Positions 1-64,000 of a stretch of DNA of 64,000 nucleotides are shown one piece after another (the stretch's first letter is position 1; each line of letters opens with the position of its first letter). The DNA comes from a virus. The stretch is taken from IMG/VR virus record IMGVR_UViG_3300009008_000003. The stretch is one strand, 5' to 3'. Both the position numbers and the translations under genes were made by a program. A model generated the notes under the pieces. The model ran no database searches, was not told where the DNA came from, and worked only from the letters and a program-made list of their open reading frames with translations.

Positions 1-37
1 TTTTATAGGAGATATAGAAGCTTTTACTGAATGTCCC

Positions 38-802
38 GTGGTTGCTTCTTTTGCAACTGATAATCATTTCCAGGATTGTATAATTTGCTCTGGAAACGAT
101 AATGGTTTATACTTAGGTAGTGATTCTTCAGGAACATTTACTAGCGGTATTATAGAAAATTGTACATTTTATACTTTTAGTGGTAGTGCAATTCGTTTTA
201 ACAACGATGGTACAGAGCCATTAATACAAAATACAATAATACGAAATAACGTTATTTGGGATACGGGGGATTATGCATTAGGAATGGCGGGAGCTAGCGG
301 TACACACATATATAACAATGTAATGTATGATTGTTATCAGGGTATATACTTTGGGGATCATGATCAATATGATATTAAATTTTATAATAATACTATAAAT
401 CATACTACTGTGGGTACCCCAGTTATTTATATACATGATTCTTATTCCCATAACTTAGAAATTATAAATAATATTGTAGCAGATTTAGAAGGCGCCTGGG
501 CTACGCCTATTCTTAATTTACCTGCCTCTGTTACACCGCCGGCGTCTGCAACTATTACTTATAACTTCATAGGCGGTGGATTGCCGTTTACATATGATTC
601 CAGCAATATAACATCAGGGGATACAGGTGAGCGTGATCCAGGTTTTGTAGATGCAGATTTAAATATTTATACACTTAATCCTTTATCTTGTTGCGTAGGT
701 TCAGCAACTGCCACAGTGTCTGGAATTCGTTCAACAGACTTTTATGGTCGTGACCCCGGAACTGATAATTGGGATATAGGAGCTTTTGAATTTAGGAATT
801 AA
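38..802 (+). CDS. Right-handed beta-helix (pectin lyase-like) protein, probable virion/tail-associated; may be 5' partial
   Basis: Repeated I.NC.F / I.NN.I parallel beta-helix units; C-terminal DIGAFEF motif typical of these proteins. Confidence 0.7.
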   Translation: MVASFATDNHFQDCIICSGNDNGLYLGSDSSGTFTSGIIENCTFYTFSGSAIRFNNDGTEPLIQNTIIRNNVIWDTGDYALGMAGASGTHIYNNVMYDCYQGIYFGDHDQYDIKFYNNTINHTTVGTPVIYIHDSYSHNLEIINNIVADLEGAWATPILNLPASVTPPASATITYNFIGGGLPFTYDSSNITSGDTGERDPGFVDADLNIYTLNPLSCCVGSATATVSGIRSTDFYGRDPGTDNWDIGAFEFRN

Positions 803-804
803 TT

Positions 805-1503
805 ATGGGTTTATTTACGCCAATAAAATCTACACTTTGCCCGGATGTGTTTAATAAACAAGACAAATTAAACACGTATGTACGCAAAGTATTGATGCAG
901 GGAGCTTTAACTATAGTGGCGCAAGAGCATATAGGTGGCATTTTCCTTCGTGGTTCTGTTATAGATTATAAATGGTCGGCCACCTCTGATATAGATGTTA
1001 ATGTATTGCTTAAACAGGAATATGCCGAACTTAAACCGCAGTATCATAAATTATCCAAATTGGCTAGTGGTAAAGCATTTATTAAAAGTCATCCAATTAA
1101 CTATTTTGTAGATATAATGCCAGATGAATGGAACATGGTGCATCTACGTCGATTATACGACGTATTGAATAACAAATGGGTAGCTAAGCCCTTGCGTGCA
1201 AATGCCATAACTCGCGAGAAGGCACTAGAAATTGCTTCACCTATTGCTAGTATAGCGGCTGGTAATTCTGAGCTACAAATAGACCAACTTGCAGCAGCAA
1301 TTAGGTCTGGTAATATGGATAGAATTTTACACGAGGCAAAAGACGTAAAAGATTTTTATAAAAAATTGGACAGATTACGCAAGCGTGGTTATAATATAGG
1401 AGCAGGCACACAATCTTATCAGAATGCTTTGTATAAGTATGTGGAGCACGAAGGTAAATATCCTGGCTTGTTAGGAAAGCTTTACGAGCTGCTTAGGAAA
1501 TAA
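805..1503 (+). CDS. Pol-beta superfamily nucleotidyltransferase
   Basis: hG[S]..DxD signature: IFLRGS...SDIDVNVL; third acidic position in INYFVD. Confidence 0.7.
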   Translation: MGLFTPIKSTLCPDVFNKQDKLNTYVRKVLMQGALTIVAQEHIGGIFLRGSVIDYKWSATSDIDVNVLLKQEYAELKPQYHKLSKLASGKAFIKSHPINYFVDIMPDEWNMVHLRRLYDVLNNKWVAKPLRANAITREKALEIASPIASIAAGNSELQIDQLAAAIRSGNMDRILHEAKDVKDFYKKLDRLRKRGYNIGAGTQSYQNALYKYVEHEGKYPGLLGKLYELLRK

Positions 1504-1506
1504 ATA

Positions 1507-2859
1507 ATGTCAAACGAAGTTGTAGAACGCTATAAAAAATCTAGACAGGGCTTACTAGTTGTAAGACCTACTGGGTCTGGTAAGACCAGGCTTGCCCTTA
1601 AAGCTACCCGCGAAGCGCCCAAGAACACTGTCGTAGGCACAGCTTCTTTGACTAAGAATTTTACTAACGAAGAACTAAAGGTATTCAAAAAAGAGACGCC
1701 TAGAAAAGTTACAACTTATTCTAGCGTAGCTAGAGGAAAAGAGCTGGCTGGTGGTGATAATTTAATACTAGATGAATCTCATTATATAAGGAATCCTCAA
1801 ACTAGTACTGCTAAAAACTTAAAAGAACAAAGAAGCAAGTATAATAAGGCGCTTCTTTTAACAGCTACTCCAATAGTTAATGAGCCCTATGACTTAGCTT
1901 CACAAGTTAATTTGGTAGCAAACCGTGAGGTAATGCCAAAAATAAGAAAAGAGTTTTATAATAAGTATTATAAGGATGTTCGTGTAAAACCGGGTATTTG
2001 GGGCAGATTACTGGGAGTTAAATCTGGTACTGTCCGGAAGTTAAGAAGCGCCGATAAAGTAAGATCAGATGCGGCTCATTTGGTGGATATTGCTCCTAAG
2101 AAAGAGTTTGAAAAGTATATGCCTAAGACAAAGCATGAAAAAGTTCACGTGCCAATGTCTTCAGAACAAATTAAATTATATAAGTATGTAGAAGGCAAAC
2201 TGCCGTATCATATACGCTATAAAATTAAAAAAGGCTTACCACCCTCAAAGACTGAAGCCAAGAATTTAAATGCTTATATGTCTGGTTTACGGCAGACCTC
2301 GAATACCACAGCCAATTTTGTTAAAGGCGATGTAAAGCCCGTTAGCTCTAAAATGGATAAAATTATAGACGATATACAGGCAGAAGTTAATAAAAAAGGT
2401 AAGGTGATTACTTATTCTAATTTCTTGGGTTCTGGAACCAGCAGGATCAAATCCAGATTAGATGCTAAGGGCATAAGTTATAGCGAAGTGCATGGAGCAC
2501 TAAGCAAAAAAGAACGTGCTGCACAGGTAAAGAAATACACAGATAAGAATAAAACGAACGTATTTGTATTTAGTGGCGCTGGTTCAGAGGGTATTAATTT
2601 ACCTAAAACCACTATGGTTCAAATAACAGAACCACACTGGAACAATGCTCGTGTATATCAGGCGGCTTCTCGTGGAGTTCGTAGAGGAGACGATCCTAAT
2701 AGAACAGTAAATGTTAAGCATTATTTATCTACGTTTCCTAAATCAAGGTTAAACAGGATGGGATTTGGTAAACCTAGAAAATCTGCAGACCAATATTTAC
2801 ATGAATTAAGTCAGCGTAAAAAAGAAGAATCGGCCAATATATTGAAAGCTTTGGAATGA
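1507..2859 (+). CDS. SNF2/SF2 helicase-like ATPase
   Basis: Walker A PTGSGKT, DESH, TATP, C-terminal GSEGINL and QAASRGVR motifs. Confidence 0.85.
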   Translation: MSNEVVERYKKSRQGLLVVRPTGSGKTRLALKATREAPKNTVVGTASLTKNFTNEELKVFKKETPRKVTTYSSVARGKELAGGDNLILDESHYIRNPQTSTAKNLKEQRSKYNKALLLTATPIVNEPYDLASQVNLVANREVMPKIRKEFYNKYYKDVRVKPGIWGRLLGVKSGTVRKLRSADKVRSDAAHLVDIAPKKEFEKYMPKTKHEKVHVPMSSEQIKLYKYVEGKLPYHIRYKIKKGLPPSKTEAKNLNAYMSGLRQTSNTTANFVKGDVKPVSSKMDKIIDDIQAEVNKKGKVITYSNFLGSGTSRIKSRLDAKGISYSEVHGALSKKERAAQVKKYTDKNKTNVFVFSGAGSEGINLPKTTMVQITEPHWNNARVYQAASRGVRRGDDPNRTVNVKHYLSTFPKSRLNRMGFGKPRKSADQYLHELSQRKKEESANILKALE

Positions 2860-4190
2860 AAGAATACGCTCCAGGACTTCCTAACTCCAAGATAACCACA
2901 CCTGTTCCGTTATCTACTTATAAAACATGGGATTATACTATACAGAAACATCAGGCCGACAAGGCTGGGCTACACTATGATTTGCGTATTGCTAGCCCTG
3001 CTGGCGTAGCTCATTCTTGGGCAACTCGTAATTTGCCCGTTCCCGGGCAAAAAGTGCTTGCTGTAGAGCAGCCAGACCACACTGTTGAATATATGAAATT
3101 TTCAGGTAACCTAAAGGGCGGTTATGGAAAAGGACGTGTAGACGTAATAGAAGCTGGAAAAATGGAAGTATTGGAATCCAGCTCTGGTAAAATTGTTTTT
3201 AATATTTATAAAGGGGCGGACACACAACGTTATGTGTTGCTAAGAACGAATGGTAAGAATTGGCTTTTCTACAATACGACTAATACGAGAGATCGTGTCA
3301 AAATACCAGACAAGAAGAGGTCTTATAAAGAAATAAAAATAGAGGATTTAGACCCAAATAAACCTGACACGATATGGTCTCCTAAAATAGACGGTGCTCA
3401 TAATCTCTTTTACTTAAAAAAAGGTCGTCGACCCGAAGTCTTCTCGTACAGAGTATCGAGAAGGGATAAGAATAAGCTCATAGAGCATACTTATAAAACT
3501 GATCTTTATAAGCAAAGGGTTCCAGATTCGCTCGGGGAAACAATTCTCCGGGGTGAACTATATGCCACAGACGAAAGAGGCAAAGTAAAGACCAGCGCGG
3601 AAACTGCCGGAATACTTAACTCAAATGTTTGGAAAGCCCGATCCGGAAAGCTATCCGGAAATTTCCGGGTAGAGCACGTTGTATTCGATATAGACAAGTA
3701 TCGTGGCAAAGATGTAAGCGATGCCCCTTATAGCCAGAAACTTTTAATGCTTAAAGAGGTGCAAAAGGAAATGCCTGCTATTAAATTGGCACCTATGGTA
3801 TCTACTCCTGCACAGAAGGAACATCTTTTAAAGAACATAAAAGCAGGTACTAATCCTTTAAGCCGTGAGGGCATAATTGAAATTGATTTAAATAAATCAA
3901 CGCCAATTAAAGCTAAAATAAAAAAAGATATAGATGTATTTGTAGTTAGTGTATTTTCAGGTTCTGGTAAGTATTCAGGCAACGCGGCTGGTGGGTTTTT
4001 GGCGTCTCGTACGCACGGAGGCGCGGCTACTATAAGAGTTGGCAGCGGCTTTACAGATGCTGAACGGATACATATGTGGAACAACCGCACAAAATACGTT
4101 GGGCGATTAGCAAAAATAGAGATTCAAGATGAGCTGCCATCCGGAAAAGTGCGTGCTCCGGTGTTTAAAGAATGGCGTAGCTATATCTAA
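2856..4190 (+). CDS. ATP-dependent DNA ligase with N-terminal LigD 3'-phosphoesterase domain
   Basis: N-term IQKH.A...HYDLRI...HSWA...LAVEQPDH (LigD PE); ligase motif I KIDG, EGII, OB-fold VGSGF and R.PVF. Confidence 0.85.
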   Translation: MKEYAPGLPNSKITTPVPLSTYKTWDYTIQKHQADKAGLHYDLRIASPAGVAHSWATRNLPVPGQKVLAVEQPDHTVEYMKFSGNLKGGYGKGRVDVIEAGKMEVLESSSGKIVFNIYKGADTQRYVLLRTNGKNWLFYNTTNTRDRVKIPDKKRSYKEIKIEDLDPNKPDTIWSPKIDGAHNLFYLKKGRRPEVFSYRVSRRDKNKLIEHTYKTDLYKQRVPDSLGETILRGELYATDERGKVKTSAETAGILNSNVWKARSGKLSGNFRVEHVVFDIDKYRGKDVSDAPYSQKLLMLKEVQKEMPAIKLAPMVSTPAQKEHLLKNIKAGTNPLSREGIIEIDLNKSTPIKAKIKKDIDVFVVSVFSGSGKYSGNAAGGFLASRTHGGAATIRVGSGFTDAERIHMWNNRTKYVGRLAKIEIQDELPSGKVRAPVFKEWRSYI

Positions 4191-4195
4191 AAAAC

Positions 4196-4223
4196 TTGAC
4201 AAAGTCTAGTAAATTCGTATACT
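4196..4223 (+). promoter_or_regulatory. sigma70-type promoter upstream of the tail operon
   Basis: TTGACA-16 nt-TATACT just upstream of the GTG start at 4236. Confidence 0.6.
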
Positions 4224-4235
4224 TAACAAGTAGAG

Positions 4236-5363
4236 GTGCATACTGTGAGCGTGGTAATAGATGTAAAACATAAAATCTTGTCATTTTTACAGACTTACTT
4301 CGCGAATAAGAGTAGTGCCTATCCGTGGTCTTCGACATATTCTCAAAGTAAGATTGTAATTGCAGATAAATTTGCAGTAGATTTAGAGTCTATTCAAAAG
4401 AAACCTGCGATTATAATGGCTCGTGGCCAAACTCGTTGGGCTAAGCTTACGCTAGATCAGCGAGATTCTTCTAGTATAACTACTCACGATAAGGTCTTTA
4501 AAGACTTGGTGAGGGTGTCCTTTACCTTAAATGTATTAGGTAAAAATGGAATAGCGCTAGAAAATATAGCTGGTACTTTATTTGATATTTTAGTTGGGTA
4601 TAAAGACGTCCTAAAGGAAGTTGGAATACACCAAATCAATGCCATTGAGGTTGGCCAAGAAGAGGCTGTACAGGTTACTTCGGAAATTGATTTAACTAGG
4701 GTACCTGTTAGTGTAGTTGTTTCTATGGCTAGGAAAGTATCTTCTTACGAGGATTTTTTCTGCTCTACGGTAACAGCTTCTGGTGAAACTTTGCCAGAGA
4801 CAGAAAAAGTTGACTATGATATAGTTGGCCAAACTATTGTTTTTTATACAGCGTCTGGCGTGGAAGGTGAAGAAACATATTCTATAAATTATTTAGATAA
4901 TGTGGATCTTTCAGAGCATACAGAAACGTTAGCTCCATCAGGAGTAGGTTATTATCTACCATTAACGTTTCCAGCTTTTGCAAGCTCTGGAGTTGAAGTT
5001 AGGGCTTCTAATTCTTCTGCCGTGGATCATATAGAATATTTAATTAGTGGAAATTATATAACCACTATAGAAAATCCATCAGATGCTACCGAAATAACAA
5101 ATATTAAATTAGCCAGTGGGTATGTAGTTGGCTTGCCAAGCGGTGTAACCGCTGATAATATTTATGATGTATTTAAAGTAAATTATTATTTAGATGCTGA
5201 TACTCACGTACAACGATATATACTATTAAGATCGGGTACAGTAGATTATGCCGGTTCTGGTATTTATGGTGATTATTACGCGGGTAGTTGGGGATATGAC
5301 TCAGATGAAACACTTTCTACTTATACTTATGTGAGTGGTATAGTAGGAGTTATTAGTAATTGA
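4236..5363 (+). CDS. Putative tail completion/terminator protein
   Basis: Position directly upstream of sheath and tube; beta-rich N-terminal domain; inferred mostly from synteny. Confidence 0.45.
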   Translation: MHTVSVVIDVKHKILSFLQTYFANKSSAYPWSSTYSQSKIVIADKFAVDLESIQKKPAIIMARGQTRWAKLTLDQRDSSSITTHDKVFKDLVRVSFTLNVLGKNGIALENIAGTLFDILVGYKDVLKEVGIHQINAIEVGQEEAVQVTSEIDLTRVPVSVVVSMARKVSSYEDFFCSTVTASGETLPETEKVDYDIVGQTIVFYTASGVEGEETYSINYLDNVDLSEHTETLAPSGVGYYLPLTFPAFASSGVEVRASNSSAVDHIEYLISGNYITTIENPSDATEITNIKLASGYVVGLPSGVTADNIYDVFKVNYYLDADTHVQRYILLRSGTVDYAGSGIYGDYYAGSWGYDSDETLSTYTYVSGIVGVISN

Positions 5364-5382
5364 TTAAAATAGGAGACTTATA

Positions 5383-7017
5383 ATGTCTTATACAAAACCA
5401 GGTGTTGAAATTACCCAGGTTCAAAAAACTGTCTCTCCAAATCTGCAGGCACCTGCTTTACCTGTAGGGTTGATTGGTCCCGGTTATTATATAAGCCATG
5501 TCGTTGAAAATCCTGAATCTGCATTTATGCATAATGGTATAACTGTGGCTGGTACGGGTAGGCATACTATTGATTTAGAGGCTATCCGAACAAGTGGTTT
5601 AACTGATATGCCATCTGGATTAACAGCGCCAGATGCAATTTATGCTGGAGTATACGTAACCAATGCCGCTGCTGGCAGTTCTTACGCACAAACTATGATA
5701 CCGGTTATTTCTGGAACAACTTGCGATACTTTTGAGTATGATTCTGACGAAGAGCATTTTGTGATTTCCGGATTAGCGGGGGTTACTTCTGGTTTAGTTT
5801 ATATAGGATTCCGTTCTTTGCGTAACGACCAGGCAGGAGATGTAATAGAGTTTGATAGTGCTGATAAGATTGAATATAAATTAGGAGCTATATCAGTATT
5901 TAACCCATTGGCAAAAGCTGCTTATTTAGCTATGCAAGCTGCCGGTTCTTCGGTGTATGGCTTTGCTATTAGTGGACTTACAGCGGGTTATTGGACAGGA
6001 GGAGTTGGCGTAGGTAGTGGAAAATATGAAAATGTGGAAGCGTATAGTATGGTGCCCCTTACCCAGGCGGCTACCCAAACTACTGAAGTAGAATCTCATT
6101 GCACAAGCATGTCAACTGCCGCGAATAAAAAAGAACGTATTATGATTTATAGTCATGAGCTAACAGATACTGGTACAGCTAGTACGTGGGCTACGGCTAT
6201 AGCTTCTTATGCAGGCTCAGTCATGAATAAACGTTCTATTCACGTATGGCCTACTGTCATGTACATACGAGAGAGATTATTTAGTGCTCAATACAAGCCT
6301 TCTTATATTTCTTCGTACATGCAGCCGGTTCCTGAAACTACTCCTAGCACAACAATGCAGTATACTAACGCGCTGTTAACCGGTAATTTAACCCTAGCAG
6401 ATGGCACAAAGTATTATAAGGGTGAAGCAATTACAGCTGCTAATTGGAGCGGCCTATTCGCTGAATACCCATTCTTAACAGTAGATGTACCAGTACCTGG
6501 TTGGTATGGGGCAGCTATTGTAGCAGGCCAAATTGCTGGAGAGAACCCGGAGCAAAGTTTAACTAACTTACCCGTTCTCGGCATTAGCAAGCTAAAATAC
6601 GTTGCTGACCATTTCTCAGAATCACAATTGAACACAATTGCTGGCGGCGGTAATTACTTGTTCTGGCAAGCTAATGAGTACACTAGAGTAGTGTGTAGAC
6701 ATCAACTTTCTACAAATACAATGAGTACTGAAACAAAAGAACTTAGCATAACTAAGACAATTGATTATGTATCTAAGTTTGTTAGAACCTCATTGTTACC
6801 GTTCGTGGGAAGATGGAACATAAACGATAATTTAATTTCAATAGTATTCTCTCATATGAACGCAATCGGAGAATATTTAAAGAATAACGGAACAGTAGAC
6901 GACTTTGTGGTTGAGAAGGTAGAACAGGACGCTAATCAAAAAGACGTTCTAAGAGTTACCATAAACGTAAAACCACTTTATCCTGCTAATTACATCCGTG
7001 TAACTTTAACATTTTAA
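5383..7017 (+). CDS. Tail sheath protein
   Basis: Starts MSY.KPGV.I; sheath C-terminal domain (RHQLST...ELSITKTIDY...LRVTINVKPLYPANYIRVTL). Confidence 0.85.
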   Translation: MSYTKPGVEITQVQKTVSPNLQAPALPVGLIGPGYYISHVVENPESAFMHNGITVAGTGRHTIDLEAIRTSGLTDMPSGLTAPDAIYAGVYVTNAAAGSSYAQTMIPVISGTTCDTFEYDSDEEHFVISGLAGVTSGLVYIGFRSLRNDQAGDVIEFDSADKIEYKLGAISVFNPLAKAAYLAMQAAGSSVYGFAISGLTAGYWTGGVGVGSGKYENVEAYSMVPLTQAATQTTEVESHCTSMSTAANKKERIMIYSHELTDTGTASTWATAIASYAGSVMNKRSIHVWPTVMYIRERLFSAQYKPSYISSYMQPVPETTPSTTMQYTNALLTGNLTLADGTKYYKGEAITAANWSGLFAEYPFLTVDVPVPGWYGAAIVAGQIAGENPEQSLTNLPVLGISKLKYVADHFSESQLNTIAGGGNYLFWQANEYTRVVCRHQLSTNTMSTETKELSITKTIDYVSKFVRTSLLPFVGRWNINDNLISIVFSHMNAIGEYLKNNGTVDDFVVEKVEQDANQKDVLRVTINVKPLYPANYIRVTLTF

Positions 7018-7034
7018 ATAAAGGAGTAATATAA

Positions 7035-7664
7035 ATGCCATTAGATAATGATTATCCAGCAGTAAGTGATTGGACGCAGACATTTACTTCTAGACATGTG
7101 GATTCGGATGTAGAGGACGGGGAATTTATTTCCGGTGAATCTATCGTTGTTGCTGCTTTACAAGATGACGGTAATCCACAAAGTCCGGCTGAATATATTG
7201 CTATTGGTTTGTTAGAAACTGGACAACTTAGACAGGATAAACAGATTCAACAACTTTTCGAGTTGGGGTCTGCCTTGCCTTATTTCGTACCAGGTCATAC
7301 TATGATTTCTATGTCATTAAACAGAGTTATGTTTAATGGTGAATCTCTATTAAGAGTTTTATATGGTGATCGTAGCGCTACTGGCATAAACCCAGCTCCC
7401 GGAGCTCAGTTAAGTCTGCACGACGATAGGCAAGTTGGGTTTTATGTGAATTTAGCTTCTACGTTCTTTAATTCACCTACTACTCTTGGTTTTTTCATGT
7501 GTGATAACAATAATAACTTCGTTGGAGGCTTTGGTCTCGAAGGCTGTTATGTACAAAGCCATGTTTTAGCATTCAGTAGCAGGCAAGTTGTCATTGCAGA
7601 AAACGTTGCTATTAGGGCAACTAAGTTGATTGGATTCAGCACTGCGGTGCCTTCGGGTACTTAA
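7035..7664 (+). CDS. Tail tube protein
   Basis: About 200 aa, follows the sheath; QQLFELGS...YFVPG pattern seen in contractile tail tubes. Confidence 0.7.
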   Translation: MPLDNDYPAVSDWTQTFTSRHVDSDVEDGEFISGESIVVAALQDDGNPQSPAEYIAIGLLETGQLRQDKQIQQLFELGSALPYFVPGHTMISMSLNRVMFNGESLLRVLYGDRSATGINPAPGAQLSLHDDRQVGFYVNLASTFFNSPTTLGFFMCDNNNNFVGGFGLEGCYVQSHVLAFSSRQVVIAENVAIRATKLIGFSTAVPSGT

Positions 7665-7667
7665 GAT

Positions 7668-7703
7668 AAAAAAGAAAGGCGGGTTAATCCCCGCCTTTTT
7701 TTA
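7668..7703. terminator. Bidirectional intrinsic terminator between convergent blocks
   Basis: A-tract, AAAGGCGGG-TTAATC-CCCGCCTTT hairpin, T-tract. Confidence 0.85.
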
Positions 7704-8576
7704 TTTTTTATCTTTTATTTCTGGGTCGTATCTAGCATACAAATCCATAAATTCATCACAATCCCAGCAACGATCACCCCCTATCGCTGTTATAGAATCT
7801 CGCATGATACCCTCTTCTTCGTTGTATCTCTTCTTGCCCTTTGTTGTTGAAAAACCATAGATCTTTATACCTATTTCTGACATTTTGTTGCGCGTTTCTT
7901 TAGTAGATTTAAAGAACGACCCGCGAAATGTTGCGTACTTTGTTATGAATTCTTTTTCTTGTAAGAATCCACCTATACTTATAGCTACTATTTTATAAGT
8001 ATCATTGTTATCTTTTACATCTTTTAAGCTATGATACGCATACTGTGGCCACCGATTTTTGGGGTTAGTTGTGCAACCACATTTTATAGGTGCACCATTT
8101 GCTCGGTCTTGTATCCAATATACGATCTCATCCCACAGCCGTTTATCCATACCAGTTAATAGACAATACTCGTTTAACATATTATTAACTTTAGCCCATA
8201 CTCCGCCAGCTATAAGGTATTGGAATAGGTTTGTGTAGCTTTTAAAGCTGAAATCCGTCATGTCAGGTACCGGCCCGTGATTGCTCTTCCTACAGCCTCT
8301 TAGATATTCTATACACGCGCTTACGTATGTGATGGTAATTGGAGCTCCATTTATTCTTCCATGAGTCTCCGGGCTCTCTGCTGCCCTATTAAGAATTGTT
8401 TTCATGGACTCGCCTTTATTCTTGCGAGAACCAACACTTATTCTTCTATAGTCGCCTTTTTTACGAGTTTCAACTTTTGTAAATGTTACAAAGTCTCTCA
8501 TCTTCTCGATTTGTTTTTGAAGATTGAACATGATAATTTTCTTTCTTATAATTGTTTTTAAACTCAATGAATCCAA
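7701..8576 (-). CDS. Hypothetical protein
   Basis: 291-aa ORF overlapping the polymerase stop; no recognised motif. Confidence 0.6.
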   Translation of the reverse strand: MDSLSLKTIIRKKIIMFNLQKQIEKMRDFVTFTKVETRKKGDYRRISVGSRKNKGESMKTILNRAAESPETHGRINGAPITITYVSACIEYLRGCRKSNHGPVPDMTDFSFKSYTNLFQYLIAGGVWAKVNNMLNEYCLLTGMDKRLWDEIVYWIQDRANGAPIKCGCTTNPKNRWPQYAYHSLKDVKDNNDTYKIVAISIGGFLQEKEFITKYATFRGSFFKSTKETRNKMSEIGIKIYGFSTTKGKKRYNEEEGIMRDSITAIGGDRCWDCDEFMDLYARYDPEIKDKK

Positions 8577-10393
8577 CAGTCTCCAACATTTGATTCCGCA
8601 ACCATTGGGACTGTTTTGATTAATTCGTACGCTGCTTGTACCATCTCATTTTCTATGAGGGCGCAAACTTCGTCTACTTGCGATGCATGTACTTCAACTA
8701 AAATTTCATCGTGAACTACATTTATAATTTTTGCATCAAAATCATTCTCTTCTAGTTTACTCTTTACCCTATACAATGCTATTTTTGTTATCGTTGCATT
8801 GCCCCCTTGGAATGGTAGGTTCTTTGCTTCATTTGAAGCATGTGCTTTTTCTGATGGTACTCCCCAGTCAGTGTGTGTTAAGTAACGTCTTCTTCCATCT
8901 AACGGGCTATAGGCGTACCCATTTTTCTCAGCATCTTTTACTAGTTTGTCTAGTAACTCTTTAATAGCCGGGAATTTTTCCCAGAATTGATTTAACAGTT
9001 TCTGTGCTTTTCTTTGCTCAATATCTAATTCCTTAGCTAGGCGGTGCGCGCCCATACCATAAGCAACCCCGAAATTAATTGACTTGGCTTGTTGCCTAAG
9101 TTCTTTATATTTTTTCTTAATTACATTATTTTCAGTCAATTCTTTATACTCTATCTCGAAAATAACCGAAGCGACATAACTATGCAAGTCATAACCTTTT
9201 TCAAGTGCTTCCATCCAACCTGCTTCTTGTGATAGTTCAGCAATTTCACGAAGTTCGCATCCTGCATAGTCGGCAGCTATTATTTTATAACCATCAGGGG
9301 CAACAAAGGCTGCTCGGTATTCACTTGCTCTTGGTATGTTTTGCATGTTAGGATCGCTGCTGGAATATCTTCCTGTAACGGCTCTTACCTGGTTGAAGTT
9401 GGCATGTACGCGCCCGGTATCGGCTCTTACATGTTTATCGTAGAATACTGTGCCGTATGTACTTATTTTTTTAGCAGCTTTTCTCCAAGCTAATACTCCA
9501 GATACTATTTCGTTACTTGAATATCTTTTTAGTACCTCATCCCCGGTACCGGGTAAGGCATGTCCTACAGCCTTTTCTAAAACCGGTTTTACCTGCAACG
9601 GTGAGCCGTAATTTATCACTTTTTTAAAAGCATCCCCGAAATCCAGCTCTCCTTGTGCTGGTTTATCTACTAACGGCTCTACCAACTTATCTAGCTCTAT
9701 GCGTATTTTTTCTTCTTCTTCCTTAGCTATGGTTTCCAGCGCTTGCCATTTAACTTTATCTAGCTTAATACCATTAAGTTCCATATCACCGGTAACTGCT
9801 ATAGCTTGGCATTCTATTTCAAGTAATCTTAATACTTTCGGATCTCTTAGTTCTCTTGCGAATCCTAACTGTCTTTTAAATAAGGGGATAAGTACTTCTA
9901 CATCGTAAGCGGCATATTCTATTTGTTCATCAGTAAATGTATCACCATAAGACATATCCTGAAAAGATGATCTCTCTTCTTTGGACATTGGTCTATTTTC
10001 AGGTAACCACCTTTCTACTAGATCTGCTAAACCGAAGCCTTTTTGCCTCCTACCCTTATTGAGAATATGTTCAATTATAAAGGTATCTCTCATATGCTTT
10101 AGCTCTACGCCAAAGTTTGTTTTGATCATTTTATAATCAAATTTTATATTCTGTCCTATCCATCTTATTTTTGGGTGGGCTAAGAATTCGCCAAGTTTAA
10201 TATATTCTAAAGCACTAAGCCGAGCAACATCGAATACGTATTGGTGTTCGACGGTGCCGGCTTGTACTAAAAGTATTTTATCTGTTAATGCATCAAGTCC
10301 TGTAGTTTCTGTGTCTAGCCCTAGTGCTGGATATTTATCCAGCCAGTCTAGTGCGGCTTGTAGCTCTTTTCCATTACGTACTTCATATTTCAT
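8564..10393 (-). CDS. polA: DNA polymerase family A with 3'-5' exonuclease (no 5'-3' exonuclease)
   Basis: Exo I LDTET, motif A ADYAGCELR, motif B RQQAKSINFGVAYG, motif C VHDE. Confidence 0.95.
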   Translation of the reverse strand: MKYEVRNGKELQAALDWLDKYPALGLDTETTGLDALTDKILLVQAGTVEHQYVFDVARLSALEYIKLGEFLAHPKIRWIGQNIKFDYKMIKTNFGVELKHMRDTFIIEHILNKGRRQKGFGLADLVERWLPENRPMSKEERSSFQDMSYGDTFTDEQIEYAAYDVEVLIPLFKRQLGFARELRDPKVLRLLEIECQAIAVTGDMELNGIKLDKVKWQALETIAKEEEEKIRIELDKLVEPLVDKPAQGELDFGDAFKKVINYGSPLQVKPVLEKAVGHALPGTGDEVLKRYSSNEIVSGVLAWRKAAKKISTYGTVFYDKHVRADTGRVHANFNQVRAVTGRYSSSDPNMQNIPRASEYRAAFVAPDGYKIIAADYAGCELREIAELSQEAGWMEALEKGYDLHSYVASVIFEIEYKELTENNVIKKKYKELRQQAKSINFGVAYGMGAHRLAKELDIEQRKAQKLLNQFWEKFPAIKELLDKLVKDAEKNGYAYSPLDGRRRYLTHTDWGVPSEKAHASNEAKNLPFQGGNATITKIALYRVKSKLEENDFDAKIINVVHDEILVEVHASQVDEVCALIENEMVQAAYELIKTVPMVAESNVGDCWIH

Positions 10394-11201
10394 CTATAAA
10401 TTCTTTTAATTGGTTGTCTTGATCTTCAGCCAGCTTTTCTAGAACGGCTTTCTTTATTTGTCTTACCCGTTCTCTGGTAATTCCGAATAAATTACCTATC
10501 TCTTCTAGAGTAAGGGGGTGTATATCAGCTATACCATAGTATAGTCTTAAAATATCCTTTTCTCTAGGCTCTAACTCGCGTATAACGCGCTCTACCTGGT
10601 TAAGTTTTTCGTCCTGTTGGAGAAAATATTCTGGTCCGGGTTCTTCTGACTGTATAGTATCTTTTAATTCAACACCATCCTGGTTTGGATCATATAAACT
10701 TATAGGAGTTAAACTTCCGTGTAATAATTCAAAGGTATCGACAGATTTGCCAAGCTCATCTTGAATCTCTGTGGCAGTTGGAGTTCTCCCCAAGTTTTTA
10801 GATAGTGCTTCTAGTTTATTTTTATATTTACTTATATCTATATTTTTATTAGCTGGTAACCTAATAAGGCGGCTTTGATCAGCTATAAATTTCAAGATAG
10901 ATTGTCGTATCCACCAAGTGGCATACGTTATTAATCTGAATCCGCGGAAGGGGTCGAAGCGCTCTACGGCTACTATTAGTCCCTCGTTTCCAGCTTGTAT
11001 AAGATCGTCTAGGTCTAGTTTTGGTCCTTCGTATTTCTTCGCTAGTGTAATAACATAGCGTAAATTGCATACGATTAGGCGTTCTTTAGATGGCGGATCC
11101 TGGTCTTCGTTATACTTCAGTGCTAATTCTAATTCCTTTTCAGGGGTTAGTAGCGGGTAACCAGATATTTGACGTAGGTATATTTTTATATTATTATCCA
11201 T
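10383..11201 (-). CDS. RNA polymerase sigma70-family factor (RpoD/RpoS-like)
   Basis: Region 2 NLRYV..AKKY, DLIQAGNEGL..AVERFDP.RGFR..TYATWWIRQSI; region 4 TLEEIG..FGITRERVRQI. Confidence 0.95.
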   Translation of the reverse strand: MDNNIKIYLRQISGYPLLTPEKELELALKYNEDQDPPSKERLIVCNLRYVITLAKKYEGPKLDLDDLIQAGNEGLIVAVERFDPFRGFRLITYATWWIRQSILKFIADQSRLIRLPANKNIDISKYKNKLEALSKNLGRTPTATEIQDELGKSVDTFELLHGSLTPISLYDPNQDGVELKDTIQSEEPGPEYFLQQDEKLNQVERVIRELEPREKDILRLYYGIADIHPLTLEEIGNLFGITRERVRQIKKAVLEKLAEDQDNQLKEFIDEI

Positions 11202-11700
11202 TAGTGATCCCTCTTAATATTTCTGTGAAGGGCACAGGCGTGTTTTTCCATAGGCTTTGATCTACATTTATAACCGTCTTTTTAAGAAGGTACATGTAAT
11301 CATGGCCTACTATTCGCTGTCCTGCATATTTATGGGTCCAATCGCTATCTGCTTCACCAACTACTTCAGGTTTGTTAGAGTCAGTTAAGTTTTCAGCAGA
11401 GGTATTTAAGACACATAGAACTTTTTTATCCGGGTTTTTGCGTTGGGAAAAAGTAAGATCATCATAAAGAAACAAGTTTTTAAATTTAGTTCCTTTTAGG
11501 TCTGAATTTGAACTGTTTGTAATATATACAGTTAGACCATTTAAAACGCTCTGAAAGTATTCAATATTATCTTTTGCAAATTCCCCTATATGTATCACCA
11601 TATCTCCCCTGCCGACAGCTTTGTTCCAGTTTTCTACAAGTCTATCTGAAGATTTCTTATCAGACATTGAAAACTTTGCGTTGCCCACTATAAATATCAT
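11194..11700 (-). CDS. Degenerate calcineurin-like phosphoesterase homolog
   Basis: LVENWNKAVGRGDMVIHIGEF resembles the intact enzyme at 40135, but the metal ligands (D-x-H, GNHD) are substituted. Confidence 0.5.
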   Translation of the reverse strand: MIFIVGNAKFSMSDKKSSDRLVENWNKAVGRGDMVIHIGEFAKDNIEYFQSVLNGLTVYITNSSNSDLKGTKFKNLFLYDDLTFSQRKNPDKKVLCVLNTSAENLTDSNKPEVVGEADSDWTHKYAGQRIVGHDYMYLLKKTVINVDQSLWKNTPVPFTEILRGITNG

Positions 11701-11996
11701 TAATTAGCTTTTTCCTCAAAGAAAGAGGGATCAGTGTCGTCATCTAATTCTATACCATATTCGTCAATATATTCTTTTGTGAGAGTAAACAGAGCGGGGC
11801 GCAAGATAGCTAATGTTGCTGACAGCGCTTCTTTTTCTGATAGCATTTCGCCTGTTTCTTCATCGGTTACTAATTGTTCATTCACTTCAACTTTAATATT
11901 TCTGTCGGGCGTTAAATATATTTGTATTGCTATCACATCTTCGTCTGTTACATCGCCCTGGTCTGTAAAGTCTTCGTTAATATTTTCTTTTGCCAT
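11700..11996 (-). CDS. Acidic hypothetical protein
   Basis: Intact ORF coupled to its neighbours. Confidence 0.55.
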   Translation of the reverse strand: MAKENINEDFTDQGDVTDEDVIAIQIYLTPDRNIKVEVNEQLVTDEETGEMLSEKEALSATLAILRPALFTLTKEYIDEYGIELDDDTDPSFFEEKAN

Positions 11997-12003
11997 GAGT
12001 CTC

Positions 12004-12714
12004 CTAGTGCTTTATAAATACTACATCTTTAACGGTCTTTCCGCTAAAGCATAACTTACATTTTTCACATGCCCCAGCCATTTCGGCTTTGCCGTTGGTG
12101 GCTGGACATACAAATGATCTCTTGGGCAGGTCTTTATCCTTGTCCCAAGGGCCGTAAGCTAATTTAAGCTTATACTTTGTGGCAAATTTCTTTGCCTCTA
12201 CTATATTATAATCATCTATTGATACAAGTAAACTAAAGTTGGGTAACTTTACTATATTCTTATACCCTAAATTAAACGATCTTGTATAAGCCCAGAATGT
12301 AACATCAGGGCGAGACTTAATAACTTCTATCCAAACGGATATTGAAAATTGACTGTGGAAATCTCCGGATTCGTGTATACGGAATATCTTTGCTTTTTTA
12401 GGTATCATTTTACCCAAAGAATCAGCGCAAGGTTTGATACCTTTTTTACCCAAGGCTTCAAACTGCACCAACAAATTCCAATTCATTAGAAAGAGAGACT
12501 GTACGTTATAGAACACATGTCTTCCTTTCATGGCATAACAACCTTCACAGGCTTTTGTTTCGCCAGGACAGGAATACTGCGCACTCGCGGGAAGCGAGAA
12601 AGCGCATCCTTTAGTCTTAGATATTTTCTCCGGGGAAGATGCTTTAAATTTATCTATAACAGTTCCACATTTAGCTAAACTGTTCATTTTATTAATATAT
12701 GTATTAGTTATCAT
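12004..12714 (-). CDS. Gp88-like Fe-S (radical-SAM-like) protein
   Basis: CPGETKACEGCYA (CX6CX2C), FRIHESGDF, FWAYTR, C-terminal CP...C..C.LC. Confidence 0.7.
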   Translation of the reverse strand: MITNTYINKMNSLAKCGTVIDKFKASSPEKISKTKGCAFSLPASAQYSCPGETKACEGCYAMKGRHVFYNVQSLFLMNWNLLVQFEALGKKGIKPCADSLGKMIPKKAKIFRIHESGDFHSQFSISVWIEVIKSRPDVTFWAYTRSFNLGYKNIVKLPNFSLLVSIDDYNIVEAKKFATKYKLKLAYGPWDKDKDLPKRSFVCPATNGKAEMAGACEKCKLCFSGKTVKDVVFIKH

Positions 12715-12763
12715 TGTTGTCCTTGTAGTTAAGTGTATTAAACACTTAAACTTACACTAGGAC

Positions 12764-13252
12764 TTAAACATCGTCTTCGTCTTTGTTTTTCTTATATGTT
12801 GGTTTATTAAGCAAATCGCTTATTCTTGTATTCATTATGCTTTTTTCGAAAGCGTCGTTTGCTTCCCTAACTGCGTCTATTGCCTGGTCACCAAATTCAA
12901 ATGTTCTTGAGGTAGTACCCCCACCGCCATAAATTTCAGGGGGCGAATCAGGCGGATCCCAGGTTTTCATACCAGGATCATGTCCTAATTTTTTAAACAT
13001 CTCTTCTAGTTCGTTATTTGTTATTACCTCGGGGGAAGCTTTTTTAATTATTTCCATTAATTCATTAATTATCTTAGCTTTGTCGTCTACTAAAGGCATC
13101 GTTAATTCTATTCCCTCCCGCGCCCCTGCAAGCTCTAAAACATCCATTAATAATAATTCACAAAGAGCTTTAGCCCAATCTGGGATATCTGGATACTCTG
13201 CCCCTTCTATATAATCTTTTGTATAATCGCCGTATTCATTCATTGTTATCAC
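12764..13252 (-). CDS. Hypothetical protein, NEYGxY family member 1
   Basis: N-terminus MNEYGDYTKDYIEG; about 80 aa similar to 13799..14200. Confidence 0.65.
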   Translation of the reverse strand: MITMNEYGDYTKDYIEGAEYPDIPDWAKALCELLLMDVLELAGAREGIELTMPLVDDKAKIINELMEIIKKASPEVITNNELEEMFKKLGHDPGMKTWDPPDSPPEIYGGGGTTSRTFEFGDQAIDAVREANDAFEKSIMNTRISDLLNKPTYKKNKDEDDV

Positions 13253-13478
13253 TTGCTAATCTAGTAGTTACATTTAGGTAGGATACCGGGGCAGGCAATT
13301 TACAAGTCATGGTAATATTTAAGGTGGAGCCAGACATCGTTGCTTCGGAAAAACTAAATTGAGGAGTGCCTGCGCTTATACCAGACATTGTGAAAGCATA
13401 AGCCGGTTCTGGGGCTTCTTTGCCTTCGACAAAGTTTTCTATATAATTTCCATACTCATTCATGATTACTTTGCCCAA
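13236..13478 (-). CDS. Hypothetical protein, NEYGxY family member 2
   Basis: N-terminus MNEYGNYIENFVEG. Confidence 0.6.
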   Translation of the reverse strand: MGKVIMNEYGNYIENFVEGKEAPEPAYAFTMSGISAGTPQFSFSEATMSGSTLNITMTCKLPAPVSYLNVTTRLASDNNE

Positions 13479-13761
13479 TAACTGGTTTTAAAGCTGGTAA
13501 ACTATCAACCTCTATTACTTGTTGCACAGAAATTTCTTCTTTACCAATTTTTGCGCTAACGGTTACTCGAACGAATCGTCTTTCTTGTGACTCCATACCG
13601 GGCACATCATATTGCTCTATTTTGATATTCTGGCCCATATCTATCTGCTCCAATGCCCAACTCTTCAGGTCTTCTTTCATTCTATTTAATACATAATAAG
13701 CTCTTCCTTCTATGGCCTTTAACTCATTATCAGAAAAAAAATGGCGATTCTCCCTCCACAA
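13456..13761 (-). CDS. Hypothetical protein
   Basis: Intact ORF in the coding-strand run. Confidence 0.5.
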   Translation of the reverse strand: MWRENRHFFSDNELKAIEGRAYYVLNRMKEDLKSWALEQIDMGQNIKIEQYDVPGMESQERRFVRVTVSAKIGKEEISVQQVIEVDSLPALKPVIGQSNHE

Positions 13762-13798
13762 ACTTTTCTGTGTAGTCTCCGTATTCGTTACTCATGGT

Positions 13799-14200
13799 TT
13801 AGGACTCCGCATCTGTATAGGTTACAGCTGGTCCAGCGTTAGTATTCCAAGTGTATGTTATACTACCATCTATTGCGTTGGAGCTGTAGGATGTCCATAT
13901 TGCCCCAGCTGCAGGTTGAGTGGTAATCATGCCAGAGTAGCCAAATGCAATATCTGTTACCGAGACTGGTGGTACTATTTCATTTAATTTTTTTATTAAT
14001 TCATTTATTTTATCTTTGTTGGGATCATCTTTATCTACCTCAGCTAACGATATTACGAAACCCTCACTGAGTGATAAGCCTACACTAGCTGCCCCCATCA
14101 GTAACAGCTCACTTAATATTTGTTTATCTTCGCTTAACTCAAGGAAATCTTCTCCTTCTATGAAGCGCTCTAAATAATTTCCGTATTCGTTTTCACTCAT
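13799..14200 (-). CDS. Hypothetical protein, NEYGxY family member 3
   Basis: N-terminus MSENEYGNYLERFIEG; ELLLM...EG...DK.INEL shared with member 1. Confidence 0.65.
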   Translation of the reverse strand: MSENEYGNYLERFIEGEDFLELSEDKQILSELLLMGAASVGLSLSEGFVISLAEVDKDDPNKDKINELIKKLNEIVPPVSVTDIAFGYSGMITTQPAAGAIWTSYSSNAIDGSITYTWNTNAGPAVTYTDAES

Positions 14201-14435
14201 CTATTTCCCAAATGTCCATGTTAAATTTTGCTTGAAATTCTTTCTCCATAGCTCCTATGCAACTGTTTGTGTGGATTGTTAGGTCGTTATCATGCGCGTT
14301 TTTTAAGTCCTTGGCAAGCAACTCTCGCATTTTTCTGTAAGTAGTAGTTTCCCCTTTCCAGGTTAGCACCTCACAATTAAAGTTTAGTGGGCTGCCTTCA
14401 GTATATTCATTTATATAATTTCCGTATTCATTCAT
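14193..14435 (-). CDS. Hypothetical protein, NEYGxY family member 4
   Basis: N-terminus MNEYGNYINEYTEG. Confidence 0.6.
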   Translation of the reverse strand: MNEYGNYINEYTEGSPLNFNCEVLTWKGETTTYRKMRELLAKDLKNAHDNDLTIHTNSCIGAMEKEFQAKFNMDIWEIDE

Positions 14436-14644
14436 GTTCTATTACGTTTGAATACTTTAAATAGGCTTCCAAAAGCTTGTTCGTTACCCATAAAGCAAAA
14501 TGACCATCTAGTATTTTCCAGCTCTGTTACCTCTTGTCTAAAATCCTTCTGACCAATACCTTCGGTTGATACCATTGCGTATTCAACGCCTTTGTTTAAT
14601 TCTCTGATCTTTTTATTTATATAAAATTCTACTAATTCACTCAT
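14432..14644 (-). CDS. Hypothetical protein
   Basis: Overlapping start/stop coupling with its neighbours. Confidence 0.5.
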   Translation of the reverse strand: MSELVEFYINKKIRELNKGVEYAMVSTEGIGQKDFRQEVTELENTRWSFCFMGNEQAFGSLFKVFKRNRT

Positions 14645-15108
14645 TGTTTAATTCTCATATATACGTGATAGTTTGTTAGACTCCCATCTAGCATATTAAA
14701 AGCAAAGATCCATTTTTCTTTCTCTAGCTTTTCTAGTAAATTTTTAAGATCGTGATCCCTATGATTTACCGCTCTATACTCTACCCCATTCATAAGAACA
14801 CCAAGAAATTCGGTAAGTTTTTGCTCTATAGTTGCTTCAATATTCTTTTTTAGCTCTCGTGGTTTTATTTCGTGAGTACCAGCTAATTTTTTTATTAAAC
14901 GATTAGAAGAAGCCTCAGTCATTTTTATTTCATCAGTTTCTGGCTCTTCTTTAACCTTTTTTGGGGATTTAGCAGTACCTTTAACTGGTGATTTTTTCTT
15001 GGCAGTTTTAGCTGGTTTCTTCTTGGCGGCCTCTCTTCGTTCAAGAGCCTCCTCGGCTGATAATCCTAGTTTTATTTCTTCTTTTGTTCGTCTAAATTTC
15101 TTGGCCAC
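14641..15108 (-). CDS. Basic, Lys-rich hypothetical protein (possible DNA-binding)
   Basis: AAKKKPAKTAKKKSP histone-H1-like tract; GGAGG RBS. Confidence 0.55.
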   Translation of the reverse strand: MAKKFRRTKEEIKLGLSAEEALERREAAKKKPAKTAKKKSPVKGTAKSPKKVKEEPETDEIKMTEASSNRLIKKLAGTHEIKPRELKKNIEATIEQKLTEFLGVLMNGVEYRAVNHRDHDLKNLLEKLEKEKWIFAFNMLDGSLTNYHVYMRIKQ

Positions 15109-15120
15109 TTATCCTCCTAT

Positions 15121-15150
15121 TAAAAAAAGGGGTACACGCAGTACCCCATA
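15121..15150 (-). terminator. Intrinsic terminator ending the E1/JAB operon
   Basis: - strand GGGGTAC-TGCGT-GTACCCC followed by T7. Confidence 0.8.
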
Positions 15151-15155
15151 TCATG

Positions 15156-15767
15156 CTACCCAAAGTTGTGAACAAATTTACTAAAATATTGGTCACCTCG
15201 TATCATGTGCAGAAAAATTTGAGTGCCTATAGTTGCGACTATTTTGTTTCCTTGTTGTATGATTCCCTGGTCTAATTCAAATTGTCGTTGGCAACTCATA
15301 TCTTCTTTATCTGTTTTTACGGTCGCCATTAGCGATTCTGTTGTTGTTCGTTCATGTGATGTAAATACCGCAATAGCTGTGCCTTCAGATCTCATATCAA
15401 TAAACTTAAATTTATGTTTATCCCATAGCTCGAACATATGCTTTCTGAATTTTGTGTTGTCCACGCAGCAGATAACATAATCATAGCCTTTATCTAGATA
15501 TTCTTGTAGGTTTTCTACTTTCTTAACCTCTGCTTTGAATATTTGCAGATGATCTTTCCACCTATCCTTTAAAGCTTCTACTTTATGCTTACCGATATCA
15601 TCTTTGGTGAATTTTTGATATTTTATATTCTTTTTTTCAACCGAATCGTTATCCACCATTGTAAAAATATATTCATCTGGAATTTGTTCGGCAATTATTA
15701 ATTCCACAATTTCAAACAGGAACCGGCTACCAATACCGCCCGCCCCTACTACTAATACTTTTTTCAT
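15156..15767 (-). CDS. E1-like (ThiF/MoeB family) adenylyltransferase
   Basis: GAGGIG, VDNDSVEKKNI..Q, GKHK, CVDN, distal SC motif; no Zn-binding CxxC pairs. Confidence 0.9.
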   Translation of the reverse strand: MKKVLVVGAGGIGSRFLFEIVELIIAEQIPDEYIFTMVDNDSVEKKNIKYQKFTKDDIGKHKVEALKDRWKDHLQIFKAEVKKVENLQEYLDKGYDYVICCVDNTKFRKHMFELWDKHKFKFIDMRSEGTAIAVFTSHERTTTESLMATVKTDKEDMSCQRQFELDQGIIQQGNKIVATIGTQIFLHMIRGDQYFSKFVHNFG

Positions 15768-16228
15768 ACTATTTCTACCTCTACTTCGATAAAATCATCA
15801 AGCCCTCTATCCCATTTCCATAAATGTGGCACACCATCAGCTCCTCCAAGAATACAGTATGGCATATCTAAACCTTTGCCGAGTCTAAATGCATTCTTAT
15901 CTATTTCTGATGGAATCCCTAAACTGCGCGGGTGGTTATGCACTGCTATTGGATGCATATTTGATTTGGGATTCATGGCAGAGGTGGTGAACAATACGTT
16001 CATCATTTGCTGAGGATGCATTTGATAATCAATAATATTGGTTTCTAGAGGTTTGATGTTATCCACCCAACTAAAATTCTGAACAGCCATTCTATGTCTG
16101 TCAGCGTCTTTGTACCGCCCTGTAAAAAATCCACAAAATTCTCTCCCATACATAGTATCTAAAATGATAAGATGCTTTATTAAAGATTCTGGGATACTTG
16201 CTTTTCTTATACTTAGTGTCTCTAACAT
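15764..16228 (-). CDS. JAB/JAMM metallo-isopeptidase
   Basis: N-terminal EFCGF and HNHP-x4-PSEID (HxH-x7-S-x2-D). Confidence 0.85.
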   Translation of the reverse strand: MLETLSIRKASIPESLIKHLIILDTMYGREFCGFFTGRYKDADRHRMAVQNFSWVDNIKPLETNIIDYQMHPQQMMNVLFTTSAMNPKSNMHPIAVHNHPRSLGIPSEIDKNAFRLGKGLDMPYCILGGADGVPHLWKWDRGLDDFIEVEVEIV

Positions 16229-16247
16229 GTGTTTTCCTTATACTTAT

Positions 16248-16280
16248 AAAAATAGGAGGGCCATTTCTGGCCCTCCCTGG
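16248..16280 (-). terminator. Hairpin/terminator between the Ubl fusion and JAB genes
   Basis: - strand GGAGGGCC-AGAAAT-GGCCCTCC then TATTTT. Confidence 0.6.
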
Positions 16281-16304
16281 TAGCGATACTTTATGTACCC
16301 GCAA

Positions 16305-17012
16305 TTAGATGCGTAAAGCCTTGGCCAGTTGGTGAGCATGTTGCTGCACAGTGCCTTCCAGCTGTTTCTTGATAGCTGCTAGAATATGTTTACGGGCATT
16401 TAATACATCGTAACGTTCTTCTGTACTTACGCGTAAGGTGAGAGCCTTATGCGCGGAATCGAAGCCTATTACAACCTGGGCGGCGGGTTTGATAGCATCT
16501 GCAAAACTTGCATTCACTGATGTCCCTTTGGCCCAGTCTCTGGTACACATAGTGTCTTCACCGATAGATTCCATTACAGAATTATATTCTTCGGAAACCA
16601 GGTTATTAAACCCAGTTTCTATAAGACCGTATAAAACAGATCTCCACATGAAGATCTCTTTTACTCTTTTACCGTTGGCTACGATGTCGATAACATCGGG
16701 CTCTGTTCCTAATTTTATCGCCAATACAGTATTGCCAGTGTATTTAAAATCATCTGCGACGTTAAATACCACAGCATATTGCTCAGCACCCCCTTCTAAC
16801 GCAGCTGAAAGCAAGATGCTTTCTGCTCTCTCTAATTCTCCGGTAGAAATCTGTCCCGGATCCTTTAGTTCCCCATCCAGAAATACCCACTTGTCTTCAT
16901 CGTCTGCGATTGCTTTGATTTTTGTTAATGCGGCCTCTGGCAGCATATCGTATGGGGTATCACCTTGTGAGCTCATCACTGCGAAATGGATTAATTTTGT
17001 TTCTTTTGCCAT
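16305..17012 (-). CDS. Ubiquitin-like (ThiS/MoaD-type beta-grasp) domain ending in GG at residue 75, fused to a 160-aa extension
   Basis: WVFLDGEL...ESILLSAALEGG fits the ThiS/MoaD C-terminal pattern; adjacent to JAB and E1. Confidence 0.7.
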   Translation of the reverse strand: MAKETKLIHFAVMSSQGDTPYDMLPEAALTKIKAIADDEDKWVFLDGELKDPGQISTGELERAESILLSAALEGGAEQYAVVFNVADDFKYTGNTVLAIKLGTEPDVIDIVANGKRVKEIFMWRSVLYGLIETGFNNLVSEEYNSVMESIGEDTMCTRDWAKGTSVNASFADAIKPAAQVVIGFDSAHKALTLRVSTEERYDVLNARKHILAAIKKQLEGTVQQHAHQLAKALRI

Positions 17013-17033
17013 TAGTACTTATTCCTTAAATTA

Positions 17034-19217
17034 TTATAGTGTTGTAACTTTATGCGCAACTCTTGAATCGTTTGCAACAGTTAACATTCTTGCTACGAGT
17101 ATATCTTGTCCCACGACCCTATGCCCTTTGTCTACAATACAGATATGACTCTTATCTTCTCCGTATACTTCGTGGTTTCCTTCTCTATCTACATAGTAAG
17201 TTTGTTTCTTACCCTTAACTTCGTACGCATTTATGGTTCCATTGTACGTTGTGTTTATTTGCACTTCTTTGGCTTTTAGCATTTTTACTGTGCTTTGTAA
17301 TAATTTTTCTGAGCGTTTAAGTGCTTCTTTGTAAGTTTTGATACCCTCTTTCATCAGATCTATTATTTTATCTGCTGGGATATCGACGATTTTTTCATCA
17401 CTAAATACTGAGGTCATATCTTGCAGTGAGTACGACTGTCGTAATTTTGATTTAAAACTGTTTATATTTCTAATTCTATATTTTGCGTTTTTGAGGCCTT
17501 TAACGTAATTCTTTCCTTTGGTTCTGTACAGGTGGAAAGTATAATTAATGTGCTGGTTGAAGAAGTTATCGTAGTAGTTAACTGAAATGCCTGTAGCTAT
17601 TAGTTTGTGTATAGCTATAGAACAGGATGTTATAGATTTTAGAAATGCGTTGAAAGTGTCATCCGAATCATAACAAATCATTGTTTCTATAACTTCGCCT
17701 AGTTCAGATATGTTAACTCTGATGTCGTTTATAGTTAATCTTCCAATAGTTTTTCCGGAATCGCTAGTCTTGTTTGTTTTTGCCACCTTAGCTGTTATGG
17801 TACCAACAGTTATGTCAAAGGATGCGGTACGACTTTTTACCATGCTTTGCAAATATTGTGCAACGGCTTCTAATACATGATTAAAATTAACATCTGCTAG
17901 CCCAGTTGATCTGTATCCATTTATTTTATTTCTTAACCAGGCTCCGATGATATCTTCATCAACGTCTACTGTGCCATGTTTCATGTTCTCTACTTTTATG
18001 ATTTGATTTTCGTAAGTAAGAATCTTATCTTCGAAAACCATATCATTGAACACTAGTTTTGATTTGTCCTTCAACCTTGTTTTTAGGTTCTTTTTTATAG
18101 AAGTATTCAGCTCTTCTTCTTTTTTCTGTTTTTCTTGAGCTATTAATACTGGAAACAGTGCTTCTTCTAATTCGGAGGTTTTTATCAAAATGGAGTTAGC
18201 TGCTCCTACATGATTAATGTAGGCGTCTATTTGTTGATTCCAATTTACAGCTTTTTTGCACTTTAACATTGTGTCTATATCAAAATCATTAAAGTCTAAA
18301 TATAACGTATTGTGATGCCTATTATCATAGTCATCCTGGTGCAGATAAAGTCTTCCTAGATCAATATAATTGTAATCAACAGTGTTTGCTTTAAACTCTA
18401 AATTTTTTAATGCCAGGTGTTTTCTGAGATTTGCATAGAACTCTTCCGACCCAACTTCTAATTTACGATATCTATAATTATAGGCGGCGCTCGATATTGA
18501 TGCTACCAACGCTCTTCTTATATCGTCTTTTTCTGCTATTCTGATTATTATATGAGGCGAAGAAACATAATCTCCACAATCATTTAACCGATATAAGATG
18601 TTAAGTTGGTCGTCAGTTAATTCTTCTATCTCTGAATATAAAAATCCTTTATCAGTGAGAATTTCCTTCGTGTTATTCAGCCTAAGATCTATAGATACTC
18701 GTTGGTTCATCCCTGCAGTCAGTTTTTGTATTCCATTATTATTATGATAATTATCATTTACACTGCAATATGATAATAAGTTTTTTAATACCTGTAGATC
18801 TTTTGTGTCTTGTTCTGCGTTTAGAACTTTTGTAGACCACCCAATAGAATAATAATGATTAATGCTTAAGTCGTTGCCCCATTTGTCTTTCTTTTCTTCA
18901 CCTTTTCCGTGCGGAGACAAGGTTACCTTAAAAGTATTTTTTATTTGGTGGGGTCTATAGTTGTTTATATTAACTTCTACTTCATCTTCAGTTACGTAAG
19001 AACAGCCTACTACTAATGGGGAATCATTGAGTTGATAGTCCTTAGTAATAGTTACAACATAATTATCTTCGAATAAAGGTTGTATTTTTTTTATATAAGC
19101 TTGTATAACTTCTACTTCTTTATATAAAGAGGTAATGCGTCTTTTGTGATTGAATTCATAAAGACTGGCCATAGTTCTTAATTGTGTCTCGTTTAAACGG
19201 CTTTTATCATTGTACAT
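17034..19217 (-). CDS. Large hypothetical protein; C-terminal ~85 aa possibly E2/UBC-like
   Basis: 727-aa ORF; C-terminal HEVY...HICIVD followed by a helix (Cys693) loosely resembles UBC HPN..G.ICL. Confidence 0.55.
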   Translation of the reverse strand: MYNDKSRLNETQLRTMASLYEFNHKRRITSLYKEVEVIQAYIKKIQPLFEDNYVVTITKDYQLNDSPLVVGCSYVTEDEVEVNINNYRPHQIKNTFKVTLSPHGKGEEKKDKWGNDLSINHYYSIGWSTKVLNAEQDTKDLQVLKNLLSYCSVNDNYHNNNGIQKLTAGMNQRVSIDLRLNNTKEILTDKGFLYSEIEELTDDQLNILYRLNDCGDYVSSPHIIIRIAEKDDIRRALVASISSAAYNYRYRKLEVGSEEFYANLRKHLALKNLEFKANTVDYNYIDLGRLYLHQDDYDNRHHNTLYLDFNDFDIDTMLKCKKAVNWNQQIDAYINHVGAANSILIKTSELEEALFPVLIAQEKQKKEEELNTSIKKNLKTRLKDKSKLVFNDMVFEDKILTYENQIIKVENMKHGTVDVDEDIIGAWLRNKINGYRSTGLADVNFNHVLEAVAQYLQSMVKSRTASFDITVGTITAKVAKTNKTSDSGKTIGRLTINDIRVNISELGEVIETMICYDSDDTFNAFLKSITSCSIAIHKLIATGISVNYYDNFFNQHINYTFHLYRTKGKNYVKGLKNAKYRIRNINSFKSKLRQSYSLQDMTSVFSDEKIVDIPADKIIDLMKEGIKTYKEALKRSEKLLQSTVKMLKAKEVQINTTYNGTINAYEVKGKKQTYYVDREGNHEVYGEDKSHICIVDKGHRVVGQDILVARMLTVANDSRVAHKVTTL

Positions 19218-19220
19218 TAC

Positions 19221-19652
19221 TTACCTTTTAAAATTATCGTGCTTGCAGGCAATGGCTACTTTGTATCCATTATCTTTGGGCCAGGTTGATATTTTCGTGC
19301 CCACTAATTTAGCAGGCGTACTTACACTTACAAAATTTAATAGCTGAACTAGCGTACTTCGCGAGTCTAGCTTCCCTTCTGGGTCTCTGGATATCCATAA
19401 TCCTTTGTGAGTCGGCTCTTGTGTTTTATAGTCTATTACCCATGCTTCGTCTATCTGGTAATCAATACCGCCAACATCAGAGCAAGTTAAAACTACTTTT
19501 GTTGCGTTTTTACTACTGCCGGCGGTTTGTACTATTTTTGTATCAACTGCAATTATTTCTAGGTCTTTCTTTGGAGAACCAATTTCAGTATCTAGTATTC
19601 CCATGTATGTCTCCTTAATTTTTATTATCTGTGCTGCCGAAGCCGCCTGCAC
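19221..19652 (-). CDS. Hypothetical protein (beta-rich, OB-like)
   Basis: Intact ORF; true start probably MGILD near 19604. Confidence 0.5.
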   Translation of the reverse strand: MQAASAAQIIKIKETYMGILDTEIGSPKKDLEIIAVDTKIVQTAGSSKNATKVVLTCSDVGGIDYQIDEAWVIDYKTQEPTHKGLWISRDPEGKLDSRSTLVQLLNFVSVSTPAKLVGTKISTWPKDNGYKVAIACKHDNFKR

Positions 19653-20100
19653 CGCGTTCTGTTTCTGTTAATTTTTCTGTCCATTCGAATTTTGCATCTA
19701 TTCTATGGTGCAGCACAAATTGTGCTATTTTTTCTCCAAGGTCTATGTCTATGGGGGTTGCCCCGTGGTTTGCTAAAACTACGCTGACTTCTCCTCTATA
19801 GTCTGGGTCTATAACCCCAGCTTTTATAAAAATATTTTCTCGAACTGCTAACCCGCTTCGTTCAGATATTTGAACGTAATAATCATGTGGTATTTCTAGC
19901 GATATACCAAGAGGAGCTTTCTTTTTACTATATCCTGGTATTCTAAAACTAGTTGTGGAAAATACGTCGAAGCCTACGGCGGTTGGGGTTGCTTGCAGGG
20001 GTAGCTGTGCCCTGGGATTATTTTTTAAAACTTTAACCTTGAGTGGTTTTAGACTTATCCCTTTGCTCGTCATATTTGTCGATTGCTTCGTTTCTTTCAT
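19615..20100 (-). CDS. dut: dUTPase (trimeric)
   Basis: AVGFDV, RSGLA, GVIDPDYRGEV, IAQ, TERGAGGFGSTD. Confidence 0.95.
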   Translation of the reverse strand: MKETKQSTNMTSKGISLKPLKVKVLKNNPRAQLPLQATPTAVGFDVFSTTSFRIPGYSKKKAPLGISLEIPHDYYVQISERSGLAVRENIFIKAGVIDPDYRGEVSVVLANHGATPIDIDLGEKIAQFVLHHRIDAKFEWTEKLTETERGAGGFGSTDNKN

Positions 20101-20365
20101 CCATTTCCTTATCTGTTATTAATTTATTTGTGCTTTTTATACTTTTTATGTCTATCAGCGTTTCTGCGTAGACTATTAACTTTTCTCCTGGTGATACGAA
20201 ACCACTCTGAGCATATTCTAGTTTTTTTGTAGGTAAAGGAAAGATATTGATGAACCTGGATAACCCCTGCTCGTCATTGTAAATTTCTCCCATTAAACCT
20301 ATATAACTTATACCATAATCTGTGTAAATTGACACAGGGGTATCCTTTGAAAACATATAAATCAT
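20033..20365 (-). CDS. Hypothetical protein
   Basis: Intact ORF coupled to recU. Confidence 0.5.
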   Translation of the reverse strand: MIYMFSKDTPVSIYTDYGISYIGLMGEIYNDEQGLSRFINIFPLPTKKLEYAQSGFVSPGEKLIVYAETLIDIKSIKSTNKLITDKEMDERNEAIDKYDEQRDKSKTTQG

Positions 20366-20838
20366 TATAATAATCCTAAGTAATCTTCTAACGAAACTAA
20401 CCAGTCATCGTTGAATTCGTGTATTGGAATGCTTTTTCTTCCTTCATCATCGTAGGCTTTGTCCCAGTAATCGCATATAAGGCTCATAGGAGCCCTGTGA
20501 GCGTGTCTTTCATATAAACTGTAAAAGTGTACTAGAAAAAACCCATCGCCTCCTAGAGCGTCCCACAGGCGCAAAAATTCGACCTGGTGTTGCTTAAAGT
20601 AACTAAGCGGAAGAGACGTTTCAGATTTGCATTCTTTGGCGTCAAAGGCAATGGCTTTACCCCCGGATAAAACACCTATAAAATCCACTGTGCTCAACTG
20701 CGGAATCAAACCAGCTTTGGTTGGTACAATGGGTGTTTCTATCTTCTGGATCTGTGCTAATCGTTTCTTCCGGTATTCACGGTTGCACTTTTGTACTGCT
20801 TTTTCAAGCGTTTTACCTTTGGGGGTTTTTTTAGCCAT
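20365..20838 (-). CDS. recU: Holliday junction resolvase RecU
   Basis: STVDFIG, AIAFDAKE, F.QHQVEFL, GGDGFFLVHF. Confidence 0.9.
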   Translation of the reverse strand: MAKKTPKGKTLEKAVQKCNREYRKKRLAQIQKIETPIVPTKAGLIPQLSTVDFIGVLSGGKAIAFDAKECKSETSLPLSYFKQHQVEFLRLWDALGGDGFFLVHFYSLYERHAHRAPMSLICDYWDKAYDDEGRKSIPIHEFNDDWLVSLEDYLGLL

Positions 20839-21607
20839 TTTTATAAAATTTCCTAAAATCTCTTATTTTAATTAGTGGAGATTCTTCTATGAGTTTTGGG
20901 TGATTATTTGTGTACACAAATAGATCTCCATTGTCCGTTTTCATTCCGCCCTTAATGAACATATCGAAGTTATAGTTGTCTTCTAAATAAGAATCGAGCC
21001 ACTTTATTTTGTTTTTTTGTGGTGAATTATATTCTGTGCTCCAGAAATCCCTTTTCATGTACGGGTTCTGCAGCATGCTATAATGAAACATACCATGACC
21101 ATCGATGTGGTAAGGGTTTCGACCTGGCCAATTATTAGTAGGAGTAAATTTATGAGCGGTGTTTTCTATTCTCCATAATCTCATTCTATTGCTTTTTAGA
21201 TAGCGAGTCATATTAACGAAAAAGAACTTTTCGTTAGTTTCAATTGCGTTATATTTTCCTGATTCGATGATTTTCTTTATTCTTAAAATTTCATCATCAA
21301 AATAGAATTCGTCTGCGTCTAGTAACCATATCCAATTTCCTTCTTCATATAACTCACTATATTGCAGCATAGAATTCATAGTAGCTGCTTTTGTGGTACT
21401 ATGGTTATTTTTAAATACTACATCCACTAAAGACACCGGGTAGTTTTTGCATAAGTCCAATGTACCGTCTTCGAATTTTTCCAAAGAGATGCTATGCGCT
21501 CCCACAGATACTAACACTTCATCGCACATGCTAATGGCTTGTTTAAGAGCCACTTCGATCCAATGTTCACAGCCCCAGGCGGTCATTATACCAATTATTT
21601 TATTCAT
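20831..21607 (-). CDS. Glycosyltransferase family 2-like
   Basis: CDEVLVSVG, WIWLLDADEF. Confidence 0.7.
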   Translation of the reverse strand: MNKIIGIMTAWGCEHWIEVALKQAISMCDEVLVSVGAHSISLEKFEDGTLDLCKNYPVSLVDVVFKNNHSTTKAATMNSMLQYSELYEEGNWIWLLDADEFYFDDEILRIKKIIESGKYNAIETNEKFFFVNMTRYLKSNRMRLWRIENTAHKFTPTNNWPGRNPYHIDGHGMFHYSMLQNPYMKRDFWSTEYNSPQKNKIKWLDSYLEDNYNFDMFIKGGMKTDNGDLFVYTNNHPKLIEESPLIKIRDFRKFYKNG

Positions 21608-22382
21608 TTATTAGTAATTTTTTTATTTTTTCTTTATTTAAATTGAAATACACGTTATTAATTTTATCATAGGTGAAAGCTTCTTCTATCACTTTTTCGA
21701 TGTCTATAATATTTTTTAAATCTTTGATATCGTCTTGTTCAAACAGGTGATTGGTTGTTATCTGGGTTATGGGCTTTAGTTTCGAGATTAAAAAGCCTAA
21801 AGCAGCTCCGTGGCTAATTCCATAAAAACCTGTTATTGGGTAGGATAGCGCGTGTAATAGATTGGTACCTGTTATCTCTATGGCCCCGCCTGCTAAAATT
21901 CCAGCGCCTACAATAAGTATATTAGTAGGGTAACCGGTAAGAAGACTCATTGCATCGGTCGCTTGTATAGCGCTATGATTAGTGATATTTTTAGAAAGTA
22001 AGCTATCTATACAATGGGCTATTATATCAAATTTTGTATCCGCCCATACCTGATATGGTACAGTTTTTAAATAGTTTTCAATTATTTCTACTGTTTTTGG
22101 TCTGTGTCTTTTTATGCTATGTTTTCTATGTTTATCCCAGTACACCGCCCAGGAAGTAGAACTTGCGCCTGCTCCGGTAGTAGGGTAACAAGTGATGGGA
22201 TTCTTTGCCAATATTTTGGCGGTATCTATAACTGCCCCACCCCCGACAGCAACTACGTCTTCTTCGCTGTCAATCTCTGCCAAAAGAGAAATATCTGGAG
22301 CTTCTGTTACTATTCGTGCGCGGTCGTATTCAGGTAGTAAATCTCTGGTAGATTTAGAACATACGAGTAATGTATTATTCAT
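21600..22382 (-). CDS. Iron-type alcohol dehydrogenase, probable phosphonoacetaldehyde reductase
   Basis: VGGGAVIDTAK, PTTGAGASST, metal ligands D..H / H.L.Y / HG; directly downstream of Ppd. Confidence 0.8.
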   Translation of the reverse strand: MNNTLLVCSKSTRDLLPEYDRARIVTEAPDISLLAEIDSEEDVVAVGGGAVIDTAKILAKNPITCYPTTGAGASSTSWAVYWDKHRKHSIKRHRPKTVEIIENYLKTVPYQVWADTKFDIIAHCIDSLLSKNITNHSAIQATDAMSLLTGYPTNILIVGAGILAGGAIEITGTNLLHALSYPITGFYGISHGAALGFLISKLKPITQITTNHLFEQDDIKDLKNIIDIEKVIEEAFTYDKINNVYFNLNKEKIKKLLINE

Positions 22383-22839
22383 TTAATTCCCTTTTTATTA
22401 TTACAGCATTTGTGGCGCCTTCAAGAAGTACACGGGCTTTTTTGCCTTCTTTGTTTATTTTTATTATGGAAGTAATCCCAGGATAGGTTCCTTCTAAAGG
22501 AGCACATGCGTAGCCACCTACAGATTCATGGCACCCGTTATCTAGAATATATACAAACAAATTATCCGGAGCCTCGTCTCGTATCGTGTGGGTTATTCCT
22601 AAATGCATAAGCAGGGCGGCATCTCCGCTTATTACTACTACGGGCTTGTTTGTGTTGAGGGCCATACCCAAACCTATACAAGGAGCCAGTCCCATACTGC
22701 CCTGCATGTAGAATATGTTTTTGTTGTGCGGGTACTTATCGTACATCGCCCTTGATATATAGCCCGTGCTAGTGATGTAAATAGCTTTATCCCCGTGTGT
22801 AGAATAAATATGAGTTAATGCTCGATCTCTACTTAGCAT
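22375..22839 (-). CDS. ppd: Phosphonopyruvate decarboxylase, beta (TPP-binding) subunit
   Basis: STGYISR, FYMQGSMG, SGDAALLMHLG...DNGCHESVGG. Confidence 0.85.
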   Translation of the reverse strand: MLSRDRALTHIYSTHGDKAIYITSTGYISRAMYDKYPHNKNIFYMQGSMGLAPCIGLGMALNTNKPVVVISGDAALLMHLGITHTIRDEAPDNLFVYILDNGCHESVGGYACAPLEGTYPGITSIIKINKEGKKARVLLEGATNAVIIKRELNE

Positions 22840-23218
22840 TATTACTACCTTTCACAATAATGTAATTATCGTAATTAATTAGTGTAAGTAAGGACTCATC
22901 TACTTTGCCCATAACCGCATGCTGGGGGAGAGAATGTCGATGTCCGATTATTAGTAATGGTTTTATATTATGAGGTATACATAAGCTTGTTAGCGGGTTT
23001 ATTGTGTTGCCCAAGCCGGAATTTTGCAGGTATACGCAGCTTTTCTTCCCAGCCAACTCAGCCCCAAAAGCAATGCCTATGGCTTGTCCTTCATTAGCGG
23101 CTATTATGTGTTTTATTTCGCTGTCTATTATTTCGTCTATAAGAGGCTTTAGCCCGCTGTCCGGAACACCTACAAAGAAATTATAGCCCCTGTCAAGTAA
23201 ATGTTGTAATTTAATCAT
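22829..23218 (-). CDS. ppd: Phosphonopyruvate decarboxylase, alpha subunit
   Basis: [34 protein letters not shown]. Confidence 0.85.
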
Positions 23219-24494
23219 GAGGTATTAACTTTAATATTTCTTTAATTGGTAAGCAAAGATTATTAGCTTCCCAAGATCTTTTATGTTTTAGTATAGAAGT
23301 TGCTGTAGTTAGCATAGCGGGGTATGAGCTACGCAATAAATGATTAGCATATATAACTATATCTACGCCCATGCTAATTAGCTCTTCTTCAGTAATAGTG
23401 TTATAGGTAGAAGGGACTACTACTAAGGGTACTTTTATTTTAAGCTTCTTGTACTCGTTACAAAATGCTTGGATTTCATCGGGTTTGGGGCTCTTGCTGT
23501 GTATCATAATACCATCGGCTCCGGCCTTGATATAAGCTTTAGCTCTTTTTACGGCGTCTTTTAGTCCTTTGCCCAATATAAAACTTTCTATTCGAGCTAT
23601 TATCATAAAATCTTTTGTGATTAATGACTTTTTACCTTCTAGTATTTTATAGCTAAACTCTTTTATGGTATCTTGTTTCTGCGAAGACGTGTCGGCATGT
23701 AGAGAATTTCGTTTATTACCTATTTTATCTTCTATTATAACTGCGGAAACTCCTAGCCTTTCTAAGTGCCTAACAGTAAATTTAAAATGTTCTACAAGAC
23801 CTCCGTTGTCTGCATCTACTATCATAGGCTTTGTAGTTACGTTAAAGATTTCATTTAGGGTTTGATTGATGGTAGTTATATCTACATATTGGATATCTGG
23901 TTTACCTTTTGACGTAGAATGAGTTAAGCTGCTTAGCCACATTCCGTCAAATTCACTTCGTTCATGCTGTACCTTTTCGACTATTAGGCCAGTTAACCCG
24001 TTATGTACTTCTAATATTTTAACAATAGGCTTTGCTTCGATTAGTCTTTTAAGAGTTTTTATTCTGACATTGGGAGTTATGCCGAGGTCCTTTTCATAGT
24101 TTTGTAATTTTGTAGATGATATATCTGAGGTATATGGTACATCTATAACCTGGCCGCCCCATTCGCTTAGTTTGTCTATAACAGCTTGTCTGGTTTGTTT
24201 TTGTACTCCTTTTTTCCAATCATCTCCGTGTACGACATAATCTGGTTTTAATAGTTCTAAATTTGGTATATAATCCAGGGTAGTTTGCGGCACTACCTTA
24301 TCTATGCCTTTAATATTTTCTACTACTGTTTTGCGCTGCTCATAGTTCAGCACGGGTAGTCTTTTGTAGCTAGCAATAGCTGCGTCGGTTAGTAATCCTA
24401 TGGTAACACTGCCATGCTGCCTGGCTACTTTAATAATATTTAGGTGTCCGTGGTGTATTATATCCGCACACATCCCAATGTATACAGTTTTCAT
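23211..24494 (-). CDS. pepM: Cytidylyltransferase-phosphoenolpyruvate mutase fusion
   Basis: N-term HxGH (DIIHHGH) CTP-transferase; PepM-diagnostic EDK-X5-NS ([10 protein letters not shown]), D.DNGG, IARIES, VIYAN. Confidence 0.92.
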
Positions 24495-24495
24495 A

Positions 24496-25542
24496 TTAAT
24501 CTACATAATTTAAGTCGTGTTCTAATAAGTTATCTATAACGGCTAATATGCGGCTAGCGCAAGCTCTTCCAGTATAATCTATATATTTAGTAGTAACTCT
24601 TTTTCTTTCTTCTCTATAACCGTCATCAGTACTTGCCTTGTCAATGGCGGGTAACAAATCTTGAAATTCGCTTATAATTTTACCTGCACGGTCTTCTAGT
24701 TCCCAGGCTACTCCCCTTGCAGGAAGCGTTTTAGTTTTAAAGGGGGCAAGTCCTAGATGAATTACAGGTTTATCCATAAGATAGAAATAGCTATTAACGC
24801 TGGATAAATCGCCTATTAACATGTCTGAATATCTAAAATATGGAAACCCATAGCGGTCATCGTTTACATGATGTGCGTATACATTGTAAGCCTTAAAGAT
24901 ATCCTTGTACACAGATACCCAGTTTTTTGTGTATCTATGCGACTCGTGTAAACGTATTACAAAATTAGCGTCGTGTTTATTTACTACGTGATTACAAAGG
25001 ATTTCTACACGTTCCTTTTCTTTTCCGTCTTCCCACCAATCTACAAACAGACCTCTTTCTTGCTCTTGGTTCCACGTAGGCGCGTACAGAATAGTCTTTT
25101 TGTCTGGGGCTAGCCCCCGATCACTTAAGAATTGATTTTTAAGTGACACATCTTCATGCTTTAGCAAATCTATGGATAGAGGCATGCCAATTACTATTAC
25201 ATCATTATAACCTATTTTAGCATATTCTTTCTTCATATACTCGCCGTATACCAATAGGTATCTTTGGCATTTCTTTTCATTTTGTACCTGGGCTTTTTGA
25301 TCTTGATTTTTTAGCCAACCGATTCCGCCAAAACCATGGCCTACATGGAGTACTTTATTTACTGGGTAGGGACCAGGAGTTAGATGTGAGGTTATTATAA
25401 GATCTGCGCCTTCTCCTGACCCTTGCTTTTCTTTTGTCCTGACATCGTGCCAGGTTATTTTATATCTACTCGCTTCGCCCAATAGGTTTTTAATTGAATA
25501 TGCATCCCCCATTTTAGAGGCATAAAAGTGTATGTGTTTCAT
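24496..25542 (-). CDS. CDP-glycerol:glycerophosphotransferase (TagF/TagB)-like protein
   Basis: [34 protein letters not shown]. Confidence 0.8.
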
Positions 25543-26258
25543 AGCTTTATCTCATCTAAATCAGTTATAAAGTCAACATACCAATCTGGGTGATATCTTT
25601 TTTCCCAGTTAGGTTCTTTTGTAGAGTATATTTTTTTGCGCGACAGCCCCGCTACGTATACTATAAATCCTGGATGTCCAATAATTATTTTGGCATTATG
25701 AATTAGAGACATAGCCTGTGGTATTGAAGTAGTGTTCATGTAATTAAAGCAATTCTCTATATTAAACGCAGGCAAATCTCCGGGCTCGCATGTTCCAACT
25801 AGTCCTATTTTGTACTCTTTGTTATGTTTGTTTATAAAATTCTTAATAGAGTTTACGCTGAATCTTCGAGTACTATTTCTGCCTGCGTATGGAGAAATTA
25901 TTATGTCAATATCTGTTAATCCCTTATCATTGTTTTTCACATTTACTATGCTATCAACAAAAGGGTCTGTTTCCCAAGATATGGGGTCGCCTTCGCTTTC
26001 TGCTCGCCACCCCGGGCCTATCTGGTAATCAGCTATATTTGTATAATTTTCTATGTCTGCATCAGTAGTAACTGGAACAACTAAGTGATTTATTTCGTGA
26101 TACAGGTAAAAAGCATTTATAGCGGGCAGCAGTTTTAAAGGGCGCATTGTGTGCGTCAACAAAACGTCTTTCTTTTTGACCGGAGAATTTTTAGAGTATA
26201 ATTTTGCTACCATCATAGCCGCGTCTCCAAGACCTCCTCCTCCCCATATATTAGTCAT
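25539..26258 (-). CDS. Glycosyltransferase family 9-like
   Basis: GGLGD start; NYMNTTSIPQAMSLIHNAKIIIG. Confidence 0.6.
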   Translation of the reverse strand: MTNIWGGGGLGDAAMMVAKLYSKNSPVKKKDVLLTHTMRPLKLLPAINAFYLYHEINHLVVPVTTDADIENYTNIADYQIGPGWRAESEGDPISWETDPFVDSIVNVKNNDKGLTDIDIIISPYAGRNSTRRFSVNSIKNFINKHNKEYKIGLVGTCEPGDLPAFNIENCFNYMNTTSIPQAMSLIHNAKIIIGHPGFIVYVAGLSRKKIYSTKEPNWEKRYHPDWYVDFITDLDEIKL

Positions 26259-26926
26259 CTATCTCTCTTTTCTTTAGTACAATCATAGTGTCGAGTCTAT
26301 CTATCTGTGTATACAGTGAGAAGATAGATTCCCCAAAATCAACTTCACCTCTTGTTTTATTTCCGTATGATTTTCTGAAAAAATCGTCTATAAATAAGAT
26401 ACCACTATCGTTCATAAATTCGTGTACCTTATAAGCACAGAAAGTACGTGCGCGCCCGTCTATTAATATCTTGTCGAATATCTTTACTCCTAAATCGTTA
26501 ATTTTGTTGACATAATCTCTATATTGCCAATATCTACAAATTGATGAATATGGTCCCTCTTTGGCGTATGGGTATTGATTCAGTATATCATTATATTCTT
26601 TTTTTTGGTATTGTCCAAATTCCATGTACCTTTTCATCAAATATTTCTTCTAATTTATTACCCGGGTCTATTTCTTTGCTGTACGCCTCTCCGCCATAGT
26701 TAGGCGATACGAAGTAATAATGTATATTTTGGCGTTTGCTTGTTTCAGGTACTAATTTATTGTACCATTCTTTTTCGTGCTCTATTGAATAATACTGTTT
26801 TGACCAGTTTGAAAATTGTAAGGTGCTTCCACCAGATCCGTATTCTAGCATAATGTCTTCAGGGGTTAAGTAATTTTCTATTCCGTTTACCTGTGCTTTA
26901 GACATGAATACTTGCATCTGTATCAC
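26251..26926 (-). pseudogene. SAM-dependent methyltransferase split across two frames (26591..26926 and 26251..26640)
   Basis: 5' ORF has LEYGSGGST..SIEH; 3' ORF has FDKILIDGRAR...FIDDF; the two overlap in different frames. Confidence 0.6.
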
Positions 26927-27626
26927 CCCATATTTTTTTATAATCTATTTTCATTTGTTCGTATCTATTATTAATATCTTTATCAAATACACCTTTACCT
27001 GCGTAATGAATTATGTATGAAGAAAACCTATCTTCTTTATTATTCCAGGACTCAGAAAACATGGTCATATGATTCCACATATAGGACAACTCTTTGATTC
27101 TGAATCCCTGATTGTGTATTTGATAGCCCAGTAGGGAACAGTCATAACCAGTGTTAAGCCACCATTCCCCATTTATTGGCTTAAAGATATTTCTATGCAT
27201 TTTTGAGGTCAAAAAAGTCCCAACGTTTGGGTAGCCATCGTGCCAATTTACTGACCCAAATTTGTTTTGAATATCGGTAATACGTCGTTTTCTATCTTCT
27301 TTTCTACTGCCAACATCTTCGTAAATTACGCCTATTTTATCTACTGGTACAAAGTCGAACGGGTTAGGACATTTATTTGTTATAATCATATCCGAGTCTA
27401 GATAAAGTACCCTATCGTAATGTTCATACAGATCATATATGTTTAATATCCTATAATGGTCTGTGTTGGCGTAGCCTGCCCCGTGTCTTTTACAACATTC
27501 CGACGGGTTCGATATCACTTCAAAATCTGCGTTCCACAAAGCTGCAAATTTTTTGAATAACGGATGCGTTATATCCGTAATAGGCTTTATAAATTCATCT
27601 GCTTGAGTAGTTACCAATAGCTTCAT
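26898..27626 (-). CDS. Glycosyltransferase family 8-like
   Basis: YDRVLYLDSDM, NVGTF, WNHM, IIHYAG. Confidence 0.75.
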   Translation of the reverse strand: MKLLVTTQADEFIKPITDITHPLFKKFAALWNADFEVISNPSECCKRHGAGYANTDHYRILNIYDLYEHYDRVLYLDSDMIITNKCPNPFDFVPVDKIGVIYEDVGSRKEDRKRRITDIQNKFGSVNWHDGYPNVGTFLTSKMHRNIFKPINGEWWLNTGYDCSLLGYQIHNQGFRIKELSYMWNHMTMFSESWNNKEDRFSSYIIHYAGKGVFDKDINNRYEQMKIDYKKIWGDTDASIHV

Positions 27627-28543
27627 ACTAGGTGAGGTTTTACATTATTTATAATATGAGTTATCTCGTCGTCACTTAGCTTCTCGTTGAACGGAATGCT
27701 TAGTGTTTGTTTTTCTGCTATTTCTGATTTCTCCAGAACGGTGTTCTGGGCGTAAACTGGGTGTTTGTGTAAGCATTTATAATGAAGACCGGTAGCGATA
27801 TCTCTGCTGTGCAGGTTTTTGCTGATTGTTTCATTATTTACTACATTAATTCTGTATAAATGGTTACTAGTATTATTACAACCGAAATTATAATTATAAT
27901 GTATTCTAATATCTTTTAACTTTTTTAATTTTAATTCATAGGTTCTAAAATTATTGAGTATAACAACGGCCTGGACACTATTCATGTACATTTTCCAGCC
28001 GGGGAATTTTATATCCCTGTTCCACGAATTATGACCAGTACCCATGCCGTTGAAAACAGCCTCTCTAAACCAGTTAATTTTTTCTTTATCATTGCTAACC
28101 ACGAGTCCTCCGTCTATACCGGCAAGCGGCTTAGTCGGGTAAAAGCTAAAGATCATTAGGTCGTGTGCGTTAGCTTCCTGGGCAAATTGATTGTGTTCTA
28201 GCTTTTGAGCAGAGTCTATTATTTTATAGTCTCCGAAATTGTGAAGTGTGTAGGATCCTCCTACCCAATTTATATCATCTATAAAATTGACTTTGTTACC
28301 GGAAGTTATTATGGCGTTGGCTACTACCGGCGGCAGTAAGGACGGGGCATTTATAACTAAATCTTTATTTCTTACCAAGGCTAAGAAAATAGCGCTCGTA
28401 GCACTGTTTACAGCGCAAGCATATTTAGCCCCCACGTATCGTGCCAACAGGGTTTCAACTAACCCTACTCTCGGATCGTGAAGCATGTGCGAAAACGAGC
28501 TAGTGTCTATTATATGATTTTCTATATGAAATAGCTTTATCAT
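27623..28543 (-). CDS. DegT/DnrJ/EryC1 sugar aminotransferase
   Basis: AVNSATSAI, IIDSAQ, FSFYPTKPL..DGG. Confidence 0.85.
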   Translation of the reverse strand: MIKLFHIENHIIDTSSFSHMLHDPRVGLVETLLARYVGAKYACAVNSATSAIFLALVRNKDLVINAPSLLPPVVANAIITSGNKVNFIDDINWVGGSYTLHNFGDYKIIDSAQKLEHNQFAQEANAHDLMIFSFYPTKPLAGIDGGLVVSNDKEKINWFREAVFNGMGTGHNSWNRDIKFPGWKMYMNSVQAVVILNNFRTYELKLKKLKDIRIHYNYNFGCNNTSNHLYRINVVNNETISKNLHSRDIATGLHYKCLHKHPVYAQNTVLEKSEIAEKQTLSIPFNEKLSDDEITHIINNVKPHLV

Positions 28544-29292
28544 TTTCTGTAAATTTCTAAATATTTTATCGTATCACCTGACCCCCATTGGGGTATCTTG
28601 TCGACTAGTGTTAGCCCGAGTTCTTGTAAAACGATGCATAGATTATCATGATACTTAGCATTGGTATCCAAGGCTAATTTATAGTTATTGATGAATCTAG
28701 CGGTTAGTAGCAATATCCCATCGTTGTTTAAAGCATCAAATAAAAGATTAATTGTAGATATTAAATTAGGAACATGCTGCAGCACCTCAAAGCAGGTGAT
28801 GGCGTCATATTGTTCTAGTTTAGGTGATTCCCCAAATTCTATATCAATAGTATGTATGTCTAAATTTCTATTTGTAAACCGCCATTTTGCGAAATCAAAA
28901 GTTAGTCCTGGTATATCACAAGCACAGGCAGTTAGGCCCGCTTCGTTTTGTTTGATGCTGTCTTGCCCTATACCACACCCAAAATCTAATACGGTTTTAC
29001 AGTTATTTTCTATCAGCAGGTTCACACAACTTTGGACTAGACGTTTTTTCTTTTCGCCCGAATGATATTCTATACATTCTGGTATATAGTTTTCAGTGGT
29101 GCTATAAAAATTATATATTGATTTTAAATCGGAAGTGGATACAGTGTCTAGCCATTCTTTTTCAGTCAAATGCTGCCATTTAGTATAACCTTTATAATAG
29201 TTGTCTATTTTTTTAAAGCATTTTTCTAGATCATCTTCTGGTATCTTTAAAAATTTAGCAGCCTCTTGTAATAATTCATTATCTATTAGCAT
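28540..29292 (-). CDS. Class I SAM-dependent methyltransferase
   Basis: VLDFGCGIG, YDAITCFEVLQHV, L...GIL. Confidence 0.85.
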   Translation of the reverse strand: MLIDNELLQEAAKFLKIPEDDLEKCFKKIDNYYKGYTKWQHLTEKEWLDTVSTSDLKSIYNFYSTTENYIPECIEYHSGEKKKRLVQSCVNLLIENNCKTVLDFGCGIGQDSIKQNEAGLTACACDIPGLTFDFAKWRFTNRNLDIHTIDIEFGESPKLEQYDAITCFEVLQHVPNLISTINLLFDALNNDGILLLTARFINNYKLALDTNAKYHDNLCIVLQELGLTLVDKIPQWGSGDTIKYLEIYRK

Positions 29293-29665
29293 TTTTTATC
29301 CTTATGAATTCATCTTTATTTAGGATATAATCATTTATATCATACTCAGTCGAGCATATGGATAAGAGTACATCATTGCCGGTATGAAAAATTTGGGAAT
29401 CCCATATTAATTTATCTAAAAAGAAGCTATCCCCGGATTTTAGGAATTTGGAAACAGTATTTATGCCATCGAAGGCTATAACTTCTATAACACCTTGGAC
29501 GCATATTAACACTTGTTGGGTGTTATAATGCGCGTGGTTTCCTCTTTCCTGGCCCTGTGGCACGTTGTAAATATAGAAAAGTCTTTTAGGTATAAATGGT
29601 AAAGTTAATAAATTTACGGGCACTAAAGTGCCGTCAGCCGCTTCGAATTTATTTAGTGGTTTCAT
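29279..29665 (-). CDS. FdtA/QdtA-like cupin sugar 3,4-ketoisomerase
   Basis: F.PKRLFYIYNVP...ERG.HAH...Q.LIC.QG. Confidence 0.9.
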   Translation of the reverse strand: MKPLNKFEAADGTLVPVNLLTLPFIPKRLFYIYNVPQGQERGNHAHYNTQQVLICVQGVIEVIAFDGINTVSKFLKSGDSFFLDKLIWDSQIFHTGNDVLLSICSTEYDINDYILNKDEFIRIKNANR

Positions 29666-30626
29666 AATGATTTTTCCAAAAATCTATCATTTCATCTAAT
29701 AAGGTTTCGAACGTATATTCAGGCACCCAATTAAAAGTTTTATTAAATTTTGTTGAATCGCCTTTTAAATATTTAAGTTCTTCCGGTCTAATGTGTTTGG
29801 GGTCTTGTATTACATAGTCCTCATAATTTAATCCTACTTTTGTAAATACGTACTCACAGAGATCTCTAATAGAGAAAGCTTGCCCGGTGGCCACTACAAA
29901 GTCATCTGGAATACTATGTAACATTATTAAATTCATGGCTTTTACATAATCTTTTGCATGTCCCCAATCTCTGCAAGAGTCTAAATTGCCCAATTCTAAT
30001 TTATCTTGTAACCCTTTTCGTATTCTAACTGCTGCCTTCACGATTTTATTTGTAACAAAGTTTGAACCCCTTCTCGGAGATTCGTGATTAAATAGTATAC
30101 CATTGCATGCAAATAGTTTGTACGCATTTCTATAGTGCTTTACTAAACTATAAGAAAAAAGTTTGGCACAGCCATAAGGGCTTGTCGGGCTCATGGGTGT
30201 ATTTTCATTTTGAAATCCGTTTGGATTAATATTGTTACCAAACATTTCTGATGATGATGCTTGGTAAAATTTCGCTCTAGGTGAATGGTTGCGGTAGGCT
30301 TCCAGTATATTTAAAGTACCCAATGCGTCTGTTTTTACCGTAAATTGTGGTATTTCAAAACTTATTCTTACGTGGCTTTGTGCGGCAAGGTTATATATTT
30401 CACTTGGTTGTATGGTCTTTATTAATCGATTTAATGCCGATTCGTCTAAAAGGTCGCAATAGTCCGTGTTAATTTTACCATTTAGATGCGAGATGCGTGT
30501 TTTCTGATGTTCCGGCGTGGAATTTCTCCTAAGTGTTCCATAAACCTCATATCCCTTATCCAATAAAAATTCAGAAAGGTAGCTCCCGTCTTGTCCAGCA
30601 ATACCAGTTATAAATGCTTTTTTCAT
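29649..30626 (-). CDS. gmd: GDP-mannose 4,6-dehydratase
   Basis: ITGIAGQDGSYL, YNLAAQSHV, YQASSSEMFG, SPYGCAK, RDWGHAKDYV. Confidence 0.95.
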   Translation of the reverse strand: MKKAFITGIAGQDGSYLSEFLLDKGYEVYGTLRRNSTPEHQKTRISHLNGKINTDYCDLLDESALNRLIKTIQPSEIYNLAAQSHVRISFEIPQFTVKTDALGTLNILEAYRNHSPRAKFYQASSSEMFGNNINPNGFQNENTPMSPTSPYGCAKLFSYSLVKHYRNAYKLFACNGILFNHESPRRGSNFVTNKIVKAAVRIRKGLQDKLELGNLDSCRDWGHAKDYVKAMNLIMLHSIPDDFVVATGQAFSIRDLCEYVFTKVGLNYEDYVIQDPKHIRPEELKYLKGDSTKFNKTFNWVPEYTFETLLDEMIDFWKNHYETTK

Positions 30627-31582
30627 TTAATTATACCCTCCCCCCTGCTTTTTAAAAAAGCTACCCAAGCCATCTTTATCCCATCTTCCAATGAAATAGA
30701 TGCTTTCCAACCTAGCGATGTTAACCTACTAACGTCTAAATGTTTTCTGGGAGTACCGTCCGGTTTGGAGTCGTCCCAGACAATTTCACCCGTGTGACCG
30801 GCGATGCGCTGGATCAGCTCAGCCAGTTCACGAATGGTGATATCGCTGCCGGTGCCGACATTAAGCGGCAGGCTGTCGGAGTAGTTTTCCATCAGGAAGA
30901 GACAGGCATCTGCCAGATCGTCCACGTGCAGGAATTCCCGGTAGGGAGAACCGCTGCCCCAGAGGGTGACCGGCTGCTGGCCGGCTTCCACGGCCAGGTA
31001 AAACCTGTGCAGCATCGCCGGCAGCACGTGTGAACTTTCAAGGTCGAAGTTGTCGCCGGGACCGTAAAGGTTGGTCGGCATAGCGGCGATGAAGTTTTTA
31101 TTATACTGTTCGCGGTAAGCCTGAACCCCCTGTATACCAGCGATTTTAGCTAAAGCATAACTACGATTAGTTTCTTCTAGCGGGCCTGTCATTAAAGCTT
31201 CTTCTTGTATAGGTTGTTTAGCTAGCCGTGGATAAATACAGGAACTACCTAAAAATAGTAATTTTTTAACATTTGTATCGTGGGCCGCCCGCATAACATT
31301 AATTTGAATCAGTAGGTTTTGTTCCAAAAATTCTACAGGAAATGTAGAATTAGCTAGTATTCCTCCAACTTTAGCGGCCGCTAGAAAAACATATTCTGGC
31401 AGTTCTGTTTCAAATAAATTCCTTACTTGTTTTAAACAGGTAAGGTCATAATCAGTTCTTTTTGGTGTAACTAAATTTTCATATCCGTTCCGTTTTAGGG
31501 CGCGTACTATAGAAGATCCCACCATACCGGAGCAACCTGCTATATAAATTTTACTTTTTTTATCCATATTTAATCGTTCCAA
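30623..31582 (-). CDS. fcl: GDP-L-fucose synthase
   Basis: AGCSGMVGS, AAAKVGGI, LGSSCIYP, YALAKIAG, PTNLYGP.DNF, REFLHVDDLA, DGTPRK. Confidence 0.95.
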   Translation of the reverse strand: MERLNMDKKSKIYIAGCSGMVGSSIVRALKRNGYENLVTPKRTDYDLTCLKQVRNLFETELPEYVFLAAAKVGGILANSTFPVEFLEQNLLIQINVMRAAHDTNVKKLLFLGSSCIYPRLAKQPIQEEALMTGPLEETNRSYALAKIAGIQGVQAYREQYNKNFIAAMPTNLYGPGDNFDLESSHVLPAMLHRFYLAVEAGQQPVTLWGSGSPYREFLHVDDLADACLFLMENYSDSLPLNVGTGSDITIRELAELIQRIAGHTGEIVWDDSKPDGTPRKHLDVSRLTSLGWKASISLEDGIKMAWVAFLKSRGEGIIK

Positions 31583-32163
31583 ACTGTCACACCAATTACG
31601 GGATAATCAGTTTTTACTATTTCTTCTTCTATAATATTGTTAAAATACGGCTTTATAAAGTGTTTAATAGTTTCGATGGTATACCCCCACTTATGTGTAT
31701 TATATTCATTTTTATAAGAGCCATAAATAAGCCTGATAGCCCAATCAGCGGAAGATATAGTTCTTTCGGTATCAATTAATGCCAATGATTTCTCAAGGTC
31801 AGGAAAATTAAAATGAAATTTGCATTTCGGCTTTAGGATGATTTTAAGTTGATTTAAAATGCTTTCAGCTTCTTTTTTAGTAAAATGCTCGAAAGACGAT
31901 AGCATTAAAGCGTAATCCGCGCTATTTTCTTGGTAATGTTCTGAAAGATTTCTTACATCAACAAATTTATCTGCTATGCATTTTTTTATTGGGTTTTGTC
32001 CCAATGGGTATTGGTAATATTTTTCTACAGTGGTTTGGTTAATATTTTTTATATCGGGGCGCTCTTCTGCTAGGAACGAATAGCCCGGTATATTTAAATC
32101 AAGATTATGGTAATTTTTAAGATAAACTTCTCCACAGCACAGATGCAGTTTTATAAGTTCCAT
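31570..32163 (-). CDS. Methyltransferase-like protein
   Basis: LHLCCG, FEHF, LKP...F.FPDL. Confidence 0.65.
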   Translation of the reverse strand: MELIKLHLCCGEVYLKNYHNLDLNIPGYSFLAEERPDIKNINQTTVEKYYQYPLGQNPIKKCIADKFVDVRNLSEHYQENSADYALMLSSFEHFTKKEAESILNQLKIILKPKCKFHFNFPDLEKSLALIDTERTISSADWAIRLIYGSYKNEYNTHKWGYTIETIKHFIKPYFNNIIEEEIVKTDYPVIGVTVWND

Positions 32164-32174
32164 ACAACCTCTTT

Positions 32175-32912
32175 CTAGGGGATTAAATTTTCTTTTCTCA
32201 TATCGTTTTTTATGGACTCATCCAGATAACCATGTGCTTTGGTAGGAATCCAATGAAACCCACAATACTTATAGCTATAAGAGTGGGGGTTTGCATTACG
32301 ACCTCCTATCCCGTTTCCGGATTTAATAGCATGATTTCTTTTTGTTCCTAATATTTTGAATCCATCGTTTCTTGAGGTCTCGGTGCCCTCATGTTCGAAT
32401 TTCCAAGGATTTCGTCCTTTCATATATTTCATCATATATTCTCTATTCCATATAGAACCCTGCAAAGAAATACGATGTAAACAGCTCGGCCCAAGCTCTA
32501 TTATATCAAAATCCTTATACTCTTCAACGATTGTATGACCATCAGTATTTTCTGCATCTATTCCCAACACTATTCTACCAATTTTGTTATCAGTTTGTAT
32601 CTTACTTTTCAAGACATTAAGTATATGGTTATTTGTTGGGGGGTATACCCATAGGTCTTCCATAAACATAATAAAATGTTCATCATCTATCGAATCAAGG
32701 TAATTATATAGATCGTTTCCCCAATTTTGTACACCTGTTTGTTTGCCGAGTGATACAAACTTAAAGTTATCTGGTAAGTAGAAATTTGGCGAACTAAAGC
32801 CTAATATGGTTACTTCGGGAATTGGGGTTTCCGGCCAAAATCTATTGAATAGGTAGTAAAATGGTTTTATCGCGTCTATATGATTATCTGAGGTAGTTAC
32901 GTATATTTTCAT
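32175..32912 (-). CDS. Putative glycosyltransferase (paralog A)
   Basis: YVTTSD, ILGF, F.SLGK...W, FMED; similar to the next ORF. Confidence 0.55.
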   Translation of the reverse strand: MKIYVTTSDNHIDAIKPFYYLFNRFWPETPIPEVTILGFSSPNFYLPDNFKFVSLGKQTGVQNWGNDLYNYLDSIDDEHFIMFMEDLWVYPPTNNHILNVLKSKIQTDNKIGRIVLGIDAENTDGHTIVEEYKDFDIIELGPSCLHRISLQGSIWNREYMMKYMKGRNPWKFEHEGTETSRNDGFKILGTKRNHAIKSGNGIGGRNANPHSYSYKYCGFHWIPTKAHGYLDESIKNDMRKENLIP

Positions 32913-33646
32913 AATTTTTTTCCTATAAACCTGTTACCTGGAATCCAGCCTTTTTCTGGGAATAAATTTCTAACTTCTATTGCAGCTTTATGAACGTGTT
33001 TATCTATGGCCTTTCCTGCAGTAGTGGCATCTGCCATAGGTATAATTTCTTCAGTTTTATGGAAAAATATTTTCCATTTTTTCTGCTTACTGGCGGCTAG
33101 TGTTCCAGATTGTTCTTGTTCTAGATAATCCCAACCGTCCTTTATTATATCGAAATAAAAATCCTTTTTCCATAAAGAGGGTTGGTTAGATCCTGGTATC
33201 AGACAAGTTCCGTGATTACAGCTTTTATTCCATAGCCAAAAATCGTTGACACCTTCCAAGCCCTTTTTGTCTATATTAAAACCCAACCACACTTTTCCAG
33301 TATCAGGCTTATTTATTAAATCTAAAGCTTCGTTTAAGAGGTCTTTTTTAACATCTTTTGTTATAAAATGTTTTACTAAAAGCATCAATATAATATCATC
33401 GTCTATGCGGCTTAGTGCTTTTTTTACAGAGGTTGAATAATTGTACCGCGTTGACTTTTTATCGGCGGAAATATAATTGATATTTGTATCTAAAAATTTT
33501 GGGGTATCCCCGTAGCCAAGTATATTAAGAGGCCCATGACCTGGCCAATATTTTTTTAGTAATATTAAAAATGATGGTATTAATTCATTATAACCATCGG
33601 AACTAATAGCCAATATCTGCATGTATACCCAATACTTTCTTTGCAA
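32909..33646 (-). CDS. Putative glycosyltransferase (paralog B)
   Basis: ISSD.Y, KKYWP, ILGY, QPSLWKKD parallels paralog A. Confidence 0.55.
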   Translation of the reverse strand: MQRKYWVYMQILAISSDGYNELIPSFLILLKKYWPGHGPLNILGYGDTPKFLDTNINYISADKKSTRYNYSTSVKKALSRIDDDIILMLLVKHFITKDVKKDLLNEALDLINKPDTGKVWLGFNIDKKGLEGVNDFWLWNKSCNHGTCLIPGSNQPSLWKKDFYFDIIKDGWDYLEQEQSGTLAASKQKKWKIFFHKTEEIIPMADATTAGKAIDKHVHKAAIEVRNLFPEKGWIPGNRFIGKKL

Positions 33647-34466
33647 AATGATTCCAACTAAATTTTTGTACAGTTTTTAAACCTTGTGCTGCTATGGCTT
33701 TTCTTTTATCTTCGTGCTCAAGGTAATAATCTATTTTGTTTTTTAAATCTTTTGAGCTGTTAAAAATAACTAGATCTTTGCCATCCTCGAAAGCTGTTTC
33801 TCGTAAAGGCCAATCATTGGTCATTACGAAGCCACTGGAGGCCATTAGCTTATAAATCCTTGTTGATGTGCCCTCGTGTTTAACAATAAAGTTAAGATTT
33901 ATTTTACTACGACTAACAGTTTTAGCATGTTCTGTGCCGTACGTTCCTGTTATGTTTGTAAATCCAATATCTTTATGCCACTGTTGTCTGTCTCCGTACA
34001 GAGCACCTATAAAGGACACATCTATGTCTTGTGCTAAATCATATGGCTTATCTATGAGAGGATCAAATCCTTGATCTAGATAAAATGAATTCTTATTCAC
34101 TGTTAATGATTTTTCGTAAGGAACGGTTAACCCATGACAAGCAAAAGTGGCATAACGAACCTTTAGTTCAAGATCGCTATCCCAATTATGCATAGGATCC
34201 ATATACCATATACATGTTTTTGAGATCTTATTACATTCTATTACTACCCGTGCAGATACTGTGTTACATTTACAAAAAAGAACGAGGTCCGGTTTTTCTT
34301 TTTTAGTTAATTCTATTATTTCTTCATCCCGTTTACCTGCTCCTACTTTGCCTGCACGCTCCCTATAACTATAACGTATTGTTTCACAATCTGCGTTATC
34401 AAACCCGTTTGCAATGGGGACACTGGTGGAGAATTCTGTAAATACCCCTATAACTAGTACTTTCAT
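33603..34466 (-). CDS. Glycosyltransferase, CgeB/GT1-like
   Basis: DVSFIG, SKINLNF, RIYKLMASSGF..T, FEDGKDLVIF...IA..G. Confidence 0.8.
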   Translation of the reverse strand: MKVLVIGVFTEFSTSVPIANGFDNADCETIRYSYRERAGKVGAGKRDEEIIELTKKEKPDLVLFCKCNTVSARVVIECNKISKTCIWYMDPMHNWDSDLELKVRYATFACHGLTVPYEKSLTVNKNSFYLDQGFDPLIDKPYDLAQDIDVSFIGALYGDRQQWHKDIGFTNITGTYGTEHAKTVSRSKINLNFIVKHEGTSTRIYKLMASSGFVMTNDWPLRETAFEDGKDLVIFNSSKDLKNKIDYYLEHEDKRKAIAAQGLKTVQKFSWNHFAKKVLGIHADIGY

Positions 34467-35278
34467 TTTAATTCTTTCATAACCATATCAAGTGATATTT
34501 CATTTAGATTTTCTGCTGCAAATATAGTAGCATTCTCTGCATATATGCTTATATCATTTTTTTCCCAGCGGTTGAAACCCTCGCCCCCAACCAACGCAAT
34601 TTGCGGTACACCCTGTGCTGCTGCGATGTGCATAGGTCCAGTATCGTTACTTATGAATAGATCGCACTGTGCAATAGCAGATACCAATTCTTCCGGTTTT
34701 AGCAGATTCCAAAAATCATAGTATACGTTTAGTACGTGTTGGTCATATATTGAACCAAAACCAGCTGTTAGTTTGTTTTGTAACTTTAGTTTTGTGGCTA
34801 GTGCTTGGTAATTTTTCCATTTTTTACCTTCCCACAAAGGGCCGGGGTTGCACCCAGCGTGTATACCTACTACGCCACGATTTTCAAACCAAGGTCCAGC
34901 CCCATAGATCGGGGCAATGAAAGGATGTTTGTGCTTATTAAGCTCTTCTTCCTCTATACCTATATTTTTTGCTAGATACAAATTTGATAACAACTCGTGA
35001 GAATGCATTCTTCTGTCGTATAGGTTACCAAATTTTATATCTGTTATCCATACATTTTCTCCCCACCAGGTGTTAAAGATGTAGTCATAGCTATCTTCTA
35101 GTTCGCCATTTATTTTATTTACATAATCTGGGTGATTGAATACGTTATCCCATCCAGGAAAATTGCATTTGAAATAAAAGTGTGTATCGTGTCCAGCGGC
35201 TTTTAGCGCTCGTACTAATGGAGTTGCCATTATTATATTACCAACCCCCTGGCCGGCAACTATTAAACTATTCGGCAT
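34463..35278 (-). CDS. Glycosyltransferase family 9 (heptosyltransferase-like)
   Basis: QGVGNIIMATP, GIHAG...KKW, CDLFISNDTGPMHIAAA.GVP.IAL.G. Confidence 0.9.
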   Translation of the reverse strand: MPNSLIVAGQGVGNIIMATPLVRALKAAGHDTHFYFKCNFPGWDNVFNHPDYVNKINGELEDSYDYIFNTWWGENVWITDIKFGNLYDRRMHSHELLSNLYLAKNIGIEEEELNKHKHPFIAPIYGAGPWFENRGVVGIHAGCNPGPLWEGKKWKNYQALATKLKLQNKLTAGFGSIYDQHVLNVYYDFWNLLKPEELVSAIAQCDLFISNDTGPMHIAAAQGVPQIALVGGEGFNRWEKNDISIYAENATIFAAENLNEISLDMVMKELK

Positions 35279-35954
35279 TGAATATCCCCATTGCGTTTGA
35301 GTTTTCTCCTATAAAATCTTTTGCACGATCATGATAGTTCTGTCTTGCCCATACTCCTTCTTCGCCTATATGGTCTACGATTGAGGGTAAAGTGCAGATT
35401 AAGGGATCACCATACTTTTTTACGTCTGTTGTAAGTGACCAATCCCATTCGCGAGCATTGCGCAAACCCCCGACGCTTTTATAAAAATCTGTTCCTATTA
35501 ACAGATTAGCCCCGCCGATGGATGCCTTTACTCCCACATAGTTGCACTCTTCCAATACATCGTGCTGATTAGTGCGAGTATCAAAGCCTGTTATTACTGG
35601 GTATCCATGCATATTAAATATTTTATCTAATGCTTGTGCCCAGTTTTTTGAGTACAACATATCAGAATCTGATATTAAAAAGTACGGGCATTCTTCTAAT
35701 ATCTTACCTTTTCTTAGTATCATATTGATACGCATAACCTTACAAAATGGGATACCGATATGTTTTTCTTCTAGCAGTGTCCAGCTGTATCGCTTGCACA
35801 AGGATCTTACTTTGGTTAATAGAAGTTCTTCTGATCCATCATCTATAATTATTACTTCTACATCATCCGGTAATGCAGACTTTGCTAAGCTTTGTAAGCT
35901 TCTTAATGTTATTTCATCTCTATTATAAGTGGTTACATATAAGGGTTTTTTCAT
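35268..35954 (-). CDS. Glycosyltransferase family 2
   Basis: TYNR, IIIDDGS, ISDSDM, VDHIG. Confidence 0.85.
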   Translation of the reverse strand: MKKPLYVTTYNRDEITLRSLQSLAKSALPDDVEVIIIDDGSEELLLTKVRSLCKRYSWTLLEEKHIGIPFCKVMRINMILRKGKILEECPYFLISDSDMLYSKNWAQALDKIFNMHGYPVITGFDTRTNQHDVLEECNYVGVKASIGGANLLIGTDFYKSVGGLRNAREWDWSLTTDVKKYGDPLICTLPSIVDHIGEEGVWARQNYHDRAKDFIGENSNAMGIFNAE

Positions 35955-36655
35955 AGTGAAAATCTTTCTCGTTCGTCTTCTAATGGCACCGAGGGTTTAG
36001 TGATCATGCGATTACCTAAATTTCTTCCGTGGATAATTTGAATCCAACCTTTTTGGTCAACGTATTTAATAGGTGCTCCAAATTCTTCGTCTATCTTTCC
36101 GTGTTCTGTAAATCCAGCAGTTTTAGGCAAGCCATCTACTTTTTCTATCATATTAACAAAAGATCCCCAGGCATAGTCATCATAGTCTGCTAACATGTTT
36201 TTTCCTTCCCAAAGAGTATACCCTTTAGGAAACCTCACTAATAGCGGGCTTTCCGGATAGAAGGATCTTACCGTTTCCATGTAATCTTTGCAGATTACGT
36301 CGTCGTTGTCTAAACGTGAGCTTATGAGATATTCTTTACCGTCTAAATGACTGGTTACTCTTTCTATCCAGGGAGTATCATCTTCCCCATGATATCTATT
36401 AACATAAATTATGTCAGGAAATAAGGATTTGTACTCATGAAATTTATCCATCCAGCCAATAGGGGTTTCGGCGTCTATTAATATGAACCATTTAAAGTCT
36501 TTTACTGTTTGCCCCAATACGGAGGGCAGGCAATACTTTTCAAAAATGCGTGCACGATGCGCCATCCAGGAATTTTTGCCGCCAGCGTATATGTGCGTAT
36601 TGTTAGGTCTGTGCGGTATGTTAAATCTGGTTATCAGTATTTGTTCAAAACTCAT
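35951..36655 (-). CDS. Putative rhamnosyl/glycosyltransferase
   Basis: ILITRFN, FEKYCLPSV.GQT..DFKW, SRLDNDD. Confidence 0.75.
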   Translation of the reverse strand: MSFEQILITRFNIPHRPNNTHIYAGGKNSWMAHRARIFEKYCLPSVLGQTVKDFKWFILIDAETPIGWMDKFHEYKSLFPDIIYVNRYHGEDDTPWIERVTSHLDGKEYLISSRLDNDDVICKDYMETVRSFYPESPLLVRFPKGYTLWEGKNMLADYDDYAWGSFVNMIEKVDGLPKTAGFTEHGKIDEEFGAPIKYVDQKGWIQIIHGRNLGNRMITKPSVPLEDERERFSL

Positions 36656-36704
36656 TCTTTTCTTTCCAAAATTGTCAATCCATTATTATGTTTGAATTCT
36701 TCCT

Positions 36705-36887
36705 TCACAAACCAGTGTTCATTTTTTTAGGAGATCCAGCTAAAAGCGCCCAAGTTGAATTAAGATCTCTTACCCCCATCTCTGTAATATGGTCACATTC
36801 TTTCGAATATTTAAATATAATTGGGAGTAGTTGATTTATATCTGTTGTTTTTGCGCAGGCTTTTTCATAGTTGCTATGTATTGTCAC
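36705..36887 (-). pseudogene. Truncated N-terminus of a methyltransferase
   Basis: DINQLLP...ECDHITEMGVR..NSTWALL resembles a viral SAM-methyltransferase N-terminus; stops after 60 aa. Confidence 0.5.
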
Positions 36888-37111
36888 TCTCGCTCCTTTT
36901 TTTCCTTTATATACTGTGCCATTTTATATATGTCTTGTGGTGTAACCATTTTTTCATTTATGTCTTTGAAATGTGGTGGAGCATTTTTATGCATCTTGAG
37001 ATACTTTGCCACAAATTCTGCAGAAGTTGCTGCGCGCTTAAGAGAGTATATATGTAATACAAACACACACAACGCCGCTATCAGTATGACACCAATTACT
37101 ATTTCAATCAT
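36884..37111 (-). CDS. Small membrane protein
   Basis: N-terminal hydrophobic helix. Confidence 0.5.
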   Translation of the reverse strand: MIEIVIGVILIAALCVFVLHIYSLKRAATSAEFVAKYLKMHKNAPPHFKDINEKMVTPQDIYKMAQYIKEKKERE

Positions 37112-37923
37112 CTAATTTTCTCTATAAATTTTTCTAACATATCTTCAGTATAATCATCAAACAACCCGTGAATAGTGTTATCATAATTTTTGCCAAACGA
37201 CCACTGATCAATAAATTCAGGATCGCTAAATCCGTGCTTTTTATCCCAAGCTTTATTATATAGTAAAATTTGTGGTATCTTTAGGTACCATGCTAAAATA
37301 TTAATTGCGCTGTGGCAACATACACAGCCTTGGGCAGTTTGTAATACCTGTGCTGTTTCTGGCACCGTAAGTTTATCCACTAAGTTTATTATTTTTTTAT
37401 TTTTTGGAAATTCATGCTCTGTTCTATTACTTTGATGACTATCGACAGATACATAATTTTTACCTACTGGGACTACGTAATAATTTAATTCTATTAGTTT
37501 GCTGACAATTTTTTCTACAAGTGGTTCCGGTATGTTTTTGGCTGGGTCGCTTCCTGTTGTGCTCAACACTATGTACTTTAAATCTCTTAATTTATTAGGG
37601 TAATAGTAATTAGTAGGCTTGTACCAGTTTACAGCTTTATTAGGCAACCCAGGCAAAGGTGGTAAATGCATTGGTATAATACCATCCTGCGACATCTTTT
37701 GTATATCTTCTACTTTTTGAAAACCGTGATTCACCACTTTTAGTTGGTTCTTTTTGGGGTGGTGATCAAATATTTCGGTTACGGAGGGGTTGTGACAAAA
37801 TAATATTATATGTACTAAAAAGTCGGGAGGTATGTAATCAAGGGCAGCATATTGGCCGCCCTTGTACATGTTATTGAACATATCTCCCAGTCCGCCGCCC
37901 CATTGTATTTTGAACTCTTTCAT
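37108..37923 (-). CDS. GT9-like glycosyltransferase
   Basis: GGGLGD start; NLVDKLT..ETAQVL..A...VC.HSA. Confidence 0.65.
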   Translation of the reverse strand: MKEFKIQWGGGLGDMFNNMYKGGQYAALDYIPPDFLVHIILFCHNPSVTEIFDHHPKKNQLKVVNHGFQKVEDIQKMSQDGIIPMHLPPLPGLPNKAVNWYKPTNYYYPNKLRDLKYIVLSTTGSDPAKNIPEPLVEKIVSKLIELNYYVVPVGKNYVSVDSHQSNRTEHEFPKNKKIINLVDKLTVPETAQVLQTAQGCVCCHSAINILAWYLKIPQILLYNKAWDKKHGFSDPEFIDQWSFGKNYDNTIHGLFDDYTEDMLEKFIEKIR

Positions 37924-37932
37924 AAACTAAGT

Positions 37933-38142
37933 TTAATCATCTTTCCCGTTTTTGTCAATTATTTCGACCGACTCCAAGTTAAATTCCGCCTTACCCATCC
38001 ATATAGTTCTTGGGGCGGTATCTTGTACCTCTCTTAATCCCCCATACTGTTCGTAAGCGTAGGTTGGCATCCATGTCGAAAAGTCTTTTTCGTCGTACTC
38101 TTGGTTTTTATTTTTATATGTTACCTTGATTCGGTGTTTCAT
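37933..38142 (-). CDS. Hypothetical protein
   Basis: Intact short ORF. Confidence 0.45.
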   Translation of the reverse strand: MKHRIKVTYKNKNQEYDEKDFSTWMPTYAYEQYGGLREVQDTAPRTIWMGKAEFNLESVEIIDKNGKDD

Positions 38143-38761
38143 CGTATTGCCTCGTCAGTTTTTGTACCTCTATAGGTAGAGCTTCGTACATTGCTCTAGC
38201 CAGTAAATAGTGGGGAGTAAATATAGTAGGCACCAGTCTAAGATCAAGGTAAGCTTGTAAACTGGTAAAGTTGAAAGTGTATAACCCCGAAGCGAGCCAG
38301 CTTTCCGGTAACGCATGCTTTATCTCCTCAGTTTTTTGTTTTTTATTTAACCCGTGATCATTTATTATTCTAAATACTATATTGGTAAAGGCTCTGGCGA
38401 TCATTTTTTTATATACACATTCATACATGTTTTCGAGTACGAATTCATGCAATTCAAACCAAGGTTTACCCTCAAAAGCAAAAAACCCGACACGATGCCG
38501 GGTTGTACGAATAGCAGGAGAAACCCCTATTCGGTGTCTAGATATTTCCTGTAGTACGTTTCGGGGGAATTGGTTAATACGATATGTAATAACCAACTGT
38601 TCCCCGATACTTGTGTGGTTTTTGTGCTTGATTATTTTTTCTATATATTCATAATCGACTTCACCAACCTCCGCGCTGAGAAGATTTTCTGTTCCCATCG
38701 TAGTACGTGCCGCTTCTTCTACTAATTCTATTCCATCACATCTGCGGAGTATAACTTCCAT
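38114..38761 (-). CDS. thyX: Flavin-dependent thymidylate synthase
   Basis: H.SI.E, R.VLQEISRHR...R.TR, ALP, N..SL..YLDLR. Confidence 0.85.
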   Translation of the reverse strand: MEVILRRCDGIELVEEAARTTMGTENLLSAEVGEVDYEYIEKIIKHKNHTSIGEQLVITYRINQFPRNVLQEISRHRIGVSPAIRTTRHRVGFFAFEGKPWFELHEFVLENMYECVYKKMIARAFTNIVFRIINDHGLNKKQKTEEIKHALPESWLASGLYTFNFTSLQAYLDLRLVPTIFTPHYLLARAMYEALPIEVQKLTRQYDETPNQGNI

Positions 38762-38985
38762 TAATAACTCCCAGGCATGTGCAGGTTTTTAGGCTGTGGC
38801 CGTTTTACATTACGACCTATATTATTTTTAACTTTTTCTGCAGCCTGCCTGAAATCTTTAAAAGCCAAGGGCTCTTGGCCTGTTTGTCTTTCATTGTGCG
38901 CTCTACATTTGTTTATTAAAATGTCAGCCTTTTTTACTAATTCTTCCGCGTCCCTCTTGACATTTATTACTTTTTGTAATTCCAT
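38761..38985 (-). CDS. Hypothetical protein
   Basis: Coupled to the thyX start. Confidence 0.45.
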   Translation of the reverse strand: MELQKVINVKRDAEELVKKADILINKCRAHNERQTGQEPLAFKDFRQAAEKVKNNIGRNVKRPQPKNLHMPGSY

Positions 38986-38996
38986 AACATCCCTTA

Positions 38997-39251
38997 TTAA
39001 TCACCAAATATTACGGGCTTTTGACTACCGTCAGGCAAAGTAATGGTTTTAGCATTGCTTATTTTTTCTACCTGCTCTAAAAAGTCATCGAACGCCTTTT
39101 TCATGCGTTCGCCTACTTCTTCTTTCTTATCCTCTTCCCACCCAAACCCTTCCGCCAAAAGATCCAGCAAGATGCCAACTTGTATTTGTAACATGCGTAT
39201 ATCAATCCCCATGTTACTCAACATCTCCATCATTTGTTCATTATTTAACAT
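38997..39251 (-). CDS. Hypothetical protein
   Basis: Intact ORF downstream of a putative promoter. Confidence 0.5.
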   Translation of the reverse strand: MLNNEQMMEMLSNMGIDIRMLQIQVGILLDLLAEGFGWEEDKKEEVGERMKKAFDDFLEQVEKISNAKTITLPDGSQKPVIFGD

Positions 39252-39293
39252 TACTAATTTTTCCTATCTATATTTTATTTAATTTACTATTTA

Positions 39294-39321
39294 ATTATCG
39301 TACATTTTTCTTAATCGTCAA
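39294..39321 (-). promoter_or_regulatory. Putative sigma70 promoter
   Basis: TTGACG-16 nt-GATAAT on the - strand. Confidence 0.45.
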
Positions 39322-39337
39322 TAGCCTTAACTAAAAA

Positions 39338-39409
39338 ACGAAAGGGTGGGAATTGAACCCACGATCTGGTGCTTTGCAGGCACCCGCCTTACCGCTTGGC
39401 TACCTTTCG
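39338..39409 (-). tRNA. tRNA-Cys(GCA)
   Basis: Cloverleaf CGAAAGG/CCUUUCG, GGUGC-CU GCA AA-GCACC, U73. Confidence 0.9.
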
Positions 39410-39417
39410 GTGTTTAA

Positions 39418-39491
39418 GGTCCCATGAGGAAGTCGAATCCTCGTAACTGCAGCCACAGTGCAGCGCTCTTAACCACCTGAGCTAATGGGAC
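39418..39491 (-). tRNA. tRNA-His(GUG)
   Basis: CUGCA-CU GUG GC-UGCAG; C73. Confidence 0.9.
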
Positions 39492-39492
39492 A

Positions 39493-39566
39493 AACCCGAT
39501 ACTGGACTCGAACCAGTGACTCCATGCGCGTAAAGCATGTGCGCTAACCAACTGTGCTAATCGGGC
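39493..39566 (-). tRNA. tRNA-Val(UAC)
   Basis: CAUGC-UU UAC GC-GCAUG; intact D and T arms. Confidence 0.88.
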
Positions 39567-39779
39567 AGTTTGTATTTATCTTTTATCTCTGTCTTTATAT
39601 ATTTGCACTGGTATTTACGAAACTTTTTCCAGCAACGCGTGTTCCAGCGCACACGCTTATTCCAACGTTTTTCCCATATCAGATCCTGTAGCTCAAACCG
39701 GTGTTTTGGTCTATACTCTAATTCCCTTATCCGTTCTTTTAGTCCAGAAAAAGGTCTGCGCTTCATAACGTATAGTTCC

Positions 39780-40166
39780 TTATTTATAACCTATAATATC
39801 TTTTTCCCATGCAAACGGGTATTCATATGTCTTTACCAAGTCTTTTAAGCAGTGATAAATATTTGCGCGTCCGGCAGGATTTAACGAATGGACTACAACT
39901 ATCTGAGGAAGCTTCTCTGGGTGATCCCTTAGCCATTCAGCAACTTCATAGCCAGTATCTGGCCCGGATTCTACCATGTGCTTACCACCAAGATCATGGT
40001 CTAAAAATATAATATCAAACTTTTCGCTTGACTCTAAGACTTCTATGCATTCTTTAACCGTGGTTACGTATACTATAAAGCGGTCTTTGCCCCCGTAATT
40101 TTTACCAAACTCGCCTATACGTTCTACATTATCTTCAAGAACTAGTATTTTTATCATTTTTATCAC
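39780..40166 (-). CDS. Cyclic-phosphate-processing receiver-like domain protein
   Basis: ILVLED, IIFLDHDLGG, TGYEVAEWL, VHSLNPAG. Confidence 0.75.
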   Translation of the reverse strand: MIKMIKILVLEDNVERIGEFGKNYGGKDRFIVYVTTVKECIEVLESSEKFDIIFLDHDLGGKHMVESGPDTGYEVAEWLRDHPEKLPQIVVVHSLNPAGRANIYHCLKDLVKTYEYPFAWEKDIIGYK

Positions 40167-40692
40167 CTAAGTAATTAACGTTGTTGGGTCGTTTACTCAT
40201 GATGACCTTCAGGTCGTCAAAAGAGATCGGGTAGAAATTATTGTTGTCTACACCTACATCATGTTGTTTACCTCTTGGGGGTAACCCTCCGTGCGAGTGC
40301 CCATATAATTGCCAGGCATTGAAATGTGATTTATACCATACACGCATAGCGTAGTGACACATAGTTATATAAATATCTTCTATTCTAGTATCTATTAGGT
40401 TTGTATGGGCTGCAAACCTAGAATGATTTGCTTTAGCTGATTTATCATGATTTCCCCATACTATGTTTATATTACCATTTAATCTATCTAAATAAACACC
40501 TGCGTCGGCTTTAAAGGCAAAGTCGCCAAGAAACCAAACCGTATCGTTTGGTTTTACCACCTCGTTCCAGTTTTGGATAAGAATTTCATCCATCTCCTCA
40601 ACACTGTCGAAGGGACGATTAGTATATTTAATTATATTAGCATGGCCAAAATGCTGGTCAGCTGTAAAAAACATATTACCAGTCAAGGACAT
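40135..40692 (-). CDS. Calcineurin-like metallophosphoesterase
   Basis: ADQHFGH, FLGDF, GNHD, CHY, GHSH. Confidence 0.9.
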   Translation of the reverse strand: MSLTGNMFFTADQHFGHANIIKYTNRPFDSVEEMDEILIQNWNEVVKPNDTVWFLGDFAFKADAGVYLDRLNGNINIVWGNHDKSAKANHSRFAAHTNLIDTRIEDIYITMCHYAMRVWYKSHFNAWQLYGHSHGGLPPRGKQHDVGVDNNNFYPISFDDLKVIMSKRPNNVNYLGDKNDKNTSS

Positions 40693-40990
40693 CCTCCTCT
40701 ATACTTGCTATGCCCCAGATCGCGCCTACGGCTATGTCTATTAACTCTGCTTGTACTTTGCCAGGGTTATTCTCACGCACAGCATCTTTAAGTTCATCAT
40801 GCTCTTCATCGACTATGCCTAGAATTTCATGGATAGAAACGAAAGCATGTTCGCCTTTTTGTTTCATGCGAGCTTTTAAAACTTCGTCTACTAGAAGTAT
40901 TGTCTTAGCTAATACTTCCGTTGATATTTGTCTGCGGTCAGTTTTTATTTCCATTTTGTTCTTCTTCCCACTCATGCAATAATTTTGCAA
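40676..40990 (-). CDS. MazG-like nucleotide pyrophosphohydrolase
   Basis: EE..EL..AV.......ELIDIA. Confidence 0.6.
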   Translation of the reverse strand: MQNYCMSGKKNKMEIKTDRRQISTEVLAKTILLVDEVLKARMKQKGEHAFVSIHEILGIVDEEHDELKDAVRENNPGKVQAELIDIAVGAIWGIASIEEDVLDW

Positions 40991-41315
40991 ATGATTTTTG
41001 TTCGTTAAAAGGTTCGTTTTCGATTACTTTTATTTTTATATCTTTAAAAAGATTATATATAGCAAAAGCCATCCCCATGTCAAAATGAACACCAGTTGAT
41101 TTAGAATTATAAAAAATATGTACCTGGTGTGATCCGTCTATTGCATCAAAGTTATCTTTACATATTTGAAGCCCTGGATTATTTTGATTTGTATCACGAT
41201 GCGGCAAATGAACCGTATGGCCAAGAGATTCAAGCCTTTTTGTGTAAGCTTCCAACTTTTCTTTGAAGGCATCATCCGCCTGCCTTACCATACATATGAT
41301 TGTTATTCTACTCAT
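40938..41315 (-). CDS. Nucleoside 2-deoxyribosyltransferase-like protein
   Basis: VHLPHRD, S.GVHFDMGMAFA. Confidence 0.65.
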   Translation of the reverse strand: MSRITIICMVRQADDAFKEKLEAYTKRLESLGHTVHLPHRDTNQNNPGLQICKDNFDAIDGSHQVHIFYNSKSTGVHFDMGMAFAIYNLFKDIKIKVIENEPFNEQKSFAKLLHEWEEEQNGNKN

Positions 41316-41335
41316 GTTTTCTCCTTTTAATTAAC

Positions 41336-41407
41336 CGGGACCGGGGGATTTGAACCCCAGACTCCGCCGTGACAGGGCGACGTGTTAGCCAGTTACACTA
41401 CGATCCC
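41336..41407 (-). tRNA. tRNA-Asp(GUC)
   Basis: UCGCC-CU GUC AC-GGCGG; G73. Confidence 0.9.
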
Positions 41408-41410
41408 GCA

Positions 41411-41647
41411 TTACAAGCGCTTGTCAGAAATTCGTTTGGTGGGTTTACCTAACATTTCTGCGACACCTTCTGCTACAGAGTTGATCGAGAAGCTTATAAA
41501 CTCCTGCCATTCTGTTTCCATGTTTACGACACAAGAATTACCGCCATCCGTGAGATAAATAATGTCACCAGAATAATCTACTCCCATTGCGTCAAGAAAA
41601 GCTTTGGCTCTTTCTAATTCTTTGTCAGTCATTTTTCTTCGTAACAT
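41411..41647 (-). CDS. Hypothetical protein
   Basis: ORF filling the gap between two tRNAs. Confidence 0.45.
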   Translation of the reverse strand: MLRRKMTDKELERAKAFLDAMGVDYSGDIIYLTDGGNSCVVNMETEWQEFISFSINSVAEGVAEMLGKPTKRISDKRL

Positions 41648-41660
41648 AATTTCCTTCCAA

Positions 41661-41734
41661 TGGAACAGGGAAGACTTGAACTTCCGACCGCCCGCGTATC
41701 AGACGGGTACTCTAACCAACTGAGTTACTGTTCC
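41661..41734 (-). tRNA. tRNA-Ile(GAU)
   Basis: CCCGU-CU GAU AC-GCGGG; A73. Confidence 0.92.
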
Positions 41735-42207
41735 TGGTTTCTTAACTTATCTCTTACTTTCATTAACGTTTTACCAAGAAGATTTTCACCTTCCCATTGT
41801 GTTTCGTTATGTATACGATTACTGTGCAACGGGATACCAATGCCCCAAACTGGGTCTTCTCTTGCCTCTACTAAGACTCTATCTCCTGTCTCCAATAAAA
41901 GCTTTTTAAGTTCTGGATTCTGTGAGAACTTAGCATAACAGGCCTGGAACATAACTTCTTCTCGTAGTTCGGCCCAGGTTTTTTCAACGTAGTCGGAAAC
42001 GCTACGCCCCAGAGCTTTTTGTTTATGTGGATCTTGTTCTTCTAAAATATACTTCGCCTTTTGTGGTGCATTAAAAGCTAACGCTTTGTGCCACATATAG
42101 GCTTGTTCACTTCTATTAAACTTTTCACCCTCGAGTGTAAAGTTTGCTGGATAGAAATTACTTAGTGGCCCGCCTGAAAAATATATATGCGTATCAGTCG
42201 TCTTCAT
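41725..42207 (-). CDS. NADAR (YbiA) family N-glycosidase
   Basis: LSNFY, SEQAYM..KA, K.LGR.V, KFSQN.EL...LL.TG...LVEA..D..WGIG, NLLG..LM.VR. Confidence 0.92.
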   Translation of the reverse strand: MKTTDTHIYFSGGPLSNFYPANFTLEGEKFNRSEQAYMWHKALAFNAPQKAKYILEEQDPHKQKALGRSVSDYVEKTWAELREEVMFQACYAKFSQNPELKKLLLETGDRVLVEAREDPVWGIGIPLHSNRIHNETQWEGENLLGKTLMKVRDKLRNQEQ

Positions 42208-42652
42208 ATTTCAAGAACTCCATGGCTTTTTTATATTTTTTCATTAACCTAACACTTTCATCTATAGAAAGCTTTTCGTGTCGTTCCGGAGACATGTTGT
42301 CCGGCAGATCAGCTGCAAGCTTTATAGTTCTTGCTATAAGATTCGCTTTTACTCTCTCTAGATACTGCGGGTAATCTTCTTTACCCATAGTATACTCCCT
42401 ACGTGTAATAGCATCCACCGCCTCTATAACTGTCTCAGAAAACCCTTCTTTTTTTAGATCATCCAAAGTCCAATCGGTGTCTTCCACAACGTCGTGAAGA
42501 AGCGCTACTATTAAAAAAGCTTCTGGGTATCTTTGCATCCTAACAAATACCCTCAGAGAATGTGCTACCATTGGTTTATCTGATTTATCTGTTTCCACTT
42601 CAAAGGCTTCGCACACTATGTTTACTGCTTTCAATATCATTGGGCTAATCAT
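42194..42652 (-). CDS. HD-domain hydrolase, RelA/SpoT/Mesh1-like
   Basis: P...H.LRV, ALLHDVVEDT, V.AVDAIT, A..IKLA..D.PDN. Confidence 0.85.
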   Translation of the reverse strand: MISPMILKAVNIVCEAFEVETDKSDKPMVAHSLRVFVRMQRYPEAFLIVALLHDVVEDTDWTLDDLKKEGFSETVIEAVDAITRREYTMGKEDYPQYLERVKANLIARTIKLAADLPDNMSPERHEKLSIDESVRLMKKYKKAMEFLKYEDD

Positions 42653-43343
42653 CTTTAAATATCTCCTCTATGGCGTTTTTACCTTCGCTTGTTAATTCTC
42701 TTGATCCTATTGCGGTTATCAGGGAATAAGGGCATTTTTCATTTAATTTAAATTTATTTATATCTACTACTCTCCAATTAGGTCTATAACTTGGACCGTC
42801 AAACCAGCGTTTCCATTGGCCAGCGTTTTGGTCGAATAAAAGTATTGGATAAATTAAATCGTCTTCCAATCTACCAATTTTTGGGCTGAATACGTTTATC
42901 CAGTGTCTTTTGCTTATGGATGAGTACAGATTGCTAGTTTTGTTCTTAGCTAATTTCATCTTGTCTTTAGCAAATTCTATTGCCCAAGCGGTACCTCCGG
43001 CAACGTTGCCTTTTTTATCTATATACCCCACTGCGTAAACTGCCTGCGATACACCGAAAAAGTTCTTTAGTTGTTCGGGCGCAATCTGGTAAAAATTACG
43101 CCTTAACAGGTTAGTAGAAAATTTACTTTTGCAAGGAAAAGACCTGTTTAGTATGTGAGATACGCGTTTTAATTCGTTATCAGCTAAGAATAGCTCTCCC
43201 TTAAGTACTAATCTTGGGGCTGCTGGTTTTAACACTTTATGGCCAGGAAAGGTTAAACCGTATGTGAAACAATTGTGTCTTTTTCCTGCTTTTGCCCAAC
43301 ATGTATCAGCCCCGATAGCGCCCCCGGACATCAGTTTTATCAT
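42645..43343 (-). CDS. SLOG/DprA-like nucleotide-binding protein
   Basis: SGGAIGADT, LLRRNFYQI, GGTAWAI, AIGSR. Confidence 0.7.
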   Translation of the reverse strand: MIKLMSGGAIGADTCWAKAGKRHNCFTYGLTFPGHKVLKPAAPRLVLKGELFLADNELKRVSHILNRSFPCKSKFSTNLLRRNFYQIAPEQLKNFFGVSQAVYAVGYIDKKGNVAGGTAWAIEFAKDKMKLAKNKTSNLYSSISKRHWINVFSPKIGRLEDDLIYPILLFDQNAGQWKRWFDGPSYRPNWRVVDINKFKLNEKCPYSLITAIGSRELTSEGKNAIEEIFKDD

Positions 43344-43402
43344 ATAATACTACCTTTTTTGCTTTATAGTAAAAATCTATACGCCATGTATAAACTACTT
43401 TA

Positions 43403-43413
43403 CTTATACCACA
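43403..43413 (-). promoter_or_regulatory. Extended -10 promoter motif TGTGGTATAAG (copy 1)
   Basis: Identical 11-mer also at 56651-56661; both are preceded by A/T tracts. Confidence 0.5.
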
Positions 43414-43610
43414 ATATTTTTATTTTTTTTTATTTTTATATTTCTACTTGCACCTTTCCGGTGTCGGATGTTCGGTAGACGAGGTGGTGGCATCGGCCAC
43501 CCAGAGTACCGTGGTGGCGCTATGGGCCACCCCTTCAGTAAAACATACTGGATGAAGGTAATAAGTCAGTCAGGGCGTTGCGCCCTAATTATTGAATTCT
43601 AGAAATATAT

Positions 43611-43737
43611 TGCGGGCGACTGGATTTGAACCAGCGTTCCTTGGTCACAGGAGTAGAGATCGTCTACCCGTTTATCCGTGCCTGATCAGAACACGACCCG
43701 TACGCAGAAAGGAGTACTCCTACTATACCACGCCCGC
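43611..43737 (-). ncRNA. tRNA-shaped RNA with about 57 extra nt in the anticodon arm
   Basis: GCGGGCG/CGCCCGC acceptor, GUAU/GUAC D stem, GCUGG-UUCAAAU-CCAGU T arm, CCUU/AAGG stem enclosing two hairpins. Confidence 0.8.
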
Positions 43738-43742
43738 ATGAA

Positions 43743-43823
43743 AGCCGGTGAAGGGATTCGAACCCCTGCGGGTTGCCCGGCTGCTTACAAGGCAGCTCCA
43801 ATCGACCGCTATGGGACACCGGC
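43743..43823 (-). tRNA. tRNA-Thr(UGU) with a long variable arm
   Basis: GCCGGUG acceptor, GCUGC-CU UGU AA-GCAGC, V-arm CGGG-CAA-CCCG. Confidence 0.8.
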
Positions 43824-43828
43824 GTAAA

Positions 43829-43902
43829 TACACCCAGGAAGATTCGAACTCCCAACCTTCTGATCCGTAATCAGTGGCTCTATCCAATTGAGCTATGGGT
43901 GC
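43829..43902 (-). tRNA. tRNA-Arg(ACG)
   Basis: CUGA-UU ACG GA-UCAG. Confidence 0.9.
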
Positions 43903-44363
43903 TTGGAATTAAACTCATGCATAATAGCTGATTCCAAAAGTTTTTCTCTTGGTACAGGTTCTCCCTTCTTTCTGAATTTATAAGATATAATTGTACCACA
44001 TCTTCTAGAACAGCAAGCAAGGCTATTTTTTAATCTTCTTTTGGCCTTGATAAAAACCGTACCGCAATTTGGGCATTTTAACTTTACCATGGAAACACCT
44101 CTACCCGCGCTATGGTATTTGGTATGCGCTTTCCTTGTCATCAGTTCTAAATTGTTTAAAACGTTATTGTGCCCATTATTATCTATATGATGAACTATTT
44201 CATCTTCTGTGAGCTGCCTGCCCAACTCATTTTCTATAAGAACACGATGCAAATACACATAACCCTTCTTAGTGGCTTTCGGGTGTGTTGGGATAGTAGA
44301 ACAATAATTGTACTGGTTTTGTTTTATTATATTTTTGATTTTCCACATTATTAACCTTTTCAT
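43893..44363 (-). CDS. HNH endonuclease with Zn-ribbon
   Basis: YLHRV...VHHIDNNGHNN...NL; CPNC and CCSRRC. Confidence 0.85.
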   Translation of the reverse strand: MKRLIMWKIKNIIKQNQYNYCSTIPTHPKATKKGYVYLHRVLIENELGRQLTEDEIVHHIDNNGHNNVLNNLELMTRKAHTKYHSAGRGVSMVKLKCPNCGTVFIKAKRRLKNSLACCSRRCGTIISYKFRKKGEPVPREKLLESAIMHEFNSKHP

Positions 44364-44467
44364 TGAAACGAATGAAAGCCTCTCCGCTGCCAGATCACCC
44401 TAAAGCATGCTGGGCCTAGCTCACTTCATCGAGGCCCAGTCGTACGCCTGTTTTCATTCGTGATTTA

Positions 44468-45298
44468 TTAGTCTAGGAATATTACGTTCCGTGCTGCGGC
44501 CGCCCTGCCTTCGGTGTTAACTATGACAAGATGCCAAATATTTCCAAGGTCTACAGTCGCGTGTTCGTCGTGGGTTATACGTCCTTTTACGTATACTTTG
44601 GGATCCCGTACTCGTCTTTCAAAAACTATACGACGAGCATCTTTGTTTTCTCTAATGAGCTTCTGGTATTGCTCTTCAGATAGATTAGAGAAGGAAGGTC
44701 CGCCATATTTATGGCTGCGCCCAGTATAAGTAACGGTTCCACCAAAACGCATGAGGTAATCAGCGGTATGAGGATTGCCGCCCTGCGCCAGTGGTTCTTT
44801 TTCGTGGATAATAGTAGAGCCACTATCAGGATCGAAGTACGGCTTCGGTACGAAACAGAATTCTCCTTGTCGGATAATTTTCCGACCATCTTTCATTTTA
44901 CGCCTACGCTTGTGCAGATCTTTTCCTTTAACCCCTGCTTGTGCTTCAATTTCTACAAGCTCTTTCGGTTTAAGGGCCTGTTTGGCTTCACGCACGTTGG
45001 AGGCTCCAGCGGTTTCTGGTATTGCGGCAGTAAACCAATTACGTTCATCGTGCCCACACAGAAAACGTGCTTTAGGGTTATCCGGGTCACGGATCATCAA
45101 TAACAGATGACGATCAACCGGCTGCGCATCAAGAACATGCATCTCGATATCTTTGTTGTTGAGGATGATATCGAAAAATTCTCCTTGCCCATCTCGGCGG
45201 ATATCTACTGTTACATTACGACGCCAAAGATCGTTAACTCGAACCTTTGCCCGTGCGCCGATTTTTTCGAATTTTTCCTTAACTAGGTCAGTATGCAT
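44468..45298 (-). CDS. Conserved phage hypothetical protein
   Basis: 276-aa intact ORF (RQGEF.FVP, GGNPH, H.EH.T); no function recognised. Confidence 0.65.
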   Translation of the reverse strand: MHTDLVKEKFEKIGARAKVRVNDLWRRNVTVDIRRDGQGEFFDIILNNKDIEMHVLDAQPVDRHLLLMIRDPDNPKARFLCGHDERNWFTAAIPETAGASNVREAKQALKPKELVEIEAQAGVKGKDLHKRRRKMKDGRKIIRQGEFCFVPKPYFDPDSGSTIIHEKEPLAQGGNPHTADYLMRFGGTVTYTGRSHKYGGPSFSNLSEEQYQKLIRENKDARRIVFERRVRDPKVYVKGRITHDEHATVDLGNIWHLVIVNTEGRAAAARNVIFLD

Positions 45299-46002
45299 TA
45301 CTTATCCTTATTTGCTTCTTCTTTTTCCGGGTTGTAATCGACTCTATTATGATACTGAGAGTCGAGTTCTTTTTTAAGAACAGCCTTTATAACCCTTAGC
45401 TCTTTTACTTTGAGTTCATCTAGCTGTTCATCATCCGCGAGTTGATTGATCTTGGATTCAATTAAATCAACCCTTTCCTTAGGTTTATTGAGTTTTCCCG
45501 CTAGGAATAAACTTCTAGCGGCAGCATCTATGCCGTCACAGATCATTAAGATACAAGCTTCTGTTGTTTCTGGTTTTGTAGTCTTGTAACGGAATGCTTC
45601 AGGATTTTTCTTGTCTGATTTTTCAAAAAATGGCATAATAATAGTAGTACCATGATGCTGCATTGCGACTTTAATGACTTCTGAAGGAAAATCATTTTGC
45701 AACAAGATTTCTGCGGTGTCGCTTGCATGGCGGCTAACTAATTGGTATGACATTGCTGGTTTTAAATCATCATGTATATTGTGTTCATCCTGATTTTCGG
45801 TAAAATGCAAAGGATGTTTCATCTTACCTACATCGTGGAATAGTGCAGCAAGCTTTAACAACTCTTTATCTGTGCCGGGCAATTCAGCTGCGATTGCCTC
45901 AGCAAGACCAGCGGTTTGTTCGCTGTGCTTTACTGTTCCAGGAGCGGCCGCTTTAAAAGCTTCCAATAGTGGGTGCTCTAGGAATTCTTTATAGTCCTTC
46001 AT
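45298..46002 (-). CDS. Soluble HD domain of the PgpH/7TM-HD (cyclic di-AMP phosphodiesterase) type
   Basis: PGT..HS, LAEAIA, ALFHDVGK...FTENQ, QHHGTT, FRY...P.T.EA.ILMICDG.DAAARS. Confidence 0.8.
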   Translation of the reverse strand: MKDYKEFLEHPLLEAFKAAAPGTVKHSEQTAGLAEAIAAELPGTDKELLKLAALFHDVGKMKHPLHFTENQDEHNIHDDLKPAMSYQLVSRHASDTAEILLQNDFPSEVIKVAMQHHGTTIIMPFFEKSDKKNPEAFRYKTTKPETTEACILMICDGIDAAARSLFLAGKLNKPKERVDLIESKINQLADDEQLDELKVKELRVIKAVLKKELDSQYHNRVDYNPEKEEANKDK

Positions 46003-46074
46003 ATATCCTCTATGTTTATAACTTATTCAATTCTACTTTGGTCATCCTCTTGGGATGGCGTGAGAGCGAGTGGA

Positions 46075-46322
46075 TTTTATTAATTATATTAATTAATATT
46101 TAATTGGGTAAAGAGGTAGCTCGTGAGTAACTATCTGTGAGAAATGTCTAATTGTATGGTATTTGAAATTTTTATATATCAATTATTTTATAAAAATCAT
46201 TTTTTATAGAATAAATGTGTTTAAAAATTGGTAAATACTATATCCAATTGGACTTTTCTAAAGATTTAGTTTCGTGCTACGGGTTTTAGGTAATTAAATA
46301 TTTAATAATATAATTAATAAAA
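46075..46322. repeat. 248-bp AT-rich imperfect palindrome
   Basis: Outer 31-bp arms 46075-46105/46292-46322 and inner 13-bp arms 46184-46196/46201-46213 share the centre 46198.5. Confidence 0.85.
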
Positions 46323-46487
46323 ATAGCGGAACGCAATGCGCTTGTTCCACCTTACAGATTCAGGCGATGCGCCTGACTATTATTTGAATCTAGAATTGAA
46401 AGTAATTAGTGTCTGGCTTTTAAGGAAAGCTGGTTTTAGCTAGCCTTATTCAACCTTCCAATTTACCTTTAACTTATTACTTATCAG

Positions 46488-46561
46488 TACCCAAGACAGG
46501 ATTCGAACCTGCGAATACTGGGCTGAAAACCCAGCGTCTTCGGCCACTTGACTACTTGGGC
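46488..46561 (-). tRNA. tRNA-Glu(UUC)
   Basis: CUGGG-UU UUC AG-CCCAG. Confidence 0.88.
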
Positions 46562-46656
46562 TGGTGCCGGGGGGAGGATTTGAACCTCCAAATGCGTGCG
46601 AATGCGCCTGAAAGCCCCGCTCCTAACGGTGCGTCTGCCAGTTGCGCCACCCCAGC
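46562..46656 (-). ncRNA. Leu-like tRNA with an aberrant anticodon arm and encoded CCA
   Basis: GCUGGGG/CCCCGGC-ACCA, Leu-type D arm; CCGUU-AGG-AGCGG leaves only a 3-nt loop; long variable region. Confidence 0.65.
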
Positions 46657-46668
46657 TAAAATTTAAAC

Positions 46669-47385
46669 CTAGAACACTCTTCTTATACCATTATATTGGG
46701 TATATATTTTTTGACCTTGGGCTGATTCCCATTCGAGGTCTTTATGAAAATGGCCGCTGTACCAGAATTTAAATTCTGTACGAAGTTCTATTTCGTCAAG
46801 AATCTTGCATACCGGGTCATTTAATTTGCCGCCTATTCCTGGAACCTGCATTGCATACCAAGTTGGTAAAGTATGGGTAAATATAAAATCAACTTTATAG
46901 TTTACCTTTTCTAAATTAGCGAACCCATTATCAATTTCTTTGTAAGACGGGGTTTCTTCTCTCCACCATGAAATGCCTGGTGTTCTATCAAGCTTATCTA
47001 TGGAAGTAGCGCCGCCCATTACAAATACTTTTTTATCCCCAAAGGTATAAACTTCACCCCTGCGAAGATGGAATACAGAATCATTTACTTTACCAACCGG
47101 GCCACCGAACATTATAACGGTTTTTAATTTAGCAAGCCGTTGAAAATTCTCATGGTTACCGTCTATGAACACGGTTGTCCATGGCTTTTCATGCAGCCAA
47201 TTAAGCCAGTATGCTTCGTGTTTGCTTTGTGTTTGTTGGAAAATAAAACCAAAATCCCCCAACACGCAAACTATGTCGTTTTTGTTGAGGTCTTTACCTT
47301 CGGGAAAATATGTGGAATTTAAATAGGACATCTCACCGCAGTAGTTGCTGTGTAAATCACCTATTGTATACATACACATACACAT
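46669..47385 (-). CDS. Calcineurin-like metallophosphoesterase
   Basis: GDLH, LGDFG, GNHENF, THT, GHFH. Confidence 0.9.
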   Translation of the reverse strand: MCMCMYTIGDLHSNYCGEMSYLNSTYFPEGKDLNKNDIVCVLGDFGFIFQQTQSKHEAYWLNWLHEKPWTTVFIDGNHENFQRLAKLKTVIMFGGPVGKVNDSVFHLRRGEVYTFGDKKVFVMGGATSIDKLDRTPGISWWREETPSYKEIDNGFANLEKVNYKVDFIFTHTLPTWYAMQVPGIGGKLNDPVCKILDEIELRTEFKFWYSGHFHKDLEWESAQGQKIYTQYNGIRRVF

Positions 47386-47498
47386 AATAAAAACCTCCTT
47401 TCTTTAGTACTCCTGGGTGGATTCGAACTAGCATTTATCCTTAAGAGAGTTGAACTCCTCTTCGCCTATTGGGCGTGTCATCCGGACTCTGCAGCGAG

Positions 47499-47584
47499 CG
47501 GAGAAGGAAGGACTCGAACCCTCATCCCCGAAGAGAACGGCTTTCAAGGCCGGTGCGGTCATCCAGTTACGCTATTACTTCTCC
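47499..47584 (-). tRNA. tRNA-Ser(UGA)
   Basis: CGGC-CU UGA AA-GCCG; V-arm UCUC-UUCG-GGGA; G73. Confidence 0.85.
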
Positions 47585-47587
47585 TTG

Positions 47588-47842
47588 TTATGGTCTTTCA
47601 ATAGGACCGCCTGGTCCGCCTGGTCCTGGCTGTATCTTATATTCACTTTTTAACCTACTTACTTTAGGCATATCGTCAATCTCTTCTGTCCACCATGTGC
47701 CACGAATTCTGCCATCTTCGACTTCATCATCTTTGAGCTTCTTGATTATTTCTTCAAGCTGCTCATCGGTAGTATTTTCGTCTATAGTGCAAATGACCTC
47801 TGGCTCATTTAACATCTCGCCTCGGAACATTAGTAGTTTCAT
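47588..47842 (-). CDS. Hypothetical protein
   Basis: Intact ORF. Confidence 0.45.
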   Translation of the reverse strand: MKLLMFRGEMLNEPEVICTIDENTTDEQLEEIIKKLKDDEVEDGRIRGTWWTEEIDDMPKVSRLKSEYKIQPGPGGPGGPIERP

Positions 47843-48087
47843 ATTATTATCCCCATATCACGTGCTTTTTGATTCATTTTCCAAGTGAGTTCAAACTCAG
47901 GAATCATTTCATCTGCTGCTTTATTTATGCTACGTCCGGCAAGTAGTTTTACAAGAAATTTAGGAAGGTGTGTCCCCTTTTCTACACGTTCTATAAATTT
48001 TTGCCTTTGGAAACTTACGTATTCTTCAAGTGTGCTGTCAAGATGCTGTCTTAAAGTGTATGCTGTTTCATCCATAATAATCTCCAC
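47839..48087 (-). CDS. Hypothetical protein
   Basis: Intact ORF coupled to the previous one. Confidence 0.45.
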   Translation of the reverse strand: MEIIMDETAYTLRQHLDSTLEEYVSFQRQKFIERVEKGTHLPKFLVKLLAGRSINKAADEMIPEFELTWKMNQKARDMGIII

Positions 48088-48105
48088 TTATTTTGTTTTA
48101 CCAAA

Positions 48106-48178
48106 CAGACGCGGAAGGACTTGAACCCTCATTGCCGGGACCAAAACCCGGTGTCCGGACCAATTGGACGACGCGCCT
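48106..48178 (-). tRNA. tRNA-Gln(UUG)
   Basis: CCGGG-UU UUG GU-CCCGG; G73. Confidence 0.9.
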
Positions 48179-48280
48179 AAAAATATATGCAAAGTCGATC
48201 TTGCACGACCACTCGCCCATCAGCTATGAACCGACTGCTGGTTCGGGGGCATGCTCCCCGACAACTTTGCATATAATAAA

Positions 48281-48319
48281 ATACTCCCGCCAGGGCTCGA
48301 ACCTGGAACCTACGGCTTC
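48281..48319 (-). tRNA. Orphan 3' half of a tRNA (3' exon of a group I intron)
   Basis: AA-GCCGU-AGGUU-CCAGG UUCGAGC CCUGG-CGGGAGU-A; no matching 5' half found in the window. Confidence 0.7.
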
Positions 48320-48408
48320 ACGTTTGTGTTGGTTTCCCAACTCCGTGGACTTTCTCTTTATCTTAGCGTTTGCCTTAGATAGTGGCTGTCAAGTCTCTGC
48401 ACCTTCTT
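48320..48408 (-). other. 3' catalytic half (P6'-P7-P3'-P8-P9) of a group I intron
   Basis: R element GGUGCAGAGACU, S element AGAGAAAGUCC, P8 hairpin, P9 GUUGG-GAAA-CCAAC, terminal G. Confidence 0.8.
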
Positions 48409-48480
48409 GACTCGAACCTCCAGAGCTTTTACACCGTAGTCTGGTTAGCAACCAGGTTCCTTACCATTAGGATAGCCCAC
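48409..48480 (-). pseudogene. 3'-truncated tRNA-Ser(GCU)
   Basis: GUGGGCU start, CUGG-UU GCU AA-CCAG, V-arm, T loop UUCGAGUC, then the 3' T stem and acceptor strand are missing. Confidence 0.75.
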
Positions 48481-48484
48481 AAAG

Positions 48485-48558
48485 TAGGAAGGATGAGAAT
48501 TGAACTCATTGTCTCAGCCTTATAAGGACCGTGCATTTACCGCTTGTGCTACCTTCCC
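48485..48558 (-). tRNA. tRNA-Ile(UAU)
   Basis: CGGUC-CU UAU AA-GGCUG; A73. Confidence 0.85.
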
Positions 48559-48562
48559 GTGT

Positions 48563-48760
48563 TTATCTATCGTCTTGACTTACGCCGTACCCATAAGGTC
48601 CAAAGTCCAAAGAAGACTTTTTTGCCGGCTTATACTCTGCAGTTTTTTCCTCAAAAAGATCGGTTATAGTCCTAACTATATCTCTGAAATCTTTATCGGA
48701 TATTTTCTTATTGTCCACATTTGCTTTTATAGTAAGCATGTGTATTTCTGCTGAATTCAT
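48563..48760 (-). CDS. Hypothetical protein
   Basis: Short ORF with an AGGA RBS. Confidence 0.4.
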   Translation of the reverse strand: MNSAEIHMLTIKANVDNKKISDKDFRDIVRTITDLFEEKTAEYKPAKKSSLDFGPYGYGVSQDDR

Positions 48761-48783
48761 TTTATTCCTTTTTGTTAAACGAA

Positions 48784-48857
48784 TGCGCCCAGGAGGAATC
48801 GAACCTCCGACCGACGGATTAAAAGTCCGCTACTCTACCTAGCTGAGTTATGGACGC
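48784..48857 (-). tRNA. tRNA-Lys(UUU)
   Basis: GCGGA-CU UUU AA-UCCGU. Confidence 0.92.
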
Positions 48858-48871
48858 TAATATGTTATTTT

Positions 48872-49153
48872 TTATTTATCTTCTAAAAATAACATAAATA
48901 GTAGTTTTAGTTCTCCTACCGTTTTCCAGGTTTTACCTTCCCCAAGTTGTACTCCATCAAAACTATCCTCCTCTGAGAATAAATAGTGACCATTTCCAAA
49001 ATCATACTCATAGTAATGGAGCTTCGGTTCGTTTTTTTCTCTTGGGATATCAACCCGTACAAACTCAAAATCAATAAATGTTTGTTCCGTTATAGGAGTT
49101 TCATCCATAAACGGCATTAGGTCTTCAATCGCTATTGTCTTTATCTTCGTCAT
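48872..49153 (-). CDS. Hypothetical protein
   Basis: Intact ORF. Confidence 0.45.
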   Translation of the reverse strand: MTKIKTIAIEDLMPFMDETPITEQTFIDFEFVRVDIPREKNEPKLHYYEYDFGNGHYLFSEEDSFDGVQLGEGKTWKTVGELKLLFMLFLEDK

Positions 49154-49397
49154 CGAACTTCTCCTTGTGTTTAGTAAGGTTAGATACTACTATTCCATCG
49201 TGTTCGAAGGTGTCTTCGCACACATCACTGAATTCAAATCTAAGCTCGTCACCTTCTTTCCACCCAAGTTTTTGTATTAACTCATCAGGTAATAACACAT
49301 AACCATCTAAAGTGATTGTGGTTTTATATATTTTATTACCTAACACATTCTCAACACCTTCAAGTGTCTCTTTCATTTCTTCTTTTACTCTACTCAT
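49125..49397 (-). CDS. AbrB/MazE/SpoVT-family DNA-binding protein
   Basis: ITLDGYVLLPDELIQKLGWKEGDELRF. Confidence 0.75.
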   Translation of the reverse strand: MSRVKEEMKETLEGVENVLGNKIYKTTITLDGYVLLPDELIQKLGWKEGDELRFEFSDVCEDTFEHDGIVVSNLTKHKEKFDDEDKDNSD

Positions 49398-49421
49398 TTT
49401 ATCTCCTTTTATTTAGAATAG

Positions 49422-49494
49422 TGGAGGATGAGGTAGTCGAAACCCCGTCTGCTGGGTGCAAGCCAACTATTTTGACCACTTAAATTAATCCCCC
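49422..49494 (-). tRNA. tRNA-Ala(UGC)
   Basis: G3:U70; GUUGG-CU UGC AC-CCAGC. Confidence 0.9.
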
Positions 49495-49598
49495 GTTGAT
49501 TCCTCTTTCTTTTTTAGACGGTATTTGTCTATGGCATGCTTTTTCCAGTTAAGATACATCTGCTAACAAAATAATCAACTGATTATTTACTCAATTTT

Positions 49599-49820
49599 TC
49601 AACCACCGGAAGTACATTCTTTAGGTGGTTTATCTTTATTTTTGTAGTCTGTTGCGTAGAAGCCAGAACCTTTAAGAATAGGGCTTCCACCAGCTTTCAT
49701 AATCCGTTCAGGCCTTCCAGCGTTACACTCTGGACATCTATCCGGAGGCGACATGTCCATTCCTTGGAATACATCGAATTTGTGTTCGCACTTACTACAT
49801 TTAAATGTATATGTTGGCAT
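49599..49820 (-). CDS. FmdB-family zinc-ribbon protein
   Basis: MPTY.F.C..C.H.F...CPEC......FKGSGFY.TDY pattern. Confidence 0.9.
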   Translation of the reverse strand: MPTYTFKCSKCEHKFDVFQGMDMSPPDRCPECNAGRPERIMKAGGSPILKGSGFYATDYKNKDKPPKECTSGG

Positions 49821-49851
49821 ATTACTCCTTATATATTATAAACTAATTAAG

Positions 49852-49964
49852 AGCCCGCAGCGAGACTCGAACTCGCAACCTAGGGAGTATACACCTCCGG
49901 CTGCGATGCATGGGTTGTGTACGTTAATAAGACTCCCCTGTTCTACCAATTGAACTATACGGGC
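49852..49964 (-). ncRNA. tRNA-shaped RNA with about 40 extra nt in the anticodon arm
   Basis: GCCCGUA/UGCGGGC, GUUC/GAAC D stem, canonical T arm, GGGGAGU/ACUCCCU extended by GUACAC/GUGUAU. Confidence 0.85.
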
Positions 49965-49969
49965 AAAAG

Positions 49970-50143
49970 GGCAAACGACGAGATTCGAACTCGCACTTTT
50001 TAAGCGGTCTGTTACCCGCAGGGACCCGCATATGGGACTTAAATTCCTTAACCGCTTTCCTTCAGCTAAGACTTGCCACCTATAAGCTTTCTGCGAACGC
50101 ATAGCTTATTCTATTCACTCTGCCAATTTAAGTTACGTTTGCC
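49970..50143 (-). ncRNA. tRNA-shaped RNA (His-like G-1:C73) with a large multi-hairpin central domain
   Basis: GGCAAACG/CGUUUGCC, ACUU/GAGU D stem, GCGAG-UUCGAAU-CUCGU; internal UAAGCU/AGCUUA and AAGCGGU/ACCGCUU helices. Confidence 0.8.
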
Positions 50144-50147
50144 ATAA

Positions 50148-50266
50148 AAGGGACAGAAGGACTCGAACCCACATTCTCCAGAAAGCGGTACTCATACTAT
50201 AGACGGGCCCGCCCATGGTCAGCAGAGTCCTACCCTCCGGTGTTTTACCAATTAAACTACATCCCT
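50148..50266 (-). ncRNA. tRNA-shaped RNA with about 46 extra nt in the anticodon arm
   Basis: AGGGAUG/UGUCCCU, GUUU/AAAC D stem, CCGGA/UCUGG stem enclosing 53 nt. Confidence 0.8.
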
Positions 50267-50295
50267 GCGAATTGTAGCACGCAGCTACAATTCAT

Positions 50296-50469
50296 CAACC
50301 AGTGTGCTTTTACGCCAAAGACGGTAGGAAGACGCTCCTTACCCGCGGACCTCACTACGTCTTTTTCCTAGGAGGCTGCTTTTAACATACCGCTACATCA
50401 CAGAGTTGCTATGCATATGTGTGTCGTCACTCTTTAAATGTGGCTGCTTCTAAGCCAACATCCTGGTTG
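50296..50469 (-). ncRNA. RNA resembling the 23S rRNA L11-binding domain (H43/H44) with a ~113-nt insertion
   Basis: CAACCAGGAUGUUGGCUUAGAAGCAGCCACAUUUAAAGAGUG...GCGUAAAAGCACACUGGUUG; the ends pair CAACCAG/CUGGUUG. Confidence 0.8.
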
Positions 50470-50471
50470 AT

Positions 50472-50843
50472 TTAATAATGACGTTTTCTGTGGCAGTTAG
50501 CACAAAGAAGAATACATTTATCTAATTCTTTTTTGATAGATTCTAGGCTTTTAGAAGTTTTACTTATAGTAAAATCCTTATCTCCTTTTATATGATGAAA
50601 ATCATATATTGCTTTATTTTTATCTCGGGTGCCGCAGTCTTGACATTTACCGCCAAGATATTCAACTGCCTGTGTTTTTATAAGTTTTCGTCTTTTGCTC
50701 CCATACTCTAAACGACATGTTTTACAATAAGAATCTAAATATTTCCATATTTGTCCATTTTTACCGCGTTGTTGTTGAGAATAGAAGGATGCACTGGGTT
50801 TTTTCTGCTTACATTTTTTGCAGGTTTTTTCTTTTTTAATCAT
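50472..50843 (-). CDS. HNH endonuclease
   Basis: CKKC, YCKTC, CQDCG, DFHHI, LLCANCHR. Confidence 0.85.
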   Translation of the reverse strand: MIKKEKTCKKCKQKKPSASFYSQQQRGKNGQIWKYLDSYCKTCRLEYGSKRRKLIKTQAVEYLGGKCQDCGTRDKNKAIYDFHHIKGDKDFTISKTSKSLESIKKELDKCILLCANCHRKRHY

Positions 50844-50848
50844 ACATT

Positions 50849-50877
50849 AATATAGCACATTAATGAGTGATTGTCAA
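50849..50877 (-). promoter_or_regulatory. sigma70 promoter; likely leaderless start at the HNH ATG
   Basis: TTGACA-17 nt-TATATT, with the -10 ending 6 nt before the ATG at 50843. Confidence 0.75.
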
Positions 50878-50885
50878 GCTTTGAA

Positions 50886-50962
50886 TCCGGCTGGAAGGAA
50901 TCGAACCTCCGAAATTTCCTGGTCCCAAACCAGGCGCCCTAACCTGACTAGGCTACAGCCGG
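50886..50962 (-). tRNA. tRNA-Pro(UGG)
   Basis: CCUGG-UU UGG GA-CCAGG; C1-G72, A73. Confidence 0.9.
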
Positions 50963-51000
50963 AAAATACCCCTAACCTAAACGGTTAAGACTATTTTTAC

Positions 51001-51390
51001 TTATTCCACAATTTTTGCTTTAAGCTCTTCATAGGTGAGATTATGATATGAACGCTGGTGTGTCACAGGATCGACCACGACGAATACTATTTTATTTATT
51101 TTACATATTTCTTTTTTAGTGGTCATGTTACGAACCATACATTCGATGGTAATCGAGCTATTACCCACCTCGACGAGATCACATCCAATTTCGATAAGAT
51201 CGCCCTTACTTGCGGGTGACACAAAGTCTACTTCAGATATGTACTTAGTGACAATAGAGTTAATGCCTGTTTTTGACATTACCCACACAGCCGCTTCCTC
51301 GTCAAGCCAGCTTAATAACCGACCGCCGAATAGTGTTTCGTGACTATTCAAGTCACCTGGCTTAATTAAATGCACCGAACGATATTCCAT
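51001..51390 (-). CDS. Acyl-CoA thioesterase (hotdog fold)
   Basis: PGDLN...LFGGRLLSWLDEEA, VT......F..P...GD. Confidence 0.9.
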   Translation of the reverse strand: MEYRSVHLIKPGDLNSHETLFGGRLLSWLDEEAAVWVMSKTGINSIVTKYISEVDFVSPASKGDLIEIGCDLVEVGNSSITIECMVRNMTTKKEICKINKIVFVVVDPVTHQRSYHNLTYEELKAKIVE

Positions 51391-52676
51391 TAATCCGTCC
51401 TTTCGCCTTCTTCGTGAACGCGTTTTAGTGTTGGGAATCTTAATGAGGGTTTACCTGTTTTCGCATCTTTACATTCTTCAAAATATTTAACCGTTATTTG
51501 TTTTCCAATAAGCTGCTCTGGGTGATAATAGTATTGTACACGTTGGTCATGAGACCAACCGGACCCTACCCCTACTTCGTTTTCTTTGTACATAATAATA
51601 GCCTTTGTCATACAAAGAATTTCTTCTTCGAGCCCAGATTGCTGGCTTATAATACGGAATGGCCCTGTTTCTACACTAACGACTTTAAATTCATCATCTT
51701 TAAATTTCTTTAGTTTAAGAAGTTCATCTGTTCTCTTACCTTTATAGGCAACATTTTTTCTGATCATGATGCCTTCCCAGCCAGACTCTTCGGCTTTATC
51801 CGTAAGCTCTTTAAGATGATTTTCATCTTTGATAAGCTCGTGATTAACTATTTTTATTTTTTTATTATTTAATACTTTTACCAACTTATCGTGCCGTTGA
51901 ACAAGAGTATCTGTAGATGCCGCGTTATCAAAATCCTCTGTACTTAACATATCGAATACCAGGAATTCTGGATTAGGGATAGTGTAATCTTTTTTACGAA
52001 CCAGTTTTACAATGGAAGAAAAATCTTCATCTCCATTTTCGTCAACCATGCAAAGTTCTCCATCTAAAACACAGTTTTTAAGCCCAAGCTCTTTTATCTC
52101 TTCAGCAAGTTTACCAAGAGTTGTAAAAGGTTTACCAGTACGAGAATAGAACAAAGTGTTTCCTCCAGCGTCTATTTTAGCTATACACCGTACTCCGTCC
52201 AGTTTGCGGGAAGCATACCACCCATTTTTGTAATCTACCTTTTTCTTATGTTCCTCATATACTTTAGCAAGAGTTACTTTAAACTCTTTAATAGTATTTG
52301 GCCATACCTGGTTAATTTGCTTAATACCTAATCTAACCTTTAGATTTTTATCTAATATCATGTGGACTATATCGCCATATCCGTTGCAGCTTGCACAATA
52401 ATCATTTATAGTGCGATGAGCTTCATGACCACTTAATCTGCCACTTGCTAAATCATCCAACATTGCTGTTAGACTAACATAGCTATTTTCTGGGGTGTCT
52501 TTTATGTTAAGCTTTAGCAAATTTGCTGAAGTTATACCAAACTGTTTGTCTGGATTATGCGCGTACTCAAAGTATGTTTTTGTATCTGGATACTTAGCTA
52601 ATATTTTCTTCTTTTCGGTCATCGAATTAGTTGTATTTAATTCATCTAGACATGTTTTTAATAATTTTAAACTCAT
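51390..52676 (-). CDS. lig: ATP-dependent DNA ligase
   Basis: SRKLDGVRC, SRTGK, LDGEL, FDML, WEGIMIR, LLKLK, VGSG, LRFPT. Confidence 0.92.
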   Translation of the reverse strand: MSLKLLKTCLDELNTTNSMTEKKKILAKYPDTKTYFEYAHNPDKQFGITSANLLKLNIKDTPENSYVSLTAMLDDLASGRLSGHEAHRTINDYCASCNGYGDIVHMILDKNLKVRLGIKQINQVWPNTIKEFKVTLAKVYEEHKKKVDYKNGWYASRKLDGVRCIAKIDAGGNTLFYSRTGKPFTTLGKLAEEIKELGLKNCVLDGELCMVDENGDEDFSSIVKLVRKKDYTIPNPEFLVFDMLSTEDFDNAASTDTLVQRHDKLVKVLNNKKIKIVNHELIKDENHLKELTDKAEESGWEGIMIRKNVAYKGKRTDELLKLKKFKDDEFKVVSVETGPFRIISQQSGLEEEILCMTKAIIMYKENEVGVGSGWSHDQRVQYYYHPEQLIGKQITVKYFEECKDAKTGKPSLRFPTLKRVHEEGERTD

Positions 52677-52682
52677 AGGTTC

Positions 52683-52886
52683 CTATATCATAAGGTTATT
52701 TTGTATCTTTGTTAATAATTGTAAGTATATGCAATCATTTTTATGTTTCACCTCGTCTGCATCAAATGCTGTTGCAAAACAATGCTTACAAAATTTTTCT
52801 GGTCTTCTATCATCATAGGTGATTGATACTTCCTCTATTAGTAAAAATCTTTCCATCTCTTCTAACAGCTCTCTTGATATTTGCAT
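52683..52886 (-). CDS. Small Cys-containing hypothetical protein
   Basis: FCKHC...H..DC. Confidence 0.45.
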   Translation of the reverse strand: MQISRELLEEMERFLLIEEVSITYDDRRPEKFCKHCFATAFDADEVKHKNDCIYLQLLTKIQNNLMI

Positions 52887-53558
52887 TTATACTCCTAACT
52901 TATTTATTTTTCTTGGGTCCCACTTGGTCATCCAGTGAACCCCATCTTCATTTATCTCTTTTACAAACTCTGGGCGAACTATTTTGCCCTTCATTTGTTT
53001 ACGATAGTTCTTGACAACTATCCCTTCGCGCTCGTGATCTGTGCTGTAAGCAGATGGCCCTTCTACCAGGTCTTCTATCTCGGTAATAGAATCAACATAG
53101 CCCTCATAAAGCAAAGGCACCAGTTTAATTCCCAGTTCAAAACAGATTAGTTGTTTATCGTCCCTGTTTACAAATTTGCCCTCTTGGAAAATATCTATAC
53201 AGATAAACCAGTCAGGAAGATTATCATAGTATATATGATGAGTAGCCCACATAAATTCGCCATAGATAATTGTATTCTTTGGCATGTAATACGTCAGGGC
53301 TCCCCACCGCTCATTAGCCCACGCTTTCAATCGACCAAATTGTGGATGTTCTCCCTCGTCTACAAGTGAGCCGCGTTTTTGTAAACGAAAACCGTCTTTG
53401 GTAGCGATAATGCCAACGTTAGCACCATCTATTTTTTCTTCTACCGTTAAGTAACCGTTAAGAAGTTGTTTAACTTCTTTCTTGCTTAGCTTTCTTTTAC
53501 CTGAAACATTGTATTTATTTGTAGGTATTCGAAAAGTTTTTTCGTATTTTCTAAACAT
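52887..53558 (-). CDS. RNA ligase-family nucleotidyltransferase (Rnl2-like)
   Basis: EEKIDGANVG, YGEF, F.CIDIF, REGIVVK, KGKIVRPEF. Confidence 0.85.
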   Translation of the reverse strand: MFRKYEKTFRIPTNKYNVSGKRKLSKKEVKQLLNGYLTVEEKIDGANVGIIATKDGFRLQKRGSLVDEGEHPQFGRLKAWANERWGALTYYMPKNTIIYGEFMWATHHIYYDNLPDWFICIDIFQEGKFVNRDDKQLICFELGIKLVPLLYEGYVDSITEIEDLVEGPSAYSTDHEREGIVVKNYRKQMKGKIVRPEFVKEINEDGVHWMTKWDPRKINKLGV

Positions 53559-53589
53559 GACATCTCCTTTAAACTAAAAAAATAAACAA

Positions 53590-53662
53590 CGCCATCCCTA
53601 GGAATTGAACCTAGAACCACCTGATTAACAGTCAGGCACTCTGCCAATTGAGTTAGAATGGC
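53590..53662 (-). tRNA. tRNA-Asn(GUU)
   Basis: CCUGA-CU GUU AA-UCAGG; G73. Confidence 0.92.
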
Positions 53663-53899
53663 CTATATGCTCCCTAACAGCGAGCATAGCAGTGTCGTGA
53701 GAGGCATTGCTACCTGTGTCTTTCGGGGTTTCTGGTTTGGAGCAAACTACTACAAACCCTTTTTCGTAATTTTTAAAATAAGGGCGGGGCACCTATCCTT
53801 GTGCCGCCGCCCAGAACATTTTTTATCTTTATTCAATTATGTAAATTGTACAGATTATAAGTCTGTTGCACTATGCGTGCTAAAGATGTAGTCTTCCAC

Positions 53900-54120
53900 T
53901 ATCGCTTTCCATGCCTATTCGTTTTAGTCTAATACTTCTGCTCTGCCACTGAGCTAATTCGCCATCAGTGGCACTATAGGTTTGCCATTGCTGCCCAGTT
54001 ATGAGCTGGGTGTACGCAGTTTAGGTTGCGCTATAATGCCTTTGGAGGCGAATATGGGGATCGAACCCATGCGCGAAGGGGTTTTACGAATATCATGTAC
54101 TCGCATGAAACAGTTTCATG
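53900..54120 (-). ncRNA. Circularly permuted tRNA-like RNA
   Basis: 3' half (T arm, AUUCGCC-U-CCA; 54043-54079) precedes the 5' half (GGCGAAU, GCUC/GAGC D stem; 53934-53963) across a 79-nt spacer; the flanks pair UAUUCG/CGAAUA. Confidence 0.75.
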
Positions 54121-54261
54121 ACCGTTAAACTATACGGCGAAACACTAATCATTAAGCTGACCCATACACTACCTTCTTTAACGTCCGGTCGTATGGTTGT
54201 GATTCTAAAGCTGAGGCTACCGTATATTAAGGCGATCGCTTTTATATTCTATATAATGCGA

Positions 54262-55005
54262 TCATCCTTTATTGATGAAATTGAAAATCTTGGAACCGAT
54301 TTTAACGTCTTGAGCGATGACTTGGTTGGCCTTTACTCGTGCTTTCTTGACGGCTCTGATAAGAGAGTCAATACGTCCTAGACGTTCAGATTTTTCTCCA
54401 GGAGTAAGTCTGGCAGAATTGTAAATCGTTTCGTAAGAACCGACTTGTTCTTCCTTTACAACAAGTTGTACCTGTGCAGGATGCTCCTTAGTTGCGGGAG
54501 CTAATTCAATCGGAACTTGTTTCTTAACTACACGAAAACGTACTTCAGGATCAGTTTTCATGAAGCCAGAACCGGCACCGGTGTCTTTTTTCCAGACTCG
54601 AGCGGGATCCAGTGTAGGAATCGCTTTGTACATGGCACGAATTTCCATGAGCTGGGTTTCCAGGGCCAGCAACGAGGTAGCAGAAAGCTCCACTTCATCG
54701 TTACCGATTTTGACAGCCGACTTAGCCGAGCCAGAACTATTAGTCATCTCTTTGGAAACGATAGCATCCACGCTTTTGGATACTTGCTTGGCTACAAAAG
54801 CGAGTTTATCGTCAACAGTTGTGACAATCGCTTTTTCGTCTTTGGGGATCTGTTCCCCGTCTTCATCCATAGGGCTATAAGTTTTCAGAACCCCGTCGAA
54901 ATGTTCGGAACGTTTGGTGAACGTTGTGATGCCCTCACCCAAAGCATTTGTTGCAGAAGATCTCAACGAACCTTCCACGGCTAGCAATTCATGTAATTTA
55001 CCCAC
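54262..55005 (-). CDS. Conserved phage hypothetical protein
   Basis: MGKLHELLAVE..., IPTLDP, RA.K.AR..AN; no function recognised. Confidence 0.7.
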   Translation of the reverse strand: MGKLHELLAVEGSLRSSATNALGEGITTFTKRSEHFDGVLKTYSPMDEDGEQIPKDEKAIVTTVDDKLAFVAKQVSKSVDAIVSKEMTNSSGSAKSAVKIGNDEVELSATSLLALETQLMEIRAMYKAIPTLDPARVWKKDTGAGSGFMKTDPEVRFRVVKKQVPIELAPATKEHPAQVQLVVKEEQVGSYETIYNSARLTPGEKSERLGRIDSLIRAVKKARVKANQVIAQDVKIGSKIFNFINKG

Positions 55006-55099
55006 GTAAATATACTCCTTCTTTGTTAAGACTTACACTGATTTGAGTTGTTATATATCAAAGACCTTGTTAATGTTACTCAATAAAACATTAATAAAA

Positions 55100-55174
55100 T
55101 AGCAGAGACGGGACTCGAACCCGTGACCTAGAGGTTATGAACCTCTCGAGCTAAACCAACTGCTCCACTCTGCA
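55100..55174 (-). tRNA. tRNA-Met(CAU), initiator-like
   Basis: 1:72 mismatch, GAGC/GCUC D stem, AGAGG-UU CAU AA-CCUCU. Confidence 0.85.
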
Positions 55175-55189
55175 TATGTAGTTTTACTT

Positions 55190-55455
55190 TAGCTATTTCT
55201 TGGGTCTTCGGGCATCCGTCCCACCGGTACACGAAGTGTCTGGTGCGGTCCGTGCCCGTTGAGGGCCCTGAATAGCTAGTGTGAGATTTCCCTGGCTTCC
55301 GTCCAGGCACGGAGGCTGCCCGCGTGCCGCTGCAGTTCCGCGGGGACATGCCGGCTCCGGGCGCGCGAGCTCACAATGCGAAGCATTGACTGCTTCGGCA
55401 GGACGCTACGTCCTACCCAACTAGAAACCCTTATTCAAGGCTCAACTTCTAGTCA
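55190..55455 (-). ncRNA. Unassigned GC-rich structured RNA candidate between tmRNA and tRNA-Met
   Basis: Conspicuously GC-rich; hairpins UAGGAC/GUCCUG, CGAAGCA/UGCUUCG, CCUGG/CCAGG, GGCAC/GUGCC, ACAC-UUCG-UGU. Confidence 0.55.
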
Positions 55456-55475
55456 GTAAAATAATCTAAAACTAG

Positions 55476-55842
55476 TGGAGACGGCGGGAATTGAACCCGC
55501 GTCCATCAAAACCTTTAACCAAAGTCATTCACAGCTTAGTTAGTTTTTTACACTTTATTTAAAGACGCTAGTAACGCTTCACTAAACAACGCTCATTATC
55601 GTCTACTCCGAGTTGGTCTCCTCGGTTGTCACAGAGTGGATTTAAATTTGTATCGCCATTAAATCCCTATGGCTAGTCAGTTATTTTTACGCCACTATCA
55701 GTACCAACTAACAGGTCTGTAGTAGCGGGTAGCCCTCAGGCTGCCAAAGCGTAAGATTTATCATTTAAATTTTGGTAAGCCTATGACTAGGCTTATGCTG
55801 CACTTCGATCTCAAATAACGACGTCGAAACCAATTCGTCCCC
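55476..55842 (-). ncRNA. ssrA: tmRNA
   Basis: 5' GGGGACGAAUUGGUUUCGACG; 3' GCGGGUUCAAUUCCCGC-CGUCUCC-A with G3:U70; tag ...NDKSYALAA* at 55736-55768. Confidence 0.95.
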
Positions 55843-55847
55843 ATAAA

Positions 55848-55936
55848 TTGCGCTGGATGGACTCGAACCACCATTTGCGGGCTCTTAGTAAGCTGGCCAG
55901 CTTTGTCCCGTGCGTTACCAACTTCGCCACAGCGCA
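55848..55936 (-). ncRNA. tRNA-shaped RNA with a hairpin inserted in the anticodon loop
   Basis: UGCGCUG/CAGCGCA, GCG/CGC D stem, CGGG/CCCG enclosing AAGCUG-GC-CAGCUU. Confidence 0.75.
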
Positions 55937-56103
55937 AAAATTGCTCAGCTATATGAGCGCTTGGCATAATGCCTTCCATTCCTATGTATTCCTTAAATAA
56001 AGGCGCCCATAGACGATACCTGTACACATTCAGGTCGGAATGTTACGCATGAATTTCGCCGCCCATAATGACGGGTACTTTTCAGAGGCGTCCGGATTAT
56101 CAA

Positions 56104-56175
56104 TGCGAAAGACGGGAGTCGAACCACGTGACCTTCCGCAGCTCTTGCGGATACTATTCACTGAGCTACTTTCGC
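56104..56175 (-). pseudogene. Degenerate tRNA-like sequence
   Basis: Perfect acceptor GCGAAAG/CUUUCGC and UCCGC/GCGGA stem, but loop AAGAGCU lacks U33, D loop lacks GG, T stem is bulged. Confidence 0.55.
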
Positions 56176-56195
56176 TTATATAAAAAAGGAACAAT

Positions 56196-56221
56196 AAAAA
56201 AGGCGACCTATGGCCGCCTTT
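56196..56221 (-). terminator. Intrinsic terminator
   Basis: - strand AAGGCGGCC-ATA-GGTCGCCTT followed by a T run. Confidence 0.7.
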
Positions 56222-56348
56222 TAATAGTCAACTCGACCATGAAAAATTTTTAAGATGTATTTCTCCCTTGGTATAATACCGCCTTGGTAGACGGAATTAT
56301 AGCGCTAAAGACGAGATGTTTTTTCATTGTATCTTCCATGATAGAGTT

Positions 56349-56377
56349 ATTATACTAAAAATTGTATGAAATGTCAA
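56349..56377 (-). promoter_or_regulatory. Perfect-consensus sigma70 promoter
   Basis: TTGACA-17 nt-TATAAT. Confidence 0.85.
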
Positions 56378-56650
56378 ATAGCCCTGCAGCAAGTCCAGGG
56401 CATGGAGGCTGCTCTTTTGGATGCCTCTTTCGCCAACCTGTCACCTAAAAATCCATGCTCCGGTCTCCCAGCTACACTTCGTTACCTTTAGGTCAATCTC
56501 TACTGGCATTGTCTATATATAAACGGACTTTCCCGTACCAGTCTACCAAGACCTTATCTGGCTGACTCCACCTGTACCTGTATAGGGTCAGGAATCAAGT
56601 CTAATTAAATAGGAGCTTAACATGAAAAGTTAAACACCATCTGCGTATTT

Positions 56651-56661
56651 CTTATACCACA
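56651..56661 (-). promoter_or_regulatory. Extended -10 promoter motif TGTGGTATAAG (copy 2)
   Basis: Identical to 43403-43413. Confidence 0.5.
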
Positions 56662-56666
56662 AAATT

Positions 56667-57557
56667 TTAAAAATTTCCATAATTCACCTGAAAGCAAGGG
56701 AGCCCAAGATCTTTACGCCAAAGATCAACTACTTGATCTCTATCATCAAGGACGAATTCAACAAAGTATTTATCCTTAATATGCTTCTCGTAAAGCTCAC
56801 GTTTAACAATCGAGTCTTTTCGCGTATCTCCCGCAGCTCTCATAAAAACCTTATCATATACTATTGCATTTTTATCAAGCCATTCTATGCTTGCATCTTT
56901 AGCTACTCCGTCCCGACCTGACAAGATTATTATGCTAATTTTATAACCTTCGAAAAAGGCTGCCTGCGCTACTAATGAGGCCACAGGTTCATTGACTTTA
57001 TCGTCGCCAACTTTATCCCAATCAAAAGGTCCACGTTGACCAGCAAACAATGCAAGTGTTCCATCCAGATCAACAAGTATAGCTGCAGGCAAAGAGTTAT
57101 CCTGCTTAGCAGCAAAAGAAGCTTCAGGTGTCTTTACATACTGGTCATGCATATCACGAATAACCTTTTCGCCTACTGAATTGGGTCGGCCAAGATCACG
57201 CTTAATACATTCATCAAGTGGAAGATCAAAATCTTTTACCTCAACTATAATGTTGGTACCTTGGACCTGGTTAAAGGTCTTAACTAAGCTTTGTATAGTA
57301 GTCAGGTGTGATGGGTGAAAGTTAGTATCATCAATGATAACACTTTTGCCATCAGACAATGCTTTGAGCATTAAATCGTTTCTGACCTGTTTGACAAATT
57401 TCTCATTGTCTCTGGACCAATGACTTACATCAAGCATAGCACGAAGATCATCCTTGTTTATCCGCTTATACCTCCCAGGATGAGCAGCAACCATCTCTTT
57501 AGCCCAAGTGGATTTCCCGGAAGCGGGCAACCCTCTTAGGAAATGTACTTTTCTCAT
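56667..57557 (-). CDS. pseT: Polynucleotide 5'-kinase/3'-phosphatase
   Basis: GLPASGKST, RINKDDLR, DLDGT, SGR, DDRDQVV. Confidence 0.93.
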   Translation of the reverse strand: MRKVHFLRGLPASGKSTWAKEMVAAHPGRYKRINKDDLRAMLDVSHWSRDNEKFVKQVRNDLMLKALSDGKSVIIDDTNFHPSHLTTIQSLVKTFNQVQGTNIIVEVKDFDLPLDECIKRDLGRPNSVGEKVIRDMHDQYVKTPEASFAAKQDNSLPAAILVDLDGTLALFAGQRGPFDWDKVGDDKVNEPVASLVAQAAFFEGYKISIIILSGRDGVAKDASIEWLDKNAIVYDKVFMRAAGDTRKDSIVKRELYEKHIKDKYFVEFVLDDRDQVVDLWRKDLGLPCFQVNYGNF

Positions 57558-58663
57558 TTATTCTCCTTATGTTCAAAATCCCACCAAACCGCTTTCCAGA
57601 CGAGCTTCATTACCATTTTCTCTTTCTTATCCCACATGGCAAAGAGTAGTCCTGGGTCTTTATATCGTTGGAAAGTTTTGGCCACGTATTTACGTTCGTC
57701 TTCATCTCTTAATCTTGTATCAATAATGAAGTTTAAAGCATCCCAAGAATACTTAGCATAACTCTCCTTGAATTCCTTGACAAGTTTATCCACCCACTCC
57801 CAGTGTTCCTCAAGAACACCTTCTTTGAGCTTATCTATTTCGTCGTTTACAAGATACTCGAATACTTTCTTTGGAGTTAGGGATACACGCATGCGTTGTA
57901 ACTCCTTGTATTCTTCGAATTTAACCTTAACGCGAAGGTTGCTTGGACGATAGTGTACAACTACACCTTCCTTATTTTGGAAGATATCCTCTGTGCCCCG
58001 TTTTACAAGCTGATCAAAATCACTTTCATAAACTGTATGGCTTGGAGTATATTCTACCGGCATAGGAAATCCCGGGTTATAGTAATCTAGCTCTTCCCCG
58101 GTAGCTGTGTTGATAACCGTTATAAGATAAAGAGCTTCTTCATCTCCGTAATCAAGTACAAGCCTATCTTCGGCTCTATCTTCTGGGTAGATAATTTCGA
58201 ATTGATATGTGTAGTTGGGGTTAAGCTGATTCAGCAAGTGGCTATATTTTTTATTTAATATTTCATTAGCTCTTATAGCTTGCCGGGAGTCAAATGATCC
58301 TCTGGTAGCAATATAAGGCTTATCGCCCATGAAATACATAATGCCGGCATAACCATCTAGCTTATCTTGTATTACATAGTCATCGTCTGGTAGTACGATT
58401 CCCTGGTCTTTCAATTCATTATAATTAAAGAACTTAGGAATAGGACGAGAAATTATTTTAAACTCATTAGTAGATGTATCTACGATAAGACCTCTACACT
58501 GGCAGATAACGTCGTTCCAGCGCCAATTGAACATGGCCTTATGAGCATAGTTATAAATAACTAAAGCGGGGTTGTCAGGATGTACTTGTTTTCTTATATA
58601 TCCCTCAAGGATCATTTCGTCAATGGCGAATTCGTCCTCCATTGTCAAGATTCTATTAAGCAT
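57554..58663 (-). CDS. rnlA: RNA ligase 1 (T4 RnlA-like)
   Basis: CRGLI, KFFN, KLDG, ATRGSF, FEII, EGVVV, RVKVK.EEY. Confidence 0.9.
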   Translation of the reverse strand: MLNRILTMEDEFAIDEMILEGYIRKQVHPDNPALVIYNYAHKAMFNWRWNDVICQCRGLIVDTSTNEFKIISRPIPKFFNYNELKDQGIVLPDDDYVIQDKLDGYAGIMYFMGDKPYIATRGSFDSRQAIRANEILNKKYSHLLNQLNPNYTYQFEIIYPEDRAEDRLVLDYGDEEALYLITVINTATGEELDYYNPGFPMPVEYTPSHTVYESDFDQLVKRGTEDIFQNKEGVVVHYRPSNLRVKVKFEEYKELQRMRVSLTPKKVFEYLVNDEIDKLKEGVLEEHWEWVDKLVKEFKESYAKYSWDALNFIIDTRLRDEDERKYVAKTFQRYKDPGLLFAMWDKKEKMVMKLVWKAVWWDFEHKENK

Positions 58664-59106
58664 AGTTCCTCCAATATTGGTTTAAGCACTTTCTTCTGCG
58701 CTTCGTTTACCATAAATAATAACATGGTTCCATCAACCAAGAGATAATCGTCTACCTCTGGTTTTGTTTTTCTATCTATATCTGAAACAAAAGTAGAGGC
58801 ACATTTAAGTTTAGATAAATCTATTTCGTGTACTTGTATAGAAAATACAGCCATATTTTTATTTTTTATATATGAGTAAGTATCGTGGTAGGTTATAGCA
58901 GACGCGGCTACCCCGTCGTCATCAAAAACCAGTCCGGTTTCTTCTTCCACTTCTCTAAGCGCAGTACTTATTAGAAGTTCGCCATCTTCTTGAACACCTT
59001 TCGGCAGAGACCAGAAATCATGTTCGGTTACATGGCATAGCAATATCCTGTTGGTTTTTTTATCTATTATTATAGTTGCAGCTGTTGTAACCATTTTGAT
59101 CTCCAA
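58645..59106 (-). CDS. NUDIX hydrolase
   Basis: PKG...GE....ALREVEEETG. Confidence 0.9.
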   Translation of the reverse strand: MEIKMVTTAATIIIDKKTNRILLCHVTEHDFWSLPKGVQEDGELLISTALREVEEETGLVFDDDGVAASAITYHDTYSYIKNKNMAVFSIQVHEIDLSKLKCASTFVSDIDRKTKPEVDDYLLVDGTMLLFMVNEAQKKVLKPILEELCLIES

Positions 59107-59111
59107 TTAAA

Positions 59112-59138
59112 TAAGCGGGGCAGTTGCCCACCCCGCAT
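59112..59138 (-). terminator. Probable terminator after nadV
   Basis: - strand GCGGGG-TGGGCAACTG-CCCCGC followed by TTATTT. Confidence 0.55.
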
Positions 59139-59143
59139 ATTGA

Positions 59144-60529
59144 TTAACTATTTATTCTAGCGCGTACTTCTTCGAAAGTAGTGGGATTAACTACTTTACC
59201 GTTCTCGAATACTGTCTGTAAAAGATCCGGTGCCGCTGGAAAAGAATCTTCAGGTTCGGTTGTGTATGTACTATCGCCGGTTAGCATGAGTTTCAGACGA
59301 CCTCGTTTGGAATTCTTAGAAGCCATTGTCTTTGGCTCTTTGTAGATATCGCGGTGTTCACCATCAACGACAGCATCGCAGCATTTGAAAGCAAACTGGC
59401 AGGTATCGCGATCAAACTTTTGCAGTAAACCGCCGCCGGAACCAAAAGCTATATTATCAGCTGAGAATTTTTCAGCTTTCATAGCTGATAGGATTGTCCT
59501 GATCATTTCGCGGTCAATTCCATCGCCTTGGATAATACGCACGTGTGGATCCAAAACACGATAACCCTTATCGTTGGTAGTTCCCCCGAAACGCTCCCAA
59601 AGAATACGTAGTACATTGAGTACCACTGTAGGAGGATCACCGCTATCCGGACGTATCACAAGAGTGCCCTCGCGTGAAAGAACTTCTTCTTTCAATGCTG
59701 TTCCCCAAAGATTACGACAGGCATTGTAGATATCGTATTGATCCGAAACACAGGCTACCAGGCCGGTTGGGTACTTTACCAGCATGTTGCGGAAGGCCTC
59801 TACTTCGCCGTCTTTGAGCCAAGCTGTCATAGTACTATGTTCTGAGGCAGGAATAGAGAACCCGATTTCTTTGTACTTGCCGTCATAATACTCGTTGGCA
59901 AAATGAAGCGCTGGTAGGGTGTCTGTCCCCAAGAAGCTGGTCAAATGTGCCATACCGCCTATACCGGCTTGTTCCATGCAGGTTACCCCGCGACAACCGA
60001 AATCATGTAATTTGAAGCCGATTGTTTCTGGGGTGCCCGTGGCTTCCAGGAATTCAAGAATGATTTTCTTGCATTCGTAAGAGTTTGTTGCTATTGTGGT
60101 TGGATACCATGTTTGTACTAGCAACGTCTCCAAATAATTTGTTAACCAATAGAATTCCGGGTCGGTATTTTCAACTGTCATCAAAACATTCCTTATAGGG
60201 ATCTTAGTGCCCTCTGGAACAGCTTTAATACGGATAGGCAAAATACCACCATGCTTTTCATATAGATGTCCCCAGCCCGCCAGATTAAACAACTCTTTGT
60301 TGCCGAAATGGTGGCCAGCGATAGTCTCTGCTTCCAGTACATCACTCGGGGTAAATGCTATGCCTTCAAAAAACCTTTTGATTATGTATTGAAGACCAAA
60401 AAAGATTGTTGCAGGGAATTCTCCTCCGCGCGATTCGAAGTAAGAATACACCTGCTCGGTACATGGCGGATACTGGGGCCAGTGAGTCATTTTATAGCTG
60501 TCAGTCAGCATCAGAAGATTGTTCAGCAT
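59144..60529 (-). CDS. nadV: Nicotinamide phosphoribosyltransferase
   Basis: TDSYK..H, HDFG.RG, SIPASEHS, IRPDSG, IQGDG, FGSGG. Confidence 0.95.
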   Translation of the reverse strand: MLNNLLMLTDSYKMTHWPQYPPCTEQVYSYFESRGGEFPATIFFGLQYIIKRFFEGIAFTPSDVLEAETIAGHHFGNKELFNLAGWGHLYEKHGGILPIRIKAVPEGTKIPIRNVLMTVENTDPEFYWLTNYLETLLVQTWYPTTIATNSYECKKIILEFLEATGTPETIGFKLHDFGCRGVTCMEQAGIGGMAHLTSFLGTDTLPALHFANEYYDGKYKEIGFSIPASEHSTMTAWLKDGEVEAFRNMLVKYPTGLVACVSDQYDIYNACRNLWGTALKEEVLSREGTLVIRPDSGDPPTVVLNVLRILWERFGGTTNDKGYRVLDPHVRIIQGDGIDREMIRTILSAMKAEKFSADNIAFGSGGGLLQKFDRDTCQFAFKCCDAVVDGEHRDIYKEPKTMASKNSKRGRLKLMLTGDSTYTTEPEDSFPAAPDLLQTVFENGKVVNPTTFEEVRARINS

Positions 60530-61493
60530 TGTTTTCTTCCTCCAGTTTGAGATAATCTACCAAAGCGGCTTTTAACACGGTATGTGCAGGAACCATTTGC
60601 AATCCCACATGGTTATCTGTAAGATGTTTGAAGGGGATCCATTTTACTTCAACGATATCGTCAGCAAATTTAGCAGCACCATATAAATAATCTACGGCAA
60701 AGAAAGCTGTTGTAACTTTATCGTCTTCGTTTTTATATCGCCAATCATCTATGAAATAGCTACCTATATAAGAAGGGGGTCCGAATTCCATGTCATAGGC
60801 AGTTTCTTCCCTGGCTTCACGTCTGGCAGCTTCTTCGAAAGATTCTCCTGGATCTACATGGCCGCCTATAAAACGCCAACCTTTTTCCCCCTCTTTTCTG
60901 CCAAGCAGCACTTCTTCCTTATTCCGATTCAGTATGGCTATGTCAACTGTGGAAATTACAGCAGGAAATTTATTACGAGTTGCCCAGACTACTCCGGCTC
61001 TAAATTCTGGAGTATCGATTACTCTATTACCAAGTCTATTCCTCAGCTCGGTACCTCGGTACTCTTTAACATATTCCCGGGGTACCAGTTCTTGTGTTGG
61101 GTATTTGCCGGAATAGTGCGCTATGAAAGAGTCTGTACCGCCGTACAGTAAAGCAGTTTGTCTTGGCCCTAGCAAATGATGTATCCCCGCGTCTAGCGAT
61201 ATAGACCAGGTTTCATCGCTGAGACAATCAGAAATAGGACAAATAGCCATTTTTGAAAAGTCTTCTGGGAAGCTGCTGGCAATCATTTGTTGCCTACTCA
61301 TGTAATCTAGTGGATTTCTGGAGGTTGTTGGCTGATGGCCTATGCCTAGAAATATGATGACCTTATCATGGCGATCCAATACTGTCTGTATTAAATCTTT
61401 GTGGACTCTGGTCAACTCATGTACTTGGAATCGACCTACAATCACTCCTACATCAGCTTCTTGTATGGATTTATTTTCCATTTTTACCTCCAT
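60501..61493 (-). CDS. nadM: Bifunctional NMN adenylyltransferase/ADP-ribose pyrophosphatase
   Basis: IVGRFQ..ELT..H; Nudix box GGHVDPGESFEEAARREAREET. Confidence 0.9.
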   Translation of the reverse strand: MEVKMENKSIQEADVGVIVGRFQVHELTRVHKDLIQTVLDRHDKVIIFLGIGHQPTTSRNPLDYMSRQQMIASSFPEDFSKMAICPISDCLSDETWSISLDAGIHHLLGPRQTALLYGGTDSFIAHYSGKYPTQELVPREYVKEYRGTELRNRLGNRVIDTPEFRAGVVWATRNKFPAVISTVDIAILNRNKEEVLLGRKEGEKGWRFIGGHVDPGESFEEAARREAREETAYDMEFGPPSYIGSYFIDDWRYKNEDDKVTTAFFAVDYLYGAAKFADDIVEVKWIPFKHLTDNHVGLQMVPAHTVLKAALVDYLKLEEENNAEQSSDAD

Positions 61494-61875
61494 TTAGTAA
61501 CAGGAATATTGTTTCTTGACTATCTATAAAAGGAGCGTATTCGGGGGAGTTATCTATCAATATACCTACCTTGAATTCTTTGCATAGCTCCCCTTTAGAC
61601 TTCCACCAGGTTTCATCGTCTGTCCACCAGGTCCCTTTCTCATCTAGTTTCATTACGGCATTTTTATAGTGCAAATAGTCTACGATGGAAATTACATGAT
61701 CAAAATGTATTCCTCTCTTGTACCCATATTTTTCCAACTTGCGAACAACGTCGGGTCTGGGCGGTCCCGACATGATAGATATATCTATCCCGTTGTCTTT
61801 TAAAAGTGCCATTATTGGCTGGAAAATGTTGGGATATTCTGTTAACACCCCGTGCATGTCGAAAGCTATGTGCAT
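61471..61875 (-). CDS. HAD-like phosphatase homolog
   Basis: IAFDMHGVL, SG, LIDN. Confidence 0.6.
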   Translation of the reverse strand: MHIAFDMHGVLTEYPNIFQPIMALLKDNGIDISIMSGPPRPDVVRKLEKYGYKRGIHFDHVISIVDYLHYKNAVMKLDEKGTWWTDDETWWKSKGELCKEFKVGILIDNSPEYAPFIDSQETIFLLLNGGKNGK

Positions 61876-61886
61876 GATTACCTCAT

Positions 61887-62384
61887 TTATAAATAACCCT
61901 CTGCTATCCTTTTTATATTTTCAACGTGTTCGTCTAAAGTAGTTGCTATATTCGCTGCAGTTTTTTTATTGACGAGATCAACTTGTATTCTAACGTCTTG
62001 TTCCCTAAGGTAGCCAGGTTCTATGCCAATGGTGACAATATCTGGTACCCAAGAATTATATAGACCCGCAATTGCTAGGTTTCGTCCTAGTTCGTACATG
62101 CATATAGGTTGAACAGACGCGCTGTTAACAAACCACATGCTGAAGATATCACAGCTATTTATTGCCTGAAATTCCCATTCTACCTGTTCTCTAGCGGCTG
62201 ATGGATCATCTATAGGAAAATTTTTTCTCCTTGGATTGAGCAAAAGCATATCTTCGTCTTTTAATTTTTCTACAACTTCATCTTGCCATGTCGGGCAGTT
62301 TGTTATTCCGCCGGCTAAAAATACAACCGGTATACTAAATTCATACCTGTCTTTTATAGAGTCAGGTGCTGTTATTAATTTCAT
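61887..62384 (-). CDS. Nucleoside 2-deoxyribosyltransferase-like protein
   Basis: VFLAGGI..CPTWQ, LNPRR, QVEWE, PICMYELG. Confidence 0.85.
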   Translation of the reverse strand: MKLITAPDSIKDRYEFSIPVVFLAGGITNCPTWQDEVVEKLKDEDMLLLNPRRKNFPIDDPSAAREQVEWEFQAINSCDIFSMWFVNSASVQPICMYELGRNLAIAGLYNSWVPDIVTIGIEPGYLREQDVRIQVDLVNKKTAANIATTLDEHVENIKRIAEGYL

Positions 62385-62395
62385 TTAAATTTTCC

Positions 62396-62728
62396 TTATA
62401 AAGCCATAACCAAAGCTATCCATACTATATGTAATAACTGATCTGTTACTATGTACCCTAGTGGGAACATTGGGTGATCTTCCTTCAGGAAGTTTTTTCT
62501 ATTAAAAGTTCGTAACCACCAGGATACGAATTGTGTTCTGTCTATTGCGTAGTGTTGTACTGCTATTAGCAAAAATTTCCACCATACCATTCCGGGAACT
62601 AGTAAGAATAAAACCATATATATGCACACATGGCGCAAACATATCAAGGTACTTTCTTTTTTTGCTAAAGCGGTGCCATCGCCTTGAAACAGCCAATCGC
62701 CAATAAAGTGTGCTAATAACCAATGCAT
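62396..62728 (-). CDS. DUF3307-like membrane protein
   Basis: LLAHFIGDWLFQ, L.H..IY, H..ID, DQLLH. Confidence 0.8.
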   Translation of the reverse strand: MHWLLAHFIGDWLFQGDGTALAKKESTLICLRHVCIYMVLFLLVPGMVWWKFLLIAVQHYAIDRTQFVSWWLRTFNRKNFLKEDHPMFPLGYIVTDQLLHIVWIALVMAL

Positions 62729-62998
62729 TTTACTCTCCTATATTGTCTCTGAGCTCCTCATTTAAATTGAATACATGGGTTTCCTTCAATTCATATTCAA
62801 CGATCTCACAAGATTCATATATACGTCTTCTACGATTATTAGGACCTAAATATTTTCTTAACATAGAAAGGTGACTTCTTTAATGGTCCGAATCTCCAAG
62901 TTTTGCCACCCTTGGTAAAGCGTGGGTAACTTCCCCCGTTAGAAAATTTACCCTCTGGGTTTCTTATTTTATATAATTTCATTTTTATGCTCCTAGAA

Positions 62999-63030
62999 TA
63001 AAAAAAAGCCCGCCGTATTGACGGGCTTTC
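62999..63030 (-). terminator. Intrinsic terminator
   Basis: - strand AAAGCCCG-TCAATACGG-CGGGCTTT followed by a T run. Confidence 0.8.
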
Positions 63031-63061
63031 GATCATATCATCTCGGCAATAAACCTAATAT

Positions 63062-64000
63062 TTAAGGTTTAATACCGGTTTCACGGGAAGATGGACGAGT
63101 ATCAACTTCAAAAGCTCCCATTACTTCTGCCATCTTGAGATCAAGTAATCCCTGGATAGAAGCATCGTACGGAGCTACGCCACCGGAACCGTCGTCAGTA
63201 GCAGTTCCTCCTGCAAAGAAGTAGGTAGGTACGGGACGATAACGAACCGCCTCGGCATTTGCCAGGCCTACTGTTTCCAGCGTTTTCATCTTAAGCTCGA
63301 ATCCGCCATCAGCATAGAATACAGAACGACGATAATTAGCATCGGCGGCTGCTTCCATGTCGCGTGCTTTCTTGTAGTTGCGAGCTTCTTCAACACGGAT
63401 TTCAGCAACCGAGCGTTTACGTGCAGCTTCAATAGTAGCAGTGAGTGAATCAACACGGGCCTGTTCAATCACCGGTGCAAGTTCTTGTAGCTTAGCATAC
63501 CGAGCTTCCGTAACCGCTTTGCGGCCCTGGAACTCGGCACGTTCAGCTTCAGACTTGGCAAGCTCAGATTGCGCCCGGGCTGTTTGGATTTCAGAATTAA
63601 TCTGTTTCTGTCTATCCTGTTGGGCCTCGACGCGGGCGTCATATTTAAACTGTTCAATGTTGAACATGTCTGCCATTATACCATAGGTATCAAAAATACC
63701 AGTAGTTGATCTCAGCGGGGTTATGCCGTCGTCTGCGTATAAAATACGAGCTACAGTACGTTTCTGGGTTTTAGGCGGAGACATGGTAGAATCCACCACA
63801 ACACGTTCGTTGGTTTCATATTGATAGTCACCGTATAGCAACTGATCGATACATAATTCGTAGAACCGTTGGCGACCATCGCCTTGCCAGGTTTCGCGAG
63901 CTTCAAAGACCGGACCTGTTTTCTTGATAGCATTAATAAGACGCGGGTGGATCATGTTTTGCGATAGATCTTCAATGCCGGTAAAATTATGCTCTGTTCG
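63062..64000 (-). CDS. SPFH/band-7-like protein (5' partial; the frame stays open to the window end)
   Basis: Ala/Glu-rich coiled coil (AQSELAKSEAERAE) after a YGI.....NI domain typical of SPFH proteins. Confidence 0.65.
   Translation of the reverse strand, partial: RTEHNFTGIEDLSQNMIHPRLINAIKKTGPVFEARETWQGDGRQRFYELCIDQLLYGDYQYETNERVVVDSTMSPPKTQKRTVARILYADDGITPLRSTTGIFDTYGIMADMFNIEQFKYDARVEAQQDRQKQINSEIQTARAQSELAKSEAERAEFQGRKAVTEARYAKLQELAPVIEQARVDSLTATIEAARKRSVAEIRVEEARNYKKARDMEAAADANYRRSVFYADGGFELKMKTLETVGLANAEAVRYRPVPTYFFAGGTATDDGSGGVAPYDASIQGLLDLKMAEVMGAFEVDTRPSSRETGIKP

Follow-up and report, generated by a model that had tools for sequence, protein, structure and literature searches.

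A chain of five reverse-strand genes in the 64,000-nucleotide stretch of DNA analyzed here (the window; IMG/VR record IMGVR_UViG_3300009008_000003) likely constitutes a phage-owned auxiliary pathway for 2-hydroxyethylphosphonate (HEP) that works during infection. The chain runs from 25542 to 21600, with four junctions at which genes overlap by 4-11 nt and one with a 1-nt gap, and encodes in order a TagF-like phosphotransferase, a fusion of a Fom1-type cytidylyltransferase to PEP mutase (PepM), the alpha and beta halves of a phosphonopyruvate decarboxylase (Ppd), and a miniature Fe-dependent alcohol dehydrogenase (Fe-ADH). The identity of each enzyme of the module is backed by sequence or structure tests, and each is apparently intact. 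The source of the contig is a large uncultured marine phage.

The fusion gene (23211..24494, reverse strand) encodes 427 aa, with the cytidylyltransferase at residues 1-135 and the PEP mutase at residues 146-427. Both domains were detected with Pfam (CTP_transf_like, 4e-15; PEP_mutase, 5e-54), and the protein scored 374 bits on the NCBIfam PEP_mutase equivalog TIGR02320, above the cut-off of 319.6. The EDK-X5-NS motif named in the original prediction of this fusion was found in the PepM domain, and the best PDB matches of the C-domain were the PEP mutases 1M1B and 5UNC. In the N-domain, HxGH was invariant in the alignment, and a gap-free alignment to the solved HEP cytidylyltransferase domain of the biochemically characterized Fom1 (5X3D; E 3.5e-55) supports the prediction that HEP is activated with CMP.

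The decarboxylase is divided between two genes, as originally predicted. The alpha half (22829..23218, reverse strand; 129 aa) contains the TPP pyrimidine-binding domain (Pfam TPP_enzyme_N, 4e-8), and the beta half (22375..22839, reverse strand; 154 aa) contains the TPP diphosphate-binding domain (TPP_enzyme_C, 4e-8) and a GDA-X25-DN motif that can be read in its translation. Both halves scored higher as Ppd than as ComDE: on NCBIfam, the alpha half reached 117 bits with TIGR03297 versus 71 with sulfopyruvate decarboxylase alpha, and the beta half 100 versus 85 with sulfopyruvate decarboxylase beta. The split is kept in 29 of 33 viral copies.

The last gene of the chain (21600..22382, reverse strand) encodes a 260-aa predicted phosphonoacetaldehyde reductase. 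The assignment to Fe-ADH held for the fold and for an invariant D/H/H/H site but not for a normal size, the protein being a miniature compared with the usual ~375 aa and lacking ~110 residues of the normal enzyme. It matched Pfam ADH_Fe_C at 30 bits (cut-off, 27), and its best NCBIfam family was the phosphonate-linked Fe-ADH TIGR03405 at 60 bits, far under the curated cut-off for any Fe-ADH equivalog (60 versus 424 bits). The AlphaFold2 (AF2) model (pLDDT 95.4, pTM 0.92) retrieved Fe-ADHs with Foldseek at TMq ~0.8, including a sulfoacetaldehyde reductase. All metal ligands are retained, and 18 viral copies share GGG47-49, D119, H123, H177, and H191 without exception; it is from conserved motifs of this kind that cofactor binding is assumed. 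Within a 1.84-billion-protein library, the miniature enzyme forms a distinct short family.

The first gene of the chain (24496..25542, reverse strand) encodes a 348-aa protein whose prediction as a TagF-like transferase was borne out by Pfam Glyphos_transf (9.3e-19) and by a predicted TagF/TarL fold: the top matches of the AF2 model (pLDDT 82) were TagF 3L7I-M, TarL 8VA1, and the capsule polymerase 8A0M. No sequence match to solved TagF was detectable, and the catalytic histidines could not be aligned by sequence. Eight homologues were found in all, and a PF01467 cytidylyltransferase gene lay directly downstream in the four of four contexts seen. TagF-like genes also adjoin the HEP operons of some cellular loci (L007, L009, and L081).

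The module lies within a one-directional glycan island of 17 kb (20831..37923, reverse strand). By Pfam, the island encodes three GT9-like, two GT2, one GT8, one GT1-like, and one rhamnosyltransferase-like protein, together with a 4,6-dehydratase, an epimerase/reductase, an FdtA 3,4-ketoisomerase, a DegT aminotransferase, and methyltransferases. One methyltransferase is frameshifted, so some decay is possible. The interval 25539-26258 of the island has an Atlas match.

Established enzymology (Fom1, Fom2, and FomC; TagF) makes the route from PEP to CMP-HEP as the product likely, and the original inference of these steps was upheld in that each enzyme assignment is supported by profile, motif, alignment, or fold tests. 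The PEP mutase domain would convert host PEP to phosphonopyruvate, and the two-subunit Ppd would decarboxylate this to phosphonoacetaldehyde, thereby drawing forward the unfavorable mutase equilibrium. The miniature Fe-ADH would then reduce phosphonoacetaldehyde to HEP, from which the Fom1-type N-domain would form CMP-HEP with CTP. TagF and TarL perform a like transfer from CDP-glycerol and CDP-ribitol; the TagF-like enzyme would most likely move the hydroxyethylphosphonyl group from CMP-HEP to a sugar hydroxyl with release of CMP, a role that its gene linkage favors slightly over other functions. The acceptor would be an oligosaccharide made by the neighboring glycosyltransferases and amino-deoxysugar enzymes; gene linkage tentatively suggests that such a glycan would sit on a soluble target, for example virion proteins.

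Several lines of evidence bear on whether the module belongs to the phage. The chain runs on, each time by an 8-nt overlap, into a GT2-like gene (21607-20831, reverse strand) and then into the gene for the RecU Holliday-junction resolvase (20365..20838, reverse strand; Pfam RecU, 4.7e-29), the first core phage gene downstream of the island, whose start overlaps the last island gene. This confirms the predicted stop-to-start chain to recU. The low GC noted as common to module and phage was also found: GC is uniform at 0.35-0.40, and GC3 is 0.33 in the module versus 0.31 in the remaining genome. The contig further encodes a fused RNA polymerase, sheath, baseplate, fiber, DNA polymerase, and ligases. 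In a 53%-diverged relative (136.6 kb), independently assembled from other samples, the order TagF-PepM-Ppd-ADH-...-RecU is kept, with the module between a matching GT block and a RecU-dUTPase block. The phage genes, the matching GC3, and this conserved arrangement make host contamination unlikely and agree with the view that the genes are integral to the phage.

A search for viral pepM-ppd synteny, as had been proposed, recovered the compact four-gene module in ~30 IMG/VR contigs, and it is also present in many marine metagenome contigs. Phages that have little else in common, just a few genes at 22-37% identity, share the module at 58-70%, and no other gene set is nearly as well conserved between these otherwise unrelated phages. 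In the PepM tree, 18 of 26 viral PepMs and two metagenome copies form one clade, and the window's copy falls within an all-viral subclade (98*); the suggested phylogeny thus places most viral copies in a clade of their own. We count the recurrence, the identity, and the clade as signs of selection. Viral Ppd measures 129+157 aa versus 375 aa in cells, and viral ADH 261 aa versus 372 aa. None of the other ~30 viral modules includes the TagF-like gene; conserved unknown genes flank them on each side instead. Elsewhere in IMG/VR the TagF-like gene is generally absent too; it is specific to the lineage of the window's phage and cannot be a universal partner of the module.

That absence is also an argument for a different, unlikely but still serious reading, in which the TagF-like enzyme takes a host CDP-alditol donor unrelated to phosphonate and some other, unrecognized island protein attaches HEP; in keeping with it, some TagF-like relatives accompany stand-alone cytidylyltransferases with PepM absent. 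However, no glycerol-3-phosphate or ribitol-5-phosphate cytidylyltransferase is encoded near the TagF-like gene, and the only cytidylyltransferase domain adjoining it, both in the window's phage and in the 53%-diverged relative, is the Fom1-type domain. Joining of cellular to phage DNA by misassembly or misbinning is highly improbable. The window is a metagenome-derived linear contig (CheckV 74%), and the contigs bridging the island junctions come from runs that are possibly its own source; nevertheless, phage genes flank the island on both sides of one contig, the stop-to-start overlaps extend to RecU, GC3 matches, the independently assembled relative has the same arrangement, and the split Ppd and miniature ADH are of the viral and not the cellular form.

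It is very improbable that the module yields a small-molecule phosphonate in free form (an antimetabolite or a compound resembling fosfomycin), in which case CMP-HEP would be a transient intermediate, as it is in Streptomyces, and no glycan would be decorated. The CMP-HEP of Fom1 is such an intermediate in fosfomycin biosynthesis (PMC6697681), and in the 53%-diverged relative a B12-binding radical-SAM gene lies two positions upstream of PepM, with another radical-SAM gene following ADH, an arrangement that recalls Fom3. The window, however, contains no radical-SAM gene, epoxidase, CMP-phosphonate hydrolase, or exporter, the island encodes no predicted membrane protein, and the module sits amid at least eight glycosyltransferases and adjoins the TagF-fold transferase. 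A different end product, 2-aminoethylphosphonate (AEP) or methylphosphonate, with the short ADH-like protein having another or no catalytic role, is decidedly improbable. Marine microbes make methylphosphonate from HEP, and the ADH scores far under its family cut-offs, but its metal ligands are invariant in the 18 viral copies. MpnS and HepD are ~450 aa, whereas the island contains no unannotated ORF above 245 aa. AEP is the commonest biogenic phosphonate, found in 56% of neighborhoods (PMC8942020); no AEP-type transaminase is present, the sole aminotransferase being the DegT-family sugar enzyme, and the cytidylyltransferase is of the HEP-specific Fom1 type and not the AEP-specific PF12804 PntC type (PMC6697681).

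What is new includes a recurring compact viral module for the predicted synthesis of HEP, most of whose viral PepMs form a clade of their own and whose viral Ppd and ADH are consistently smaller than the cellular ones. The early fosfomycin pathway of Streptomyces wedmorensis (Fom1 cytidylyltransferase-PEP mutase, Fom2 Ppd, and FomC Fe-ADH) shares the domain fusion and the predicted chemistry from PEP through phosphonopyruvate, phosphonoacetaldehyde, and HEP to CMP-HEP. Unlike it, the phage-encoded module has Ppd in two short subunits and an ADH 30% shorter, lacks Fom3, Fom4, and FomD, and sits in a glycan island next to a TagF-like transferase; CMP-HEP therefore probably serves as a donor and not as a transient intermediate. 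With the TagF and TarL teichoic acid polymerases and TagF-like capsule polymerases, the TagF-like protein shares the PF04464 family, a GT-B-like fold, and, by analogy, a would-be donor chemistry in which CMP leaves and a P-centered group passes to a hydroxyl. It differs in its length of 348 aa, in lacking a membrane-targeting N-domain, and in its predicted donor, the phosphonate anhydride CMP-HEP; we know of no characterized TagF-family example with such a donor.

Cellular CT-PepM/Ppd/Fe-ADH cassettes that lie in loci for surface glycans (Pelagibacteraceae, Prochlorococcus, Bacteroidales, DPANN archaea, and others) share with the phage module the gene order, the fusion, a setting among sugar-modifying genes, and a marine habitat. 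Their order of CT-PepM, then Ppd, then ADH is common to ~60 cellular genomes of many phyla, with PepMs at 48-67% identity. In these cassettes Ppd is single (~375 aa) and ADH is ~372 aa, whereas the viral copies are split or shrunken and most viral PepMs form a separate clade. Phosphonoglycoproteins have been described in Prochlorococcus and SAR11 (Acker et al. 2022, PMC8931226). In the Pnt pathway, Ppm-PntC fusions occur with an AEP transaminase and LicD-type transferases (Rice et al. 2019, PMC6697681, which also cites the formation of CMP-HEP by Fom1). There too a phosphonate is made, activated with CMP by a Ppm-fused nucleotidyltransferase, and transferred to a surface glycan, as predicted for the phage; however, PntC is an AEP-specific PF12804 enzyme and the phage has a PF01467 Fom1-type domain, with an ADH in place of the transaminase and a TagF-like in place of a LicD-like transferase.

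No paper describing an HEP module in any phage was found in the published literature. This, and the report that neither the RefSeq viruses nor 364 huge phages yielded a Ppm (Li & Horsman 2022, PMC8942020), agrees with the original statement that characterized phosphonoglycan pathways are not known from phages. The same study found an AEP pathway on one NCLDV giant-virus metagenome contig, where a virus-encoded PepM beside sugar genes was likewise read as a viral phosphonoglycan system. That single contig belongs to a eukaryotic giant virus and carries a Ppm-Ppd fusion and the AEP branch, whereas the window belongs to a tailed phage and carries the HEP branch, in a module found in ~30 viral contigs.

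Open reading frame (ORF) calls and Pfam searches placed all five genes of the proposed phosphonate pathway on the minus strand, at the coordinates given in the original prediction. They encode a TagF-like transferase of 348 aa (25542-24496; Glyphos_transf), a cytidylyltransferase-PEP mutase fusion (CT-PepM) of 427 aa (24494-23211; CTP_transf_like and PEP_mutase), the alpha half (PpdA; 129 aa, 23218-22829; TPP_enzyme_N) and beta half (PpdB; 154 aa, 22839-22375; TPP_enzyme_C) of a phosphonopyruvate decarboxylase (Ppd), and a mini Fe-ADH of 260 aa (22382-21600; ADH_Fe_C). Start and stop codons in this chain overlap by 4-11 nt at four junctions and are separated by a 1-nt gap at one. Past the mini ADH, the chain continues into a GT2-like gene and then RecU. 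The module is enclosed by a 17-kb island of glycosyltransferases and amino-deoxysugar enzymes (20831-37923, minus strand).

The PEP mutase domain carries the EDK-X5-NS active-site motif in its translation, and residues E255, D256, K257, N263 and S264 were invariant among 15 aligned CT-PepM fusions. The protein scored 374.4 bits on TIGR02320, the NCBIfam PEP mutase equivalog (cut-off 319.55); the sister models for phosphonopyruvate hydrolase and methylisocitrate lyase gave 143 and 103 bits, respectively, both far under their own cut-offs. Thus, the claim of a PepM with the diagnostic motif was borne out by motif and model alike, and the methylisocitrate lyase score argues against the isocitrate/methylisocitrate lyase activity that had been named as the alternative. 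Conversion of PEP to phosphonopyruvate is the predicted activity of this domain. Fused N-terminal to it, a PF01467 domain (CTP_transf_like, 3.8e-15) spans residues 9-130, with H14, G16 and H17 of its HxGH motif invariant in the aligned fusions. Residues 3-132 gave a gap-free alignment with the structurally solved cytidylyltransferase domain of Fom1 (5X3D; E 3.5e-55, 189 bits), the Streptomyces wedmorensis fosfomycin enzyme shown to produce CMP-2-hydroxyethylphosphonate (CMP-HEP; cited in PMC6697681). The next PDB family, ethanolamine-phosphate cytidylyltransferase, matched at 1e-15. From this likeness to Fom1, a preference for HEP and CTP is predicted.

Both halves of the decarboxylase scored higher on the NCBIfam models for phosphonopyruvate decarboxylase than on those for sulfopyruvate decarboxylase (117 versus 71 bits for the alpha half and 100 versus 85 bits for the beta half), supporting the proposed split Ppd over a sulfopyruvate-specific ComD/ComE pair. 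The whole-protein Ppd cut-off of 312.5 was reached neither by either half nor by their sum (217), since each half is short. On our motif reading of the translations, the beta half contains the GDA-X25-DN thiamine-diphosphate motif and the alpha half contains the cofactor-activating Glu43 (NEG). The Ppd genes lie directly downstream of PepM with overlapping codons, and their products share 39-50% identity with the Ppd encoded after CT-PepM at 71 cellular loci.

The mini ADH is the weakest member of the enzyme set. Its best NCBIfam family was the phosphonate Fe-ADH family TIGR03405, on which it scored 59.7 bits, under the cut-off of 423.7, and it has about 110 residues fewer than cellular members. 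Because of this score and length, it was assigned to a distinct mini family outside the equivalog, which probably acts like PhpC/FomC. The Fe-ADH assignment therefore stood as to fold, metal site and GGG motif, but not as to membership of TIGR03405. Residues D119, H123, H177 and H191 of the metal site and G47-G49 of the GGG motif were invariant in 18 viral mini ADHs, and the AlphaFold (AF2) model (pLDDT 95.4) matched Fe-ADHs over both domains by Foldseek (E 1e-15, TMq ~0.8). One of these matches was a sulfoacetaldehyde reductase, which acts on the sulfonate counterpart of phosphonoacetaldehyde. A short-ADH profile matched about 70 cluster representatives end to end at 290 aa or less; below these, the matches were full-length Fe-ADHs with N-terminal extensions. 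One viral mini ADH (10096-10860 of comparison stretch L107) has an internal stop codon that ends the ORF at 10497, and the PepM and Ppd of this module look intact; the stop is possibly a sign of a decaying module or a sequencing error.

Compared with their cellular counterparts, the viral enzymes are short. Cellular Ppd is a single ORF with a median of 375 aa (n = 68), whereas viral Ppd is split in 29 of 33 cases, with medians of 129 and 157 aa; the median ADH is 372 aa in cells (n = 56) and 261 aa in viruses (n = 29). Stop codons bound the short viral forms of both. Three GT9 (heptosyltransferase)-like proteins of the island (25539-26258, 34463-35278 and 37108-37923) are only 239-271 aa long, where bacterial GT9 heptosyltransferases have about 340 aa, and only atlas and structure searches revealed the first of them as GT9-like. 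Shortening seems to extend across the island rather than stop at the phosphonate enzymes.

The genes had been described as integral to the phage, with a shared low GC, rather than as a host insertion. The window is the middle of a 139.8-kb IMG/VR contig that encodes a sheath, baseplate wedge, collagen-like tail fibre, DNA polymerase, helicase, two ligases, RNA ligase, NAMPT and a fused RNA polymerase (RNAP) beta/beta', and virion and phage replication genes flank the island on both sides of this contig. The RNAP is a single 2034-aa ORF matching beta and beta' of multisubunit RNA polymerase (G000 C1 5158-11262, L089), and by this protein the nearest cultured relatives are the marine Vibrio phages D69, D181 and D148, at ~28% identity. 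Consistent with phage ownership, the module does not differ from the rest of the genome in GC or GC3. Further, a 136.6-kb contig from other samples, which bears the closest TagF-like homologue (53%; the P0126 relative), has a GT block, TagF-like gene, CT-PepM, PpdA, PpdB and mini ADH, followed by RecU and dUTPase. This independent, diverged synteny argues strongly against a chimera, and host contamination was rejected on the phage genes on both sides, the same GC3 and the same gene order in the diverged relative. Logan contigs of two marine metagenome runs from one study covered 18001-29971 without difference, a result given little weight because both runs may be the source of the window; the bridging contigs break within a conserved 4,6-dehydratase gene (29971-30240), not at the island borders. 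Scans of the island for sigma-70 promoters and terminators gave chance-level results only, which says little since the phage encodes its own RNA polymerase. A Pfam scan of 17034-19217, 16305-17012 and 19221-19652 returned no family.

Numerous proteins 72-77% identical to the CT-PepM fusion were present in marine metagenomes, including Tara Oceans, and the contexts that were opened held the same four genes, at the same sizes, within further sugar islands of equally tight packing. In IMG/VR, a profile scan corresponding to the viral-database search for pepM-ppd synteny that had been suggested recovered about 30 contigs with the full module. In three large contigs (96-138 kb, GC 31-42%) the module was 58-70% identical to that of the window, and only a handful of other genes were common with this phage, at 22-37% identity; two of the three carry either baseplate, DNA polymerase and RNR genes or a head protease. 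A fourth module contig has a T4-type capsid gene. Searches of five further large viral contigs that bear the module recovered neither the RNAP nor the tail sheath of this phage. A search for psbA was likewise negative in large viral contigs with the module, which thus bear no cyanophage signature. In a PepM tree of 103 rows, 26 of them viral, 18 of the viral rows and two metagenome rows formed one clade, separate from the Pelagibacteraceae clade and from Prochlorococcus, and the window fell in a group of 12 viral or metagenome rows with support of 98. Since a few viral rows lie elsewhere in the tree, acquisition may have occurred more than once. Comparison of the island DNA with 50,697 phage records gave no match, and in the same collection the fusion protein matched no cultured phage, its sole hits being two short faecal contigs labelled 'Bacteriophage sp.' (50-53%).

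Established Fom1/Fom2/FomC enzymology and the sequence and structure tests described here suggest a pathway in which PEP would be rearranged to phosphonopyruvate, which would be decarboxylated to phosphonoacetaldehyde, reduced to HEP and activated to CMP-HEP. A methylphosphonate or 2-aminoethylphosphonate (AEP) branch was rejected on the absence of an AEP-type transaminase and of any unannotated island ORF of MpnS or HepD size, together with the Fom1-type cytidylyltransferase. Collectively, these data indicate that the HEP/CMP-HEP module is real, phage-owned and probably functional. In a fifth step, the phosphonyl group would be moved to an acceptor, and gene linkage makes the TagF-like enzyme the candidate transferase: in four of four known contexts its gene lies directly upstream of a PF01467 cytidylyltransferase (two PepM-fused, two stand-alone), and TagF-like genes flank three cellular HEP operons. 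However, other viral modules have no TagF-like gene, so different phages must use different transferases. The protein scored 68 bits on PF04464 (Glyphos_transf; cut-off 22.1), and the closest folds to its AlphaFold model (pLDDT 82) were TagF, TarL and a TagF-like Cps polymerase domain (TMq 0.62-0.71), all of them enzymes that take CDP-linked donors and set CMP free. Against PDB chains, sequence and profile searches with the family did not match TagF, which was linked by the fold search alone; H199 and H262 are invariant in the nine-member family, and sequence searches gave no residue-level alignment to TagF His444/His584. Only eight relatives occur among 5.8 billion proteins, the closest at 53%, and none was found in IMG/VR. 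In related marine contigs, the product of the gene preceding PepM (L093 8899-10035) was rejected as a homologue for lack of similarity to the TagF-like protein. Two relatives (L165 1-12188 and L164 2935-5143) are flanked by a methyltransferase on one side and a stand-alone PF01467 cytidylyltransferase on the other, and PepM is absent. The former stretch is a fragment of a phage that also encodes portal, S78 protease and a 5-hydroxymethyluracil DNA kinase (HMUDK_hel); thus, a TagF-like/cytidylyltransferase pair is also present in a phage with probable thymidine hypermodification. Enzymes attaching HEP to sugars have long been missing, and the TagF-like gene is a concrete candidate for this class.

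No membrane span was predicted in the island proteins, and the island contained no flippase, polymerase or polyprenyl-phosphate transferase. These absences would suit a soluble acceptor (virion proteins, for example) or enzymes that act peripherally on lipid-linked intermediates of the host. Three large proteins encoded beside the tail sheath gene, just past window position 1 (L092), show a threefold Ser-Gly excess: a 1995-aa protein at G000 C1 125507-131494 (SG/GS 61/19, expected 18) and proteins at 122823-125504 (25/4, expected 7) and 132238-135696 (24/6, expected 8). They are possible glycosylation targets, but a PHROG scan assigned them to no family, leaving them only a lead as acceptors. 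On the strength of this Ser-Gly excess and the absence of membrane-bound island proteins, we tentatively propose, as a rather unlikely reading, that unrelated marine phages exchange a miniaturised C-P module and place HEP on glycans of their own virions.

PF01467-Ppm fusions account for 23.6% of bacterial Ppm (PMC6697681) and HEP-branch neighbourhoods are already known (PMC8942020), so the HEP chemistry is not new. Li and Horsman scanned RefSeq viruses and 364 huge phages and found no Ppm, with one giant-virus contig carrying an AEP pathway (PMC8942020), and a 2026 paper on viral phosphorus genes covers degradation genes only. In agreement with the statement that no characterised phage pathway was known, literature searches found no paper on a phage-encoded PepM. 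New relative to the known pathway are the phage carrier, the shrunken and split enzymes and the TagF-like partner. Phosphonates account for a substantial part of the dissolved organic phosphorus in the sea, and methane release in oxic seawater is tied to their degradation; phosphatase-resistant phosphonoglycans make up much of the high-molecular-weight fraction and feed aerobic methane production. The phosphonate producers known to date are cellular, SAR11, Prochlorococcus and Thaumarchaeota among them. A phage-owned, recurrent and selected module would add viruses to these producers, or would redirect infected cells towards phosphonate synthesis. It would also give phages a new surface chemistry, C-P-tagged glycans, which could affect adsorption, superinfection exclusion, phosphatase resistance or grazer recognition. 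If HEP is indeed placed on virion glycans, phosphonoglycans would have a direct viral source that has so far gone uncounted, and these half-size proteins would rank as the smallest functional Ppd and Fe-ADH. With 283 aa in two chains for Ppd and 260 aa for Fe-ADH, the module would also offer scaffolds, minimised by nature, for enzymology and pathway engineering.

Also in the island, a class I SAM-methyltransferase-like gene (26251-26926, minus strand) is divided into two overlapping frames of 111 and 129 aa at an A8 run (~26597-26604). Its homologue in another comparison stretch (L005 14677-15297) is one ORF, and the A8 length was the same in contigs of two runs; the split may mark a pseudogene or a slippage switch, or else reflect a shared assembly error. 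The window has no radical-SAM gene of the kind seen in the P0126 relative, where a B12-binding radical-SAM gene precedes CT-PepM by two genes and another radical-SAM gene immediately follows the mini ADH. These genes recall Fom3, which methylates CMP-HEP, and by this analogy that phage may attach a methylated phosphonate.

Follow-up and report, generated by a model that had tools for sequence, protein, structure and literature searches.

A large marine phage carries a 178-nt non-coding RNA that rebuilds, outside any rRNA gene, the GTPase-associated (uL11/thiostrepton-binding) domain of bacterial 23S rRNA, hereafter the GAC. Its preserved GAC fold and functional loops, as read from the sequences of the element and its relatives, strongly support the view that it is a discrete RNA under selection. 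We put at roughly one half the probability that it is a stable, trans-acting mimic of the GAC, probably bound by host uL11, that acts as a decoy off the ribosome.

The element lies on the - strand of the window, by which we mean the whole stretch of 64,000 nt that was analysed. The window is taken from a 139.8-kb IMG/VR virus record (IMGVR_UViG_3300009008_000003) that is estimated to be 74% complete. Its sequence is present in four marine-metagenome DNA runs, all from one study, and a megablast search with 16 kb of the window returned no close cultured relative of the phage.

A split copy of the GAC

Without its insert, the element is identical to the GAC of Salmonella 23S rRNA (E. coli numbering 1051-1108) at 54 of 60 positions, and a pattern that combines the two halves matches once in the window and not at all in 100 shuffled sequences. 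The - strand sequence and the 23S match reported in the first-pass annotation of this DNA are therefore both real. In Rfam, the 5′ half aligns to model positions 1096-1145 of LSU_rRNA_bacteria (RF02541) with 19.4 bits (E 7.6e-4), which does not reach the gathering threshold of 50, and full-length 23S context is absent. Rfam 15 has no dedicated family for the GAC mimic and gives the element no match other than this sub-threshold one of the 5′ half. Rfam detects no other rRNA within the window, in agreement with the earlier statement that the element is separate from any rRNA operon.

The GAC is rebuilt by a 5′ part of 43 nt and a 3′ part of 22 nt, which together supply the top of H42, H43 and H44 (Table 1). 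In the 5′ half, the exact H43 15-mer GGCUUAGAAGCAGCC is followed by CAUUUAAAGAGU, which comprises the 1082-1086 pair and GAGU. The 3′ half reads UUUG GCGUAAAAGC ACAC at 50319-50302, with A at position 1101 and GUAAAA as the H44 loop. Between positions 1090 and 1091, H44 is interrupted by 109 nt plus UUUG, 113 nt in total, just as the insert of about 113 nt had been described. The domain is closed by a helix of its own, AUCAACCAG/CUGGUUGAU, in which nine of nine pairs are formed. A closing helix of 7 bp had been recognised before; the helix is real and includes those seven pairs, but it is 9 bp long, so that the RNA spans 50294-50471. When the whole RNA is folded by free energy alone, the GAC fold is not obtained, and the z-score is only -2.28.

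Table 1. Coordinates of the GAC-mimic RNA, its parts and its immediate surroundings in the window (23S positions in E. coli numbering)
Feature	Position	Strand	Basis
Sigma-70-like promoter site upstream of HNH gene and RNA	50849..50877	-	TTGACA-17-TATATT with TG, 11/12; consensus match only
HNH endonuclease ORF, 123 aa, stop codon abutting the RNA	50472..50843	-	Pfam HNH, E 0.0017, below curated cut-off
Whole GAC-mimic RNA, member of the phage split-GAC family	50294..50471	-	Covariance model R1, 117.8 bits, E 9e-35 (window sequence is in the R1 training set)
Closing helix, 5′ strand (H42 top, about 1047-1055)	50463..50471	-	Pairs with 50294-50302; all nine pairs covary family-wide
H43 and 1067 loop (1057-1081, one base short at 1078)	50438..50461	-	15-mer 1062-1076 identical to 23S
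UUAAA (1082-1086 pair), then GAGU (1087-1090, including A1088)	50429..50437	-	Family conservation and covariation
Accessory domain, 109 nt, between 1090 and 1091	50320..50428	-	Basal helix GACG/CGUC covaries family-wide
3′ hairpin of the insert with shortened GGUAAGG module (module 50337-50343)	50325..50370	-	Stem changes in relatives
UUUG linker of the three-way junction	50316..50319	-	UUUR before G1091 in nearly all members
H44 hairpin with 1095 loop (G1091-C1100), then A1101, C1102, A1103	50303..50315	-	Compensatory changes in the family
Closing helix, 3′ strand (1104-1112)	50294..50302	-	Pairs with 50463-50471; family covariation
9-bp hairpin without U-tract, between the RNA and the next tRNA-like gene	50269..50293	-	Sequence reading
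Downstream tRNA-like gene with 53-nt anticodon-arm insert	50148..50266	-	Rfam tRNA, 41 bits; no ARAGORN call

A family of split elements in large phages

A distant BLASTN search against cultured phages gave matches in unannotated DNA of large phages. In CBB, XacN1 and Aeromonas phage 4_4572, both halves of the element are present, 180-230 nt apart. Two independent pattern scans of viral sequences gave the same picture. With a 17-nt pattern of the 3′ half in IMG/VR, the 5′ half was also found in 97 of the 120 viral loci among the matches listed, 56-380 nt upstream. The second scan used a 5′-half pattern built to exclude contiguous 23S; a recognisable 3′ half follows in 87 of its 93 distinct matches listed, and the other six loci end early. 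Combination of both scans gives at least 163 distinct elements of the same split architecture, and seven cultured phages carry one. The first-pass annotation had suggested looking for this architecture in other phages, with an unconserved one-off rRNA fragment as the opposite outcome. The number of distinct elements, together with the compensatory changes described below, contradicts such a one-off.

The seven cultured carriers all score well with a covariance model (R1) built from 35 short-insert members: Milchi (Pseudomonas; 110 bits), XacN1 (Xanthomonas; 92.9), Kaldavass (Erwinia; 92.6), 4_4572 (Aeromonas; 91.3), CBB (Pectobacterium; 90.4), GAP32 (Cronobacter; 90.2) and XbC2 (Xanthomonas; 90.2). 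True 23S rRNA reaches only 55-61 bits under R1, whereas independent family members reach 79-124 bits; the training set of R1 includes the window sequence, and hence these independent members are the real test. The R1 search finds one copy only in the 139.8-kb record, and this copy is a mid-sized, ordinary member of the family.

In the records of the cultured phages, the locus is either unannotated or overlaid by small hypothetical ORFs. For example, CDSs for a "hypothetical protein" are annotated over the RNA in Kaldavass (our locus L244, 1231-1323) and Milchi (L246, 1228-1359); these are probably false gene calls. Separately, Paenibacillus phage Pd_22F (MZ092003.1 near 83.4-84.1 kb; L001 1380-2020) contains a contiguous run of genuine 23S in an unannotated region. 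This run scores 61 bits under R1, compared with 90-124 bits for family members; it lies outside the family and probably stems from host DNA or from an assembly artefact.

The family is rare in cellular genomes. Among the genomes of 185,579 prokaryotic species, the 5′ pattern occurs 34 times. Roughly 23 of the occurrences represent split elements, and most of those lie on MAG contigs assigned to a wide range of phyla; true 23S variants account for the remainder. One member (79.5 bits) is located on the chromosome of Acidithiobacillus sp. M4-SHS-6 (L224 3549-3849), within a cellular tRNA array in which 38 tRNA genes occupy 8 kb. Of the independent members, the highest score (124 bits) belongs to one in a prophage of a cultured isolate, Flintibacter muris DSM 110149 (L232 1115-1300). 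It is flanked by a tail-fibre gene and by a gene for a 730-aa fused kinase-phosphatase-RNA ligase, and no tRNA gene is found within 8 kb.

We could not find the phage split-GAC RNA described in the full-text literature covered, subscription journals lying outside it. The family appears to be new, with a prior publication being possible.

Conservation and covariation of the GAC fold

All four Watson-Crick types occur at pair 1051-1108 of the closing helix, and pairing fades beyond about 1047/1112; the domain is therefore discrete. Two further pairs covary in the 91 members among the matches listed, 1058-1080 (UA 39, GC 26, AU 15, CG 4) and 1082-1086 (UA 47, CG 26, AU 12). Bases critical for the fold and for uL11 are invariant, namely U1060, G1059, A1088 and G1071-A1073. 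Both U1060 and G1059 are found in 91 of 91 members listed and lie outside the motifs used for retrieval or column placement, within which 1062-1076 falls. The U1060-A1088 pair is likewise present in 91 of 91 members among the matches listed, U1060 being the independent observation here, as A1088 sits within the column-placing motif GAG[TC] (one substitution allowed). This pair is reported to be hydrogen-bonded by the C-terminal domain of L11 (PMC2175356).

Members listed from the 5′-half retrieval alone show compensatory changes in H44 (G1091U with C1100A, C1092U with G1099A) and in the closing helix (G1055A with C1104U), and only five of their recognisable 3′ halves lack A1095. A1067 is present in 83 of the 91 members listed and is replaced by G in six, so not every ligand of the 1067 loop can matter in all members. 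Thiopeptides had been named earlier among the possible ligands. A general role as a thiopeptide sponge is unlikely, because all seven cultured carriers infect Gram-negative hosts and because of the G at 1067 in those six members.

In an alignment of 35 sequences, compensatory changes were found in 17 of 24 pairs. With the structure imposed on this alignment, 91.5% of the cells are paired, versus 68% after shuffling. The covariation score is 0.579, compared with 0.14 for shuffled alignments; none of 500 shuffles scored as high, and slid controls gave 0.09-0.16. RNAalifold recovered the same helices unaided. The positions that vary in the family (1058/1080, 1082/1086 and 1097) are those written in lower case in the Rfam LSU consensus. 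Such family-wide conservation and covariation lend strong support to the idea, put forward in the first-pass annotation, of a selected stand-alone copy of the L11/thiostrepton domain.

The family also has a signature of its own, consisting of GAGU, A1101 and the UUUR linker. GAGU and A1101 occur in every member listed, and almost all members, among them the ones recovered with the 5′ half alone, have the linker before G1091. Gammaproteobacterial 23S, such as that of Salmonella, has GAAA and U1101 instead. The difference between the GAGU/A1101 signature and enterobacterial 23S argues for descent within phages and against repeated capture from hosts.

The accessory domain

Every member listed has an insert at the same site, 37-365 nt long. 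It is built on a covarying basal helix of 3-4 bp (first pair GC 50, AU 27, UA 10 in members among the matches listed) and is followed by UUUR; H44 thus becomes a three-way junction. In the window member, the basal helix joins the first four bases of the insert, GACG (50428-50425), with the last four, CGUC (50323-50320). The base of the insert had previously been assigned to AAAGACG/CGUCUUU. The family covariation moves it to the pairing just given; AAAGACG/CGUCUUU, or the closely similar GACG/CGUC, instead forms a hairpin within the insert. Comparison by eye with L156 and L059, the members most closely related to that of the window, shows compensatory changes of the hairpin stem GACG/CGUC to GGCG/CGCU and GGCA/UGCC. 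For the remainder of the insert, the fold is a prediction. A 3′ module, a small bulged hairpin that ends in GGUAAGG, occurs in 22 of the 91 inserts listed, usually 11 nt from the 3′ end of the insert. A pseudoknot of CUCCN with N′GGAG within the insert is possible from three sequences compared by eye, and we do not claim it.

Five of the eight listed members with inserts of at least 300 nt (L046, L065, L113, L123 and L138) carry a hairpin resembling the sarcin-ricin loop (AGUAC-NNNN-GGA with a covarying stem), and UUAA usually follows the hairpin. These long-insert relatives have the GAC and the sarcin-ricin-like hairpin together, and therefore both halves of the factor-binding site are copied in them. 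In the window member, the sarcin-ricin-loop motif is absent from the insert as well as from the rest of the window. A blastn-short comparison of the inserts with full 23S revealed no significant copy of another rRNA region, and the inserts match no Rfam family. About eight members listed (L011, L039, L051, L076, L077, L080, L102 and L110) have a second hairpin, 20-47 nt long, in H43 between A1077 and 1078.

Genomic context

The element is located in a dense - strand block of stable-RNA genes: besides a tmRNA, this block contains 17 tRNAs and a number of tRNA-like genes with inserts. On the same strand, a tRNA-Pro gene lies upstream; downstream, a hairpin is followed by three tRNA-like genes, starting 28 nt from the element. 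Rfam identifies tRNAs at 50148-50266, 49852-49964 and 43611-43737 (-; 41, 52.7 and 38.3 bits), which are 113-127 nt long with inserts of 40-55 nt in the anticodon arm; ARAGORN makes no call on any of these three. An additional tRNA-like stretch is present at 49970-50143. The tmRNA (tag DKSYALAA) is encoded at 55473-55842 (-), and around it are genes for an RNA ligase (52887-53558), a Pnkp with kinase and HAD phosphatase domains (56667-57557) and an ATP-dependent DNA-ligase-like protein (51390-52676). The tmRNA and these three genes form an RNA-repair set around the stable-RNA block. The HNH ORF next to the element is part of the context and lies outside the family. The strong promoter claimed upstream is present as a sigma-70-like site, a consensus match only, and co-transcription of the element with the downstream tRNA-like genes would be plausible.

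Across the family, a tRNA or tmRNA gene was found in 115 of the 173 loci listed, and in these loci the nearest one is a median of 16 nt away. In 106 loci listed, such a gene lies within 2 kb, and in every one of them its strand is that of the element. This close same-strand spacing fits release of the RNA by tRNA-processing enzymes. There is no conserved protein neighbour: BLASTP clustering of 1,590 same-strand ORFs, which remote homology may escape, produced no cluster present in more than 8 of 174 loci listed. The commonest neighbours are TerD, Pnkp, phosphoesterases, CCA-adding enzyme and macro-domain proteins. The record of the window and four complete carrier genomes yielded no phage uL11 gene, so that uL11, if involved, would come from the host.

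Macro-domain (PF01661) genes lie on the same strand, 0.3-3.3 kb from the element, in six of the 174 loci listed (L049, L109, L074, L075, L121 and L181). In CBB and GAP32, such a gene lies a long way from the element, and the 74%-complete record of the window has none. This linkage is a weak hint of a conflict involving ADP-ribosylation.

Possible function of the GAC mimic

The following scheme may account for these observations. A transcript of the tRNA type would probably run from the promoter through the HNH gene and the GAC mimic into the tRNA-like genes, and tRNA-processing enzymes would probably release the GAC-mimic RNA. Host uL11 would then probably load onto it. We consider this the most likely mechanism because the isolated 58-nt rRNA domain suffices as a binding site for uL11 and because the nucleotides that hold the GAC fold are all kept in the window RNA. 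The uL11-RNA particle would imitate the ribosomal factor-binding site off the ribosome, and the decoy could compete with ribosomes for whatever reads this site: uL11 itself, which is needed for RelA activation, a toxin or defence effector aimed at the GAC, or one of the translational GTPases. Taken one by one, these targets are less probable than a decoy as such. Sequestration of uL11 or interference with RelA is a minority option, the toxin or defence effector as target of the decoy is another of similar standing, and a trap for a translational GTPase seems improbable.

Some considerations weigh against a decoy. First, decoying an enzyme is an inefficient defence unless the RNA is bound much more tightly than ribosomes are. 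Second, sequestration of uL11 could harm the phage's own translation. Third, a simple decoy leaves the obligatory and highly variable insert unexplained. As a tentative idea, which we consider possible but hold with less conviction than the decoy in general, the uL11-loaded stable RNA may represent the factor-binding face of the 50S subunit as a "ribosome in pieces", consisting of the GAC and, in some lineages, the sarcin-ricin loop. It might then disarm immunity or toxins directed at the ribosome (for example, ADP-ribosyltransferases directed at H44), or capture a GTPase or RelA. If this idea is true, the family would be a new class of RNA-based counter-defence that works through imitation of rRNA.

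Among the alternatives, the one that survives best, although we doubt it, is a specific trap for a toxin or anti-phage effector that attacks the GAC and, in the case of the long-insert relatives, the sarcin-ricin loop: by sequestering or inhibiting an ADP-ribosyltransferase or RNase of this kind, the RNA would keep host ribosomes from being disabled during abortive infection. The bacterial toxin Tre23 ADP-ribosylates bases 1095-1098 of the H44 loop (PMC8661411), a target that lies in the copied loop, and, with five exceptions, the independently retrieved 3′ halves listed retain A1095. The neighbourhood of tRNA and RNA-repair functions (Pnkp, RNA ligase, CCA-adding enzyme and tmRNA) is consistent with such a trap, as are the macro-domain genes close to the element in six loci, although this last link is weak, given the absence of the gene from the window's record and its distance from the element in CBB and GAP32. 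The sarcin-ricin loop is a classic ribotoxin target, and a hairpin like it is carried by five of the eight longest-insert members listed, but not by the window member. However, no anti-phage defence system is known to be directed at the GAC, and a substrate decoy gives poor protection against an enzyme capable of turnover.

That the RNA imitates the factor-binding platform as a free-standing ligand of a translational GTPase (EF-G, EF-Tu, IF2 or RF3) or of RelA, and thereby retunes host translation or blocks the stringent response, is unlikely in our view. The GAC and the sarcin-ricin loop make up the docking site of ribosomal GTPases, EF-G binds oligoribonucleotide mimics of both, and some relatives carry both on one RNA. 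The bases of the loops that face the factors are largely conserved (A1067 in 83 of 91 members listed, A1095 with five exceptions). On the other hand, most members, that of the window included, have no copy of the sarcin-ricin loop, and the part of H42 that carries uL10 and L7/L12 is absent, since the helix below about 1047/1112 is not conserved. Moreover, trapping of factors would also slow synthesis of the phage's own proteins.

It is still less probable that the GAC fold, perhaps with uL11, is just a stable handle, comparable to a tRNA scaffold, for a variable insert that does the work. Consistent with a handle, the insert occupies an identical site in every member listed, the inserts are structured and partly modular (GGUAAGG in 22 of 91 listed, the sarcin-ricin-like hairpin in the longest), and the tRNA-like genes of the window have anticodon-arm inserts as well. 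However, the GAC halves are under much stronger selection than the inserts, whose lengths vary from 37 to 365 nt and which have no universal motif, and a mere scaffold would not need conserved functional loop bases.

The insert could also be taken for an intron, the removal of which, with ligation by, for example, the RNA ligases encoded nearby, would give a 65-nt mini-GAC. The junction is ambiguous by one G, with a U before it and a G at the end of the insert as in group I splice sites, and the window does encode an RNA ligase and Pnkp. We reject this very improbable reading, as inserts of down to 37 nt are far below the size of any self-splicing intron, no Rfam intron family matches at E values up to 10, and the conserved basal helix and UUUR are features of a three-way junction and not of a splice site; in addition, the ligase genes are not conserved as neighbours.

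Finally, it is hardly credible that the element is a decaying 23S fragment, acquired by chance or borne by the HNH gene as the first-pass annotation had offered as an alternative, or a cis-acting uL11-binding leader of a neighbouring gene. An HNH ORF does abut the element in the window, and leaders that imitate rRNA are known from ribosomal-protein mRNAs. However, capture is contradicted by the existence of at least 163 distinct copies, in which compensatory changes and a signature of the family are present, by the rarity of HNH and all other protein clusters (none in more than 8 of 174 loci listed) and by the different appearance of the genuine 23S captured in Pd_22F (contiguous, 61 bits versus 90-124), whereas a leader is contradicted by the lack of any conserved neighbouring ORF and by the position of the element, which in loci with tRNA genes is close to these (median 16 nt) and not ahead of a coding region, the next genes in the window being tRNA-like RNAs. 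The scaffold, intron, captured-fragment and leader readings are all weaker than the decoy reading.

The conservation of the element implies that, in the infected cell, something reads the GAC off the ribosome. The identification of this reader could expose an unrecognised layer of the conflict between phage and host over translation, with uL11 and the stringent response, a toxin or defence system, and a GTPase as the candidates. If unpublished, a functional centre of rRNA that is copied as a free RNA in hundreds of unrelated large phages would be a new kind of viral non-coding RNA. Direct tests are possible, as seven cultured phages grow on tractable Gram-negative hosts and a prophage is available in cultured Flintibacter. 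In addition, the family offers natural variants of a classic model of RNA folding and antibiotic binding, together with a permissive insertion site in H44.

Comparison with known systems

The closest known structure is the GAC of 23S rRNA itself, the 58-nt uL11/thiostrepton domain formed by the top of H42, H43 and H44. The phage RNA has the same helices, the same 1082-1086 pair and the same U1060-A1088 tertiary pair, and its conserved and variable positions coincide with those of 23S. Unlike the 23S domain, it lies outside rRNA genes, among phage tRNAs, and has a private closing helix that ends after 9-10 bp, without the part of H42 that carries uL10 and L7/L12. It also differs in its obligatory domain at 1090/1091, its UUUR linker and the A in place of U at 1101. 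The sarcin-ricin loop (H95 of 23S) has its counterpart in the AGUAC-GNRA-GGA hairpin found in inserts of long-insert relatives, but not in the window member.

Leaders of ribosomal-protein mRNAs, such as the L10 leader and the L1 site in the L11 operon mRNA, likewise mimic protein-binding sites of rRNA off the ribosome. However, they are cis-regulatory 5′ leaders of cellular operons and loose mimics, whereas the phage RNA is free-standing, encoded among tRNAs and nearly exact. In its genomic compartment, strand and tRNA-like spacing, the split-GAC RNA resembles a unit of the phage tRNA arrays, which have been proposed as cargo for anti-defence or for maintenance of translation. Phage tRNAs can replace damaged host molecules. 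As no exchange of an rRNA domain within a ribosome is possible, the logic behind the split-GAC RNA must be imitation and not replacement.
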